This document shows positions 1 to 64,000 of a stretch of 64,000 nt of DNA, piece by piece. Location: the NCBI GenBank assembly GCA_977030845.1, contig OZ365115.1, forward strand, positions 10,168,001 to 10,232,000, written 5' to 3'. This stretch comes from Fimbriosthenelais zetlandica. Taxonomy: Eukaryota. Position numbers and translations under genes: made by a program. The notes under the pieces are model-generated. The model had not been told where the DNA came from. It saw only the letters and a list, made by a program, of their open reading frames with translations, and ran no database searches. Numbering within the stretch: the first letter of the stretch is position 1; every line of letters begins with the position of its first letter.

Positions 1-130
1 ATGTATGATGCTGTGGGTGTCTGGATGGATGCGCGGATGAGGTGGGTGGTTGGGCATGGATGCCCACATGGGTGGATGGATGTGTCGATGGCGGAAAAAA
101 TAACATTTGGATGATCATAGGGATCAATGG
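1..130. repeat. Degenerate (GGAT/GGGT)n simple repeat
   Basis: Recurrent tggatg/ggtgg units; the 42..272 ORF is a by-product of the repeat. Confidence 0.5.
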
Positions 131-3100
131 ATTGATGGGAGGGAACAGAAAGAGAAGTGATTTAATCAAACATATTGATATGCCTATAATCCCACATTAT
201 ATTTTTGATTTGTATGTCTGTATACATATACCCTCACACTTTATAAACTCTGTCAATGAGATTAATTGTTGAAATTAAACGAAGGGTCTAATTGATCGTC
301 ATTATAAAGCTATCAGGAAGTCATGTATAGTTGCTCAAACACAATTGGAAGAAAACTAGCCTCAGTCATGGGTGGTCGTGGTTAAAGCAGCTAAAGGCTG
401 TAAATATACTGCTTTTTGTGACCTTCTTTGTCCTTAGCACAAAGAATTGCATGCTCGATATTTCCCCACACGTTCAAAGCCCCTCATTAAGTGTTGGATC
501 TATGGGCGTGCTGATGAAAGGATCCAAGGAGTAAAAAGCATCTTTTTTGTGCACCTTTTCTCTGGCGTTCACTGAATGGAGTTGTATAGGGGAAATCTCC
601 AAGTTCAGTTGAATTGAATTATACGTTAAAGATTATTGCTTTAAAGTAAATAATGACATGGCGAGAACAAGGGCAATGTTTGATTGATGGATTGAGGAAA
701 CTTGGGAACTTTTGGAAACGGAATTAATGCAATTTTAATCTGTAATGTTTGGATTGTTATTTAGTAATAATGGTAATTGTCTGTGATTTGTTCATCTTTG
801 TTTAGTGGCCAGGATCTCGTACTTTGAGCACACATCATTCCTACCTCATCCTCTCATGTATTATGAGTGCATTCAGGGTTCACGCGAGGCTTGAGTATAA
901 TAAAGTCACTCTCGGTCAGTTTAGTAATATGTTTACTGGACTCTTTATGTCCGCCTTTACCCACAACAAACAAACGTGCAACTTTGATATAGAGGGCACG
1001 TGGGTGGACCACAGAGACGGGGGAGGGTGTATAGATCTGCTATAGGAAATAATAATCCCCAAGACTATGGTTTGAGTATTACAATTATGATAGACTCTGA
1101 GAAACCGGTCCGAGAGAGGTGCATGACGAATGTTCATTAACTGTTTGACCACATGTAAATGTATTAGTTAGGCTTGTCATAAAATCTGCTGCAATTTGCA
1201 GGTATGGGGTTCACTTCTTCCCTGGCCCCTCACATTCCATGCATTCTTCCACCATTTCGTGACCACTAATCAAGTCATGCCTGTTCTGACAGGCCCGGAT
1301 TTGGTGCTATATATGGGCCCCTTTAAGAGTCCGAGATATTGAGCTATTTGTTTCATTGCCTTGTGGCCGACAAACTTTTTGCCGAGAATATACATGTGTT
1401 GGATTGCAACTGTCTGTTTTCTGTTAAAGGGGCCAACATTTATTAAACATCAAGCACAAACAAGGTATCTGATCACTCTAATGTCTATAGATATTACTTA
1501 TTAGATGGGTAAAAATCCGTCCAATGTAATACCACCTTGGTGGGCCACCATGTTGGGGTTATAGCATGCAGCGAGGGGCTGTAAAGTATGTATTTAGACT
1601 GTCTGCCATGCTTCCCTTCTCTACCAAGTGACCCCATGTCCTAATTGCAGAGATCACCTTGTTTACATGGACTAATTCTGTCCCCAAAACCAGCCCTGCT
1701 AGATGTGTATCACAAAATACAGCCATCAAGGTGCCCTCTGTGTTGTCGAGAGATTTATGGATCTGAAGGCTTTGAGTTGGTTCTTAATTGCTGAAATTTT
1801 TCAATGTGTACTTGCACAGTGCCTTACTGGATTACTCTGAACATTGTCTCACGAAAACTTTCTCAGTTCTTCTGGAACTATGTTCGAAATGACATTAAAC
1901 ATACATTGTAGGTTCAAGGCTTTCTTCGAAGACGTTGATCTGCTGAATGGCGGATCAATGTTCACGAAATAATTTGTTTAGACAGAGTCCCGTAGAACCT
2001 TTGTTCTGAAGTGGAGAAATATTGTGTTGATGTGTGAACGAGTGACAATAAGTGGTGATGTTAACAAGAACATTTACTTAGCCACAAACCTTGTGCGTAT
2101 TTGGCTCTGGAATGTAACTGTCACATCTGTCACATTGGTGACACATTACTGTCTCTTATGCCGCTTCCTGATCCGATAAGGTCAAATGTACTTCACTAGA
2201 TCTAGTTTACAAACATGTGCAGGTCCTTCCTGGAATCTCCACCACAAACACTTGCATGCCTAACTTTATACTTGGGGGTTTCCACCTCATATACTATTAA
2301 GCAATTATCCTACAAGTGACTACTAATACTCATATCCTGTTATTCCTATTACTATAGGATCCTGTAGTGGATTGTTCAGGCTTGACAGTTAAAAGGGTCT
2401 GACATTATATTTCCGGAAGGAGGGTATCACTTGTTTATTATATTTTTACCTGACTATCTTTTCCTGTTTTAATAAGCTCAAGCTATACAATTAGCAATAT
2501 TAAACATGGACCTGGAGAAAGGTAACATGCCTGACTAAATATAGATTTGAAATGAGCTTAGAGAACATTCCACCCCTTCATCCCACCTTTGATTCCCTTT
2601 ACTCAGGGCCTTTGTCGGGTGGAGTCAATGAGGTACGAAATGTTTAAGCTAACACAGGGGGCAGGCTGAACAAAGGTTGAGAACAAATCACTGCCAATGT
2701 TTACCTTGGATGGAACCACAAAGCCAAGAAGTTACAAAGCTCTTTACACATAGATTTCACGTGACCACGCCACTCAGAGCTTAGTGCTTGAGCATCTTTA
2801 ACTACATGGAGGTATATACATTGTATACCTCTAGACGAATTGTTGCCTAATCTCTAAGCTCAAAATTAAACCAAGTTGAATAATGCTGGTCTCAAAGATC
2901 AAAAGATTAATTATTATATAAAATCTATAGTGATTTAGTCTGATATCTTGCAGAATAAATGGAAAATATTGATATTTTCATTGAAAAAAATGAAAATGTA
3001 AAGGAATCCCACACAGAAGTATTTCGTTCTATGTACAGGAATAATAATATGCATGATGTAGTAAATGATATCAAAGTCATATTCTGATCAAAATTACTCT

Positions 3101-4799
3101 CAATATTCTCGAACCATTTCATGCGAAAGAGGACTGGAAAAAACGTGCGTGAATTCATTCTCATAGACTTACACCTAAGCATAACATACTAAAGGTATTA
3201 TATTAAAAAGGTAAATATCATATAGATGACCATCTCCATTAACTGATGCCACTCGACATCTTTGCACTTAATGCAACCTCAGGTATCATTCATTCAATGC
3301 ACTCAGCCAAGAAAAGCTGAAAATTCTGCCTGGTATTTTCATAATTGGTGACATCATTTTTGTGACAGCCATATAGGATATGGCGCATATTGAATGTTAC
3401 AGCTTGGCGTGAAACATGGACTTCCCTTCATACCTGACTTGTTCTTGTACAGGGAATTTGCCAAAAGAGCAGCTAGAAGAAGAATGAAACTTATATATGT
3501 ACATGCCGGATGTGAGAGGGGCAGAATGGTCACATGGAAGGGTTGCATGTGAAGGTTATATTAGGAAGAGAGTGTGAGTAGGGGTGGGATAGGCGTGAGG
3601 GCATTTGCCTCACATGGATTATGGCAATTAGGAAAGTAAGGCGCCTTGAGGAACAATACTGAGATATCTTTACACATATTTCTGTGTAATTTTGATGTAG
3701 CAAGCAATAGACTTCTTTTTTTGTACGGGATAATGTTATGTTCCCGAGGGGCAATGGCGAAATGACTCGTGATAAATTTACATGTCAAAGGTATTGTGCA
3801 TTGCATGTCCCTTGGGAATTCACGAGGAGTGCCATACATCAAACCCAGCTTTTGTTGGTGTACACCAAGGTGTTCTTATATTTCTCTATGTCCTACCTTA
3901 AACATGGCCAATCAATTTTAAACGCATGATTGTGGAACAAAGATGGAACGTATAACATATTTCTACAACCCTGTCATGGGACTCTTCAAGTTAATCCCTT
4001 CATCAATACAAGATAGTCCATGACATTGTAGTACATATGTCAAGTATTTCAATTTCCTAACGCACTTAATCTGTTTAAAAATTGAATTCCTTAATTATAT
4101 CGATATCTCTATGAAGAGTAAACTAGTATTATTAATTTTTAAAATCCTATGTCTAATAAAGGTAGGCATGCTATTCCAAAAGGGGTGTCACAAGTGTGAA
4201 CTGATATTAGTATCGATATGCCTAAGGCTAAACCGTGAACCATGTCTTGCCATTCTCCGAGGAATGCATTGAAAAACCTTTTCTACTTTCTAATCCATCA
4301 CTGTCACATATTGCCATTGTGATCAGGATATTTCCTGTCACCGTGTTCATGTAACTCTGGGGATGTGCATGCAGAAATCTTTCATAGTCTGCCATAAGCT
4401 TCCCAAACCCTGAATGATCACAAGACTGCAGCAAATAGTTCCACAACTGGCTGAATGTGGTCATGCACAATCTAAGAGAATGGGGTTAACATACAACTAA
4501 AAACCTCAATGAACAAATACGTCATCAGATGGGGTGAAGGCTAGCAGTCAATTTGTACAGGAAGCTTCGTATCTGGTCTTTTAATTGTCCTTTCGGAAGT
4601 TTCCATTGCTGTACCTTCCTTTCCAGAGGGCAGAATAGATAGACTCTTTTTTTCGTTGCCTTTAATTGTGCAGCTGCAGTGTGAAGTGTTGACTAATTGC
4701 AGCCAGGCATAAGAAATTTGACACCTGTAAGGTTTTTTGTCTGTGAATGCTTGTACAGTTCTATGCTTGACCTAAACTATTAATTTTCGTCATTCACAG

Positions 4800-7700
4800 G
4801 AGCTGAGCACGTGCCAGAACGCTGCCTACTGGACGATGATCAAACTACAGTAGAGCTGGAGACATGTTTAGAAAAAGGCGAAGAGTTCATAGAGAGTCTA
4901 CTAGATCAAATCAAAACAGGCAACGGCCGTAGACGACAGAACTACGATGTCTGCCTGTAAGATGACTTCTCATTGTCTCTATTAAAATGACCCTAATTTT
5001 CAGCTATTCTCCATTTCATTTATACCTTATTTCACCGTTTGAAATAAATCTTTGAAGTTTTATGTTATTTTTTTTCAGGAGTTTCTCCTACTTTAAGGAT
5101 TGTATAGAGCCTATACTGCACACCTGTTCTGAAGTGAGGCATAAACTGAAGGACAACTGGAAACTCATTTATGACGTTCTAAACTGTGCCTGCAATGGTA
5201 CAGCAAGTAAGTACAATCCACGTATTGTTCAGATAACAATGAGAAGAGTGGCAAATGTAAAGAAATGAGAACTATAGGCGATCAGTAAGAAAAAACATGA
5301 ACATCAACGGTGACGCCTACATTGTCTTATGTGGTGAAAACAATGTATTGCTACAATGGGTGACTATATGAAATTGACATTATAATTGAACACGAATGAT
5401 GGCTTTATGACATTTGATCCTTAGAAAAAACTTTTCTGGCATATTTGTTAACATGACATTCTGTTTTGTCCTTGTAGGTTGCAAGAACAGCTTGGACTGC
5501 TTTGTGGAGCAATTTAAGAGTACTTTGGGAAGGCAGTGCGATGCTGTCTATCGCTTCAATGCCAAGCAAGGAACTAATGATCGATGCCAGTAAGTGAATC
5601 ATAGTCTCATCCAAAAAGTCATTAGTCCCAACTTCCTTTTAAAAGGCTAGACTGTCTCTTTTTACAGATTAATTTCTTTTCACAAAGCCATAGTGTTTCA
5701 AAGCGTTTCTTTCTTTTATATGGAATGCTTTCCCTCGGGAATCTATTACCAAATCCATCATTATCTTCGCTACATATATACACCAGCATTCCTGTGGTTT
5801 TCTTGTACCTTACAGCCAATGGCTGAACCCTCATTTGGAAGCTTTCAGACATGAATACATAGAGAAAACAAGAGTAGAACGAGAGCTTGGTCGATGAGGA
5901 GGGGATCTCCCTCCCCCCTCTGTACTGACCGCTGCTTCAGATCCTCCTTTGTGCTCTGTGCCTGGATTCTTGATCCTTTGTAGCGTACCATAGAGGAAAA
6001 TGAGATGTTTGAAGAGTTAATGCATGGTAGGAACAGTGGTCCAATGCTACAATGCTTGGCTACCGTTCTAGCATGCCAAGAATGTCGTAAACACCAATAT
6101 TTTGGAGATCGCTGTTGTCGCGACCTTTTCAATGAAGCCAGGAAGGGTCACAATGGCATACCTCTCACTTATTCTACCTTTGCCCTGCTTAATTTACATG
6201 TTTGATTCTTATCAAAATAGTTTCTGGCTTAAGACCAAATATAATCTGCTTTTCAACCTTAAAAAGGTTTCTAGTCTGGGGAACTGACACGTGTGATTCG
6301 TGTAATACACGAAAGTTAATTTTAGTTCTTGAAGTTATTACCTGATCCATTGCTTTGAATTTGGCAAACCACCCAGATGGTCCCACCGCACTGATCTGGT
6401 CCTCACGCTAGGAGACTGCAAAGATCAAAGAAAGGATCTAAGTTACCGCTCGGCATGAGATGTGTCAACCTTTCCTTTTTTCTCTAAGAGTCATGCTGAC
6501 AAAATATGGAGTCAAAAGTGGTCTTCTAAAGTACCAGTCGGCGTCCAGGAGAGTGGTGTTTGATCAGAGACTGTGGGGAGGTAATACAGGTATTGTGCTG
6601 GTTATTGAACATAAATCATGATCAGATATGATGTAATATGTATGTCTTACATCAGACAGCGTGTTATGAGAGAATTCAGAAATATGAGCTTGACAGATTT
6701 AGGGAAAAATTGTACTGTGATATACCTCCCTTTCCACTTAAGATATGCCCTGCACATTCAGGGAAATCTATGTTCAGATTTGACTTGATTACTTTCCAAG
6801 TTTGGCTGTTAATTAGCTATGAATTACCACCTGAAAGTTTATTTTTTTAATCAGGAAAATTGCCTGGAACTAAGCCTGGAGTATAGGAACAAGTGTAGAG
6901 GATAAGAATTACATGTGTTCCTCTTTATCATTTTTTCCTGTCACCCTGGGGTAGTCTCTTGATGTTCTAACCACTGATGGCCTGGAGGACCAGGTGATGC
7001 ATGGCAGGACTGGAGTAAGCAGCCAGGGGTGAGGTCAGTCAGTAGAATAGGTAGGATCAAAGATGCCTCTCCTAACCTCCTGACCTCCTTAATGACGACC
7101 TTTTGACCTTGGCCCGGTCACGTGCTGCCACCTGTCTTGGCACGCGAGGGCCATTGACAATCTGTAACAAAAAATAGACAATGACTGTCAGCGAGGTTGT
7201 ATACAACTTGTACGTAGCTGGTGCCATTTCCACCCAAACTTAAATAGATCTAAACAGGAGTCGTACATGCTATGTTACAATTGAATTGCACAGTGTCGCG
7301 CCAACCTCTGATAATTATATACCAGACATGCAGGGTGAGCTATTGAATAGAGAAATATTGTTGGCAAAAACTTGATCTGGGAGGAGTTCTGAGAGAAAAG
7401 GGAGAGCCCTGAAAAAACAGTGTTCTGTCTGGAGGTGATACAGCGATTACCTTCCAATAACGGCCATTTTTGTACGGTGGTAATGTTGCCCTGAGCTTCG
7501 GAGAACGTTCAGTGACATTTTGCGTCTCATTGCTTGGTGTCAGTGCCCACTCAGTGACCTGGCTACCGGGTTAATCTTTTTAACTTTGGGCCTTTCTTTT
7601 TACCTCTCTTTCCCATCCAGAAGCCTACGGCAATGTGGGCCTCTTTGAGCCTAAAGCAATGTCCTGAACCATCTTTTTACTTCGTCCCCCTAAGTTATTT

Positions 7701-10546
7701 ATCTTTGATGTTATTCGCAATGCAAGCCTTCGTTAAGGTGAACTTTCTTTTCGTCCTTCATATATGATGTCGCTGAACTGTAGTTAAGCATTTGGTTGGC
7801 AAAAATAGTAGACTTTTTGGAGGCAAGGTTGAAAGGACACACGTGAATGTTATGTTAAATGATGCTTGAATACATGTATTTATGATTCACGGACCCCTAC
7901 TGTCCAATCTCGTAGGAGGTCAATACATCTTTTTCCCTGGGATCACTCATATAGCATACAGATACCATAGTTTAGGATATAATTATTTTACTCATGTGAT
8001 TATCATTGGCTAGGTGTATAGTTCATATTTTCGTCATTGATATTTTTGCTTTGGCATTCCATCAAAATTTGGGTAAAGAATATATTTTAGCACATTAGGC
8101 AGTCATCATCAATTTGCGTAGTTAGGAAGCACTTCTGTTCCTCCTTTGGCTCATCACATCATTCAAAAACAAGGAGTTTAAGCAGTAATTAACACCGGAT
8201 ATAAAAAGTAATGAGCCTTGGATAAAAATTGACCCAAATTCGAGGCCTTAATTGTATGTTTGTTACCAGGAATCGACTCATTAACCGTCAGAAAGGAAAT
8301 CATTGAAGGAGGAATAACAGAAGCACATAATATAATGTTCTATTTTCATTTGGTTATTTTTCTAGTCACCCTCATATGGAAGAATAATGCTACATAGTGG
8401 TCTCTTGAGTTCCCAATGTATTTTGCTTTGATGACTTCCTTGCCTCTCCCTTATCCTCGACAAATAACTCTATCGAGTCTTCAGTCCAAAAGGCACTCTG
8501 TATACACTATGTATTGAAAATCCCTATTGTCCCAACATATATACTCATATGTTGCCAACAGGAGGTAAAAACTTGTCTTGAAAGTGAAGTGAAAAAAAAA
8601 AAAACCGGTGTTGCCTCAGCACATGCCTGAGGGATATTTACCTCTGTCTATGATGGATTAAGGTTTGACAATTCGTTCTTGTTTTCAGTTTCCTTTATGA
8701 GAACGTTCGATGTAAGGAAGCCTTGGTGGAATCTGCATGCAGTCCGGAAGCTGGCGTCTTTGCCTTCCACGTCGCAAAAGTTGCTAACCGGATGCACATC
8801 AGAAAACATCGATGTATCATCACAAGGGACCGTGAATATCATGGTAAGAACAGGAAGTGCATCAGCAGTTGGTGATCTGTAGACATAGTTAATTATTGTT
8901 AGGTCAGTAAGAGTAAATGATTCATTCCTTTTCCCAGTCTGCCGAACTATGCAATGAATGGCATCAAACATATAGATGTTTCCAGTTTCATTACCATTCA
9001 ACGAATAGTGATGTTATGTTTTGCAGGACCATTTCCCTTCAAAATCTTTTTTATTGGGGACATTTTGTTTACACCATTCCACCATTCGGCGTTTCTTCTG
9101 GCCGTAATGTTGTTTTGTATGGCCATATCTCAGTGACTTTTCATTGATTCCAATGCAATAATATTTTAATGAGATACCGTAACTCATGTTTCAGGGTTCA
9201 GATACGATGAGCGGTGTCCAGCTAACCTGACTGCCGTGCTCGATGTTTGTGAGGAAGAACACCTCAGCACCAAAATCAAGTTCAGACGAGACTTTGACCT
9301 CATCACTAATAGTGGCAAAAAGGGCCTCAGACGGGCATGCAAGTAAGAATATTTCCACATAAATTGAAAAATCAGCTCTCTCCTCTCTTCTCTCTCCTTC
9401 CTCTGCCACTGCTTTCTCCCTCTCCCTCTTTGTCTCTGTTCCTTGTTCCTCTCTGCCAATGTACCTGTAGTATACATTAAATTAATTTAAGTTATAATTT
9501 GTCATTTTAAGGGAATATTCTGACTATGAGGCATGTGTACGCCCGCTGAATGAGGCGTGTGGTCATGGTGTGACCAAGGTCTATGACTATGTTGGTGAAC
9601 TGCGCAGATACCTCCTCAAACTACAGTACATCTGTAATGATGGCAAAACTGGTAAGACATTTTTGCTATTTCTTTGCTACGTCCATTTGGACTTGTGAAC
9701 TCTGTGATACCCAATTGCACAATGTATGTGAACTCCTCGGTGACACAGCAATAATTTATTCAGTTTCCAGGACATGAGACGTTGCATCTACTTATATATT
9801 TTAAATGACCTGCTGAAATTGTTCAATTGATCCCTCCTATGGTTATATTGCGCGATACATAATGTAATAGAATTATAATGTTTTAACGTTTTATGTTTAG
9901 GGTACATGACTAATCTGAAGTGTTATCGGGACCTGTTAGATAGTGACACCTTGGCACAATGTAACCATGTTTGGTTGAAGCTCTCGCCCATGCTGAACGA
10001 ACTCAATGCTCATGGCTTCTATTGCCTCCCAGAGTCCAATAAAACCAAACTTGTCCAAGAGTAAGTACTGGGATTTTGCCTTCTTGAGGACTGAAACTAG
10101 CCTTAAACGTGTATGCTTCATACTGATAATATTTTCGTTTCCTTTTCAGAACTTTGGTGGAGATAAGGACATGTTATAAGAATGTTTTTGACGAATCTTG
10201 TGGGGATGGTGGCGAAGTGATTGGCAAGCTCATGGCTAAAGTCTTCAGCGACCCTGTCTATCTTCGTTACCGCTTTCGTCCAGACTGCAATTTGCATTCT
10301 GCCAGACCTTTTGCAACAAGTGGTCCAACTTTGTCAACAGAAAAATCTTTTATTACGTCAAAGCCTTCCAAGCCAGGTAGAAATAAACAAAATAGAAATA
10401 AAAATAATCAACAAAATCAAGGAAAGGATCCTACGAGTAGTGCAAGCGAGGTACGGGGTGGGCAAGCAAGATGTTCATCCTCCCTAACCTCTTTGACTTT
10501 TTCATTGATATTGACATTGACACTTTGGAGACATTTGAAAAGCTAA
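4800..10546 (+). CDS. GPI-anchored cysteine-rich surface protein with two tandem DUF19/DUF1397-like domains (5' partial)
   Basis: Phase-compatible GT-AG exons 4800-4956, 5079-5206, 5478-5589, 8689-8843, 9195-9342, 9512-9651, 9901-10060 and 10150-10546 give one open frame. Domain 1 runs AEHVPERC...DCIEPILHTC...LDCF...CKEALVESACSPEAG. Domain 2 runs RYDERC...ACVRPLNEAC...YMTNLKCY...CYKNVFDESCGDGG. A polar linker and a hydrophobic C-terminus follow (SSSLTSLTFSLILTLTLWRHLKS). The family label is by resemblance only. Confidence 0.75.
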
Positions 10547-13500
10547 TCTCACATTTTTGTACTTAAGAGTGTGTGTACTTATGAGTGTCTGTCTTCAACC
10601 CTCTGGGAGTGAACTGTAACCTGTCCGTGCCTTTTCATTTACTGTTAATTCTAGGTTTAGCAATCCTAGAAATGCGGTGCATGGTAGGATGTACCATGTT
10701 GTAACAGCAGCTGACTGTTAGCTATGCACATTTGTTGAATTGGGACAAGCTCGGGGCAATATATAGGTGCTAATTTATTGGGTCTTCACTGGCCCCTTTG
10801 CAAATGGGGTGCAGTTTCTTGAGCAAAAACCAGTCGGGGTTATAGGCCTACGAGCATCGCATTGCTTATTTTGGAGCAAAGGGCCAATGGATTTGTTGAG
10901 ATGTATTTGGATCCCTCCAAACTACGATTGTGACATGAGAAAAAACAACTGCTGGATAATTTCCCTGATATTAAGGAGTGCCAGAAATGGCTGCCAGGAG
11001 ATGGTGGTTTGGATGGGTTTATCGATGACGAAAGATGCTTCGGAAGCAGCGAGGTATTTGTACAGTGCACAAAGTCTGAGGACCTGTACAAAAGTCTCAG
11101 CACATGTACAAAGATCTGACGAACTGTACCAAGTCGAGTGGGATGACAGCAAATGTTCAGGAGAGACAAACACTGCACCAGATGACAGCACAGTCAGGTG
11201 CAACTCCCCGACAGATGCAGACATACAGTGGTGACTCCTGATGGATGTTAGCAGAACCTTATTGCTATGCTCTAATGGCTTTAGAACTGCCAGAGAACTC
11301 ATAGATGGGCATTATAAGACTGCAGGAAGATGACATGCGTTTCTTGTCCAAGACAAGCCCGCGAACTGGGGTATAATTATGGGACCAAACAGTTCACGTG
11401 AAAGGAAATGGAACATTTATTGTGAGAAGAAAGCTCAGGATTTTCTTTATGTGAAATGAGAGGTGTGTTGTTGTTGTTTCTTGATATGAGATGAAACACG
11501 AAGGACACACCTTTTTATATATATTTCATTAACGTGAATTCATTATCGAATCCATCATTGTAATATATGGATTGTGGACAGTGTATGTTAAAGGGCCAAA
11601 ATATTTTGCTGACTATTTTTAATTGGAATTCGAGTCATGGAATTCGATGAAGCCTACAGTGTAGCAAAGGAAGTTAGTTGAGATCGTGGGTCCTAGAAGA
11701 CTTCATGTATATGTGGCAGGTCACATTAGAAGATTTCTATGTTGACTTAAAATGATTGTGATATTCTTGTGTTCATTAAAATGGATAGATAAAAAAGGAG
11801 AATGATTGTCAACCGACACATCCTCGGGACTGTGTAAATAATTTATTGCCATATAGATTATCAGAGATCATATTATTATTGACATTACATTGACATCACA
11901 TTTATGAAAGTTGTGTCACTAGATTCTGACATGGATTTGCTATATTCTGGTACTTGTTTCATCGATTCATTTTCCTCATTAACCATCATTACAATTCTCC
12001 CTCATTGGTACATGTGTATATTTAAGCTTCTTTTTTTTTCACTCCAAACATTTTCGTTGTCTTACCAATACAGGGGGACAGTACACATGATACTTTGGCA
12101 TAGATTTGTACATTTGCAAAAATATAACATATAACTTTCACAAAGATTAAGATGGATATTATTTTGATGTAGATGTATCCGATTCTGAAGAAGAAAATGT
12201 AGTTCCAGTTGTACTCTTCTATCTGAAATTCTCCAATTTGGCGACCGGTCACACACAGTTTATTATCTGTAGTTTAATGAGTGGAGAAATGATTGAGATG
12301 TAACAATATCCACAATTATACCAATTTTATTGTCCTCAGTAGGCATTGAAATTATAACGATTGGAACTGTTGACTTGAAATTAACCCCTTCAGTTGATTT
12401 TCCTGACATCTTCTTTCTCCATATATGTGTAGGATCTGATATTCTTTTCAGAGCCTATATATATACAAATTTGTGTATATTTGCAAGCTGTACCCATCGT
12501 TTATGCTGTACATACGTAGTCCATTGAATGGATGCAGTGGAATAGTCTATATATTTAAGCTTAATGGTTAATAGTTTTCTTTTGTTAAACCTAAGAAATT
12601 AATTATAGACTTGTAAAAATATATTGTTTTGAGATTTCTGATAGAAATCATACTTATAAACATTGCAAAACCCAAAGTCAGAATAATGATATGCTAAGCA
12701 TATAATTACATGAACAATGCAAGGTTACTAACTAAACAGTTAGCCCATAAGTCAGTGGTACCGGGAGAATCGATATTAGCACCTCACATTACCTGTAGAT
12801 GGGTTATAATTATATTATTTAGCCTCATATTAATTAAATTCCCAAAACAACAAGCCAATATTAACCCAAATTAACACAACTTTTTTTTTAAACTATATTT
12901 TGGGGTGGTAAACCTCAAGGATCTTTCATCTTCCTGCTATAATACCCTTCTCCCTGTTACCCTACTACATATTTCTCCTAAATTAAACTTCCTATAATCC
13001 AGAGTGGATTGAAATACCCTTGAAGGACTTCTTTAATTAATAACATTCTAGTCATAAAAATCCATGCTTGTAGCAGTTATAACTTTAGCTCAGCAACAGA
13101 ACCGAGAAACATGACCTCAATTGTTTACCGTGATTTCATGGTCGTAATACCGGTGTTCACATGGTTTTCGTGACCTCCAATCGTTGTGAATGATATTTAA
13201 TAATTGGGGAATTCATGATGATCATAAATTGGGCTGCTTTCTTCCTTATTGGACTGTTGTTATAGGCCTGATCAGAGAGACTTCAAGGCTAGCCTCTCTG
13301 GCCTGATAGAGGTACTGTTCAGGAAATGTAGTATTTTCAGTTGTCATCTTGTTATATAAGAAGATTGGGTATCTCAAGGACCGGCGCACTCAACTATTAC
13401 TACCCATGATTAAAAAGCTAGAATCAGATAGTGAATCAGATATGAAAGTAATATCCTGTAATTACTATAGCGACACCACTTGATACACGTGTGATATAGA

Positions 13501-14232
13501 ACTTATAGTTATTTCTATTCATCTAGAAAGCACAAAGCCTTATAAGATATAATATCTATATATCTATGGCAACATGTCGAGCATGTCTAAAACCTTTAAG
13601 AATATATGTAGATCTACATGCGAGATTCTCTGACCTACTTATGTGGCATTTCGTTGATAGTGCCTCAGTGACTACTAAAATTACTTGATTTAACAAACAA
13701 CTGATAAATGGAGATCATTTTTAATGCATATGATTTGGGGAACGCATTGTATATTATCAACATGAAATAAATTATTTTTCTATCCAACCATGTCATTTCT
13801 TTTTCTCAAATCATAAATAGTAAAATTGGGTCGCCTATATTATAACCCGAGGACCCCACCACCCCCAACCTTTCGTCTCAGAGACTATTATATACCCCCA
13901 AACCCCCTCCCCTTTCCATAATCAGGGATCCACTCCTGTGAAGATTTTCACATATAATAACAAAAAATGGAAACATTATTCAGCGATTTTAATTTTACTT
14001 CATGCAGCCAGGAATGCTCCATTAAATATTTAACACTCTCGATTATGAATAAACATATACCATGATACCAGCTCTGTTAAAATAATCAGTTACAATATTA
14101 AAATGTTAGATACGTATCTATTGAGCATTACTTCAAAGATGTCATTCAGTACCTAATCATCCCTAAAGGGATGTTACATCAACATTAATATCATTAGTAA
14201 GTCGATCATCCTAAATTTGTTCAATATCTGTT

Positions 14233-15999
14233 CTAAAATCCATCATCAAGCACCACTTTCTGTGTACCAACAGCACCGCCACCATTCTTTGCAATGCATT
14301 TATAAATTATCTTGAGGATAATTTTCACTCTCCTATCTAGGGCCACCAAATTTGGTTCCAGAAGTACAGGAGCTATTGAGTCGCCTGCCCCTAACTTCCT
14401 AACAGCATCACTCAGTTTCACTGGTCCATTATGAAAATTCAACAACTTTTTCAACATAGAATGCCTCACTAGACAACATTGATAGAGAGGAGCTAGAATG
14501 TCAAGCTGATCATAGAAAGCCCTCCCGAAAGACCGACCATTGTCATAATGGACGAAGGTCGAATGTTCCCCATACTTTGTGAAGTATTCATAATGATGCC
14601 GGTCAAGATTTTGAATGAGGAAATCATAAACGGATAAGTCCATAATGTCCAACAATCTCCGTCCTGAGTTGTGCTGGTTCATATTCTTCACTTTCTGGCA
14701 GTAGTCCGGATTACTCTCCCAGTCGGCATGTTTCATTCTGCTGTAGGACCTCCGCCATGGATGTCGGGACTTACTTCTTTTCATATTACCTGTGATGAAA
14801 TAAGCTACAGAACCCTCTAACATATCAGGTGTCCCACACACAGCATGGGCAGCGTCACAGTAATAACTACATTCACCATAAAAGCATATATTATTGGAGG
14901 GAGACACAAAGAATGTATGTAAGAGTTTGTTATTTGCAAACCTTTTAATGTCACGTGTGATGTTGACGACTCGGCCCACCACTGGTGGAGCTCGATTTAG
15001 TCCAAGAACTCTGTCAACAAGAGAAGCGGCAATCTCTGATGTGTGCCTTTCATAGTCTGAGAAATAAAAATGATTCGGAATTGTATCCTGGCTCCTTGGG
15101 AGTCTCATGGGTTTGAATAGTGCTTTGCCGCCATTGGAAAATGTGAGGATAAATTTGACTTGTGTGCCACCACTAGCCGGCACTGCCTTAACGATGGGAA
15201 GTGTGCTCAGATCATGAAGGGTTTCCTCCACTGCAGGATCATCAGTTTTGAAGAGGCTGACTGGGCTGATATGGGCGTCCATCCTCTTCCAGGCTGGGTC
15301 AGATTTTGCAACATCAGGTTGCCATTCTTGCTTCGGACCAGCACCCCGATGCCTTAACACTTTCGGTTTCAAGGTTTCGAGAAAGTGCACTTCTTTCTCT
15401 GTTAGATTTACTGAACTTTCCAAAGTTTTGAGTTCTTCGAGTTTAACTGCTTGACTTTTGCCATTTGCAAATATGAACCTCTGTCCATCAAAGTTCTGGG
15501 GGCTCAGCATCTCCTTGAGCTGGTCTAAATTCAAACTGCCAGACTTGCTGGCATGTTTGATGAAATCTATTGTAAGTATAAGCTTGGCTACATTTTCCTT
15601 ATCCTCAAATGCTGAATCATTTAGAATATGCTGCAAGACAAGCAACCTGGTATCCGGCTCAGTAAGTTTAATATCATTTGAAGAGTTCAAGCTTACAAAT
15701 GTCTTATCTCTTATCAGGTCCTCCATCTCTTTTTGAGACCTACTAACACTATTCAGCTGATCTTTCAATGGAACATTAAGTTGCAGCAAGTATGGTTCTA
15801 CAGCTAAGTTTTTAGAACCATAGTTGTCTGTATTCCATAGTCCAGACAGGAAAGCCAGGTTTCCAAATAGTTTACTTGAGGACAGAGGTATAGCCAGAGC
15901 TGAAAACTTCCCAGGCATGAGATAAGGAAGGACAAAAACATAGACAAAACATATGCTCATAACCCACATGGGGACAGACCACTTACTGACTCTGGCCAT
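14233..15999 (-). CDS. FAM20C: FAM20C-like Golgi/secretory-pathway Ser/Thr kinase, single coding exon
   Basis: 588-aa ORF with an N-terminal hydrophobic anchor. Family motifs: GGTQVK, KALFKPM, YFSDYERH, NICFYGECSYYC, HPWRRSY, NLDRHHYE, HYDNGRSFG, LDRRVKIIL. Kozak context CCACCATGG. Confidence 0.93.
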   Translation of the reverse strand: MARVSKWSVPMWVMSICFVYVFVLPYLMPGKFSALAIPLSSSKLFGNLAFLSGLWNTDNYGSKNLAVEPYLLQLNVPLKDQLNSVSRSQKEMEDLIRDKTFVSLNSSNDIKLTEPDTRLLVLQHILNDSAFEDKENVAKLILTIDFIKHASKSGSLNLDQLKEMLSPQNFDGQRFIFANGKSQAVKLEELKTLESSVNLTEKEVHFLETLKPKVLRHRGAGPKQEWQPDVAKSDPAWKRMDAHISPVSLFKTDDPAVEETLHDLSTLPIVKAVPASGGTQVKFILTFSNGGKALFKPMRLPRSQDTIPNHFYFSDYERHTSEIAASLVDRVLGLNRAPPVVGRVVNITRDIKRFANNKLLHTFFVSPSNNICFYGECSYYCDAAHAVCGTPDMLEGSVAYFITGNMKRSKSRHPWRRSYSRMKHADWESNPDYCQKVKNMNQHNSGRRLLDIMDLSVYDFLIQNLDRHHYEYFTKYGEHSTFVHYDNGRSFGRAFYDQLDILAPLYQCCLVRHSMLKKLLNFHNGPVKLSDAVRKLGAGDSIAPVLLEPNLVALDRRVKIILKIIYKCIAKNGGGAVGTQKVVLDDGF

Positions 16000-18900
16000 G
16001 GTGGATTTTTATGATGCATAAACTATCCAGGTCCCAGACGTATATATTTCCATGAAGGTTAATTTGTGATAGCAATGAGGGATCATATACTACCAAGACA
16101 TGTCATATGAATATTGAGGCATTCTGAGGCATGTTGAATTAATGCTAATGTATCGTAATAATCCTATGTACACTGAAACTGCAGTTGTAGATCCATGGAT
16201 ACTGGTTCTTCGCTTCAGGGTACATATGTAGATATCATTCAGTTTAGGTTATTTTTATTTACTAACCATTATGCTATCGTTTAAGTAACTGTCTATGGCC
16301 TGTCATTTAATATCCCAGGTGATATAAGGAGGCGTGAAGAAGATAGGTCGTGATAGGTATGTTATATTCCATAGTAATAATAACCTGTGGATGAAACTTT
16401 GTAGTATTCCATAGTATGACGGTAGATGATTGATTCGTCATGTATAATGGGTCTTCGTGCCATCTGTATCATGTAATAATCAATGGATTAATGTTTTAGA
16501 GGATGTTCCTCATGTATTTACATCCGCTCCTTTACAGCTTGAACCACCCACTGACCCTATTTTAACAGGCTTCCGACCTATTTGATGGTCCTCTGAACAT
16601 TAGTGTTACCCAGAGGCAACACCTGAGTTCAACTGTTACCATCCACGCGGCAGGACTAGTGAAATTGTGATGCTCTAATACCTCGCTCAGTACGAGGACT
16701 CCTGTCTGTATACAGCAGCCTATATACCGCCATATAGAAATGTGTCATACCCAACCTTGTTAATTATATATACCATTATATCTGAGAAAAAGGTTGATAA
16801 TGACAATACTCCATAATGAAATGCACAAAATGATCAAAATTGATAGAATAAAGGAAGGGAATTTAATGAAATCCCAATGTAATAATAGCCTGATTATATC
16901 TCTGATGCAGAATTATCTGCCCGGATAATTAAAATGATAATAGGTTAATTACGTAATAAAAATTATTATGATTTTTATAGTATTTGATATGAACCCTTCC
17001 CCTAATAAAGTCTGCTTCCATTTACTGTGGTAACATTTAATGTTTACTTTCCATGTATAATGATGTTTTGGGTAGCACAAAACTCCAGATGTTCAGTATG
17101 GAGATCATACTATCACTAGAATTATGTTGGTCTGGCAATATCTTCTTAGCACTAAGAGAACTTTCCAATGATGCGTCCCTTACAGGCATACTATAATAAT
17201 TTTGGCATTTAAATGCACACTCCGGTGACAAAATGCTATAGAATTTTTGTTCTCATGTTCACAGCTGTTTAGCAGGTTTGTTATGTGTCCAAAGTAGACC
17301 CTTTACTTGGCATATAAATAGTCCAGTATTATATAATTATGCATATTATGTATCAGAGACCCTAATTTGGTAGACTCAACTGGTGCGCACTCGTTGAAAA
17401 CAACACTTTTTACACATACACTGGGGTGTATGTATATTGCTGTACATATGCTACTCTTTCATTTCCCTCTCAGTCAGTCTTCTGCCCCACCGTGCATGCA
17501 TGCAGTCTCAGCTGGCTCTCAGACAAAGGGTAGGCAAAAATACATTTTATTCACATAGCATTTTCCTACTTTTTAAAAGTGCATAGGGCCTATGAGACAA
17601 TTAGGTTTATTTTCTGTAATACAAAATTTCATTATGTGAATTGCATACATGACCGAATGGAATTAAACGTTCTAGGTTGGTTGAAAGGGCCCTGAAGCCA
17701 AACCTTTTATGAGTCGAGGCGTGACAGCTTGTGGTATTGCGACACGCCCCTACTTTGACCTTACCTAGATTTTAATGTTCCAATGTTCGTCATCAGAAAG
17801 GGATTTAATTACTATACTATATTTCGTAATTCTTTTACAATTATTTATCAGATGTATTGATTTAATGGTGATCAACGCCCCTGGGGTGTTAGAGGGCGCA
17901 TGCCCTATAGGTTTACAACCAGCTGCCCTCTTTTATAATGTATTTTTATAGTATTTATTATGACATGAGTGCCTGTCGGTGCCAGCAGTTCTGAATGCTT
18001 ATACCTGGGTTACCCACATGTTATTAAATACCTACTGAAAAGGCATTTGATTACTCTTAACAGTGTCATTTAATTCCTTTGCATCTCTTTGTTCTTTTAT
18101 AAATGAGATTGTTTGCAATATTTATGACATGTTCATGATAATATCACAGCACTTGGCATTTAAATGAAAGCAGCCAGAGTAGAACATATTGTAGCATTGG
18201 CTACATTATAATTCCTCAGTGACCCTTGATCATATTGATGGCAGGGGGGCCTAATCCCAGTATATTGGATCTAGTATATCATCGAGAGTGTTTTGTCTAC
18301 TTCCGCCAGTATATCATTTTAACCCAATACCATGATTTCTATATACTGAACCCCCTGTAGGCTTATGGTCCTATATATTGCACCAGTGCCAATATCTATT
18401 CACATAAGATGAGAAATGATTCATAACTCCTACCAAAGGTTATAGATATTGAATGAGGAATGAGAAATATGGGCAACTTCTCTTATGTGAAGAAATTTGC
18501 CAAAGATTTCATTCATTTTTTTCATTATATATAATTTTCCGTAGAAGTGTACCACAGATGCTGGTCCACACAGAGTCAAATAAAATGGATAATTGACAAA
18601 ACAATTTTTGAAATGTCAACATCATCCTACATAGTCAAATCCTATATATAGCCATGATTATAGCCTATGTGAAATACCACCTGATTGTGTTGCCACTTTC
18701 TTACGCACTCTAGTACTACCCCTGAAGGCTCATCAGGGTTCACTTTTTTATTTTTAACTGCATGACAAAAAGACTTATATGAAAGTTTACTACGAAAAGA
18801 TTGTTTAGAAAATTATATTTTTGAATCTTGTATCCCTGACACAACGATATACCTATAATGGTCTTGTATGTGAGTGGGGTGTGTGTGTTGTACTTTCTTT

Positions 18901-21900
18901 TGAAGTGAGAATTAGATGCATTGATGTGCCAGCTGATACAGCACTCTTCAAGGCCTTTCTTTTGGTCTCTCAGATGTGATCAGCCCAGTGCACGCTTCAT
19001 TTATGGTCCGTCTTAATTGAAGTGACCAATTCACCACACTCAGTGCGATGCAACTGACACCCTATGTTTAGCCTGGCCTAAAAATATCTTCGGGAAGAAG
19101 GGACCAGTGTATGATTTCTACATTTTATTGATGATGAATTAGAATTTAGATAGTAATATAATGTTGAATATGCTCTGCAAAATAATTAACCACTAATTAA
19201 TAATTATTATTATAGGCCTACATATTATGATATTTTGTACTATTTCATAACCATTTAATTATTCACTTGACACGCCCTTCTCCGAAAGGAAGGAACACGC
19301 CACAGGAATATCCTGTCAAGTACTAAAGATGATTTGTTACAGAATTGTAATGCCCAACAGCACCACACCCTGCTATGAAGTGTCTATAGTGCGCAGATCT
19401 ATGCTTAATATCCATATATGCAAGTTAAGACGACCCCGCCCTCTGCATTTCGAGGGGATTACCCTGAAATGCAAAGATCATATGACAAGAGGATGAAAGG
19501 ATCTACTCAAAAAGGGGGTTCTCTTTTGCCCTTGGCCAAATAATAGAAGCAATGATATGCTTTGTATTGTTCAATGGGCAAAGACATCCAATTGGAAATC
19601 TATGGAGTTTGGTCAGCTCTCAGGGACAGACATTCAATTAAGCAGAGGAAGGTGTTGACGGTTGGGTCGTCATCGGTAGTCTTATTTTTTTTAATGGGGT
19701 CTACGCAGGAAGTCTCATTATCATCTTTTGAATACATTTATTGGGTACGTTGACTATTATAGATTCTATAGGGCGTTACTGCAGTCCTGTGAATTTTCTA
19801 ATGAAGGAGGAGTGAAAATAACACTTCCGGATAAAATGACTGGAAGAGTTATTGCCCCATTGCATTATCGACACTTAACATTGGAGCTTTAATCCCAATG
19901 TAAAATAATCCTACTATAATAAATAGAAAAAGTAAATGACGTTCATATACTGATGAGTTTTAGTTATTAAAGTCAAAATCAATTGTCAGATAGAGATATC
20001 TCTGGCCATGCTGATCTGTATTCGGAACAAAACAGTTTGATTAAGTTGAACAACGTATTTACAAGTACAGAAGCAATTTACATAAGTAGTATAAAGGAAG
20101 CAGAGTAATCCACGGGATATCTGATTGATTCACTGTTAATAACAGTGTTATTCAATATCGGGATGATTGTTTCATTTCTTACGAAATCTGAACCAGGGAG
20201 AAGTAGAAATCACAAACCATTAAGCAAATTGGAAATTTAAACACCTCCTCACAACATTATACTAGAATGCTCAGTTTAGGTACATGCACGACTAGTAAGT
20301 GTCGAATCATTAATATAGTGATAACTGTAATGCTGAAGCCTATAGTATTGCATAGAATGCAGCATGAGCCAATAATCCTATATGAAAAGCGTCATCCCAT
20401 GCCTCCTCTCACTCACACCCACTAATATTAATGAGAGAGGTCGATGCGTTATTCATCTTCCACAGGTGGATATGCAGCACTTGCTCACTTGTAGAACTGC
20501 CTGCCCTTAGTTCACATCAGTGGCTTGAGACACTAAGTGCTGAATATGTACACATACCTGCAATCTTCTCCTGTGCATACATTTGCTCCGGTAAAGGACA
20601 AGAATCTTGTTCCTCCAGCGTTCTTACCTTGTCATGTCTTAACACCTATACCGGATGTTTTGTGAAGAAGGTCTCTGATGCTTGAGGGATATATTCGGCT
20701 GCTTTCACTGGGATGTAAAGACCCTATCAAGGATTTTCCTCGAGGTTGTTATTTTGGTGCAATCCTTTGCGAAATACAGGTTACCTGCAGGAGTTTCTCT
20801 TTTTGCAAAGAACATTAACCTTTCAAATAAATTTACAGTCATCAAAGTCTGGGAAGAGATTGCAGAAACTGTATATTGTTCATCAAGTATAAATAATATC
20901 TTCTCGGTTGCCGTCTACAGGAGAAATATTCCGATTCGTCCATCGTGAATGCTCAAAATGTTTGGAGATAGGAATAATTCAGACCGAGCAAAGGGAGCAC
21001 ATTTGTCTCGATCCATCGTAATATAAGAAGATTTACCTTGGTACCTTTATTGACAGAGCTTTGTGTGAATTGTTATCTTCAAATACAAGACAGTGTACTC
21101 AGCAGGCGAAATGCTAATTTAAAGTTAGGTGAGGATGGTGGTTATAGTTCTATAAGTATCACCATTATTTCACCCACCTAGACAATAACAGTGTCTCATA
21201 TTCTCAGGGGAACATCCCTCCTCTCAATTCCTCCTGGAAAGATTTTAGATGAACCTTTCATTTTTACTATGTTAAACAAATCTATCAGCGATAAAACATC
21301 AATGCTACTCTCGCGGATTAGACCTTTCAATTGTCTGAAACATGTAAATCGCCTTCCTATCCAAACATAGTTTTTCTATGAAATTAAAGGTCTTCAACAT
21401 GTTGCATAGAAGCATGTATGCAGTATCCTTCATCAAATATTCTTTCACGGATGGGCATGTTGAGACGCATTATATTTCGTATGCAAATCAATATGTATGG
21501 CTTGATTTCATGGAACATATATAATATCCAATATCAATTTGCAGGGAATAATAATATATAATGGACCCTGAAATATGTGGAAATCCTGGCATTCTAAATT
21601 ACATGATGGAAAATGATGGATGGAGAAAATTTATGAAGGACCGTTTACTTGTGGCCTCAACCAATCTGATGTGCATCCATTTTCACATTATGCTCACACG
21701 AACACATAATGTTTACCAGGTTCCAAATGTTTACAAGCTTGGGTAGGCAGATGGATGGAAAGATCAATAATATTGTCTATGACAATAACATACATGGTGG
21801 AATTTAATCTAGAGATGTATACACAGAAAGCAATATTGATCGCAGTTGACATGGCGACCTCATAATTCTACTATTAAACGGAAAACGACTTTGGCAAATA

Positions 21901-22048
21901 TTTGATTGGTCACATTTGGGCGTTTCTGAATTTATGGATTGCTGGAAAGAGAATAACTTGCCGAAGGCAAATGATTTTCGGTGACAAAGAACGACTACAA
22001 TACCTTTTGTTGAATTGAAGGCAACGGGATATTCAACATTAATCTGCA

Positions 22049-23929
22049 ATGCCTGCAATTATAGTAATTGAAAATCTTAACAGACATCGTCCAAAAGTTC
22101 ATCTAGGATCTGAAAATGACGCACAAAATGGTGTCAATAACAGCTTTACAGCAAATGGAACCGGACGCACTTTCCTGGAGACGTCACATCTTTGGTTGGA
22201 AGGGATCCTCAACAATGACATTGAGATCCTCACTCATATTATTGATAACTGCAATGAAGGGGACAAGAATAGGCTTATGAATGGTATATTTAGGTTCGAG
22301 GAGGACATACAAAGTTACCTTGTTCAGGGAATTGATCTCAAGCCCTTTGCAGTATGTCCTCTGACGAGACCATGGTGCATTGCAGCAGTTGTTGGTTCAC
22401 ACAAGGTCATGGACTTGTTAATCAGTAATGGTGTGGATGTTAAACAATATGATGAGAACAGGAATAACGTCTTTCATTCCCTCATCTACATTGCTTTCCT
22501 CAAACCTGCCTTGGAGGAAAAACTGACAGCTACGTGTCAGCACATCAAGGATGTCATTCCCCCAGAGAAGACAAATGAGCTCTTGTTGTCAGAGAACTCT
22601 TTTGGGTTCAGACCTTTGGAACTGGCAGCTCAACTTGGGACGTTTTCGCTCTTTATGGCCATATTTGAGACTGATGGACTGTATATAACTAGGAGGGAAT
22701 CTCATGGTGTGTATACCATTGAATGGTTTGATGTCACTGACTACGAAACAGTGGGCACGAATCACAGGAGTGACAGGTCACCACTTCTCTCACTGATGCT
22801 CCTGAACAGCAACAAGCTGTCAGATCCTGTCACAAACTCATTATTCAGAAGAGATATTATCAAAGCATGGGTGGGAACCAAAATCAAATCAAATACCCTA
22901 TTTCTGGTTACATGGTTTCTCATGAGAATGTTCTTCTTGCTCATTTTTGTGCTCTTTGATCTGTCAGGTACTTGGATTCGACCTGATGAACCTGTCAACC
23001 CGATCAGACTTGATACATTTAATCAGAGTTTCAATGGCTCAGAGGCAAATAAACCATGCACAAGTTCCAAACTAATTGATATACCAGAATGGTTGAATGA
23101 TGTGTTTGGGGGATACCTTCTAGTTCAATCATTAATATCTGTTTTGTTCTATACAGTTTGGATCGTCACCTACATCTATAAACGGCTGAAAGCTCAAATG
23201 TATTTACTACCTACAGGTTACAAAAGACCCATTATATCGCGTGATTTCTACATCTTCTGTCAGTTCTTGCTCTACCTTGGGATTCTCTGTGGTATCCTTG
23301 TGACTTATCTACGCAGATTCTTCACATTTCCAACAGTATTCGTCAGCTTGGTTTACATCGAGACATGGGTAGGCCTTGTCTGGTCTATACTTTTCTTCAT
23401 GCAGATGTTGCCCTGGATTGGCCACTTTGTCATCACAGTAGAGCGCATGGTCACTGACCTCCTGAAATTCATTTTGGTTGGTTGTATTTTCTTGTTGGCG
23501 TTCTCAGTTGCCTTTGCTCGACTTGTATCCCCTGATAATCACGGACGATGTCCTGAAGAATATAGCAATTTCATCCAAACAATCTACACCACCTTGATAA
23601 CCATGTTAAACATGGTCAACTACCGGAAGTTTGATGTCCCTGACCCTGTGGGTCTCATAGCTCTACATGTGGTATATGTCTTCATGGTGGCTATCATGTT
23701 GATTAATTTTCTCATAGCTCTGTTTTCCAACTCTGTAGCTGTTGTGTACAATAACCGGAGAGTCATGGAGACAGTTCAGAGGCTCTCCGTTTCCTTTATG
23801 TTGGAAGACTTCATGGTGAAGCTCTGCCCAGGGTTGAAAATGGCAGTCACTCGCAGGTACTTTAGCCGGGAGCGAGATCGTATTTACCTCAACCGTGTTG
23901 TCATCCATAGGAGTCTCAACACAAAGTGA
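22049..23929 (+). CDS. TRPV-like cation channel, single coding exon
   Basis: 626-aa ORF with an in-frame stop at 22040. It has ankyrin repeats (ENSFGFRPLELAAQLG), a TRPV-type linker (HGVYTIEWFDVTDYE), six hydrophobic segments, a pore helix/filter (YTTLITMLNMVNY), S6 (AIMLINFLIALFSNS) and a TRP-box-like VMETVQRL. Confidence 0.88.
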   Translation: MPAIIVIENLNRHRPKVHLGSENDAQNGVNNSFTANGTGRTFLETSHLWLEGILNNDIEILTHIIDNCNEGDKNRLMNGIFRFEEDIQSYLVQGIDLKPFAVCPLTRPWCIAAVVGSHKVMDLLISNGVDVKQYDENRNNVFHSLIYIAFLKPALEEKLTATCQHIKDVIPPEKTNELLLSENSFGFRPLELAAQLGTFSLFMAIFETDGLYITRRESHGVYTIEWFDVTDYETVGTNHRSDRSPLLSLMLLNSNKLSDPVTNSLFRRDIIKAWVGTKIKSNTLFLVTWFLMRMFFLLIFVLFDLSGTWIRPDEPVNPIRLDTFNQSFNGSEANKPCTSSKLIDIPEWLNDVFGGYLLVQSLISVLFYTVWIVTYIYKRLKAQMYLLPTGYKRPIISRDFYIFCQFLLYLGILCGILVTYLRRFFTFPTVFVSLVYIETWVGLVWSILFFMQMLPWIGHFVITVERMVTDLLKFILVGCIFLLAFSVAFARLVSPDNHGRCPEEYSNFIQTIYTTLITMLNMVNYRKFDVPDPVGLIALHVVYVFMVAIMLINFLIALFSNSVAVVYNNRRVMETVQRLSVSFMLEDFMVKLCPGLKMAVTRRYFSRERDRIYLNRVVIHRSLNTK

Positions 23930-26335
23930 TATAGCATATCTCAAACTATTGCATAGTGGATGTTCTGGACATCAAAAACCAAAGTTGTCATCTTGTAGTC
24001 TTGAAAATATATTTATATTATATATTTCCTTCCTCCCGATACTTGAAGTATACTGGCTGTATTCTCTCAATGGTATCTACTTGCATACTATACATAATTG
24101 TCCAACTTGATGGCTATAAAAAAGAAACAAAATGTTACTTGCTACATTAAGGTGTAGGCCTACAACAAGCCATTAGCCCGATCTTGTGATTTAAATAATT
24201 CAAAACGAAACTATCTCATTGATAAAGTATTGTGTTTGTAGTCTTACTAGTGATTGAACCAAATGCCTAGATGTCTGTCAATGCCAAAAATATCTAATAT
24301 AGATAATATTATGATATTCTTGGTAGGGCCTAATTAATTAGTTAGGAAGATAGTTACACCTTTAGAATCTTATACAGTATAATTATATACACCTCGGTGT
24401 TACAGTATACTTGTCTTTACTCCCTTGCTCAAATAGTTGGAAGTGATATGGTATCTGTAGCCTATACGTATGTACTTACATACTGTGTATGACCTGAAGA
24501 CTCCTTATAATTGATTAATTTCAAATTACCATTTCATGGTAATAGGCCAAAATTTGTGAAATAAAGATCTTAAGATACTGATATCGCATTATCAATTTTC
24601 TTATCCATGAATATTTGTAAGAGAATAAATTGTATAAATTGCCACAGATAACTTAAGAGGCGGATTTGTTTCGGGGATTTGTCAAAGAGTCTAACCAGCC
24701 AAAACTCTTGTTGCATTCAGTTATATTATAATACTTAGCTGTCAAAACTGCCATTCTGAATGAATAATTCATAAAGGTCCAGACATTTGGCTGAATGTGA
24801 CAAGGTACCACAAGAATCTGTTAAGATAGGTATGCCAAAGGAGGATGCGACATCCTCTGATATCCAGGGTCAGGGAAGGTACTCATTACCAAACTATAAC
24901 ATAGATGGCGGCACATATCATGTGAAGCTTTTGATTTGAATGTCTTCACGACAGAAAGTTCAAACCCAGTATATACATTGCAATACGTCATGCTTGTCCC
25001 CTCCTGCCCCATAGATATTGATTATAGGCATATCAATATAGATGTCCTGGAATCTCTTCAAAATTATTGCAAAATGTGAGGCTTATATTTACTGCATTCA
25101 GATACTATGTCTAGTGGTCTAGTGATGATCAGTGCCCCAGTGTCATTGACACAGCTAAAGCAAAAACCTCAAGAACACCAAGATATATAAAATCGTTTTA
25201 TTAAAAGATATACAAAAGTTGTGGGTGGAATATTGACATTTCCTAAGCTGAATACCAACATAGAAATTACAATTAACAAAATTATAATTTATTTACCTTT
25301 CATTGATCTGGACGAATTTCAACTCTGAGCACTTTAATTGTTTAACTTCTCTATCATGTTTAGATCCAATATTAGGCTCTGAGACTTTGGATTTTTATTT
25401 GTGGGAAATGATTATTTTTGCTGCTAGTGTGGACGATCATGGACCTTTCTGACATTAATGTGAAGATATTTACTTTAGTTGTGTACAATGAAATTTCTAT
25501 ATCAATGACTATGTACAGGTTGAACGGGAAATATATCATATTTTACATGTTCACTGGCACAACCAAATCTAGGATAAGACTGGAGATAAGTGAAGACTAA
25601 GTCTTCTGAATGGATCAGGTGGACCACTCATCATATCAAACCCTAATCAGTAATTCCATTACTCTAACGATCCGCACCAATAGAAAAGGCATTTATATGT
25701 ACAGGTATTCTCAGTCTAAACAGCAGCGTTATTCCCCATTATAAATGTACAACTTCAAACCTTTTGCAAACAACTTAAATTCTCCATAGATCTAAAAGAT
25801 CAAGTAGAGAACTTAATGCAACGTCAAGAGTGCCATTGTATACTTCCATATGATCCCAAAACACAGCAAGTGACAGACAAAAGTGAGTGAAATGCAGTGT
25901 TTCTAGATCAAAGGGTAGTATAACCTTGGTAAGACTATATAGAACATGGTCTTTATATCATATTACCAGCATTTTGCTACAACTGTTTCTGCTCTTAGTC
26001 CTTGATGTATTATTTGAGATTCGATCTGTTCTCTCCTTGTCGCCTTTCCAGATGGGGAGCTCTGTACAACATCAGATCCTGCCTTGCATTTGATCTATTT
26101 TAAGAAACCTTTTAAGGCAAGAGGCACGTGCAGGTCCACAGAATAAGCAAAACCAAAAAAAGAACCTTTGTAAAAATAATTCACTCCATCAAATTTATAC
26201 AGGATGAAAAATTCCAATGAACAAAAATATTGATGGGTCTCAAATGTGGCTATACATCAAGACGATGGACCAAAACCTGGACGAAGGAAATAAAGGAGGA
26301 TGTTGACGTTAAAATATTTAGGAACACTGTTAGTC

Positions 26336-29300
26336 CTATTGAAGATAGGAGGAGGTGAGGAAGAGAGCAAGGCTGGTTGCTAGGAGAGCAGTTGCCATGG
26401 AAATGTGAGATGTAGAGGCTGAGTTACAGTGGTCTGTGTCGCAGGCGCATTGGACAGTCCGGCTAGATGCTCCATCCATAGAGAAACAACCCCTCCAGTC
26501 AGCCTGACCACAGAGGCGTGATGTTAGATTAGATACTGAAAACAAAACATACAACACATGAGAGACATTACATCAACCGTGTTGACAAATAATCATCAAC
26601 ACTAATAGCATCATTTTTCAAAAGATATTACATATGAATGCAAACAGAAAAACTGTTTTTTCTTTGATGCATAAAACGCTAAATTGAGCCAACGAAGATG
26701 AATGTAGCGTGACTATGAGAGAGGATATCGACTATTTAGAGAGGGCCATTGTTTGCTGGTTTTGGTATGAATTATTCTGAATATATAACATAGAGCCCGT
26801 TTAGTACGGAGATAACACTCTCTATGTGTGGCACAGCTGTAAAACTAGATGAGGGACTGGTGGATAGGAAGAAAAGAGAGACGCAGCTGTCTCATTTCCA
26901 CTACTTACTTATCTGGTATCGGGCTTCATTTCCACGTTTGATAACACGGTAGCTCTCCGTCACAATCTTTTTACATACATTCTCCTTGGGGCCACACTTC
27001 TGTAGTTGTCTATTCGTGCCTTCGAGATTTTCTGCTTCGCATTCTACATTGTCTTTTGACCAACAAGTATAGCAATATATTTCACCAGTAACTGCAAGAA
27101 AAGGATTATTTTATTAGCCTCAATATCAGACAGTCACTCACACACAGGGGATATCTTATTCTTTGAATGTCCTATTCAACGTATTGATTTCTCTCTTAAA
27201 GGGGCGAGGCTAATCCCGAGGTTCTGGCAAGGCAAATAAAATGTAAATGGACAACTTGGCCTTGGGTTCTAATACACTGTCGAGTATTGTCTGGGGAAGG
27301 TCGGGAAGGTGATATCAAGGTCATGAGACCTGTTTCCTGCAGGAAATGAATTTCCTATGTATTAGATCATGATGGTGGGGGATGTTGGAGGAGGAGGAGG
27401 CAGCAGTAGGTGGGAGGGTGGATAGGGCTGTAGATAGGCCAGTCCTGACTTGATTGGAGTGGAATAAAGAATGAAGGAAGGTATAGATCACTAATTTGAA
27501 GCAGCTTCAGCTGAACCAGAGAAAGGAAATAGTAGGGTAAATACGAGGGGAGAATGAAACGGAGGAAAATAAGCCGAAGAAACAAGCTGGTCTAAGCTTG
27601 ACTAGAGGGACAAAAAGAGAAGCAGAAGCTGCAAGTAACAGAATTATGCAGTATCAGGCTTCATCATTAGCACAACCAAGTCAAAGAGGCATGAGGGCAG
27701 TGGCGGCATGGGGAAGCGGATTGAAAATCAGCGGTTCCCTGTAGATGTAGGGCGTAACCCCTTTTATAGACTTCCATCAATTGTCACGTCATATCTAGCT
27801 ACAAGGCAAAAAGGCAAAGTCACATATGGAAGTCACGGGGCAAGAATATGGCTGCCTGACAGGATCAGGCCAAGCTCGTCTTTCTTCCATTGATGTAAGG
27901 CAGTGTAAGCCAGGAAGCAATGGAAGAAAGAAAAAACCCGGGGGGGAATTAATCTACATCACCTGTCCCTGATGATAATTGCTTAGAGACACTCTGGAGA
28001 ATATAAATGTATCAAATCCCGTGCCTCACATAAACAGTGATAAAAGCTACCGAGAAAACAAGCTCTGAGCTCCATTTTCATTTTCCATATTCAATGACGT
28101 AGCATAAATAACATGTAGACCTAATAAAGAGTTGGATAGAGAGGGAATATGAACTACTCCCATGAGAAAGATAGGGATATATTAATAAATATTTTTTATT
28201 AACAAGACTGACTGTGCATTAAAATATTAATGTCTCTTTCCTCTCAGTTTTATTGACATTTAAATGAAAGGATCGAGGTAAGCTATAAAAGCATAGATCC
28301 CGGGATCTGTGCATTCATCACCACACCCTTTTTACATGAATCAATACATCAGTAATAGTTCGTTACCCTTCAACGAGATGCTCAAAGAGTAATAGACCAT
28401 GACCCAGGCGAACAACTGCCCCAAGCATCCCTACAGTCCACAGGGACTGGTTCTCTTATCAGGAAAGGCCATGGCAACAGGATAATATGTGTATCCATTT
28501 CTCCTTCAGTGTACAGCGAAACATATTCCCAACATATTCCTTTTTTTCAATCGCAAAAAAGGTAATGGTGGTCGGAATCCCTACCCTTATAACACAGATA
28601 CATCATACTTGAAGATGAGTGGATACATGCATCCTTTCTTACTATGCAATATCCAACACAACTTCCTAATAAAAAAAATTCTACCTATTTTAATACCAGA
28701 TCCTATTAACAACAAATAACAAACTGAGCATCGTATTTCTCAATCAGCGGACTTGAGTATTGTTTTATCCCGGGGACCGTAGCCAGGAATAAAATGTCAC
28801 ATTTCCCACACTTGGAGTGGGAGGATGATGGGGGAAGGGGGAGGACTGTGATTTTCTTAACAACCTTCTCATCTTTCTGATGAGAGAGGCCCAGAGGAGA
28901 CGCTTTGAAATGTCAGAGAGACGCAATTAAAACGGGAGCCATTAGTTGCAGCCTGATTGATTTAAATCAAATCAACCGAGCCCGTCTTCACATAGCCCCG
29001 TCTCACCCACATCCAAGCATGAATCTTCCACAACTCAATCTTTTAATTAAACAAGTCCATTAGGGAATCAATAATATTAATATTCTCTTTTACAAGATCT
29101 TGTGAATCTTCCATGGCAATGAAAGAGACCCTACAGAATACTTCAGATCAGTCTTCTATTTAGCCCTATATCCCTAGTTATGAGGATACTGGGATTGTAG
29201 CTAAAAATGATTATAAGGAATGAAATTGTTTTGTCTCATGGACACAGACAGGCTTGCATTTCCTGACTGTTTGACTGAATAACAATCTTAAAGTATCAAA

Positions 29301-32300
29301 TTATTTCAGGGCCTGGACAACAGTAATTAAATATTCATAGTGCCTGCCAAGAACAACTAGGATGCCTTTCGCCATCTCTTTATTAGCAGTGACAAATACA
29401 AATGAATTCATTAAGGTCGTAATGAGTCGACAAACTGCTGCAAAAGCAATTTATTTCCAGCATCATTCAGGAGAATGGAAATATCATTTTTAGCCCAGTA
29501 GTGGGATGATAGTAACCTTAGCCTGTTTATAAATGCATCCATAATACTGTAGCAATGTCGTGCCTGCAAATAACCAATAAGGAAAGCAAAGCTGGTGAAG
29601 CAATTTGCTTGTATACATCAGAGCAATCAGTATATCAATAGATCTAGGGACGATCATCTAATGAAGATTCATTAGTAGACTTCAGTACATAACCCTCAAA
29701 GCCTTATAGGGAGCAATATCCAAGTTCAATAAAAAAAACTTTCCTACAAAGAGCGCTAGAAAATGAGCGTGGGGAAGCACCGACTGAAAAGAACTTTATG
29801 ATGTTCATGGATGCTCCTGACAGTTCTCAGCTTACAGACCTGACATTTTAATAAGGCATGTCCTCAATTTACAAGTCGAAGTGGCCTTTAAATACCATCC
29901 ATAGGCAAAACAGGGACCGTTTGCTGTTGACAGTATTGTTCCTCAAACTCGGACTCTCACAGATGGTTACAAGATTATTGTAGCTTAAGCAAACGGAGAG
30001 AAAAAATTGTTCACGAAAACTTAATCAATGTGATTGTCAGGCGAGGCCCACAGGCAAAGATTCACACAATGTTGTTTTTTCACTGACTGTGGGCGGTATT
30101 GTTGGGGGATGATTGGAATCGATTGCAGGAGTATTCTGCCCAGCAGTCTGAGAAAGACCTCGATAAACGAGGAGCTCTTGAATGAGATTGAGCTGCTCGG
30201 TACATCTTAGCAACAAGCTCTCAACCATACTTGCCTAAAGCACAGTGACTATCATCAAATACTCAACGTTGTTGCAGCAGCTGACATATGTCCTGAACTT
30301 TGCATCCCTGGGCAAACGAATAGGGAGAAAAACCTAAGGTTACTTCAGGACATACTACTACCCAATCCTTTTAATGGTACAAGACCACAAGTAAATCCTC
30401 TAGAGAGTTGACTGGGATTTAACGCCTACATTGGTAGAGGCAGAGAGACCAGTGTCCGTGTACACTGGACCTGCCTTCTCATGACAAACAAGGTCCCTCG
30501 AGCCTTAGAAGTTCAGGGTAGAGAGATATTCTATTGATTCTCCCCTTGGTCACTTCCTGTTACACCCAGAATTACCCAGAGTTGCATTCCCCCATTTCAG
30601 ACATGGCGTTGAATACATTCTGTTAAAGTAATGTTTGAGTCAACATAGATCTACCAAGATCTGTTGTAAATGGTTGTTATAAAATCAAGGCGATAACATA
30701 CATAAAAAAGCCCATGGACTAAAAATCCATTACCAATTTCATTCAGTCATCTTCCAATAGGCCCACTCATTTCTTATGATGGACCTTTAGATTATGCATG
30801 AGTAGGAGTATCTTGAGCTTATACTCCATCTTGATGATTGACAGATTATATCCGTAATGCTCTAATTGGAAAGGAAATATTTTTAATCAAATTTACCTTT
30901 GCTCACCAACAGGACTGACAACCTTTCAGAGTCTAATATTCAGCGGGAAGAATTTAATCTGATATTGAAATCCGGAGTTGCTCCCAGATGTTAAGCTCAA
31001 TGATGGATCGAATCAATGTTTCCATTATAGACTATCACATCGCTAGCTCATCTCTGCTGGAGACAGGCAAATACAAACCGGGGGATTAAGATTAGATTGT
31101 AATAGATTGATGGAATGGGGCCGACTTTTTGTCTCTTTCACTCTATCTCTATCATTCCATTTTCCTCGAAGAAGAGGGGATGGGGGGAAGGGAGGGACTG
31201 AGTAGGAAGGAATGAGGGAAAGAAGCAGTCAGGTCATTATCATGGAGATTTTATCTACCAATTACTTTCTCTTAAAAAAAGAACCCAGTCCTGTTTGGAT
31301 TGAAAATGGTTTCTGGTAGAGCTATAGATACTAGGCTGCAGGTAATACGGAATGAAAGTGTGCGATCACGTGTGAGATTGTTGTCATTGAGACGACCTGC
31401 AGAAATCTTTCATACCAGGAGTGGCAGGCCTCTATAATATAAACGGACGGCGCCATCTTGTATTTTTATGACAATTTCCCACTCCATCGACCGCGCATGC
31501 GCTGTGTATTCCGATAAGACTCTTTTAACAGCAACTTTCCCAACATACGCGCCCCTATAATTCCCCTCCCAACATTTCTCTTAACAGGGAAACGGAGAGA
31601 CAACAGGGGGTTCGGGGAGAGCTTTAAAAAACAACACATGACATTTCCTTATATGGGCAAACTGGCCAGCTTTATGATGTGATCCGAGGCAATGAATCTC
31701 GTCCCTGCCCATGCCTCATTCATGACCTTTTTATGACCTTTCAAAATGATCTCTAGCCATTTGCACACCATGTCGTGGGTGATAGATACTGGAGGAGAGG
31801 GGATTGAGCAGGAAGCTGCTGGTATATATATAGCTGTACTAATCCCACCCACCTATAGCTGATCCTATCTCCTGTGGCAAGAGGCTTGGAAAACTGGGAA
31901 GCAGGCAATGATGGATGGGATAGGAATTGTCAGATGGCACTGAAGTTGGACACGGGCTGTGGGAAGGCTGAAATTGCAGCAAATTCTTTCCTAGTACACT
32001 GTATGGGATGTTACCATTTCCGACCCCAGTCCTAGTTGCCATCATATTCAAAGGCCGATATTTCCTGTTACAAGCCTGCTATCAGTAATTTACCGTTGCT
32101 TTCTATGAGTTCGATAAGAATGATGAATCCGGTAAAAAGATGAACAAATATAACAGATATCTCATCTGGGGCCTCTCATCTGGTTTTGAATGAAAATCCA
32201 CTCTGTTACTACTTTAACTTGTAGTATGCCAAGGTTAATGATCTATAGGGGATTTAGACCCAATATCTTGCAGAATGGCATGCAAGGCTACAAATTTATG

Positions 32301-35300
32301 GAAATAGGCCTACTACTATGCATATGCGACAATCCTCCTCTTTGATATACGAGTTTTTCACTGAGAATACCCATGCATATTATATAAAGATCCATTATAA
32401 GATTAGTCAATTACTCCGGTAACAATACTACATCAGGGGAAGACAAAATAATACTATCAAAGGAAGACAGATTGATACAACATCCCCTTTATGTATAGGG
32501 CCTAATACATAAACACAAAGAACGTGTTCTCTGACACTCTAAACCAGCAAGGAAAATAGCCATGACCTCCTGTTTTAACTCTTTTCAATTTATGAGTTTC
32601 TACCGAAATGGCAAAGGGGTCAATACAAAGCAATGCCAATTCTTGGTGTTTCTAATACAAAAAAGATAGATCAACTGGTTCTAGGTTCTATTAAAGTCTA
32701 TGTTTACAATCTGTTCTCGAGGGAGATTTCCGACAGTGGGATTTGCCTCCTTTGACACAGTGTGTTGCACCGTACAGTTGAATCTACTCAGGAGCAAAAG
32801 CAGAGCCGCTCTTTGCCTGCCCTCCAACCCATAAATCACCAAAGCTTCATAGGGAAAGTGGGAGGGAGAGGATTGGGGGAGGAGAAGCAATAGCTCGGGG
32901 GACATATGGTTGGTAAACCCAGTTCCTAACCTTAGGCATAATCGGCTACAGGGTGATGTCCAGTCATCGAGTGGAAATATTCCCAGAATTGTTAGTGGTT
33001 GTTATGTATGTATATTTGAACAACGAGCTATATCCCAAATATAGACAACAGAACACGATACATAAATCCGATATTTCATTTAAAAGGCATATTTTATTGT
33101 TTACATACAATAAGGTAATCATAGATAGTAATCTTGATAATGGAATATCATATTCAAACGTAAGAAAATGCAATACATAATAATATATGACTCCGCGGTA
33201 ATGGCATTCTCTATCCCTTACTTCACTCATCCCCATTTCCAATGCCTTTCCTAGACGTATATATGGATTATATATTACCACATCAGCGTCCATTAATGAT
33301 TCCGCCGTGTCAGTTTCAGGCTTAAGTCTCTTACCTTGTCCTCTAACTATAATGATAATGTCACATCATGGTTAAGCTGGGCTTGCATACAATAATCCCT
33401 TTACATTAAGTAAGTTCCTAGCTAATGAATCTGTATGACAATAATGGCTGAAATTTACATGAAGAAACCGTTAATTGGAGGAGGCTGATTTCAAGGAAAG
33501 CTCTTCTGTAACGTAAGTAGAGGATTTAAGCTCCTACTGAACATGACTATATCTTTCTCTTTATATTTTAAAAGTATTTATAGCTTCATAAAGAACATCT
33601 GTAAAGCACTTGGATAAGTGCATGCGCCATTAAAGGCACGGATAGATTGCAGGACTCAGGTGTGATTGAGGAGGTTGGATGTCTTGTATCATACCACCAT
33701 AAAGCCATTATATCATTGGCAGTATACCTACACAAAAGAATCTATCCTTCTTATAGCTCGAAGTGAGAACTTTAACTTTACCTGTCTTGGAAATTTAAGG
33801 CAAAATCAACTAGCCTGATGGAATCAATACTTGAAAGGTTGTTCTTGGGAAAAGCTATTTAAAACGTACACTGGTAAAAGAGTCGATGAAATGTACTTAA
33901 ATGATGCCGAAAGACCTCAGCTGCAAATTGCCTTTTCCCAAATGAAAATTATCCTTTCAGGAAGGGAACGGATAATAATTATTTGGTCCATGGATCTAGC
34001 TGTATGTGCTTACGTTTTAATACGATTCCTAGCTTAATTTTGCTGATATCTATGCATGTACTGCATAATTACTTTAGCTATGCTTTAGACATGTGAGGCT
34101 TTACCGTATACATCATTCGCCTTTTAAGATTATAGATGACAATTCCATTGCCACGTGGATGAACAACGAAGAACTGTTACAGCAAATGGAAATCTTAGAC
34201 ATTGTGGCACTCTCAACTGGTAACGGAAGCCAAGTGGGTTTTTAGAGGACACCTGAAAGCTGCAATGGCCTACATGACGAGCTTGGTAAAAGCCGGAATC
34301 TGATTGAATCGGATGGCTTCATTTGCTACAAGCCCTCTTGGCGATGTCTATATGGGAAGCCTCCAATATTTGCCAGACAGAATTGTCGGCGAGGAGGAGA
34401 GATAAGAAGTTGAAATTACATATTATCTCTTCTTGCTTTCCTTATCATGAGAAGACTGAGATGCGAAAGTTACTGGCCAAAGGAGGTAATAATGTGATTT
34501 GGTACAGAGGGGATCCTCCCTGCTATCTAATATTTATGGCAAACCATTGGAGTCTAAGAAGGAAAGGGGGAAGCGAGGAAGTGAATTAAAAGGGACGTAG
34601 GAAGATGATTAGGTTAGCTACGAAGGATGATGGATTGCAAATTTTAAAAAATAGATACCATGTATGGGTGTATTCATTAAAATTAGCATTGCTATAAATT
34701 CGCAATTCTACTTTCTAAAATGCAACCGGAAGTAATCCCACATATTTTTCTCTTGTAGTGTTACAGCGGTTAGGAAGCTACACGAACAATAAGTGATCAC
34801 TGGAGCAATATTATAACAGGCCTGAGACAATTACCCAAAGGCAGTATAGTAAGTCATTCCAATATATTTCTTCTACTCATCTCTCGCCGCCATTTTATCT
34901 CCACCATGCTGAACAACTCATTATAGATATCAGATGACCTCAGGCTCTTTTACGATTATTTCATATTCTTCCGGCAGCATAACGTACCATAGCTGGCTAT
35001 CATTACTGCTGTCTGTTCCAAAATATGAACTGGGAAATTTAAGGTAAAAAAAGAGCTGACACAAGGATGCAACATGTTCAATAATAGAAATGCTGAGGAT
35101 CGATAATGTCAGAGAGGTGACCATATGAAAGGGACGACGAAAAGACATGAGACAAGATAATGAAGGGGAGAAAGACGCTCGGTGAACGCAGTTGTTCAAA
35201 CGGCTGGAAATGTATAGATAAACAGCACTATCTTTGTATTTGATTAATAGATTTATTGTTTGTTTAATTGATTGATTGACTGATTGACTGATTGATTGAC

Positions 35301-37774
35301 AAGAGTCTTAAGACATTAAGTGCCAGAAATGTATAAATATACATCTGAAGAATAGAGTTTATTGCATCTACTGCCTCTATTTCATGTCTAATAGGGTCTG
35401 CAGCAGACATACAGGCACCTTGCCTTATTATCATAACTATCCCCAATAATACACTTTTTCTCCCGTTTCTACATTCATATTGCTTTCCCTAGTAAAGAAG
35501 GAAGTAGGCAGCAGCTTGGACCTGCCCCTCCACTATATGCCAGGAGTAGTTAAAGAGGCCCTCCTGGGAAGGCGAGCTGTTCTGATTCCATTTATACAGC
35601 AAATTGCCTTTTCCAACCCATGTCATGCTGGTCATTTCCTCCCCACTCAGCCCGCATCACTAAGTCCGGCCAACACACCACACTTGTTTGTTCTCAAGCT
35701 TTTATTTCATTCTCTAGCCTTTGTTATCTCAGCTTGCATCTCACTTCGACACATGCAGACAAAACAAAGTCAAGACAAAAACACTTGGTTTATGGTAAAG
35801 CCAACACGGAAATGGCACCCAAGGCATTGCTTGGAATGTATACAACTACAAGTAGACTAGCAAAAAACAAAGGTGTTTGGACATAGGGACCTACTGCAAC
35901 AAAGCGTGTGTTGCATTTTATAGAAATCCATCTCTCACGAAATGTTCAATTCCTTAAGTAATTTCAACTTAGGTTAGGAATTGCAGATTGAAACCCAGTT
36001 TTCTACACTGAACTTTTCAATACCCATGTTAACAAATAAATTCCATTTATCACTTGGGGCAAATGAAATAAAAGTCAATCTGCAAAGTTTTTCCCACGCG
36101 TTAAAACATAAATTCACATCCATTAAACGGGAAAGCGCGAGGGGAATTAGGCAAATGAACCTGAATGGGAGTTTTAAAAGGACATCAGTCTCTCATATTA
36201 TGTCCACTATGCAGATGTGTCAGGCGAATTAGGATAGAGAAAGCAATGCCCCATGGCCTGACAACTGGTGACTTCATAGTATTTAAAGTTATATCCCAGG
36301 TTTATGTATGCCCATCCATAATATATATAATTAGATTTAATTGTACAGATTTGCATTACAAATATCATGGTATAATTATAGGCATAGAGATACATATATA
36401 ATGTAGCTTAATGTATATGTTTGTCAATATCAATACATGTATACATGGAGACCTATATCCTCATATCAAGATTGGATTGGCTGGGGCATCATTGCCTAAT
36501 AATAAAGGACGATTTATTGCCATTTCCCTTCAATATCCCATAAATGTCTGCAGGGTAATGCACTTTCAACTCATTGATTATCTGTACTTCATTGCGTCCT
36601 ACATAACATGACTATACTCTGCACCCAAAATTGTTCAATGCAGCACATCAAAGGTTATCTATCATCAGACTATAAAGTGAGAAGTTCAAGATAAGTTGGT
36701 ACAGAGAATAGAGATCTGGAGAACGTAGCCTTCATCAGAGAGTATGTATACGATCATGCCCTCAGTTCCACTTGACCCAGTTTGAGATTGAATTGCTCAC
36801 TTCTGCTCGGCTGACTCAATCCTGCTCAGTGTCTTAATCAGCCCTCTTTATGCCTCATCCATTCTCGCGGTTCATCCAAGGAGAATAGAGTGATTGTCTC
36901 CAAAGATGTGATGTATTGATACTTGATAGTCAAAAAACGGACTATAGATCCTGCGTTTTTGTAGGTTTTTCTAATAAACCCCATAATTATAAGATTAATG
37001 GCTGCGGAGCGTGCGCCTTATTTAAACCATTTGCTATCGATGAAAGGAAGGTAAAAAGAGAAAATAAATTTGAAGTTTAAATTATCATTTCTATCATAAC
37101 GGCGGTTGGTGAAACATATCATAACATATAGAGCTGAAGACCGGAAGTAGAGCAACTTCCATCCATTCAGTAGTCCAGACCCGATACAAATAGGGAACTA
37201 GTAACAAGACCAGTGCTTTATCATTGTTAGCTCCCTATCATTACTGTGTTCATATTTTATATCTAATGCTATTCAGTCATACTAGAGAGAATGTCCACTC
37301 TATAATCCATGGTCTCTCCCCCTGTAATAGAGCTCTATCTGTAGGCCTACCCATAACACAGAGGTGACCCATATAAATGCTATGGCACAGGTGAGATCGA
37401 TAGGTAGCACTACATTGTGGATTCCAGACCAATTTCCATACCTAAAAGCTGTAAAAACTACCAGGATCAATTCCCTGAACGCACTTTTTAAGTCAGAATT
37501 GGTTTAAAGCGCATCAAAGGGGCAAAATTATCCTTTTCTGGTAGTTTTGACAACGTACAACGGCCCCATCAATGATTCCCCCCATTGGTATGGGTAATAC
37601 AATACTGAGTGAAGGAATACACATGGGTTTTCCCCGATTAATACAATACACAAAGGATTAGATAAGATGACTTAGTGAAAAGGAACTACTGAAACGGTGA
37701 TAAAGGCAGCACTTACCAATGATCGCTGATAAGACTAGTAGAAGTAGAGATAAGAAGAATTTGGTGATATCCAT
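26336..37774 (-). CDS. Quiver/sleepless-like Ly6/uPAR three-finger GPI-anchored protein, 146 aa
   Basis: Exon 37774-37717 encodes signal peptide MDITKFFLSLLLLVLSAII (phase 1). Exon 27091-26909 encodes CYTC...C...C...CKK. Exon 26535-26336 encodes RLC...C...CACDTDHCN plus a hydrophobic GPI tail. All junctions are GT-AG and in phase. The link across the 10.6 kb intron is inferred. Confidence 0.8.
31451..31502. promoter_or_regulatory. YY1-like (CGCCATCTTG) plus NRF1-like (GCGCATGCGC) motif pair inside the Ly6 gene intron
   Basis: Motifs at 31451-31460 and 31493-31502 in a CpG-containing patch; function untested. Confidence 0.4.
34100..34400 (+). mobile_element. Degenerate 3' fragment of a non-LTR retrotransposon (RTE-like)
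   Basis: Frameshifted peptides WMNNEELLQQMEILDIV / KWVFRGHL / RCLYGKP resemble the post-RT C-terminal region of RTE-clade LINEs (NEEVL...W.GH...LYG). Confidence 0.35.
35257..35292. repeat. (GATT/GACT)n microsatellite
   Basis: attgattgattgactgattgactgattgattgac. Confidence 0.8.
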
Positions 37775-38279
37775 GTTTAAGTGGTCCAGCCGATTGCTCT
37801 CTGGTACACGCCGTAATGCTTTCACGGTTCAAACCTCCACCTCCAGCCCTGGTGGCGACCCAGTTAGCTTTAAACTAGGCCACTCACCTGTTAGTATAGT
37901 CGTATGGTATGGACCTACCTGTAATGGTGGGGAGGCCCATAGAAGCGTCACACATAGGGGAGCGACACTAGCGACACCCGAGCCAAGCGGCAGTGCTTCA
38001 CATTTTAAAGTGCAAGGCGTGAGTAGTAGGGAAAATGGGAATCAGAAGGAGGGTGGACATGATCAAGTTATCAAGCTCCCCTCACAGGGTCTGCTTTGCT
38101 CGGAACTGAAAGACAGGTTCGCCGGGGATTAGGCCTATACATCTAGCTTGTCACATGTGGAACGAAAGCACTATAATTATAAAATAAATATTGTAGGTAA
38201 CTGAAGTCTTATTATAATAATAATACCATTTTGTAAGCTTTTCCATCGTTTTAATCTTGGGAATTAGCTACTGTCTATT

Positions 38280-38700
38280 TGGTGCTGCTACCTTGTGCGC
38301 CGCGAGTGAACTGAGCTCCGCCGCGCCTTTACTTCAGCGGGAAACCACCAGGTGACAGTACTGCATCAGCTGAGCATAGCTGAGCGAAGCCGGTTCAGAC
38401 GGCGTTTGTAGATCTAGGAAAGCACCTAAATCAACCAAAATTGAAATACGTCGGTAGATTTATATGGAGAATCTGTAGTGTCCAAAAGAACAGAGCTACG
38501 CTGCCTGTAATTTGTGAACCTGTAAACGGCGAGAGACAGGAGCGTTGTGGGCGATAATAGGGGGTTTTGCCGATAGGTAGGTTGTTTCTATGTCTATGGT
38601 AGGTCGGAACATAATCCTTTACCGGAAGTCAGCTGCCACATGAGTGGGTCACGTGCCAGCATTATTAAAGTTGTCCGTCCGGTGGCGCCCTCACCACGTA
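38280..38700 (-). promoter_or_regulatory. CpG-rich putative promoter of the Ly6/quiver-like gene
   Basis: Lies 0.5-0.9 kb upstream of the ATG at 37774. Contains ETS ACCGGAAGT (38621), E-box GTCACGTG (38648) and CTCF-like CCACCAGGTGACAG (38345). A possible 5'UTR exon donor is at 38291. Confidence 0.5.
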
Positions 38701-40149
38701 CACGACAAACGAAGGAACTTATAAGAATGCGAGTTTCACCAACAGATAAATTCTTTTATTTATAAGCTAGGACAGGACCTGTAGTACAAGAAGTCCACAT
38801 TTCCTTCTACATTAATGGAACTGAAATAAATGGTGCATATATAGTTCAGTAGCTACAAATCTGGTACCCTATTAGCTAACATTATCATTCAGCAAGTACT
38901 CAAAAATGTGTGTAGAGATCTGAAATCTGTACCATCAAATCACCAATAATACAAATGGAGTTTCATTTTTGCAAGGATAATTATTTAGACTAGAAATTAA
39001 GATAGAGGAGATTCCAAAATTTAATTGTGAATGTCTAAATAAAATGGAAATTCATAATATAATACCGGTATAATGAATTGGATAAAAAGCGACTGATAAT
39101 GAAGTTATTTTCTATGACAGAATAGACTAGGCTATTTCTTGATTTCCCAGACAGTACTAACACGCCAAATATAAAGTGGAACTTTTCTAGTACTTGAATA
39201 GAAACAATAGCACCGTGACTTTGGTATGAATAATTATGGTGCAGGAGGATGGGCACAAAAACATAACTGAAAAACAATATATGATTTACAGTAACAGAAA
39301 TCAACTATATGTATTAGATTCATAAATTATAGATTCATAAATCACACAAATCTTTTATCATACGGTACAACATACAACTCACTTACAAATATGTACTGAA
39401 GATTCTCACCGAACATACCCAAATATTTACAATTTGTATAATATCAACATTAAATTCTCTTTCAAAAATCCTATGTTTAAGATAGCAAATGCTAACGAGA
39501 GATGCTACCAAATTGAAAAATGTGTCTATGTTCATAAACTAGCCATCCGTAAACAATAGGATGCTAAACATCGGGAAATAGAACATATCATATCATATTT
39601 TATGATATTGATATCTGAAGACCTAACTTTACTAGTTTTTGACAGCTTCCTCAGAAATTGGGAAGAGGGTTGTTTGGGGATGTCAAAGGCTGTATGTGCA
39701 GCGAAGTGTTTTGATTATTCTCAAAAGAATATGATACGTATCTATAATAAGAATCTACAGGCACCTGGTACTTGGGTTGTAACCAATTATGCAATTTCTA
39801 TTTCAGAGCATTTATAACCTAACCAACTCATTAATTAAAACACAGACGTACAGTCTATGATTAAAATCGAACCTTCCATGGCTGGCATGCTTGGAACCTG
39901 TATATATATGAAGTTATGGGAAATCCATTATCTCGAGTTCATCATTTCATTTTGAGGGAACAAATTTTAAACTCCTAAACAATTTGTGATTATGTCTTTT
40001 TAACGTGACAACCCATAAAGAGTTATTAGTTATCTAATCAATTCAAGGCAGGAGCGCTATCAATATGTTATAGATCTAAGTACATCCAAATTGAAAGCTA
40101 TAGAGGGATTTATTCCTGGCAGTCACAGGGGGTTGGTTTCAGTGGTTCA

Positions 40150-43100
40150 TCATAGGTGGCTCTCAACTTTAAGAAATTGTTGGATGAATCCGTTTAGTTC
40201 GCTGTCTAGGTAACCTGCCTTGTTCCTGAAAGAAATAGAAAAATAATCAATCTAAATAGGCCTACCTATCAGCTTTAAAAATCAGTTTCGGCCTATTACA
40301 CTTTAGTATACGAATTATAATAAATATTTTATATAATCTGCTGAATACTGACTTGAGGAAGCTGGATCTGTTGGAGACCGTGTCTAACTTGCTGATCTCG
40401 GCTGTGAGTTTCTTCAGTTCCTCCTCCAGCTCTTCCTTAGCGATATCCACTTGGCGTGACAGGCGGCCAAACGTGGATTGCAGCTCCCTGATAATCAAAA
40501 ACAAAAATATTTTCAAAAATGTGTCAATTCGAGATATTCCAAGTAGTTCTGGTATAATTATATTATTTACGCTTTGCTAAGATGGTACATATTTAATCAA
40601 TTTTTCCTCGGAATTTTGTACCATATTTTGTACCATAGATGGATAATAATAGACTTACTGTTGTACTTGATGGCTTGAATTGGAGCTGGTGAGGTCGAGG
40701 ATAAGTTTCAGTTTGCCAGTGGCATAGTCCACATACTGCTTCTTGAAGCAGCGCTCCTTGGCCTTGTTGGTCCATGTAAGACGTTCATACAAATAGAGGA
40801 GGCCGTAACAGGCCCCACAGATAGCAATCACCCGCCAGCCTGCTGCTTTAGCAACCTGTAAAAAATGTGAATGAATATATAAAGGGACAAAGTACAAACG
40901 CCCCCACCCCCACACCCACCCCCAGTTTATTTAACCTTTCACGGCCTACTAGAAAATTTAAAATCTACTGACTTTGCCCAACACAGAGAGAATGGTAAAC
41001 CTATTTATAAAAGGCAATTTGAACAAGTAATTTAATTCCCTCCATTTAAATGTAATTAATATGTTGTCAATATAGTTTTGTTGGTAACGTACCAGACCAC
41101 TGATGGCTAGAGCACCTATGGTAGACCTGGAGTAGAGAGAGGAGAAGGTGGTAATAGCTGAGAGGATTAACTCCGTCTCCTGTCCGGGTGGTCCTTTATA
41201 TGTCTCATTACTGGGTGTCTGCGGGGTCGTCGGTATACTTGGTGGAATCTGAAGAGAAAATTGTTAATTTCTCAATCTTCAATTACCGTAAGCAATATGG
41301 AAGGGATTTTTTCAAAGCAATGAACAGCTCCAATATTGACGAAATCATAAAATTTATAAATTCAAAATATTTTTTTTAACTGATGGACTCACATCTGGGT
41401 AGTTCCTGAGAATCCTACTGGTGCCTTTGGGACCCAGGAATCGATTCATCAGAGTAGTGAGGCCCAGAGAGAAGCGGAACTCAATGTCTTCCCTGAAGTC
41501 ACCACAGAGACTCCGACAGTCGAGGCGGTAGGTCACCTCAAATTCCTTATTGGGGATAAAATTGAGAGCCTGTTGCTTGGCTTCCGCAGGTAACAGGGCG
41601 GTCAGGCGTTCTGCCAAAATCAGAAAAAATACAGAGCTTGATTTGTATTCTACGAGACAAACATTGATGAAAATACCAGAAAGTAAAAACCTAATACTTG
41701 AAAATATTATTTCAATATTACTCCTTAAATATTAAAATTTCTATTTCCAAATGATATCATAATTTATACATAGATAATATAGATTAATATGTCATGTAGT
41801 TAGAATTTGGAAGGGCAAAAGCATGCAAGAAGAAGCAATTGGTCATGTGCTCGAGTCAGGGGAAGTAAAATGTGTCAACAGTAGTGATGGAAAAGTAGGC
41901 CGGCAGTAGCACGAAGTCTTCAAGTGTTTTTTTCCCACGTATGGCATGTTTGATTGGGGACTTTTTATACATATATACATGTATCTGAGGAGCATCAACT
42001 ATTCTCTCTCATTAGAGGCCAAGCTATGATAAATAGCTGTGGATATTGCATCCAACAAAGCTAGCCAGTTAGAGCAAGTCAGTTATAAATGTTTTTAAAA
42101 GAACTTCGATTTATCCACTAAGCAGTTCAAAGCAAGGACTTGCCTTGAACAAAACATTTATATGAAACATAAGCTATCTCTTCGAGGCAATATTTTCAGC
42201 AACAATCCACTCACTGGCCGATGGCCTTAAGCCTGGGTCAATCTCCCATGTCCAAAGTGAGGAGCAAACAAGACGTCATAATTGGCTTTAGCTCTCTTTC
42301 TCTCATACCTGTCATTTCACTGCAAGTTTGGTAGACTCCGGCTGCTAGCTGAGTGGAGAGACGCTCCTGTAAATTACGACCTATGGCACTCTCTACGTGT
42401 ACATACAGCTCCTAGTTCACACAGACAAAAAAACAGACTCATGCCATAAATAAAGGCAAGCCACACATAAAGCATTTCCCAGCTGCTTGGGCACAACAAC
42501 ATAGAGGCTGTACACAGCTTTAGGGCTAACTTCCCATTGTCAGAGAAATGTCACCATTTTCTTTCATAACAGGTTATTCCAATGTTGCATCTAAGGTACC
42601 TATATAAAACTGGAAAGGCAAATCAGAAAGCTCATGGTATTTTGATATTTGAACCCATATTACCTGGAGGATTTAGTCTGAAAAGTGAGATTTCTCTTCC
42701 AAAGGGACAGTCAACCCCTTTGTTCTCTCACAGGGAAGACAGTTTGTGCAAGAAGGCAAATATCTTAGGAAAATGAAAATTTGGTGCGGTTTGGACAAAA
42801 ATAAACCTGCCGGATGTCTGTAAATGAAATGAGGGAGATGACAGGGGCGACAGAGAAGGAAAAACAGAAAAGAAAGTGTGAGAAGAGGTGGGAGAAATTT
42901 AGTCCGTCTCCATGGACCTCTCATTATTAATGTATGGTTTTCATTCAGGTATGGGGGACATATATAGAGGTATGTCGGAGGGGAGGGTTACCTTGTATAT
43001 CATGATTAGTTGAGGCGATAACCTGCTCTATGAAGGAAGAACAGCGACTGTGCAGGTTCCGCCCCAACACATCCTCCATGTGAAAGTGTAGCTCCTTCAA

Positions 43101-46100
43101 ATAATATTCAACTTGTGTTCAATTGGTGGTGGTTTTTCAATATTTTATAAACCGTCAATAATAAAATTACTTAACTAGAATATAGTAGAATAAAGACAAA
43201 CTATCTCTTACCGACTAGACTTACCAGGGGTATCAGATATACCGTTTTTTCTTGTTTTTTTTAAATAATTAATTTCTGTCAACATCATTGGTACCAGTAG
43301 CAGGTTTTCATGATTATTAAAACAAAATAATCTTGCCGAATCTAAATCTGTTGAAGGTCGTTCTATGACTATGAGGTTTGTTTACCTTCTTATAAACGTT
43401 GAGGAGCATGGCATCAGGATGGAAGGGCCTATCAAACTCGTCCACAAGTAATGCTAGTCGCCGAATCTCCTCAGTCAATGCACTCGAAACCTGAAAGAGT
43501 TAAGATGAATTGGGAAATGTTCAGGCTATCTCACTCTCACTATTCCCCTATAACAATTTTTATGACGAAAGATACATGTGTAGAACTAAAATCTCCAATA
43601 GTCACAGGTCACGCCACAAACGCCTATGACAAGTTCTCTATTTCTTAGAATACAAGGAATATAGGGTTACACTGTAGGAAAGCTATCTGTACCGACCTTT
43701 CTGTCCACCTCCTCTGTCATATGCCGTATTTTGTCCTTTATCTCGCCTGTTAATAACGACAATTGTTTCTCTGTGTAGTCTAACTTATCCCGCAGCTCCT
43801 GCTGACTCAACTCACAATGATTCCTGATAAAAAGGAAGAAAGTATACGTATTCAAAAATCTATTACTGGATCAATTAATTCTCAAAATTTAATATAACTC
43901 TAACAAACATTTTAAACTAAAAACAAGAGCAAGGTTCATAAAAGATAAATGATTCTAAGATTGGAAAAAAATATATATATACTGCTTTCATGTACTACTC
44001 CTTTCATAATACTACCAGTTAGCCTTTTTTAATTGAAAATATATCAATTATTAAGGAGACAGTTGTTCGTCCTGGAAACATATATATTAAATTAAAATGT
44101 CAAACTTACTTCTTGACGATAGCACTCTCATAGACGTCATCCATGAGGAGGCGGAGGTGACAGGTGATCAGTTTACCATTCTCTGTGTGCTGGGCAAACT
44201 TAGTCTGAACGGCCGACTGGGAAATACATTCCTACAATGACAGAATTAATGCTATTACCTCCAAAATGTTAAGCTATAATTGGTTAATGATTCTTAAACA
44301 AAACCAACAACATATCAGAGACCAATAAATCTGTACCGACCTCAAATTTCCTCTCGAAGTTACAAAATTCGAAGAGTCTCCCTTGAAATCCGTCTAACAA
44401 AGCTCCGCCTGAAGCAAAAATTATTACATGAGATTGGAAACCCTGCCAGATAAAAGGAAGTGAAATTATCCAATAAATTATAATTACTTATTACATTCCA
44501 CACTGAATTGAATTGTACGGAACTTGGAAGAACTGCATCAGAATATTGAAATTCCTCGATAATTTAAGGATAATTTAAACTCTCACATTTTTAAAAAGCG
44601 GGGCAGCATTCCAGCTCTATGACAATATAGTTATATACACCGTACACACAGGATGGACTGCAGCAATTGACTGCTGAACGATATATCTCTTAAATTGCTA
44701 AAATATGTTGTTTTTAATTTTATCAGAGGTTTGTGTTTAGGCTTCTCAGACTATTATTTTCTACATCTAATTTTTAGCATGAATTGGACAAGTAATTTCC
44801 TTAATTTGCACATAAACAATATTTATGGGACCTTACTCAAGCTCCATAATATGACTATACCAATATAGAGAAGGGTAGAATGAGTGAGGATACAGGCGAG
44901 AGAAAAGTGTGCTGAAATTCAAAGTAAGTGAGAACACACAGAGAAAGTTGCTGGGTTTTAACGATGGGGACTGACTAGTGTAGTCATTGCTAGGAGTTTT
45001 CCAGATCATACTTTCAGCCCAATATGGGTCGGCTTTACCTGGGTGTGGCGCTGGAGCCAGAAGTGATAATTGGTCTCCCGGGAGACCCTCACTGTCAGCT
45101 GGGCAGAGGGGCACAATATGGGAGGTTTCAATAGTATCAAACATAAAGAACCTAATATTTATAACCATTAATAATGACAACTTCAAATAAACACAGTACG
45201 ACTTCAAAACAGTTTTATATCTCAAGGTTTACTTGCATTTTCTTTTAATCACAATCTAACCATGATATGATGGGAGTCATTAATTTTGGGTAGAGTAAAA
45301 ACACCTATTTGTTGATTGGGGATAGGAGGAAAGGAAAGAAGATAGCTCTGAGGACACTTCAATGTACTTACTAGGTGTAGGTGTTCCCTTTTCTTGGTTT
45401 GACCGGGAAATCAGGGCTTCCCGAGCTGAGACAAAGAAGACACGGTTCTCTGCTTCTTGTCTGGTCATCACTTTGAGTTCATCCACCAGGAAGGCAACAT
45501 TACGATCCCAATGTTGCTGCTTCACCTAAACCAGTCAAAAATGATAACCAAGGGGCATATTTAAGACTAGAAAGTAACATATACAATGATAAAATATGAC
45601 CAGACAGATAGATTGGTATATTGAACGATAAAATGTTATTCTAATAGATCTTAATCTTACCTCCTCCATAAATTCCGGCTCAGAAGCTGAGGCATCCCAA
45701 CGGTTGTTGAGGATGAATATATTAGGCTTGGATAATCTGGTGCTCACTTTATGGAAGAAATTCTTTTCCTAAAAAAGCAAAAATTAAGATTGAGATGGAA
45801 ACCGATTCATTAAAGCAATTGGAAAAAATTGGGTAAAATCCTTAGAAATATGGGAGGGCAGAAGTGAGATGGACTGACCGTTTGCATGAGTGTAGACTCC
45901 GCGTTGGCCACCAATACAAAGACATCAGCATCCAAACAGTGCTCGTCTATCCAACTGTCTAAATCAGGTGATACGTCTATACCAGGGCTAGAAAGTAAGG
46001 GCAAAAAATTAGAAATATTTTTTCAGAGGAACTATAGTTTTAAAGAGTACGCCTTCCAATATAAATTTATATCAATATTTGCAAATTGGGTATATTTTAT

Positions 46101-48824
46101 TAAAACAAATATTTATTAAATATTATCACTGTCTACTGTAGGATACTCACCTATCTACCAGTACGACATCGTCCCGAAGCAGACTGCATTCATTTTTAGG
46201 CCAACAGATCCGGATAAGACTGTCCTGATCTAACTTTGCATTGGAGAGAGCATGCGCTAATTGGCGAACAGTCTGGAAAATGAAGATAATTTAAACGATT
46301 TAAAGTCAATTCCCTTTATAAGCACTTAGAAATAAGAATGTATATATATATGTGCTGGCTATTATAAAAGAGTTAAGCTGGCTATTACCTCACAGAAAGC
46401 ATTGTGCGAACACTATGTTTTTGAATTTATTCTGAATATGTTCATTAGTATTTGAAGACAATGTTCATGAGTTGACATACCTGTAGGTTTTGTGGTGAGG
46501 AGTCGGCGTCAGTGAGGAGGTAAGCGGTTTCACTGTCACAACCCTCCACCTGTACAAAACAGTTCGTAGTGTGACCGATTCCTGACGGTAAGATCCGGTC
46601 CTTTAACATTGCATTAATTACCGTACTTTTCCCATTAGACGTCCTGAATAAATAAACCAACAATGTTTTAACAGGAGAAAACCTCCAGCTTTCAATATTT
46701 CAATTTAAGAGTTCAATCAATATCTGTAAATAGGTTTCGAGGATAAAAATATTCAATACTAACTTTGATTTTCAAAGTTTGGTCAATGGACAGAGACATT
46801 AAAATTACTAACCTTCCAAAAAAGGCCACCTTCATACGGTCCCTGCTGAGCATCTCCCTGATGCGGGCCACCTTCTGTATATAGGACTGCACCTGCTCCC
46901 TCTGCTCAGGTAAAACAATGCCATCCTCAGCGACTGGAAAACCAAACGTCTCATCATTCAATTTATCAAAATAACTCAAATAAGAGACTATTAATGACTG
47001 ACAGATCAATTTAGAGAATATTACGAAAATGGTATTGTGATTAGCCCTGTTGTACAAAGTTAAACTTATTTCAAGTTTGAGAAGTAAATTATGATGAGGC
47101 TAGACCTCAAAATGAGGAGCCATTTTTGTCGCCATTTTTGGCTCCCTATAAGCCAAGAAAGAAAAGAAAGAAGCCGGGGGAGGGGGCAATTTTATAATAC
47201 ATAATAAATTAATCATCGTCACTTTACTCAAAGATCGTTTAATAAACTGCTTCGGTTGTTTCAGTAGACTCGTAAAGATTTCAGCCTACCCCACTGTTTG
47301 TAGCTGACCAGTGGGCAGTGGTGAGGAGGGGGTGTTTCGTACTGCTAATATGTCCTAGCTTTTGACCCCATGTGAAGCTTTCTACCAGTACCCTGCTGGT
47401 GTGCTTGTGAAATACATGTCCACCTAAATGGTTGGCTTGTTGCTTCCAACTAAATACCCCCCCCCCCCCCCCCACCCACACCAATCACTCTACCCCTCGC
47501 CAATACACCCCCCCCCCCCCCGCCACATGGTGGCGGGTCCGATGCTCATCCTCCGACTCGGTCATAACTTTTACTAAACTACCCCCCCCCCCCCCTCTCC
47601 AATGGACACAACCGAGCGTCTTCTGTATGCGTGAAAGCTAAGGCCTGGCCTGTGCCTCGAACCCCACAGTGACACCAGCTACACACCCCCAGTCTGGGAG
47701 TAGGGGGGCAGTTAGTAGGGGGAGGGGTGTTATAGCTGGTGGTGGGTTCTAGTCAATCCCTAACTCTTAGCTTTTATCTGTGGAGCTTGCTTCACTGGTT
47801 TTCTAACAGGTGGCTCTCAACCTCCCACTGGTGGCTCTTCCAGATATATCCCGCCAACCCCCCCCCCCCCCCCCCTTCCCCATACCCTGCTATATAAACA
47901 CAACACTGCCTGAGGGGTGTAGTCGTCAGGGTATCTGGTGGCGACTGCAAGCCTTGGACATAATCAATCAGCAAGGCCATATTAATCAATCTACATGGGC
48001 CAAAGGTAAGTAATAATACGATAATTGATATCATGTTAATTTTACAATGCAGCAATTGGGTAGGATCAGACAGCTCTGATCAGATACTGGGTAATTCAAA
48101 CCAACATTCAAACCAAAAAACGCAACTTTTAACTTTGAAATTAGCCACTCACGTCATCCACCAAATTCCAATTTTGTAATTAGAGTTTTACAATGAGATC
48201 ATGAAACTGGTAGATGACTAGAAGTAGAATTCACCGTTTGTATAAGACTCACTCCTTTTAGCTATAGTTAATTTGGAGCGGGGAGTTAGTTGTTCACGGG
48301 CTGCCATGCCATCTCCTTTAAACAGAGTCACATTATATGGATGGGAGAATTAAGCATAAAATTAAAAAGATACTTTACTTGAGTAGCTATGTTTGCCGGC
48401 TTTCACTTAAAGGGGTAGGAGTATATATTTATTTATGTTATGATAAATTTCTTCTGCCCTGGAAATTATCTTTTAATTACCCGGTACTAACCATTCATCA
48501 ATCATGTAACTGTTATATGCTTACTGATTAAATTAAAACTTTTAAAGTGAAATTCATCACACTTAGTACATAATTAGTGTCGTCAAATGACAGTAGCCTT
48601 TTACAATCTTAATCATAATTTCTATCTTTCTTACCTCCAAGAAACTTGTGAGCTTCTTCAATATAATTGCCTATCTCCACATAGATGTGATTAATCTGCT
48701 TCTTAGCTTGTCCAAACAACTTGAGAGGGGAGGTCGGGGAGTGCCTGCCATTTCCCAGGTTCCGTGGACCCTCGGTAGGTGATGTGTCGGCCATCGATGT
48801 ACTCCGCCTTAGTTCACCTGACAT
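40150..48824 (-). CDS. Marf: Mitofusin (Marf/MFN), dynamin-like outer mitochondrial membrane fusion GTPase
   Basis: Exons: 48824-48635, 46933-46813, 46643-46481, 46272-46151, 45987-45879, 45768-45661, 45525-45372, 44408-44341, 44231-44110, 43823-43697, 43490-43386, [43094-42992 or 42411-42309], 41610-41393, 41248-41093, 40855-40659, 40487-40353, 40225-40150. Motifs: [14 protein letters not shown] (G1), GIGHTT, DSPGID, NNRWD, GWRVI...[11 protein letters not shown]-terminal heptad repeat. All phases are consistent. Confidence 0.97.
42309..42411 (-). CDS. Marf: Mitofusin alternative exon B of a mutually exclusive pair
   Basis: gaactag|...|gtatga, 103 nt, phase 0 to 1; [34 protein letters not shown]. 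Confidence 0.85.
42992..43094 (-). CDS. Marf: Mitofusin alternative exon A of a mutually exclusive pair
   Basis: tttgaag|...|gtaacc, 103 nt, phase 0 to 1; [34 protein letters not shown]. Confidence 0.8.
45039..45098 (-). CDS. Marf: Candidate 60-nt frame-preserving cassette exon of mitofusin
   Basis: cccctctgcccag|CT...G|gtaaag, phase 1 to 1, open, GC-rich against the surrounding intron; (T)[19 protein letters not shown](G). Confidence 0.5.
47457..47875. repeat. Cluster of four long poly-C runs with hairpins in a mitofusin intron
   Basis: C-runs at 47457-47473, 47508-47521, 47582-47595 and 47858-47875. Inverted repeats at 47521-47535 and 47674-47740. Confidence 0.75.
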
Positions 48825-49299
48825 CCTCTATATCTCTCGCTCTCTCCTATGACCAGGACACCTTTATGGCTTCAAGTATAAGAACATATTCAATTCAATA
48901 CTTTATTTCGGAAACATTTGACAGGCAAGACTATAGAGTTTTTTTTTTATTTTTTAATGTAGCCTACTTGAGTCTTGACATTATAAATTAGTCCATAAAT
49001 ACAAAGTCAAAGACAGAGGGTCATGACAACCTTTATGTAGATATAGTAATTATAAAAATAATATATTATAACATTAGATTACAAGTTTTACCATTACATT
49101 CATTTTCTTTTCCATAGAACTCGATAATCAAACACTTCAGACGAGACTAGTGCAGTAGTGAGTAGGGGACTTTATTCTCTGACACTGAGACGTTACTCTG
49201 TACCACTATATAACTACATTGTATAGTCTATGGAGAGTCAGACTGACACTGTCTCATTGGAGTCAGTCAGACCGAGGCGAGGGCTTGGCCTTGCCTTGG

Positions 49300-49721
49300 C
49301 CGCAGCTCAGCCACTTGTCACTCCACAGAGAGTATTCGGATCGATCTAAAGATTAAATAATCTATACTTGTGATATATATACCTGATTGTCACTTGATAT
49401 CCGAAACTTTAGAGAGCTTACATCCTTCAAGAAAATGTCCTTTTGATTATTTTGGAGTCCTCACGTTGCCGCACAATCTATGGAGGTCAACAGCGAAGTT
49501 ACAGGGTGTAATGATTTCGAGATTTACCCATTATCAAAATTATAAATCAGTTCAATCTAAAACTGTGACATAACAGGTAGATTAATTTTATGCTATCAAT
49601 AAGTTAAGAGGAATTGTTGATCTTGCTACCATGTTAATTCAATGTTAATTGAAATGTGTTATTTGTCACTGAGAAGAAATTGGAATTCCTCAACCTGCAT
49701 ACAATTTCTACTTCCGGTAGA
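49300..49721. promoter_or_regulatory. Putative bidirectional promoter between mitofusin and CENP-S
   Basis: The genes are divergent. ETS-type ACTTCCGG at 49710-49717 lies just before the CENP-S ATG. Confidence 0.5.
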
Positions 49722-50943
49722 ATGATGGCGGGCGCTGAAGAAGATTATGAACACTTGGCGGTGGAGCAGGTATTTACTCCTTAGCAGTTTTGTCATAGTT
49801 CGGATTAAGTAGAAATCAAAAAAGTAATACTAATGTGTTGATCATTGATGATCCTGGTCCATTTAGTCTATGGGAAATTGGTGTAATATGGCGGTATTTG
49901 GGTAGTTGTTTGAAGCTGAGCGATAATATGTGATACTGTCAATATCTATAGCCTAGGAACCCTAGACTAGTCTGACTTAGTCCTACTCTTACTCTTAGTA
50001 AGACATGGACATAGCCCAGAACAATTAAATAAATTTTGAGAAGATTTATTTATTCACATGGCGTGGAAACACAACTCATGATATGATTAAAACAGACTTT
50101 AAGTCACTTACGACTGTTTGGTCATGTAAAAAATGCCGGTGAAATTAAATTTACCGGTAAATGTTTTATTACCTGTAGTCTACCCGTACTTGAAATACCC
50201 GGTACGGTATATCATATATATGTAGGCCCAAACCTATTTAGTAATTAATGTGGCAGTAATGTCATTATCATTATTTGATTTCCTGCAGCGCTTGAAAGCA
50301 GCTGTGCATTACTCAGTTGGGGAGCTCTGCAAGAGCTATCAACTTGAAGATGGGGAGCTGAGATACAGCAAACAATTCATTGCTGTCCTTTCAGAAGCAA
50401 CGTACAAATATGCTTGTACAATGGCCTCCGACCTTGAGGCTTTTGCTAAGTAAGTATTCTAAGTACAGGTACCGTGTTTAGTACACATTTACTTAAATTA
50501 GTATATATAATTTATTTGATTGAGATTAAACCATAATATGTTTTCTTTGATTTAGTCCTAGACATTTATCATGAGGACAGATACTATCTGCTAAAAGTTG
50601 GTTGTAAGAAATGTTTTCATTTATTATAGACATGGCAAAAGAGCGAACATCAACGTGGAAGATGTGAAGTTGCTTGTTCGTAAAAGTCGAGACTTGGTAA
50701 GGATACCATGCAGTACCGTACCAGTAAATTTCCTATAAATAAAGTATCAAGGCAACATATATGTGTTATAGAAAATCTGTTGAGCCTAGAGGTGTTGAAT
50801 TGTAATTATCTTTTCAGCATGCTCATATTTCGGACTTGGGAGATCAGCTAACAAATGAAAGTGAAGAAAAAAAAGCCAAGGCCAAGAAAAGTCGACCCAA
50901 GAAGAATGCAGCAGCAGCTACAGTTGAATCAGACGGGGACTGA
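49722..50943 (+). CDS. CENPS: Centromere protein S (MHF1/APITD1), histone-fold protein
   Basis: Exons 49722-49769, 50289-50449, 50630-50696 and 50818-50943. Translation: QRLKAAVHYSVGELC...FSKQ-like YSKQFIAVLSE...DLEAFAKHGKRANINVEDVKLLVRKS, with a basic tail. Confidence 0.93.
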
Positions 50944-51257
50944 TAGTTAGTCACAAATTTTTCTCATTTTTCCAAACAAAAATTAAAACTAAAAGCAAAT
51001 CTTTAGAAGGATCAAAAGAAAATTGAGATGCTAAGTTTTAAGTGGATGTAGGAATACTGTAAATGCTTAAGTTACAACCGTATTTTTGTTAAAATTTATT
51101 CACATAATTCCGATTGCTCCACAAAGTGAAGTCATCAGGAGTCATTCACAACATTCATACAAATATGATTGTGAAATTCTTTTTTATGAAATACAACTGG
51201 TACCTAACGATAATAAAATTTAAAATTTATGTATATTATAGCACTGAACGAATCCCA

Positions 51258-52825
51258 TCAATTCTTCTTCTTTTTGCCTTTATGAGTAGTAGGAGGAGGT
51301 GGATTGGATGTAGAGATTTCTTCCGTTGATGGTCTTGCTTTCAACCATTGTAAAGGTTTCAAGCGATACATGGGCCATGGTGGGAGTGTGAGCTGAAAAG
51401 TAATATAAACCCATTATAAGTCAGATGGAAACAACAGATGATCATGCTATAAAATCGTGTACACTATGTAAGTTGAAAATATAGGGAAAACTTTAGCAAA
51501 TAATACAATAAGTTACTCGTGTCTCGACATGAATCCATAATCTAGTTAGGATTTTGTAAAAGTTATCTTAGCAATATTGTCAAATTATACTGAATCAATG
51601 AAATATTTTGTACTTCACGCTGACTTACAATACATGATAGTCCAAATCCAGCGCACAATATGTACATGGTCTGGGAAAACTGTTGACAGATGTATCCCCA
51701 GACAAATCCAACGACCTGTAGACGAGAAAATGGTTTTAATTGTCAATAAGACCTATGTTAGGGTAACCGGTTTTAGTGGGGATCTGATATTTCATATGGA
51801 AATAATGATTAGATACGATAATAATTAAGGGCAATATCATACGTTTCGACACCGTGAACTTCGTCTTTGTATGGTGCCGTAGGCCTAAGCCCATGTGAAA
51901 TAAGGCAATACATGTAACGTTTTAGCGGTAGGCCTACTTACTGCGAAGAGTATAATAATCACTTGGAATGTCCTTTCTGCTCTTCTCTGGCCCTCATAGT
52001 CCTTTAAGAAAGAAAACAATACCGTAAGTCAAAAACAGTATTTTAAATCAAAATAGACAAGTAAATTACTGACGTAATATCAATAGGTCTCTTATAACAG
52101 GGTTCGTACGTCCTTAAAAAGTCATTAAATCTGCATTAGGGGCCTAATTAAAGTGTCATGAAATTTCCGAGATGCTCAAAAAGTCATGAAATTTGATTGC
52201 CTATTATATTTAAAAGATGTATTTAGTGAAATTCCTGCTACATTTTATCCCGTCCGCTTCAGGGCTAAAAAGTAGGTAGTAAAATAAGGCCCTTAAAAAT
52301 TTTGAAAGGTCTACTGAAAATGTACGAATCCTGTATAATTACCATGACAATAATATTATAATCTATTACTCTAGCTCTTTAGGCCTATAACTGGGTATTT
52401 AGTTTTTGGTCAAAAAGCAACATCCAATAGCCTGAATAGGCAATAATATTGTTGCCTAAATTTAATAAATAGGCTAAAACATAAAAATGTATGTAATAAA
52501 GGAGTTATTTGAAACGGCTTTAATATTAAGGATATCGACAGAATAGACATGTATAATTTAAAAATCTAAACAAAGAACAGCATCTCACAATATGGTACAT
52601 CATTCAATGATGCACAGAAGTGACACGAATGCATGACGATACTGTCGATAGTGCTACACTACAGTGTCAGTGCTAACCTAACCGGCTAATGATGTTGGCT
52701 GTATGGTTACACAACAGTCGACCATTGTACCGAATCAAAATGATAGAAATCTCAAAACAGCCACATACCATATGGGTTGGAATGGATCTAAATTTCTCTG
52801 GCAGGAACTGTAGAAATACGTCCAT
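51258..52825 (-). CDS. SPCS1: Signal peptidase complex subunit 1 (SPC12)
   Basis: Exons 52825-52769, 52001-51942, 51715-51629 and 51392-51258, all phase 0. Translation: IPTHMDYEGQRRAERTFQVIIILFAVVGFVWGYICQQFSQTMYILCAGFGLSCILTLPPWPMYRLKPLQWL. Most of it is absent from the ORF track. Confidence 0.93.
52098..52333. mobile_element. MITE with CAGGGTTCGTAC terminal inverted repeats (hAT-like) in SPCS1 intron 1
   Basis: Left end cagggttcgtac and right end gtacgaatcctg (one mismatch). Internal aagtcatgaaattt-type subterminal repeats. TATAA flanks both sides. Confidence 0.6.
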
Positions 52826-53058
52826 TGTTCCGATTTTCCGATTAGGAATACACAAACGAAGCCGCTCTTGTTGGAGGCCAAATTTTGGAACTCTCCTAAA
52901 ATGAAACAAGAAAGAGGAGTCACTTCCGGTCTCGAGCGCGGTGTGATTTCAAACGAGACAAGCGCCATTTGTTTCCGCTGTGGCAGGATTTCCCTGCCTT
53001 GTATTTCATAACACATTGGAGAAATTTACAACAGCTAGGGTGTAGATCGTCCACCAAA
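52826..53058. promoter_or_regulatory. Compact bidirectional promoter between SPCS1 and XRN1
   Basis: Only 233 bp separate the two start codons. ETS CACTTCCGGT at 52921-52930, a YY1-like GCGCCATTT near 52962, CpG-rich. Confidence 0.7.
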
Positions 53059-56000
53059 ATGGGAGTCCCCAAGTTCTATCGCTGGTTAAGCGAACGATAT
53101 CCATGTTTAAGCGAGGTGGTCAAAGATTACCAGGTAGGTACCCAGTGTCAGTGACTGACACTGTCCATGACTAGACTATGTTCCCCACTCAGCCTCAGCC
53201 TCAGGCATGAGTGACTGGGGTCTCCCTCGGCTCGAATACCATATCCGTTTAGTTCTAAGTTCCTATTTGATGTCAGCTACTCCTCTTTACAGATCTAATT
53301 TGTGGCTTTTGAAAGAACTGAATTAGTACTCTATCATCTATGACGTCTGAGTCTGATAATTGAAATATTAAGGGTACTGAATTGCAACTACTGAACTAGC
53401 CTAGGGCATATGACTAGTCACTAGATGATACGTAGTAGATCTATGACTATGAGGAATTATTTATAGACTAATTTTAAATTTAATTAAAGGTTTAAATCTA
53501 GTACCCGGTACCCTTGTGGCCATTTTGAATTTTTAGCCATTTACAATCATATTTGGACTTGTTTCATATAAAAGTCAAGGGAAAAGTCTTGGACTGGAAT
53601 TGCACACTAAATTCCCTGACTTTGACAAAGCCAGAGAGAACCCAGGGAATTGAGTGATCCGGGAAAATGGATTTTTTCTAAAAGGTCGTGGCAACCCCAA
53701 ATGATTTTTTTTTCATTTTTTAAGTACCGGTAATTTTATTATTTTTTTTCATATCGACACAAAATGGGAATAGGGTAATGTGGAAGGGGGTAATTGGGGA
53801 AGGGGATGACGGGGGAATGGGGTATCGGAAAAAGCTAAATTATTGCATTATTGCAAGCAATAATGTTAAAATCTAGAACTTTAGATTTTCTTGTTATATT
53901 GGTTAACCCTGCGTTCTAATAAGTTTTATTTCGGTTTTCAGATACCAGAATTTGACAATCTTTACCTTGACATGAATGGCATCATTCACATATGTTCGCA
54001 TCCCGACGATGGCAATCCACATTTCCGTATAACAGAGGAGAAAATCTTCAATGATGTCTTTCATTACATAGAAGTTCTGTTCCGTATGATTAAACCAAAG
54101 AAAGTCTTCTATATGGCGGTTGATGGCGTAGCACCCCGTGCCAAAATGAACCAACAAAGGGGCCGCAGATTTAGGTATTTTTAAAAATTAATTATCTATA
54201 ATTATGTTTGAAATACCTTATTAATTTTTAAAATGTTATATGCTTTACATATGGTACTTCCTTTGCTCAGATCTGCTAAGGAAGCTGAAAACCTGGAAAA
54301 ACAGGCTTTGGCTAAAGGAGAAGTCCTCCCCACAGAGAAGAGATTCGATTCCAACTGTATCACCCCAGGTAAAATGCCAGTATTGTAGGCTACTGTAAAT
54401 TGAGGAATTCATTGAATTCAGTAACTTCGAATTAAAGGAAGTAATGAATTAGGGACAAGTTAAGAAACATTCTGTGATTATTTGCAGGCACAAAATTCAT
54501 GGTGAAACTTCAAGAACAGCTGAAGTACTTCGTTGTAAACAAAGTGTCAACGGACGCTTTATGGCAAGGGCCCAGGATCTACCTGTCTGGTCATGAGGTA
54601 AGCATAATTTCAACAAGCCACTGGAGCCTATGTCAAATATTATGAGAAGAAAAAATTATATCTTTTTCCTATTACCATTGGTAAAATATGAATCATAACC
54701 AGTTATTTTCTTTTATCTGTAGACACCTGGAGAGGGGGAACATAAAATCATGGATTTCATCCGATCTGAGCGAGCTACACCTGATTATGATCCAAACACC
54801 CGCCACTGTCTCTATGGTCTAGATGCGGATCTGGTAAGTCAATAACTATAAAGTTAATGGGATTTAAGATTAACGAAGAAGATTAATCCCATTTGATTGT
54901 CTTTTCCTGAAACGCACTGTTTTAAATTGTATCCCTTCTGGTAATTGACAGATTATGTTAGGAATGGTGACCCATGATCCCCACTTTTCCCTGCTGAGAG
55001 AAGAAGTGAGGTTCGGTGGAAAAAACGCACAAAAACGGAGCAATGCGCCTGAACAAACCACCTTCCATCTCCTCCATTTACAACTCCTCCGAGAATATCT
55101 AGATTTTGAATTTAGTTCATTACGGGTAAGAAAAATTTCATTGATTGTCTAAACATTGGTTATGAATTATTGTGGCATTATTGTACAATTAAACAGAACT
55201 GGTTGCTAAATGTGGATGCAAATGTACATGTCTCTGATAATTTTATCTTTGATCTTGCCAGGAATCTTTACCCTTCGCCTATGACCTGGAGAGTATAATT
55301 GATGACTGGGTATTAATGGGCTTTCTCGTCGGTAATGATTTTATTCCCCATTTACCTCAAGTTCACATCCACAGCGACGCTTTACCCCTACTGTGGGCCA
55401 CATATAAACAAGTCTTGCCTACATTAGATGGTAAGTCCTTTACTCTGCTTTTAAGTAATCGTATGGCACCTCGTCTACCATTCCATAGTACTCATAGAAG
55501 CCAAGAGTTTGTAAATAAATTGCCTTGTCTTTGAAATGAGTTATTGCCCTAGGGCTGCTTATAATTAATTTTGTATCTTATCTTCCTACTCAGGATACAT
55601 CAATGAAACAGGAAAGCTAAACCTGCCAAGATTCGAAAAATACATGCAGAAATTGTCAGAGGTGAGTATACATGACATTGTATATAGATGCATAAAATTT
55701 GTCCCCTAATTCAATTAATTTAATTCATATATTCTCGCCTGATCTAATTATAGATTTGCTGATATTAAATTTGGAAAATGAATGTTAAACATTAACTCTA
55801 ATGTATTCTGTTCGCAGCATGATACAGATCAGTTCCGTGACACCTATGCGGATCTCAAATGGTTGGAAAGCAAAACAGGAAATGCTGCTGGAGTTGGTCG
55901 AAGGCACCACAGAAAGGTGAGGAAATAAATGTTGCAAGAAAATTGTCATATGGATAATTTTGGGAAGTTCTGAGAAAAGAAACACAGATGACTATGGAAT

Positions 56001-59000
56001 ATCTATACATTTCACCATCATACTTCCACATTTATACTTTTGATGGAGTTGAATGATTTTTTTTAATTTAGGGAAAACGTGGGTATAAGGATAAATTACT
56101 GACTGCCAATCAGTACATGAACCTGGTAAAGTATCAGGACATGCTGGACGATGAAAGTGATGAGCTGCCTGATACTGACGGTACCGACCTTATCTCATTT
56201 GAAAAAGGTAACATTCCCACTTCATAGCCCCTACTTATCTCCCACTGAATATACTGATATTTTGCCAGCCAAAAATCCATTGGTTTTGCCTAAAATTCTG
56301 TTGTAAAGTTCCAAATATGCCAGAAATATTTTTATACAGTTATGAAATAAATGTTTGTTTTTCCGAGTGAAAAACAGTCCTTATATTTACATGTAAAATT
56401 ATGAAATTACTCAAAAAATGTTATTGTTTTGCAGAGTTAGGTGTTGCTCCTTTGGAAGGGGAGAAACAAGAGGGGGCCGTACAAGATATGGAGGAAGATC
56501 AAGATGAAGAAGAAGAGGAAGAAGACGACGAGGAAGAGGAGGAGGATAGCGGGGATGAAGATAGCATGTTCAGACATGAGTTCCGTCACCACAAAGATGG
56601 GTACTACATGGAGAAACTCAGATATGAACATGTTACACCGTGAGTATACCTATCTAACTACATTTACCAAGTAATACAAAGTACTAAGTTCGCTTATTGA
56701 TGCTTCCCTCAGATATATTTAAAGATTTGGTGAAAAATTCATAAAAATATATTAAATCTAATACAATACACGTACCCAGAAGTCTTGTTTAATTTAAATA
56801 TTTTGCTATATTTCCAGCGAAGTCCTCCGAGACCAGGCTGAAGGCTATGTACGTGCTATACAGTGGATTCTCTATTATTATTTTGATGGAGTGCCTTCAT
56901 GGAGTTGGTAAGCTGACTCAAATTAATCAATCCAATAAAAAAATATTTCATTTTCTATAAATTTATTTGAATATTCTAATTGGTAAAATAATAAAATTGA
57001 AAGATTGAGTTTAAAAGTACGTGTTTGGTACACAGGTACTACCCGCACCATTACGCCCCATACATATCAGATGTCCGCAACTTTTCTGACATGAAAATCG
57101 TGTTTGAGCTGGGCGAGCCCTTCCTTCCCTTTGAGCAGCTCATGGCTGTACTCCCTGCCGCCAGCAAAGAGAATCTCCCTGAGGACTTTTACGTGAGTAG
57201 GCCCAAGCCTTTCATATTGTTTGAATCAATCTTATCTTCTCAATTCCTTATCTTAAAATGAACAATCCAATCCATGATTAACTTAGGCCAATTATCTTAG
57301 CTTATCTTGAAAGATCGATTTTTGGTGTACATTCTTTTCTCTTTAGTTTCATTGATTATGAGTTGATTATAACGTCATTGTCTTTTTTGTGATTTTTTTG
57401 ACAGGGTCTGATGACTGAAGATAACTCGGCCGTCATCGATTATTATCCTGTCGACTTTGAGACAGACCTGAATGGAAAGATGCAGGAATGGGAAGCCGTG
57501 GTCCTTATACCATTCATTGATGAGGCATGTCAACCATTCATTAATTCTATATATAGATGTCTTTATGTTTAGAAATAATCCACCAGTAAAGATTTGAGTC
57601 CTTAAATGGACATTTTTAAATAATCATTTTCTGTATGGGTATTTAAATAACAAATAGTTGATATGTGAATAAGTACTGTAAATCTTAATACATGATTTTT
57701 TTGGTCTGAACTTTTGGTATCTGTGCACTTCAGAAACGCTTGTTGAAAGCCATGCAGCCCATCTATGATATACTGAAACCTGGAGACAGAGCGAGGAATG
57801 TGCATGGACCTCACTTCCTATACCAATATACTAACGAGATAGTGGGTACCTACCCCTCCTCTCTCCCGGGTATCTTCCCTGATATCGTCAACCATCACGC
57901 CAGGTCGGTAATCCTTCTATACTATAGCCACCTCTCCATCATATTTTCCTTAGAAAAATTGAAAATTTTATTTTGAGATGGGTTTGGACTGTCATATGTG
58001 AAATTTAATTTAATCGGATCAACAGTGACGGATCTAGTGTAGGGGTTGCTACCCTTTGAAACATTTCTCCAAGTGAATTTTGTTTCAAAAGCTATGATTT
58101 GGTAGCTGGGGGTTTCCCCTAAGCAATCTTAACTATGTTGCAATGTAGGAACGGTTTAAATAAAGTATCTCTGCTTGTTTGAACCTACAGGAAGACCGAA
58201 GTTGATAAGAACACCTTTGTTCTGGCCAGGAGCAAGTTAAGGAAAGGTCTGTGTGAGGGAGTCAAACTGGACGTCTTCTTCCCAGGCTTCCCTACCCTCA
58301 AACACATCCCACACAAAGTAAGATTTTCCACATATTTCAGATTACCAATATCTGATATATTTTTAGACACGGTCCATAATAACCCTACTCCCCCCTTGTT
58401 TCTCTAGGCCCACCTGGAAAAGGCGCAAGTGAAAGTCTTCCAGATGGCCAGCAGGCATGAGAATACGATCGTAGAAATCCTCGAGACACCAGAGCAGGTC
58501 ATACTAGATTCTGAACAATATATTCATATTTAAATAACTTGACATTAGTGACACTTTAATGTTACATCCCTTGTCCCCTATCACAATTCTTCTTTCAATT
58601 TATCAAATTCCCTTCTGCTTTTGGCTGATACAGGACTTGGAGCAAATCGCCCATGAGTACTTGGGGCGGACCATATATGTGAACTGGCCTCACATGATGG
58701 AAGCCAGAGTAATCGGCGTCTCTGATGGAGTGGTCAGGTACTTGTGGTTTTGATATCTCAGTTGATGTTGATGATCTAGAAAATTGAGAAAAACTAGTAT
58801 AATGAATTCTGAATGATTCTAAATCGAGGAATCTGTCAATAAAGTATTGTATACATGTACATAAAATTAATGTTATATGTTGTTTTGACAGGTACAGTTT
58901 GGTAGAGGGCAACTACAAGCAAAAAACCCACACTTCAGCTCATGGTAAAGTAGAAATGGTGGCTGTTGAACTTGACAAATCTAGTCAGAGTCAGTGGAAC

Positions 59001-62000
59001 CAGGATTGTGATGCAAACACTGATAGGTACTCGTATTTTCTTATTCTTAAATCCACTTCCTAAACTTATGAGTCGAATTTTTCTTTGAAATAAATGTAAA
59101 AACGCTAATATTTTATAAAGATTTTTAACCTTGCGTCAGTTGAAGTTTTAATCTTCGTTTTATTTCAGTTACAAGAACAGGCGTGGTGTTGATGTTGGAT
59201 ACACAAGCATCCTCGTATATGCCTGTCCCATGGTTGGCCGCAAGTAAGTTCTCTGAACATTATCATTTCTTTTGGGGAATTATATATTATTATTATTTAT
59301 AGTCTCAAAATTAAATATTCTGCCAGAGTGTCACCCATAGAGTGTGTTTGTTTTAAGGTATATCTGCGGTCATCGTGGAAATGTCACGTTAGAGAAGCAG
59401 TGGTCAACCAATCCAGCCGCCTTCTCCTTACAGGCTACTGTTAAAGTAAGCTCAGATGCCGATCCCATTAATTTTGATTAATATTAGAATTTGATTTATG
59501 TGAAATATTTGCTAATTAAATGTATTGTCTCTATGTAACAGGATATAGCAGTGAAGGACCCGGGATTCCATCAGTATCAAACCTTAGACCAGCTTTTCCC
59601 AGAGAAAGCCCCAGTCTATATGTTGGGCTCTCCACACTATGGCTGTATGGGTGAGGTATGTGATCATTTTCTCTTGAAGGTTTTCAGACATTGGCCAGAA
59701 ATTAGCAGCGTTGCACAGAAGATATGTAAATGTTTTCCCTTGCTTTTAGGTTCTGGATGTTGATCCTAAGAATGACGGTCGTGTGAGAGTGGACTTCACT
59801 GTGCTTGAGAAACCCAATATTGAAGATGTAATGAGAAGAGAAAGGGTAAGGCATCTTACTTCATTTTCCCCTTAATCATCTGTCCATCCTCCTAGCTTTC
59901 ATGTTCAATTTCCTAGCGTCCTCCCTAATTTGCCTTCTGGCTCATTAGTCCTCATTAAGGTTAAAATGTGTTTTGTGTTGTTACAGTTCATAGCTGGTAC
60001 CCGATGGTACCAGGGTTACCTGGTTGCCCAGCAGACTGGTATCTCTAATCACCTGGTATCCCGTATCACTGGTACCGTGTATGTCACCAAAGGCAGCAGG
60101 GAGTTCCAAGGCGGGGGCAAGTCTAACGTGGGCCTCAACCTCAAGTTCTCCAAGAAAGGCGAAGAGGTAATATTTCGATTTTAAGTCAGAATGTTGCGAT
60201 TATAGAGTACAGTTGGTATCGTTAAATATGTTCTCTTGTCCCGGATTGTTATTCTCTGGTATTTATTTCACACAAGGTTCCTGGTTTCACGAAAAAAGAG
60301 GAGAGAGGTTGGGTATACTCTCAGGAGATTATCACCGTCATCAAAGACTACATTAATGAGTAATTGTCACCAATATCCCATAATATCTCAATGTTTGATT
60401 GAAGTTTTTTTATTGGTTGCTTATTAACTTGAAATTCAATGATTAATAGTTTGGAGATGAAGTAACATTTGTCTGTTTTATTCCAGGTTCCCCGAGCTCT
60501 TTGATTACATCAGTAAGAATGGAGTGAATGAAGATGTCTATTTTGAAGAGGAAATCTTCGGCAAGGGAAAGTAAGACCCTTTACTTACATTTCATTTAAA
60601 TGAATTTCATTATAGTCTCAACTAATCATTATTGTGACTTTGGCCAAACGTCAACAATTTAAGAAGGCAGCATTTAAGTTACAACACTCTTTTTGATATA
60701 ATGTTTTTCAACCGAAATAATACAAATACGTATTTTTCCACAGTGATAGGTTAAAGAAGCTTGTCACATGGATAAAGGAGCAGCCGTGTAGTAAGGTGGC
60801 ACCTTCTCCATGTGGAAGCTATCGTCTAGATGAACATATCATCTCAGCTATTGAGGAGGAAGTCCAACGTAGCAATGAGGCCAACCGTAAACGTAAGAAG
60901 CACATCAAAATGCAGGTTCGACCCAAGCTTCTCTACCGGGTAAGAACTGCTAGCTTCTCTCCGCATTCCAGTTATTTTCTTCTATTACAAAATGGAGACA
61001 AAACTCAACCCATTTAAATTGAATTAAAAATATTATTTCAATACATTTAACCCCCATTATTAATGAAAATCTTAAGACGAACCTCTCTCAATAAGGAGCG
61101 ATTATAACACAATTGAGTAGGGAACATCTCCATTAACCTTTCCCAGTTACAAACTGACCTTCTAGTAATGCCAGTATACATTGGTAATTTCTATTTCCCC
61201 CGTCTATCAGCCACTGCTGGCTCAGATCACGCTGGTACCTGACACGTCTGTAGAGTTTGAACTGTATGACCGGGTCATCAATGTAAGGGACGGCTACTCT
61301 GTACCTCTAGGTCTGACAGGCACAGTGACAGGCATCCATCCCGGTAAGTCTAATGGAAAATATCATTTCGAATAGCTATGCATTAAGGATTCTTAATCAT
61401 AATTTTGGGAAGGACATTCATTTAAAATGATACTCAACCATGGTCTTTTTTTTGTAGCACCTAAAGATCAAGACATAGTGCTAGATGTGGTCTTTGACGA
61501 GGAGTTTCTAGGTGGTTTGAGTCTAAGGTAGGCTAATATTCATAGTAATGTTTAGTCACTCTTCTGAATTCCTTCATTTTGTAGAACAATAGTCTGTTCA
61601 ACTCTAATTGGATGATTTTTTACTTGAAATTTCAGATGTTCTGCGAACAAGGGTTATACTATGCCAATGTCTGCCCTTATCAACCTGACCCATGGAGAGA
61701 GGAAGGAACTGGCCAAGTCTGGTCACCAGAGTAAACCTATCGCCTTCGTCAAACCTCAAGCTGCCGGCTACCAGCCATACCAGCATGGTTTCCATGGCAA
61801 TGGTCAGGAGGCAGGGTACGGAGGCAAGCAGCACAACAACGGAGGAGGCAGAGGCCGCGGTGGTCAACAAGTAAGTCTACTCCGATCAACTTTAGCAAGG
61901 GTCAGATCATCTCAATAAGTAAACATCTTGTGACATGCTTTTATGGATTGTACTTTAATTTTTTCCTTTTTTTTCAGGGAACGAATTGGCGGAGCAACCA

Positions 62001-62939
62001 CCATGACAATAAGCAACCCAGTGCTTACCAACAGTTGGCCTCGAGGAGTCGACCTCCAGGTCAAAGTCAAGAGCTGGGACGGAGACCTGCTCCTGCTGGC
62101 GGGCGACAGGTCAGTTACAAAAATTAAATATATAATTCTTTGTTATACATAAAAATTATATTAAAGTATTAATAACGTGACAATAAAATATAATGTATTT
62201 TCTACAAATTGAAGTATATTAAAAAGGTACTATTTGTCAAAGTCAATGAGCACCTGACTATGTATTCTTCCAGGATGATAATGGTTATGCTAACATGTGG
62301 CAGCAGCTACAGTCAGCTAACTTGGTTCCTCATAAAGCCACTCAGCCTGGACCCAGTACCAGTCAGGGGCGGAATCACAACCAGAATAACGCCTCCCAAG
62401 CCCGCCAGCCCCCTCAGGGAGCTCCCCCCGCTCCCCCTGTACATAACGGAACAGGGGCCGCCAACAACGCTAGCTCCCCCCAACCCCTCTCACTGGCACA
62501 GGCAGCCCTGGCCCTGGACAAGGCCAAGTTACCTATTAGTAAATACCAGAATCAGCAAAAACAACAAAAGGAGATCAGAAAGACAGGTCCCGAGGACGAG
62601 GTATATTCCAAAGTTTATCTATACGATTTCATCTGTGTTAAAAGAATTATTAATTTAATATTATATCATTAATTAATTAAAAAATAATAACATTTACCTG
62701 TAGGGAAAATAAACAATTTAATCAATTTATATTAATTTCAGATGGAACATGGGACGAGCGAGGAATTCCTCAGCCTGATGAAAAGCCTGGAGTTGTCTAA
62801 CCTCAATAAAAACAAACAGCCAGCCAAGGAACCCGCCTCCATCCTACAGACTTCATCATCCTCCCAACAAGATGTGCTCAAACTGACCGACCTAGAGATC
62901 GAAGCCAGGCCTAGTCAAATAGAAGATCAACAGAACAAA
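53059..62939 (+). CDS. XRN1: 5'-3' exoribonuclease 1 (pacman); 3' end not resolved
   Basis: 33 phase-consistent exons traced, from 53059-53133 ([15 protein letters not shown]) and 53942-54174 ([12 protein letters not shown]...[19 protein letters not shown]) through [15 protein letters not shown] and GNDFIPHLP, the SH3-like [10 protein letters not shown] region and a low-complexity tail, to 62742-62939. Confidence 0.98.
53570..53699. mobile_element. Relic of a hAT-like MITE in XRN1 intron 1
   Basis: Repeats aaagtcaaggg / ttccctgacttt / cagggaatt, ending in the TIR-like gtggcaaccc. Confidence 0.35.
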
Positions 62940-64000
62940 GTAAGTCCCTTCTCTTCTCACTCCCTTCTCACTAATACCTTTAAGGCATTTCCTTTGACCT
63001 GCTTAGAAAGGTGTGGAAATATTAACTAAAATTGTCACCTTATAAATGTTTGTCTGATACACTATTTCATAATCCTCTCTCATCTTCTCCATTAATTCAC
63101 TCATGGTAAACAGTTCTTACAGGTAAAAGGGGACATTTTTTCTAATTTTGACATTTCTTAGATAGTTTTCGCCCTGTGTTGAGCATGAGTGGTGTCGTTT
63201 CTATTGTTAGATTTTTCCTCACTCCTCTCCAGCTGCCTCCTGCGGGTATACCCAATGTTTAAAGTAGATTTGCAGATTATACACTGTTTAATAATTCCAC
63301 TGAAAGGACATCCTTTATTAAAGTAGTATATTCCATCATTAATTAGCTTTATTGGCCAGAGCTGATGGTGTTGAACTAAATTAATGGTACCGTCTTTTTT
63401 AGATCTTTTTTAAGATCTTTTTGGGGCCCTGCCCTGACTATTAGCTATAGTCAGTTCACAAGATATATGATATCAAAAGTTGTAAAAAAATATACTGGGT
63501 AAAAGATATAGTTGGGTCAATTCAAGTCTGAGCGCCGGACAGAGCCATACCACTCATAATGTTAGGTGGTACGCCAGTATGTAATACATCATTTCTAATA
63601 ATACAGTTGACTCTCTCCTAGCGGTCACGCCTCCAATGTAGTCACGCTTCCAAAGTTGTCAAACCTGATAACGATCATTTTTTTCTTGGAGCCTTGGGTG
63701 ACCATAATTTTCTGCACCTATCTATCCTAAATAGACTGTGGTGCAAGAAATAGTTTTATAGAATTCGGAATTTTCCTTTCTAGTCGAACTGTCCTATTGT
63801 AGATTATTTATAATTACGTAATTTATGTGTATTGTGAGATTCTTTAGGAAAATCTTGGATTTGACGATTATGCAGCATTTCCATTTTGTATACCCATTCA
63901 GTAATTATTGTTAGGGCACATTGTTTCTCTTTTTCTTGTATGTAGTTTTGTCAAACTTCTGTTGTGCCTGTTTTCCTTTGTGATGTTCTGCGTATGACAA

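Follow-up and report, generated by a model that had tools for sequence, protein, structure and literature searches.

Can a single invertebrate gene make two mitofusins by choosing between two versions of one exon? The question is raised by a mitofusin gene of Fimbriosthenelais zetlandica, located in a stretch of 64,000 nucleotides of contig OZ365115.1 (the window), where an earlier note pointed to two tandem exons, here called A and B, that encode the same segment of the protein between the same flanking exons. Here we report that this exon pair is real, old, and undescribed in the literature that we found, but of a familiar type, and that such isoforms already exist as computed RefSeq entries. 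A and B are most probably genuine tandem mutually exclusive exons, one of which is included in each mRNA, and which arose by an exon duplication early in lophotrochozoan evolution. The mitofusin exon pair is an old and very likely working switch, shared with molluscs, ribbon worms, a lamp shell and other annelids.

A mitofusin gene with a tandem exon pair

The homologue-guided splice model of the gene (Table 1) yields a full-length protein that is 60-72% identical to named mitofusins. The closest database protein is P0154, from a transcript-length JGI contig (72% identity), followed by P0153 (68%), nemertean proteins (65-66%) and a Capitella protein (64%), an order of matches as expected for an annelid. 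The G1 motif GRTSNGKST was found in the spliced model, a dynamin-type GTPase domain was detected on the exon at 46645..46481 (Pfam PF00350, Dynamin_N, E 3.6e-10), and the Fzo_mitofusin region, comprising the membrane anchor and the C-terminal heptad repeat, on the exon at 40855..40658 (PF04799, E 4e-33). The predicted product is a mitofusin (Fzo/Mfn/Marf outer-membrane fusion GTPase). Intron 1 of the gene contains a G-rich/C-rich stretch of simple sequence, probably a low-complexity repeat, in which several frames would encode runs of proline or glycine. A small CENP-S (MHF1) histone-fold gene lies head-to-head upstream of the mitofusin (PF15630, E 2e-13), and the window also covers the beginning of a gene for an XRN-type 5'-3' exoribonuclease (Pfam XRN_N, E 2e-34).

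Table 1. Positions of the mitofusin gene, its exon pair and neighboring features in the window, and of the homologous exon pairs in five other genomes
Sequence	Feature	Positions	Strand	Remarks
Window	Mitofusin gene	40150..48824	-	17 coding exons with one of A or B used, 757 aa, all introns GT-AG
Window	Constitutive upstream exon	43386..43490	-	105 nt, ends ...VYKK, donor AAG/gtaaac; 77-89% identical to homologues
Window	Exon A	42992..43094	-	103 nt, lophotrochozoan-specific ('divergent') version, donor AAG/gtaacc, weak polypyrimidine tract
Window	A-B intron	42412..42991	-	580 nt
Window	Exon B	42309..42411	-	103 nt, by class the orthologue of the single canonical exon, donor CAG/gtatga, strong polypyrimidine tract
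Window	Constitutive downstream exon	41393..41610	-	218 nt, begins ERL...; first two bases finish the split codon
Window	Simple sequence in mitofusin intron 1	47280-48060
Window	CENP-S (MHF1) gene	50250-50738	+
Window	XRN-type exoribonuclease gene, start	52969-55534	+
Lamellibrachia (L001)	Divergent first exon	14578-14680
Lamellibrachia (L001)	Canonical second exon	15652-15754
Aplysia (L003)	Divergent first exon	11296-11398
Aplysia (L003)	Canonical second exon	13662-13764
Tubulanus (L004)	Divergent first exon	15939-16041
Tubulanus (L004)	Canonical second exon	19345-19447
Capitella (L005)	Divergent first exon	2272-2374
Capitella (L005)	Canonical second exon	2579-2681
Lingula (L002)	Divergent first exon	5983-6085
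Lingula (L002)	Canonical second exon	6714-6816

The coordinates and peptides of the two exons were reproduced, and with them the earlier description of a tandem pair of equal length and phase with canonical splice sites and no stops. Both exons have an AG acceptor and a GT donor, enter in phase 0 and leave in phase 1, and are free of stops in the frame of the upstream exon; the last base of either exon is the G of a GAA codon whose other two bases open the downstream exon. Joined sequences of upstream exon, A and downstream exon, and of upstream exon, B and downstream exon, both stay open. When A and B are included together, the frame meets a stop 13 codons into B; when neither is included, it meets one at the third codon of the downstream exon, so the frame shift that had been predicted for either event is borne out. 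Structural features by which tandem mutually exclusive exons are recognized were found at this locus: adjacency, equal length and phase, sequence homology, consensus splice signals and non-productive double forms. A low-stringency tblastn search of the 64,000-nt window revealed no third copy of the exon.

The same pair in other lophotrochozoan genomes

Mitofusin loci were compared from Lamellibrachia, Lingula, Aplysia, Tubulanus, Capitella, Antedon and Limulus. The pair is present in all five lophotrochozoan genomes among these, which represent annelids, a mollusc, a nemertean and a brachiopod (Table 1). At all five loci both exons are exactly 103 nt long and bounded by AG and GT, and the order of upstream exon, divergent exon, canonical exon and downstream exon is that of the window. 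That five other genomes have the pair with position, length and order unchanged is far beyond chance. Window exon A matches the first exon of the Lamellibrachia pair at 24 of 34 residues, and window exon B matches the canonical exon of that species at 17 of 34. The canonical exon of the transcript-derived P0153 is itself identical to that of the siboglinid Lamellibrachia at 33 of 34 residues.

In the crinoid Antedon and the horseshoe crab Limulus, tblastn with 19 exon variants detected a single exon, the canonical one, in the interval bounded by the flanking exons, and a scan of the upstream intron of both species for open 103-nt exons bounded by AG and GT returned low-complexity hits only, none of them credible. 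Since the Limulus locus includes 967 N and a query of 34 amino acids has limited sensitivity, this absence is provisional.

The pair is unannotated in Capitella and Lingula, and public RefSeq annotation of some relatives already models it. In Capitella teleta the intact first exon is missing from protein model P0227, and in Lingula anatina from models P0157, P0223 and P0224. The 'Mitofusin-2' model of Lamellibrachia satsuma (P0151, 779 aa) strings both exons together (L001:14578-15754) through a spurious bridge of 35 residues, an error of gene prediction to which the exon pair gave rise. These gene models need correction, in Lamellibrachia for the fused exons and in Capitella and Lingula for the absent first exon. 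An over-long mitofusin model with a very high score was also encountered in Ixodes scapularis (P0226, 1159 aa); fusion or duplication in the gene model may account for it.

Isoforms and transcripts that differ in one segment

Isoforms for comparison were collected by a database search with the downstream exon and by word-based searches, which yielded many lophotrochozoan mitofusins labelled isoform X1 or X2, and cluster members were then added. Isoforms X1 and X2 of Aplysia are both 764 aa long and differ at residues 470-500 only. Likewise, the RefSeq pairs of Tubulanus, Lineus, Crassostrea virginica, Littorina, Babylonia, Biomphalaria and Mya are of equal length and have 20-24 differences, all within the 34-residue segment. 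Equal-length RefSeq pairs that swap this segment alone, all of them computed isoform models, thus exist for at least eight mollusc and nemertean species. The isoforms of Antedon and Lingula differ from one another elsewhere in the protein.

Evidence independent of gene prediction comes from Logan de novo assemblies of two cephalopods (contigs of 3-4 kb), in which P0319 and P0323 (744 aa) have 28 differences and P0245 and P0344 (742 aa) have 30, in both cases all in the segment. The canonical exon of these cephalopods is itself strongly diverged (DLQEHCSK...). Among the transcript-length contigs closest to the window protein, P0154, P0228 and P0192 carry an A-type segment and P0153, P0229 and P0193 the canonical one. 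The two forms can be represented very unevenly: among the assembled contigs of a cuttlefish-like species, 18-20 had the first-exon form and 1-2 the canonical form, and all oyster contigs that were read had the canonical form. The mutually exclusive reading proposed in the earlier note fits the structure of the locus and agrees with these transcripts and RefSeq isoforms of relatives, which differ in the swapped segment only. We infer from the sequence that both A and B are used in Fimbriosthenelais zetlandica.

Two exon classes and their origin

When 21 first exons were compared column by column with 18 canonical exons and 8 exons of outgroups, some residues proved common to all classes (E1, L2, H3, E7, L10, R12, N13, L14, R17, C18 and S19) and others were shared by canonical and outgroup exons (G11, Q15, L22, V26, T29, M33 and T34). 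The first-exon class mostly has C or S at position 11, varied residues at 15, I22, and I, L or M at 33. Window exon A is of this type, in the annelid variant (H15, F21, I22, I33), and window exon B, which keeps Q15, L22, V26, T29, M33 and T34, belongs to the canonical class. By these class assignments, exon B is orthologous to the one exon that other animals have, and exon A represents a class specific to lophotrochozoans.

In a maximum-likelihood tree of the 34 columns, the two exons of a species never cluster together. Window exon A falls in a clade with annelid and nemertean first exons (99/99), the first exons of molluscs and Lingula form a second group (90/89), and window exon B lies in the poorly resolved part of the tree that holds canonical and outgroup exons, with an end branch of 0.77 versus 0.18 for A. 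A tree constrained to unite all first exons is worse by 5.5 log-likelihood units, which is not enough to reject it (AU p = 0.283). Given that position, order, length and phase are constant, one early lophotrochozoan duplication is the simplest reading; less parsimoniously, there may have been two old duplications.

The earlier note had likened exon B to Drosophila Marf and exon A to vertebrate MFN. As a statement about raw scores this holds, with insect segments scoring 80-87 with B and 56-62 with A, and lungfish MFN2 scoring 85 with A and 66 with B. As a statement about descent it fails, given that B is the canonical orthologue and A belongs to a class found in lophotrochozoans only. The 'RL' of exon B is a substitution in this lineage, since the canonical exons of other lophotrochozoans keep 'RC'.

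Constraint and alternative readings

Because the genomes at hand are too distant for dN/dS, constraint was gauged by counting differences at the three codon positions. Between window and Lamellibrachia, exon A differs at 9, 6 and 23 first, second and third positions, and this third-position excess is the pattern of purifying selection. The corresponding counts for exon B are 14, 13 and 15, nearly even over the codon; compared with four other phyla, they are about 15, 12 and 21 of 34.

These counts bear on a distinctly unlikely alternative, in which this species inherited the pair but no longer uses one exon, most likely B, or is losing it, so that a single protein carrying A is left. No canonical exon in the set is more diverged than B, in which the near-invariant C18 has become L; its long end branch and its nearly flat differences from Lamellibrachia point the same way, and the skew among cephalopod contigs illustrates how one-sided usage can become. 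Set against this, B retains an open frame, its exact length, a strong polypyrimidine tract and a consensus donor, and the 17 residues that it shares with the Lamellibrachia canonical exon include all six of its class-typical ones listed above. Moreover, its second-position differences from other phyla amount to about 35%, far under the roughly 75% expected at neutral saturation. We read exon B as faster-evolving in this lineage, under relaxed or shifted constraint, and not as lost.

The pair might instead be mainly a dosage switch, with regulated double inclusion or skipping giving rise to degraded mRNAs and the difference between A and B proteins being of little consequence. Both aberrant splice patterns do give early stops, as such a switch would have it, but each class holds its own residues over several phyla, and both exons are preserved as coding sequence, which pure dosage control does not need; we regard this reading as very improbable. 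Practically no weight can be given to an assembly artefact or a very recent copy. A and B agree at only 49 of 103 nt (48%) and 11 of 34 amino acids, which indicates an old divergence rather than an assembly duplicate, the intervening introns are unique sequence, the window is without any N, and the pair is present in five independently assembled genomes. The artefact that the earlier note had allowed for is ruled out on these grounds, and tandem mutually exclusive exons remain the preferred reading.

How exclusivity could be enforced

In the mechanism that we propose, inclusion of one duplicated exon per mRNA would give two mitofusins of 757 aa that differ in 34 residues only, B being the ancestral version and A the added one. 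Exclusivity is enforced at least by the reading frame, through the early stops that follow double or no inclusion, and the out-of-frame mRNAs would be removed by nonsense-mediated decay. The poor polypyrimidine tract of A compared with the strong one of B hints that A needs an activator.

Two other devices were considered and rejected: crowding of splice signals is excluded by the length of the A-B intron, 580 nt here and 204 nt in Capitella, and U12/U2 incompatibility is ruled out by the donors, which are all U2-type. An inverted-repeat scan over 2 kb found 24 weak pairs (12-23 nt, 72-100% complementarity), none of which pairs one site with both exons, and Rbfox-type (U)GCAUG motifs had no consistent position across six species. 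In the minus-strand RNA, a stretch of 13 nt at 42946-42958, located 34-46 nt past the donor of A, is 85% complementary to the donor region of B (42299-42311). Such pairing could mask the donor of B when A is used, but the region has many pairs of comparable quality.

The swapped segment in the protein

Experimental structures are available for residues 25-401 and 679-753 of P0154 only, and none includes the swapped segment or helical bundle 2. In the AlphaFold model of P0154 (mean pLDDT 76), residues 466-499 lie wholly in one helix (457-503, pLDDT about 88), which comes after a long helix (332-440) and a loop with the FHPD motif. The segment thus occupies some three quarters of a predicted long helix in helical bundle 2, the one leading back from the post-HR1 loop, and this model agrees with the earlier placement of the segment in the helical region between HR1 and the membrane anchor. 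The spacing of the class-defining positions (11, 15, 18, 22, 26, 29 and 33) by 3-4 residues suggests one face of a helix.

The mitofusin isoform-specific region (MISR) of Mfn2, K355-C535, consists of part of the HB1 helix and two loop-joined HB2 helices, and has been shown to set fusion activity and nucleotide-dependent assembly (Sloat et al. 2019, PMC6743458). By location, the swapped segment corresponds to about residues 465/466-498/499 of the 757-aa vertebrate MFN2 and thus lies within the MISR. The A- and B-form proteins may differ in function, and the idea that splicing could do here what paralogues do in vertebrates gains one lead from this position of the segment inside the Mfn1/Mfn2 specificity region. 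A bolder proposal, tentative and on balance unlikely, is that lophotrochozoans have kept for about half a billion years a splice switch that swaps one HB2 helix in the specificity region, and that its products are functionally distinct fusogens, maybe working best as a mixed pair. If this were true, the fusogens might differ, for example, in nucleotide-dependent assembly or hinge behavior, and the gene would be a one-gene counterpart of the division of labor between vertebrate Mfn1 and Mfn2. The pair offers a natural, minimal swap of 34 residues inside an experimentally defined specificity region, kept in at least four phyla, which would mark one helix as functionally tunable and supplies isoform pairs for fusion and assembly assays.

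Comparison with known systems

Alternative exons are not described for any mitofusin in the literature that was searched. The closest parallels are the RefSeq X1 and X2 forms of mitofusin-2 or mitofusin-2-like proteins in Aplysia californica (P0168/P0161), Tubulanus polymorphus (P0203/P0009) and Crassostrea virginica (P0206/P0205), which show the same 34-residue swap at unchanged length and, where the genome was read, the same two 103-nt exons in the same order. Unlike the locus described here, these are computed models from other phyla, and the annelid first exon classes with the nemertean one.

In having duplicated exons of equal length and phase that encode one and the same structural segment, the pair resembles classical tandem mutually exclusive clusters such as that of the metazoan muscle myosin heavy chain (PMC3912159). 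It differs from them in being a simple pair without convincing competing RNA pairing, splice-signal crowding or U12-type sites. In the docking/selector clusters of arthropods, a conserved intronic docking site is complementary to a selector by each variant; the inverted-repeat scan revealed no such arrangement for the window pair. As in vertebrates with their Mfn1 and Mfn2 paralogues, there would be two mitofusins per organism; whereas Mfn1 and Mfn2 are encoded by separate genes and differ over their whole length, the change here is confined to 34 of the 181 residues of the MISR.
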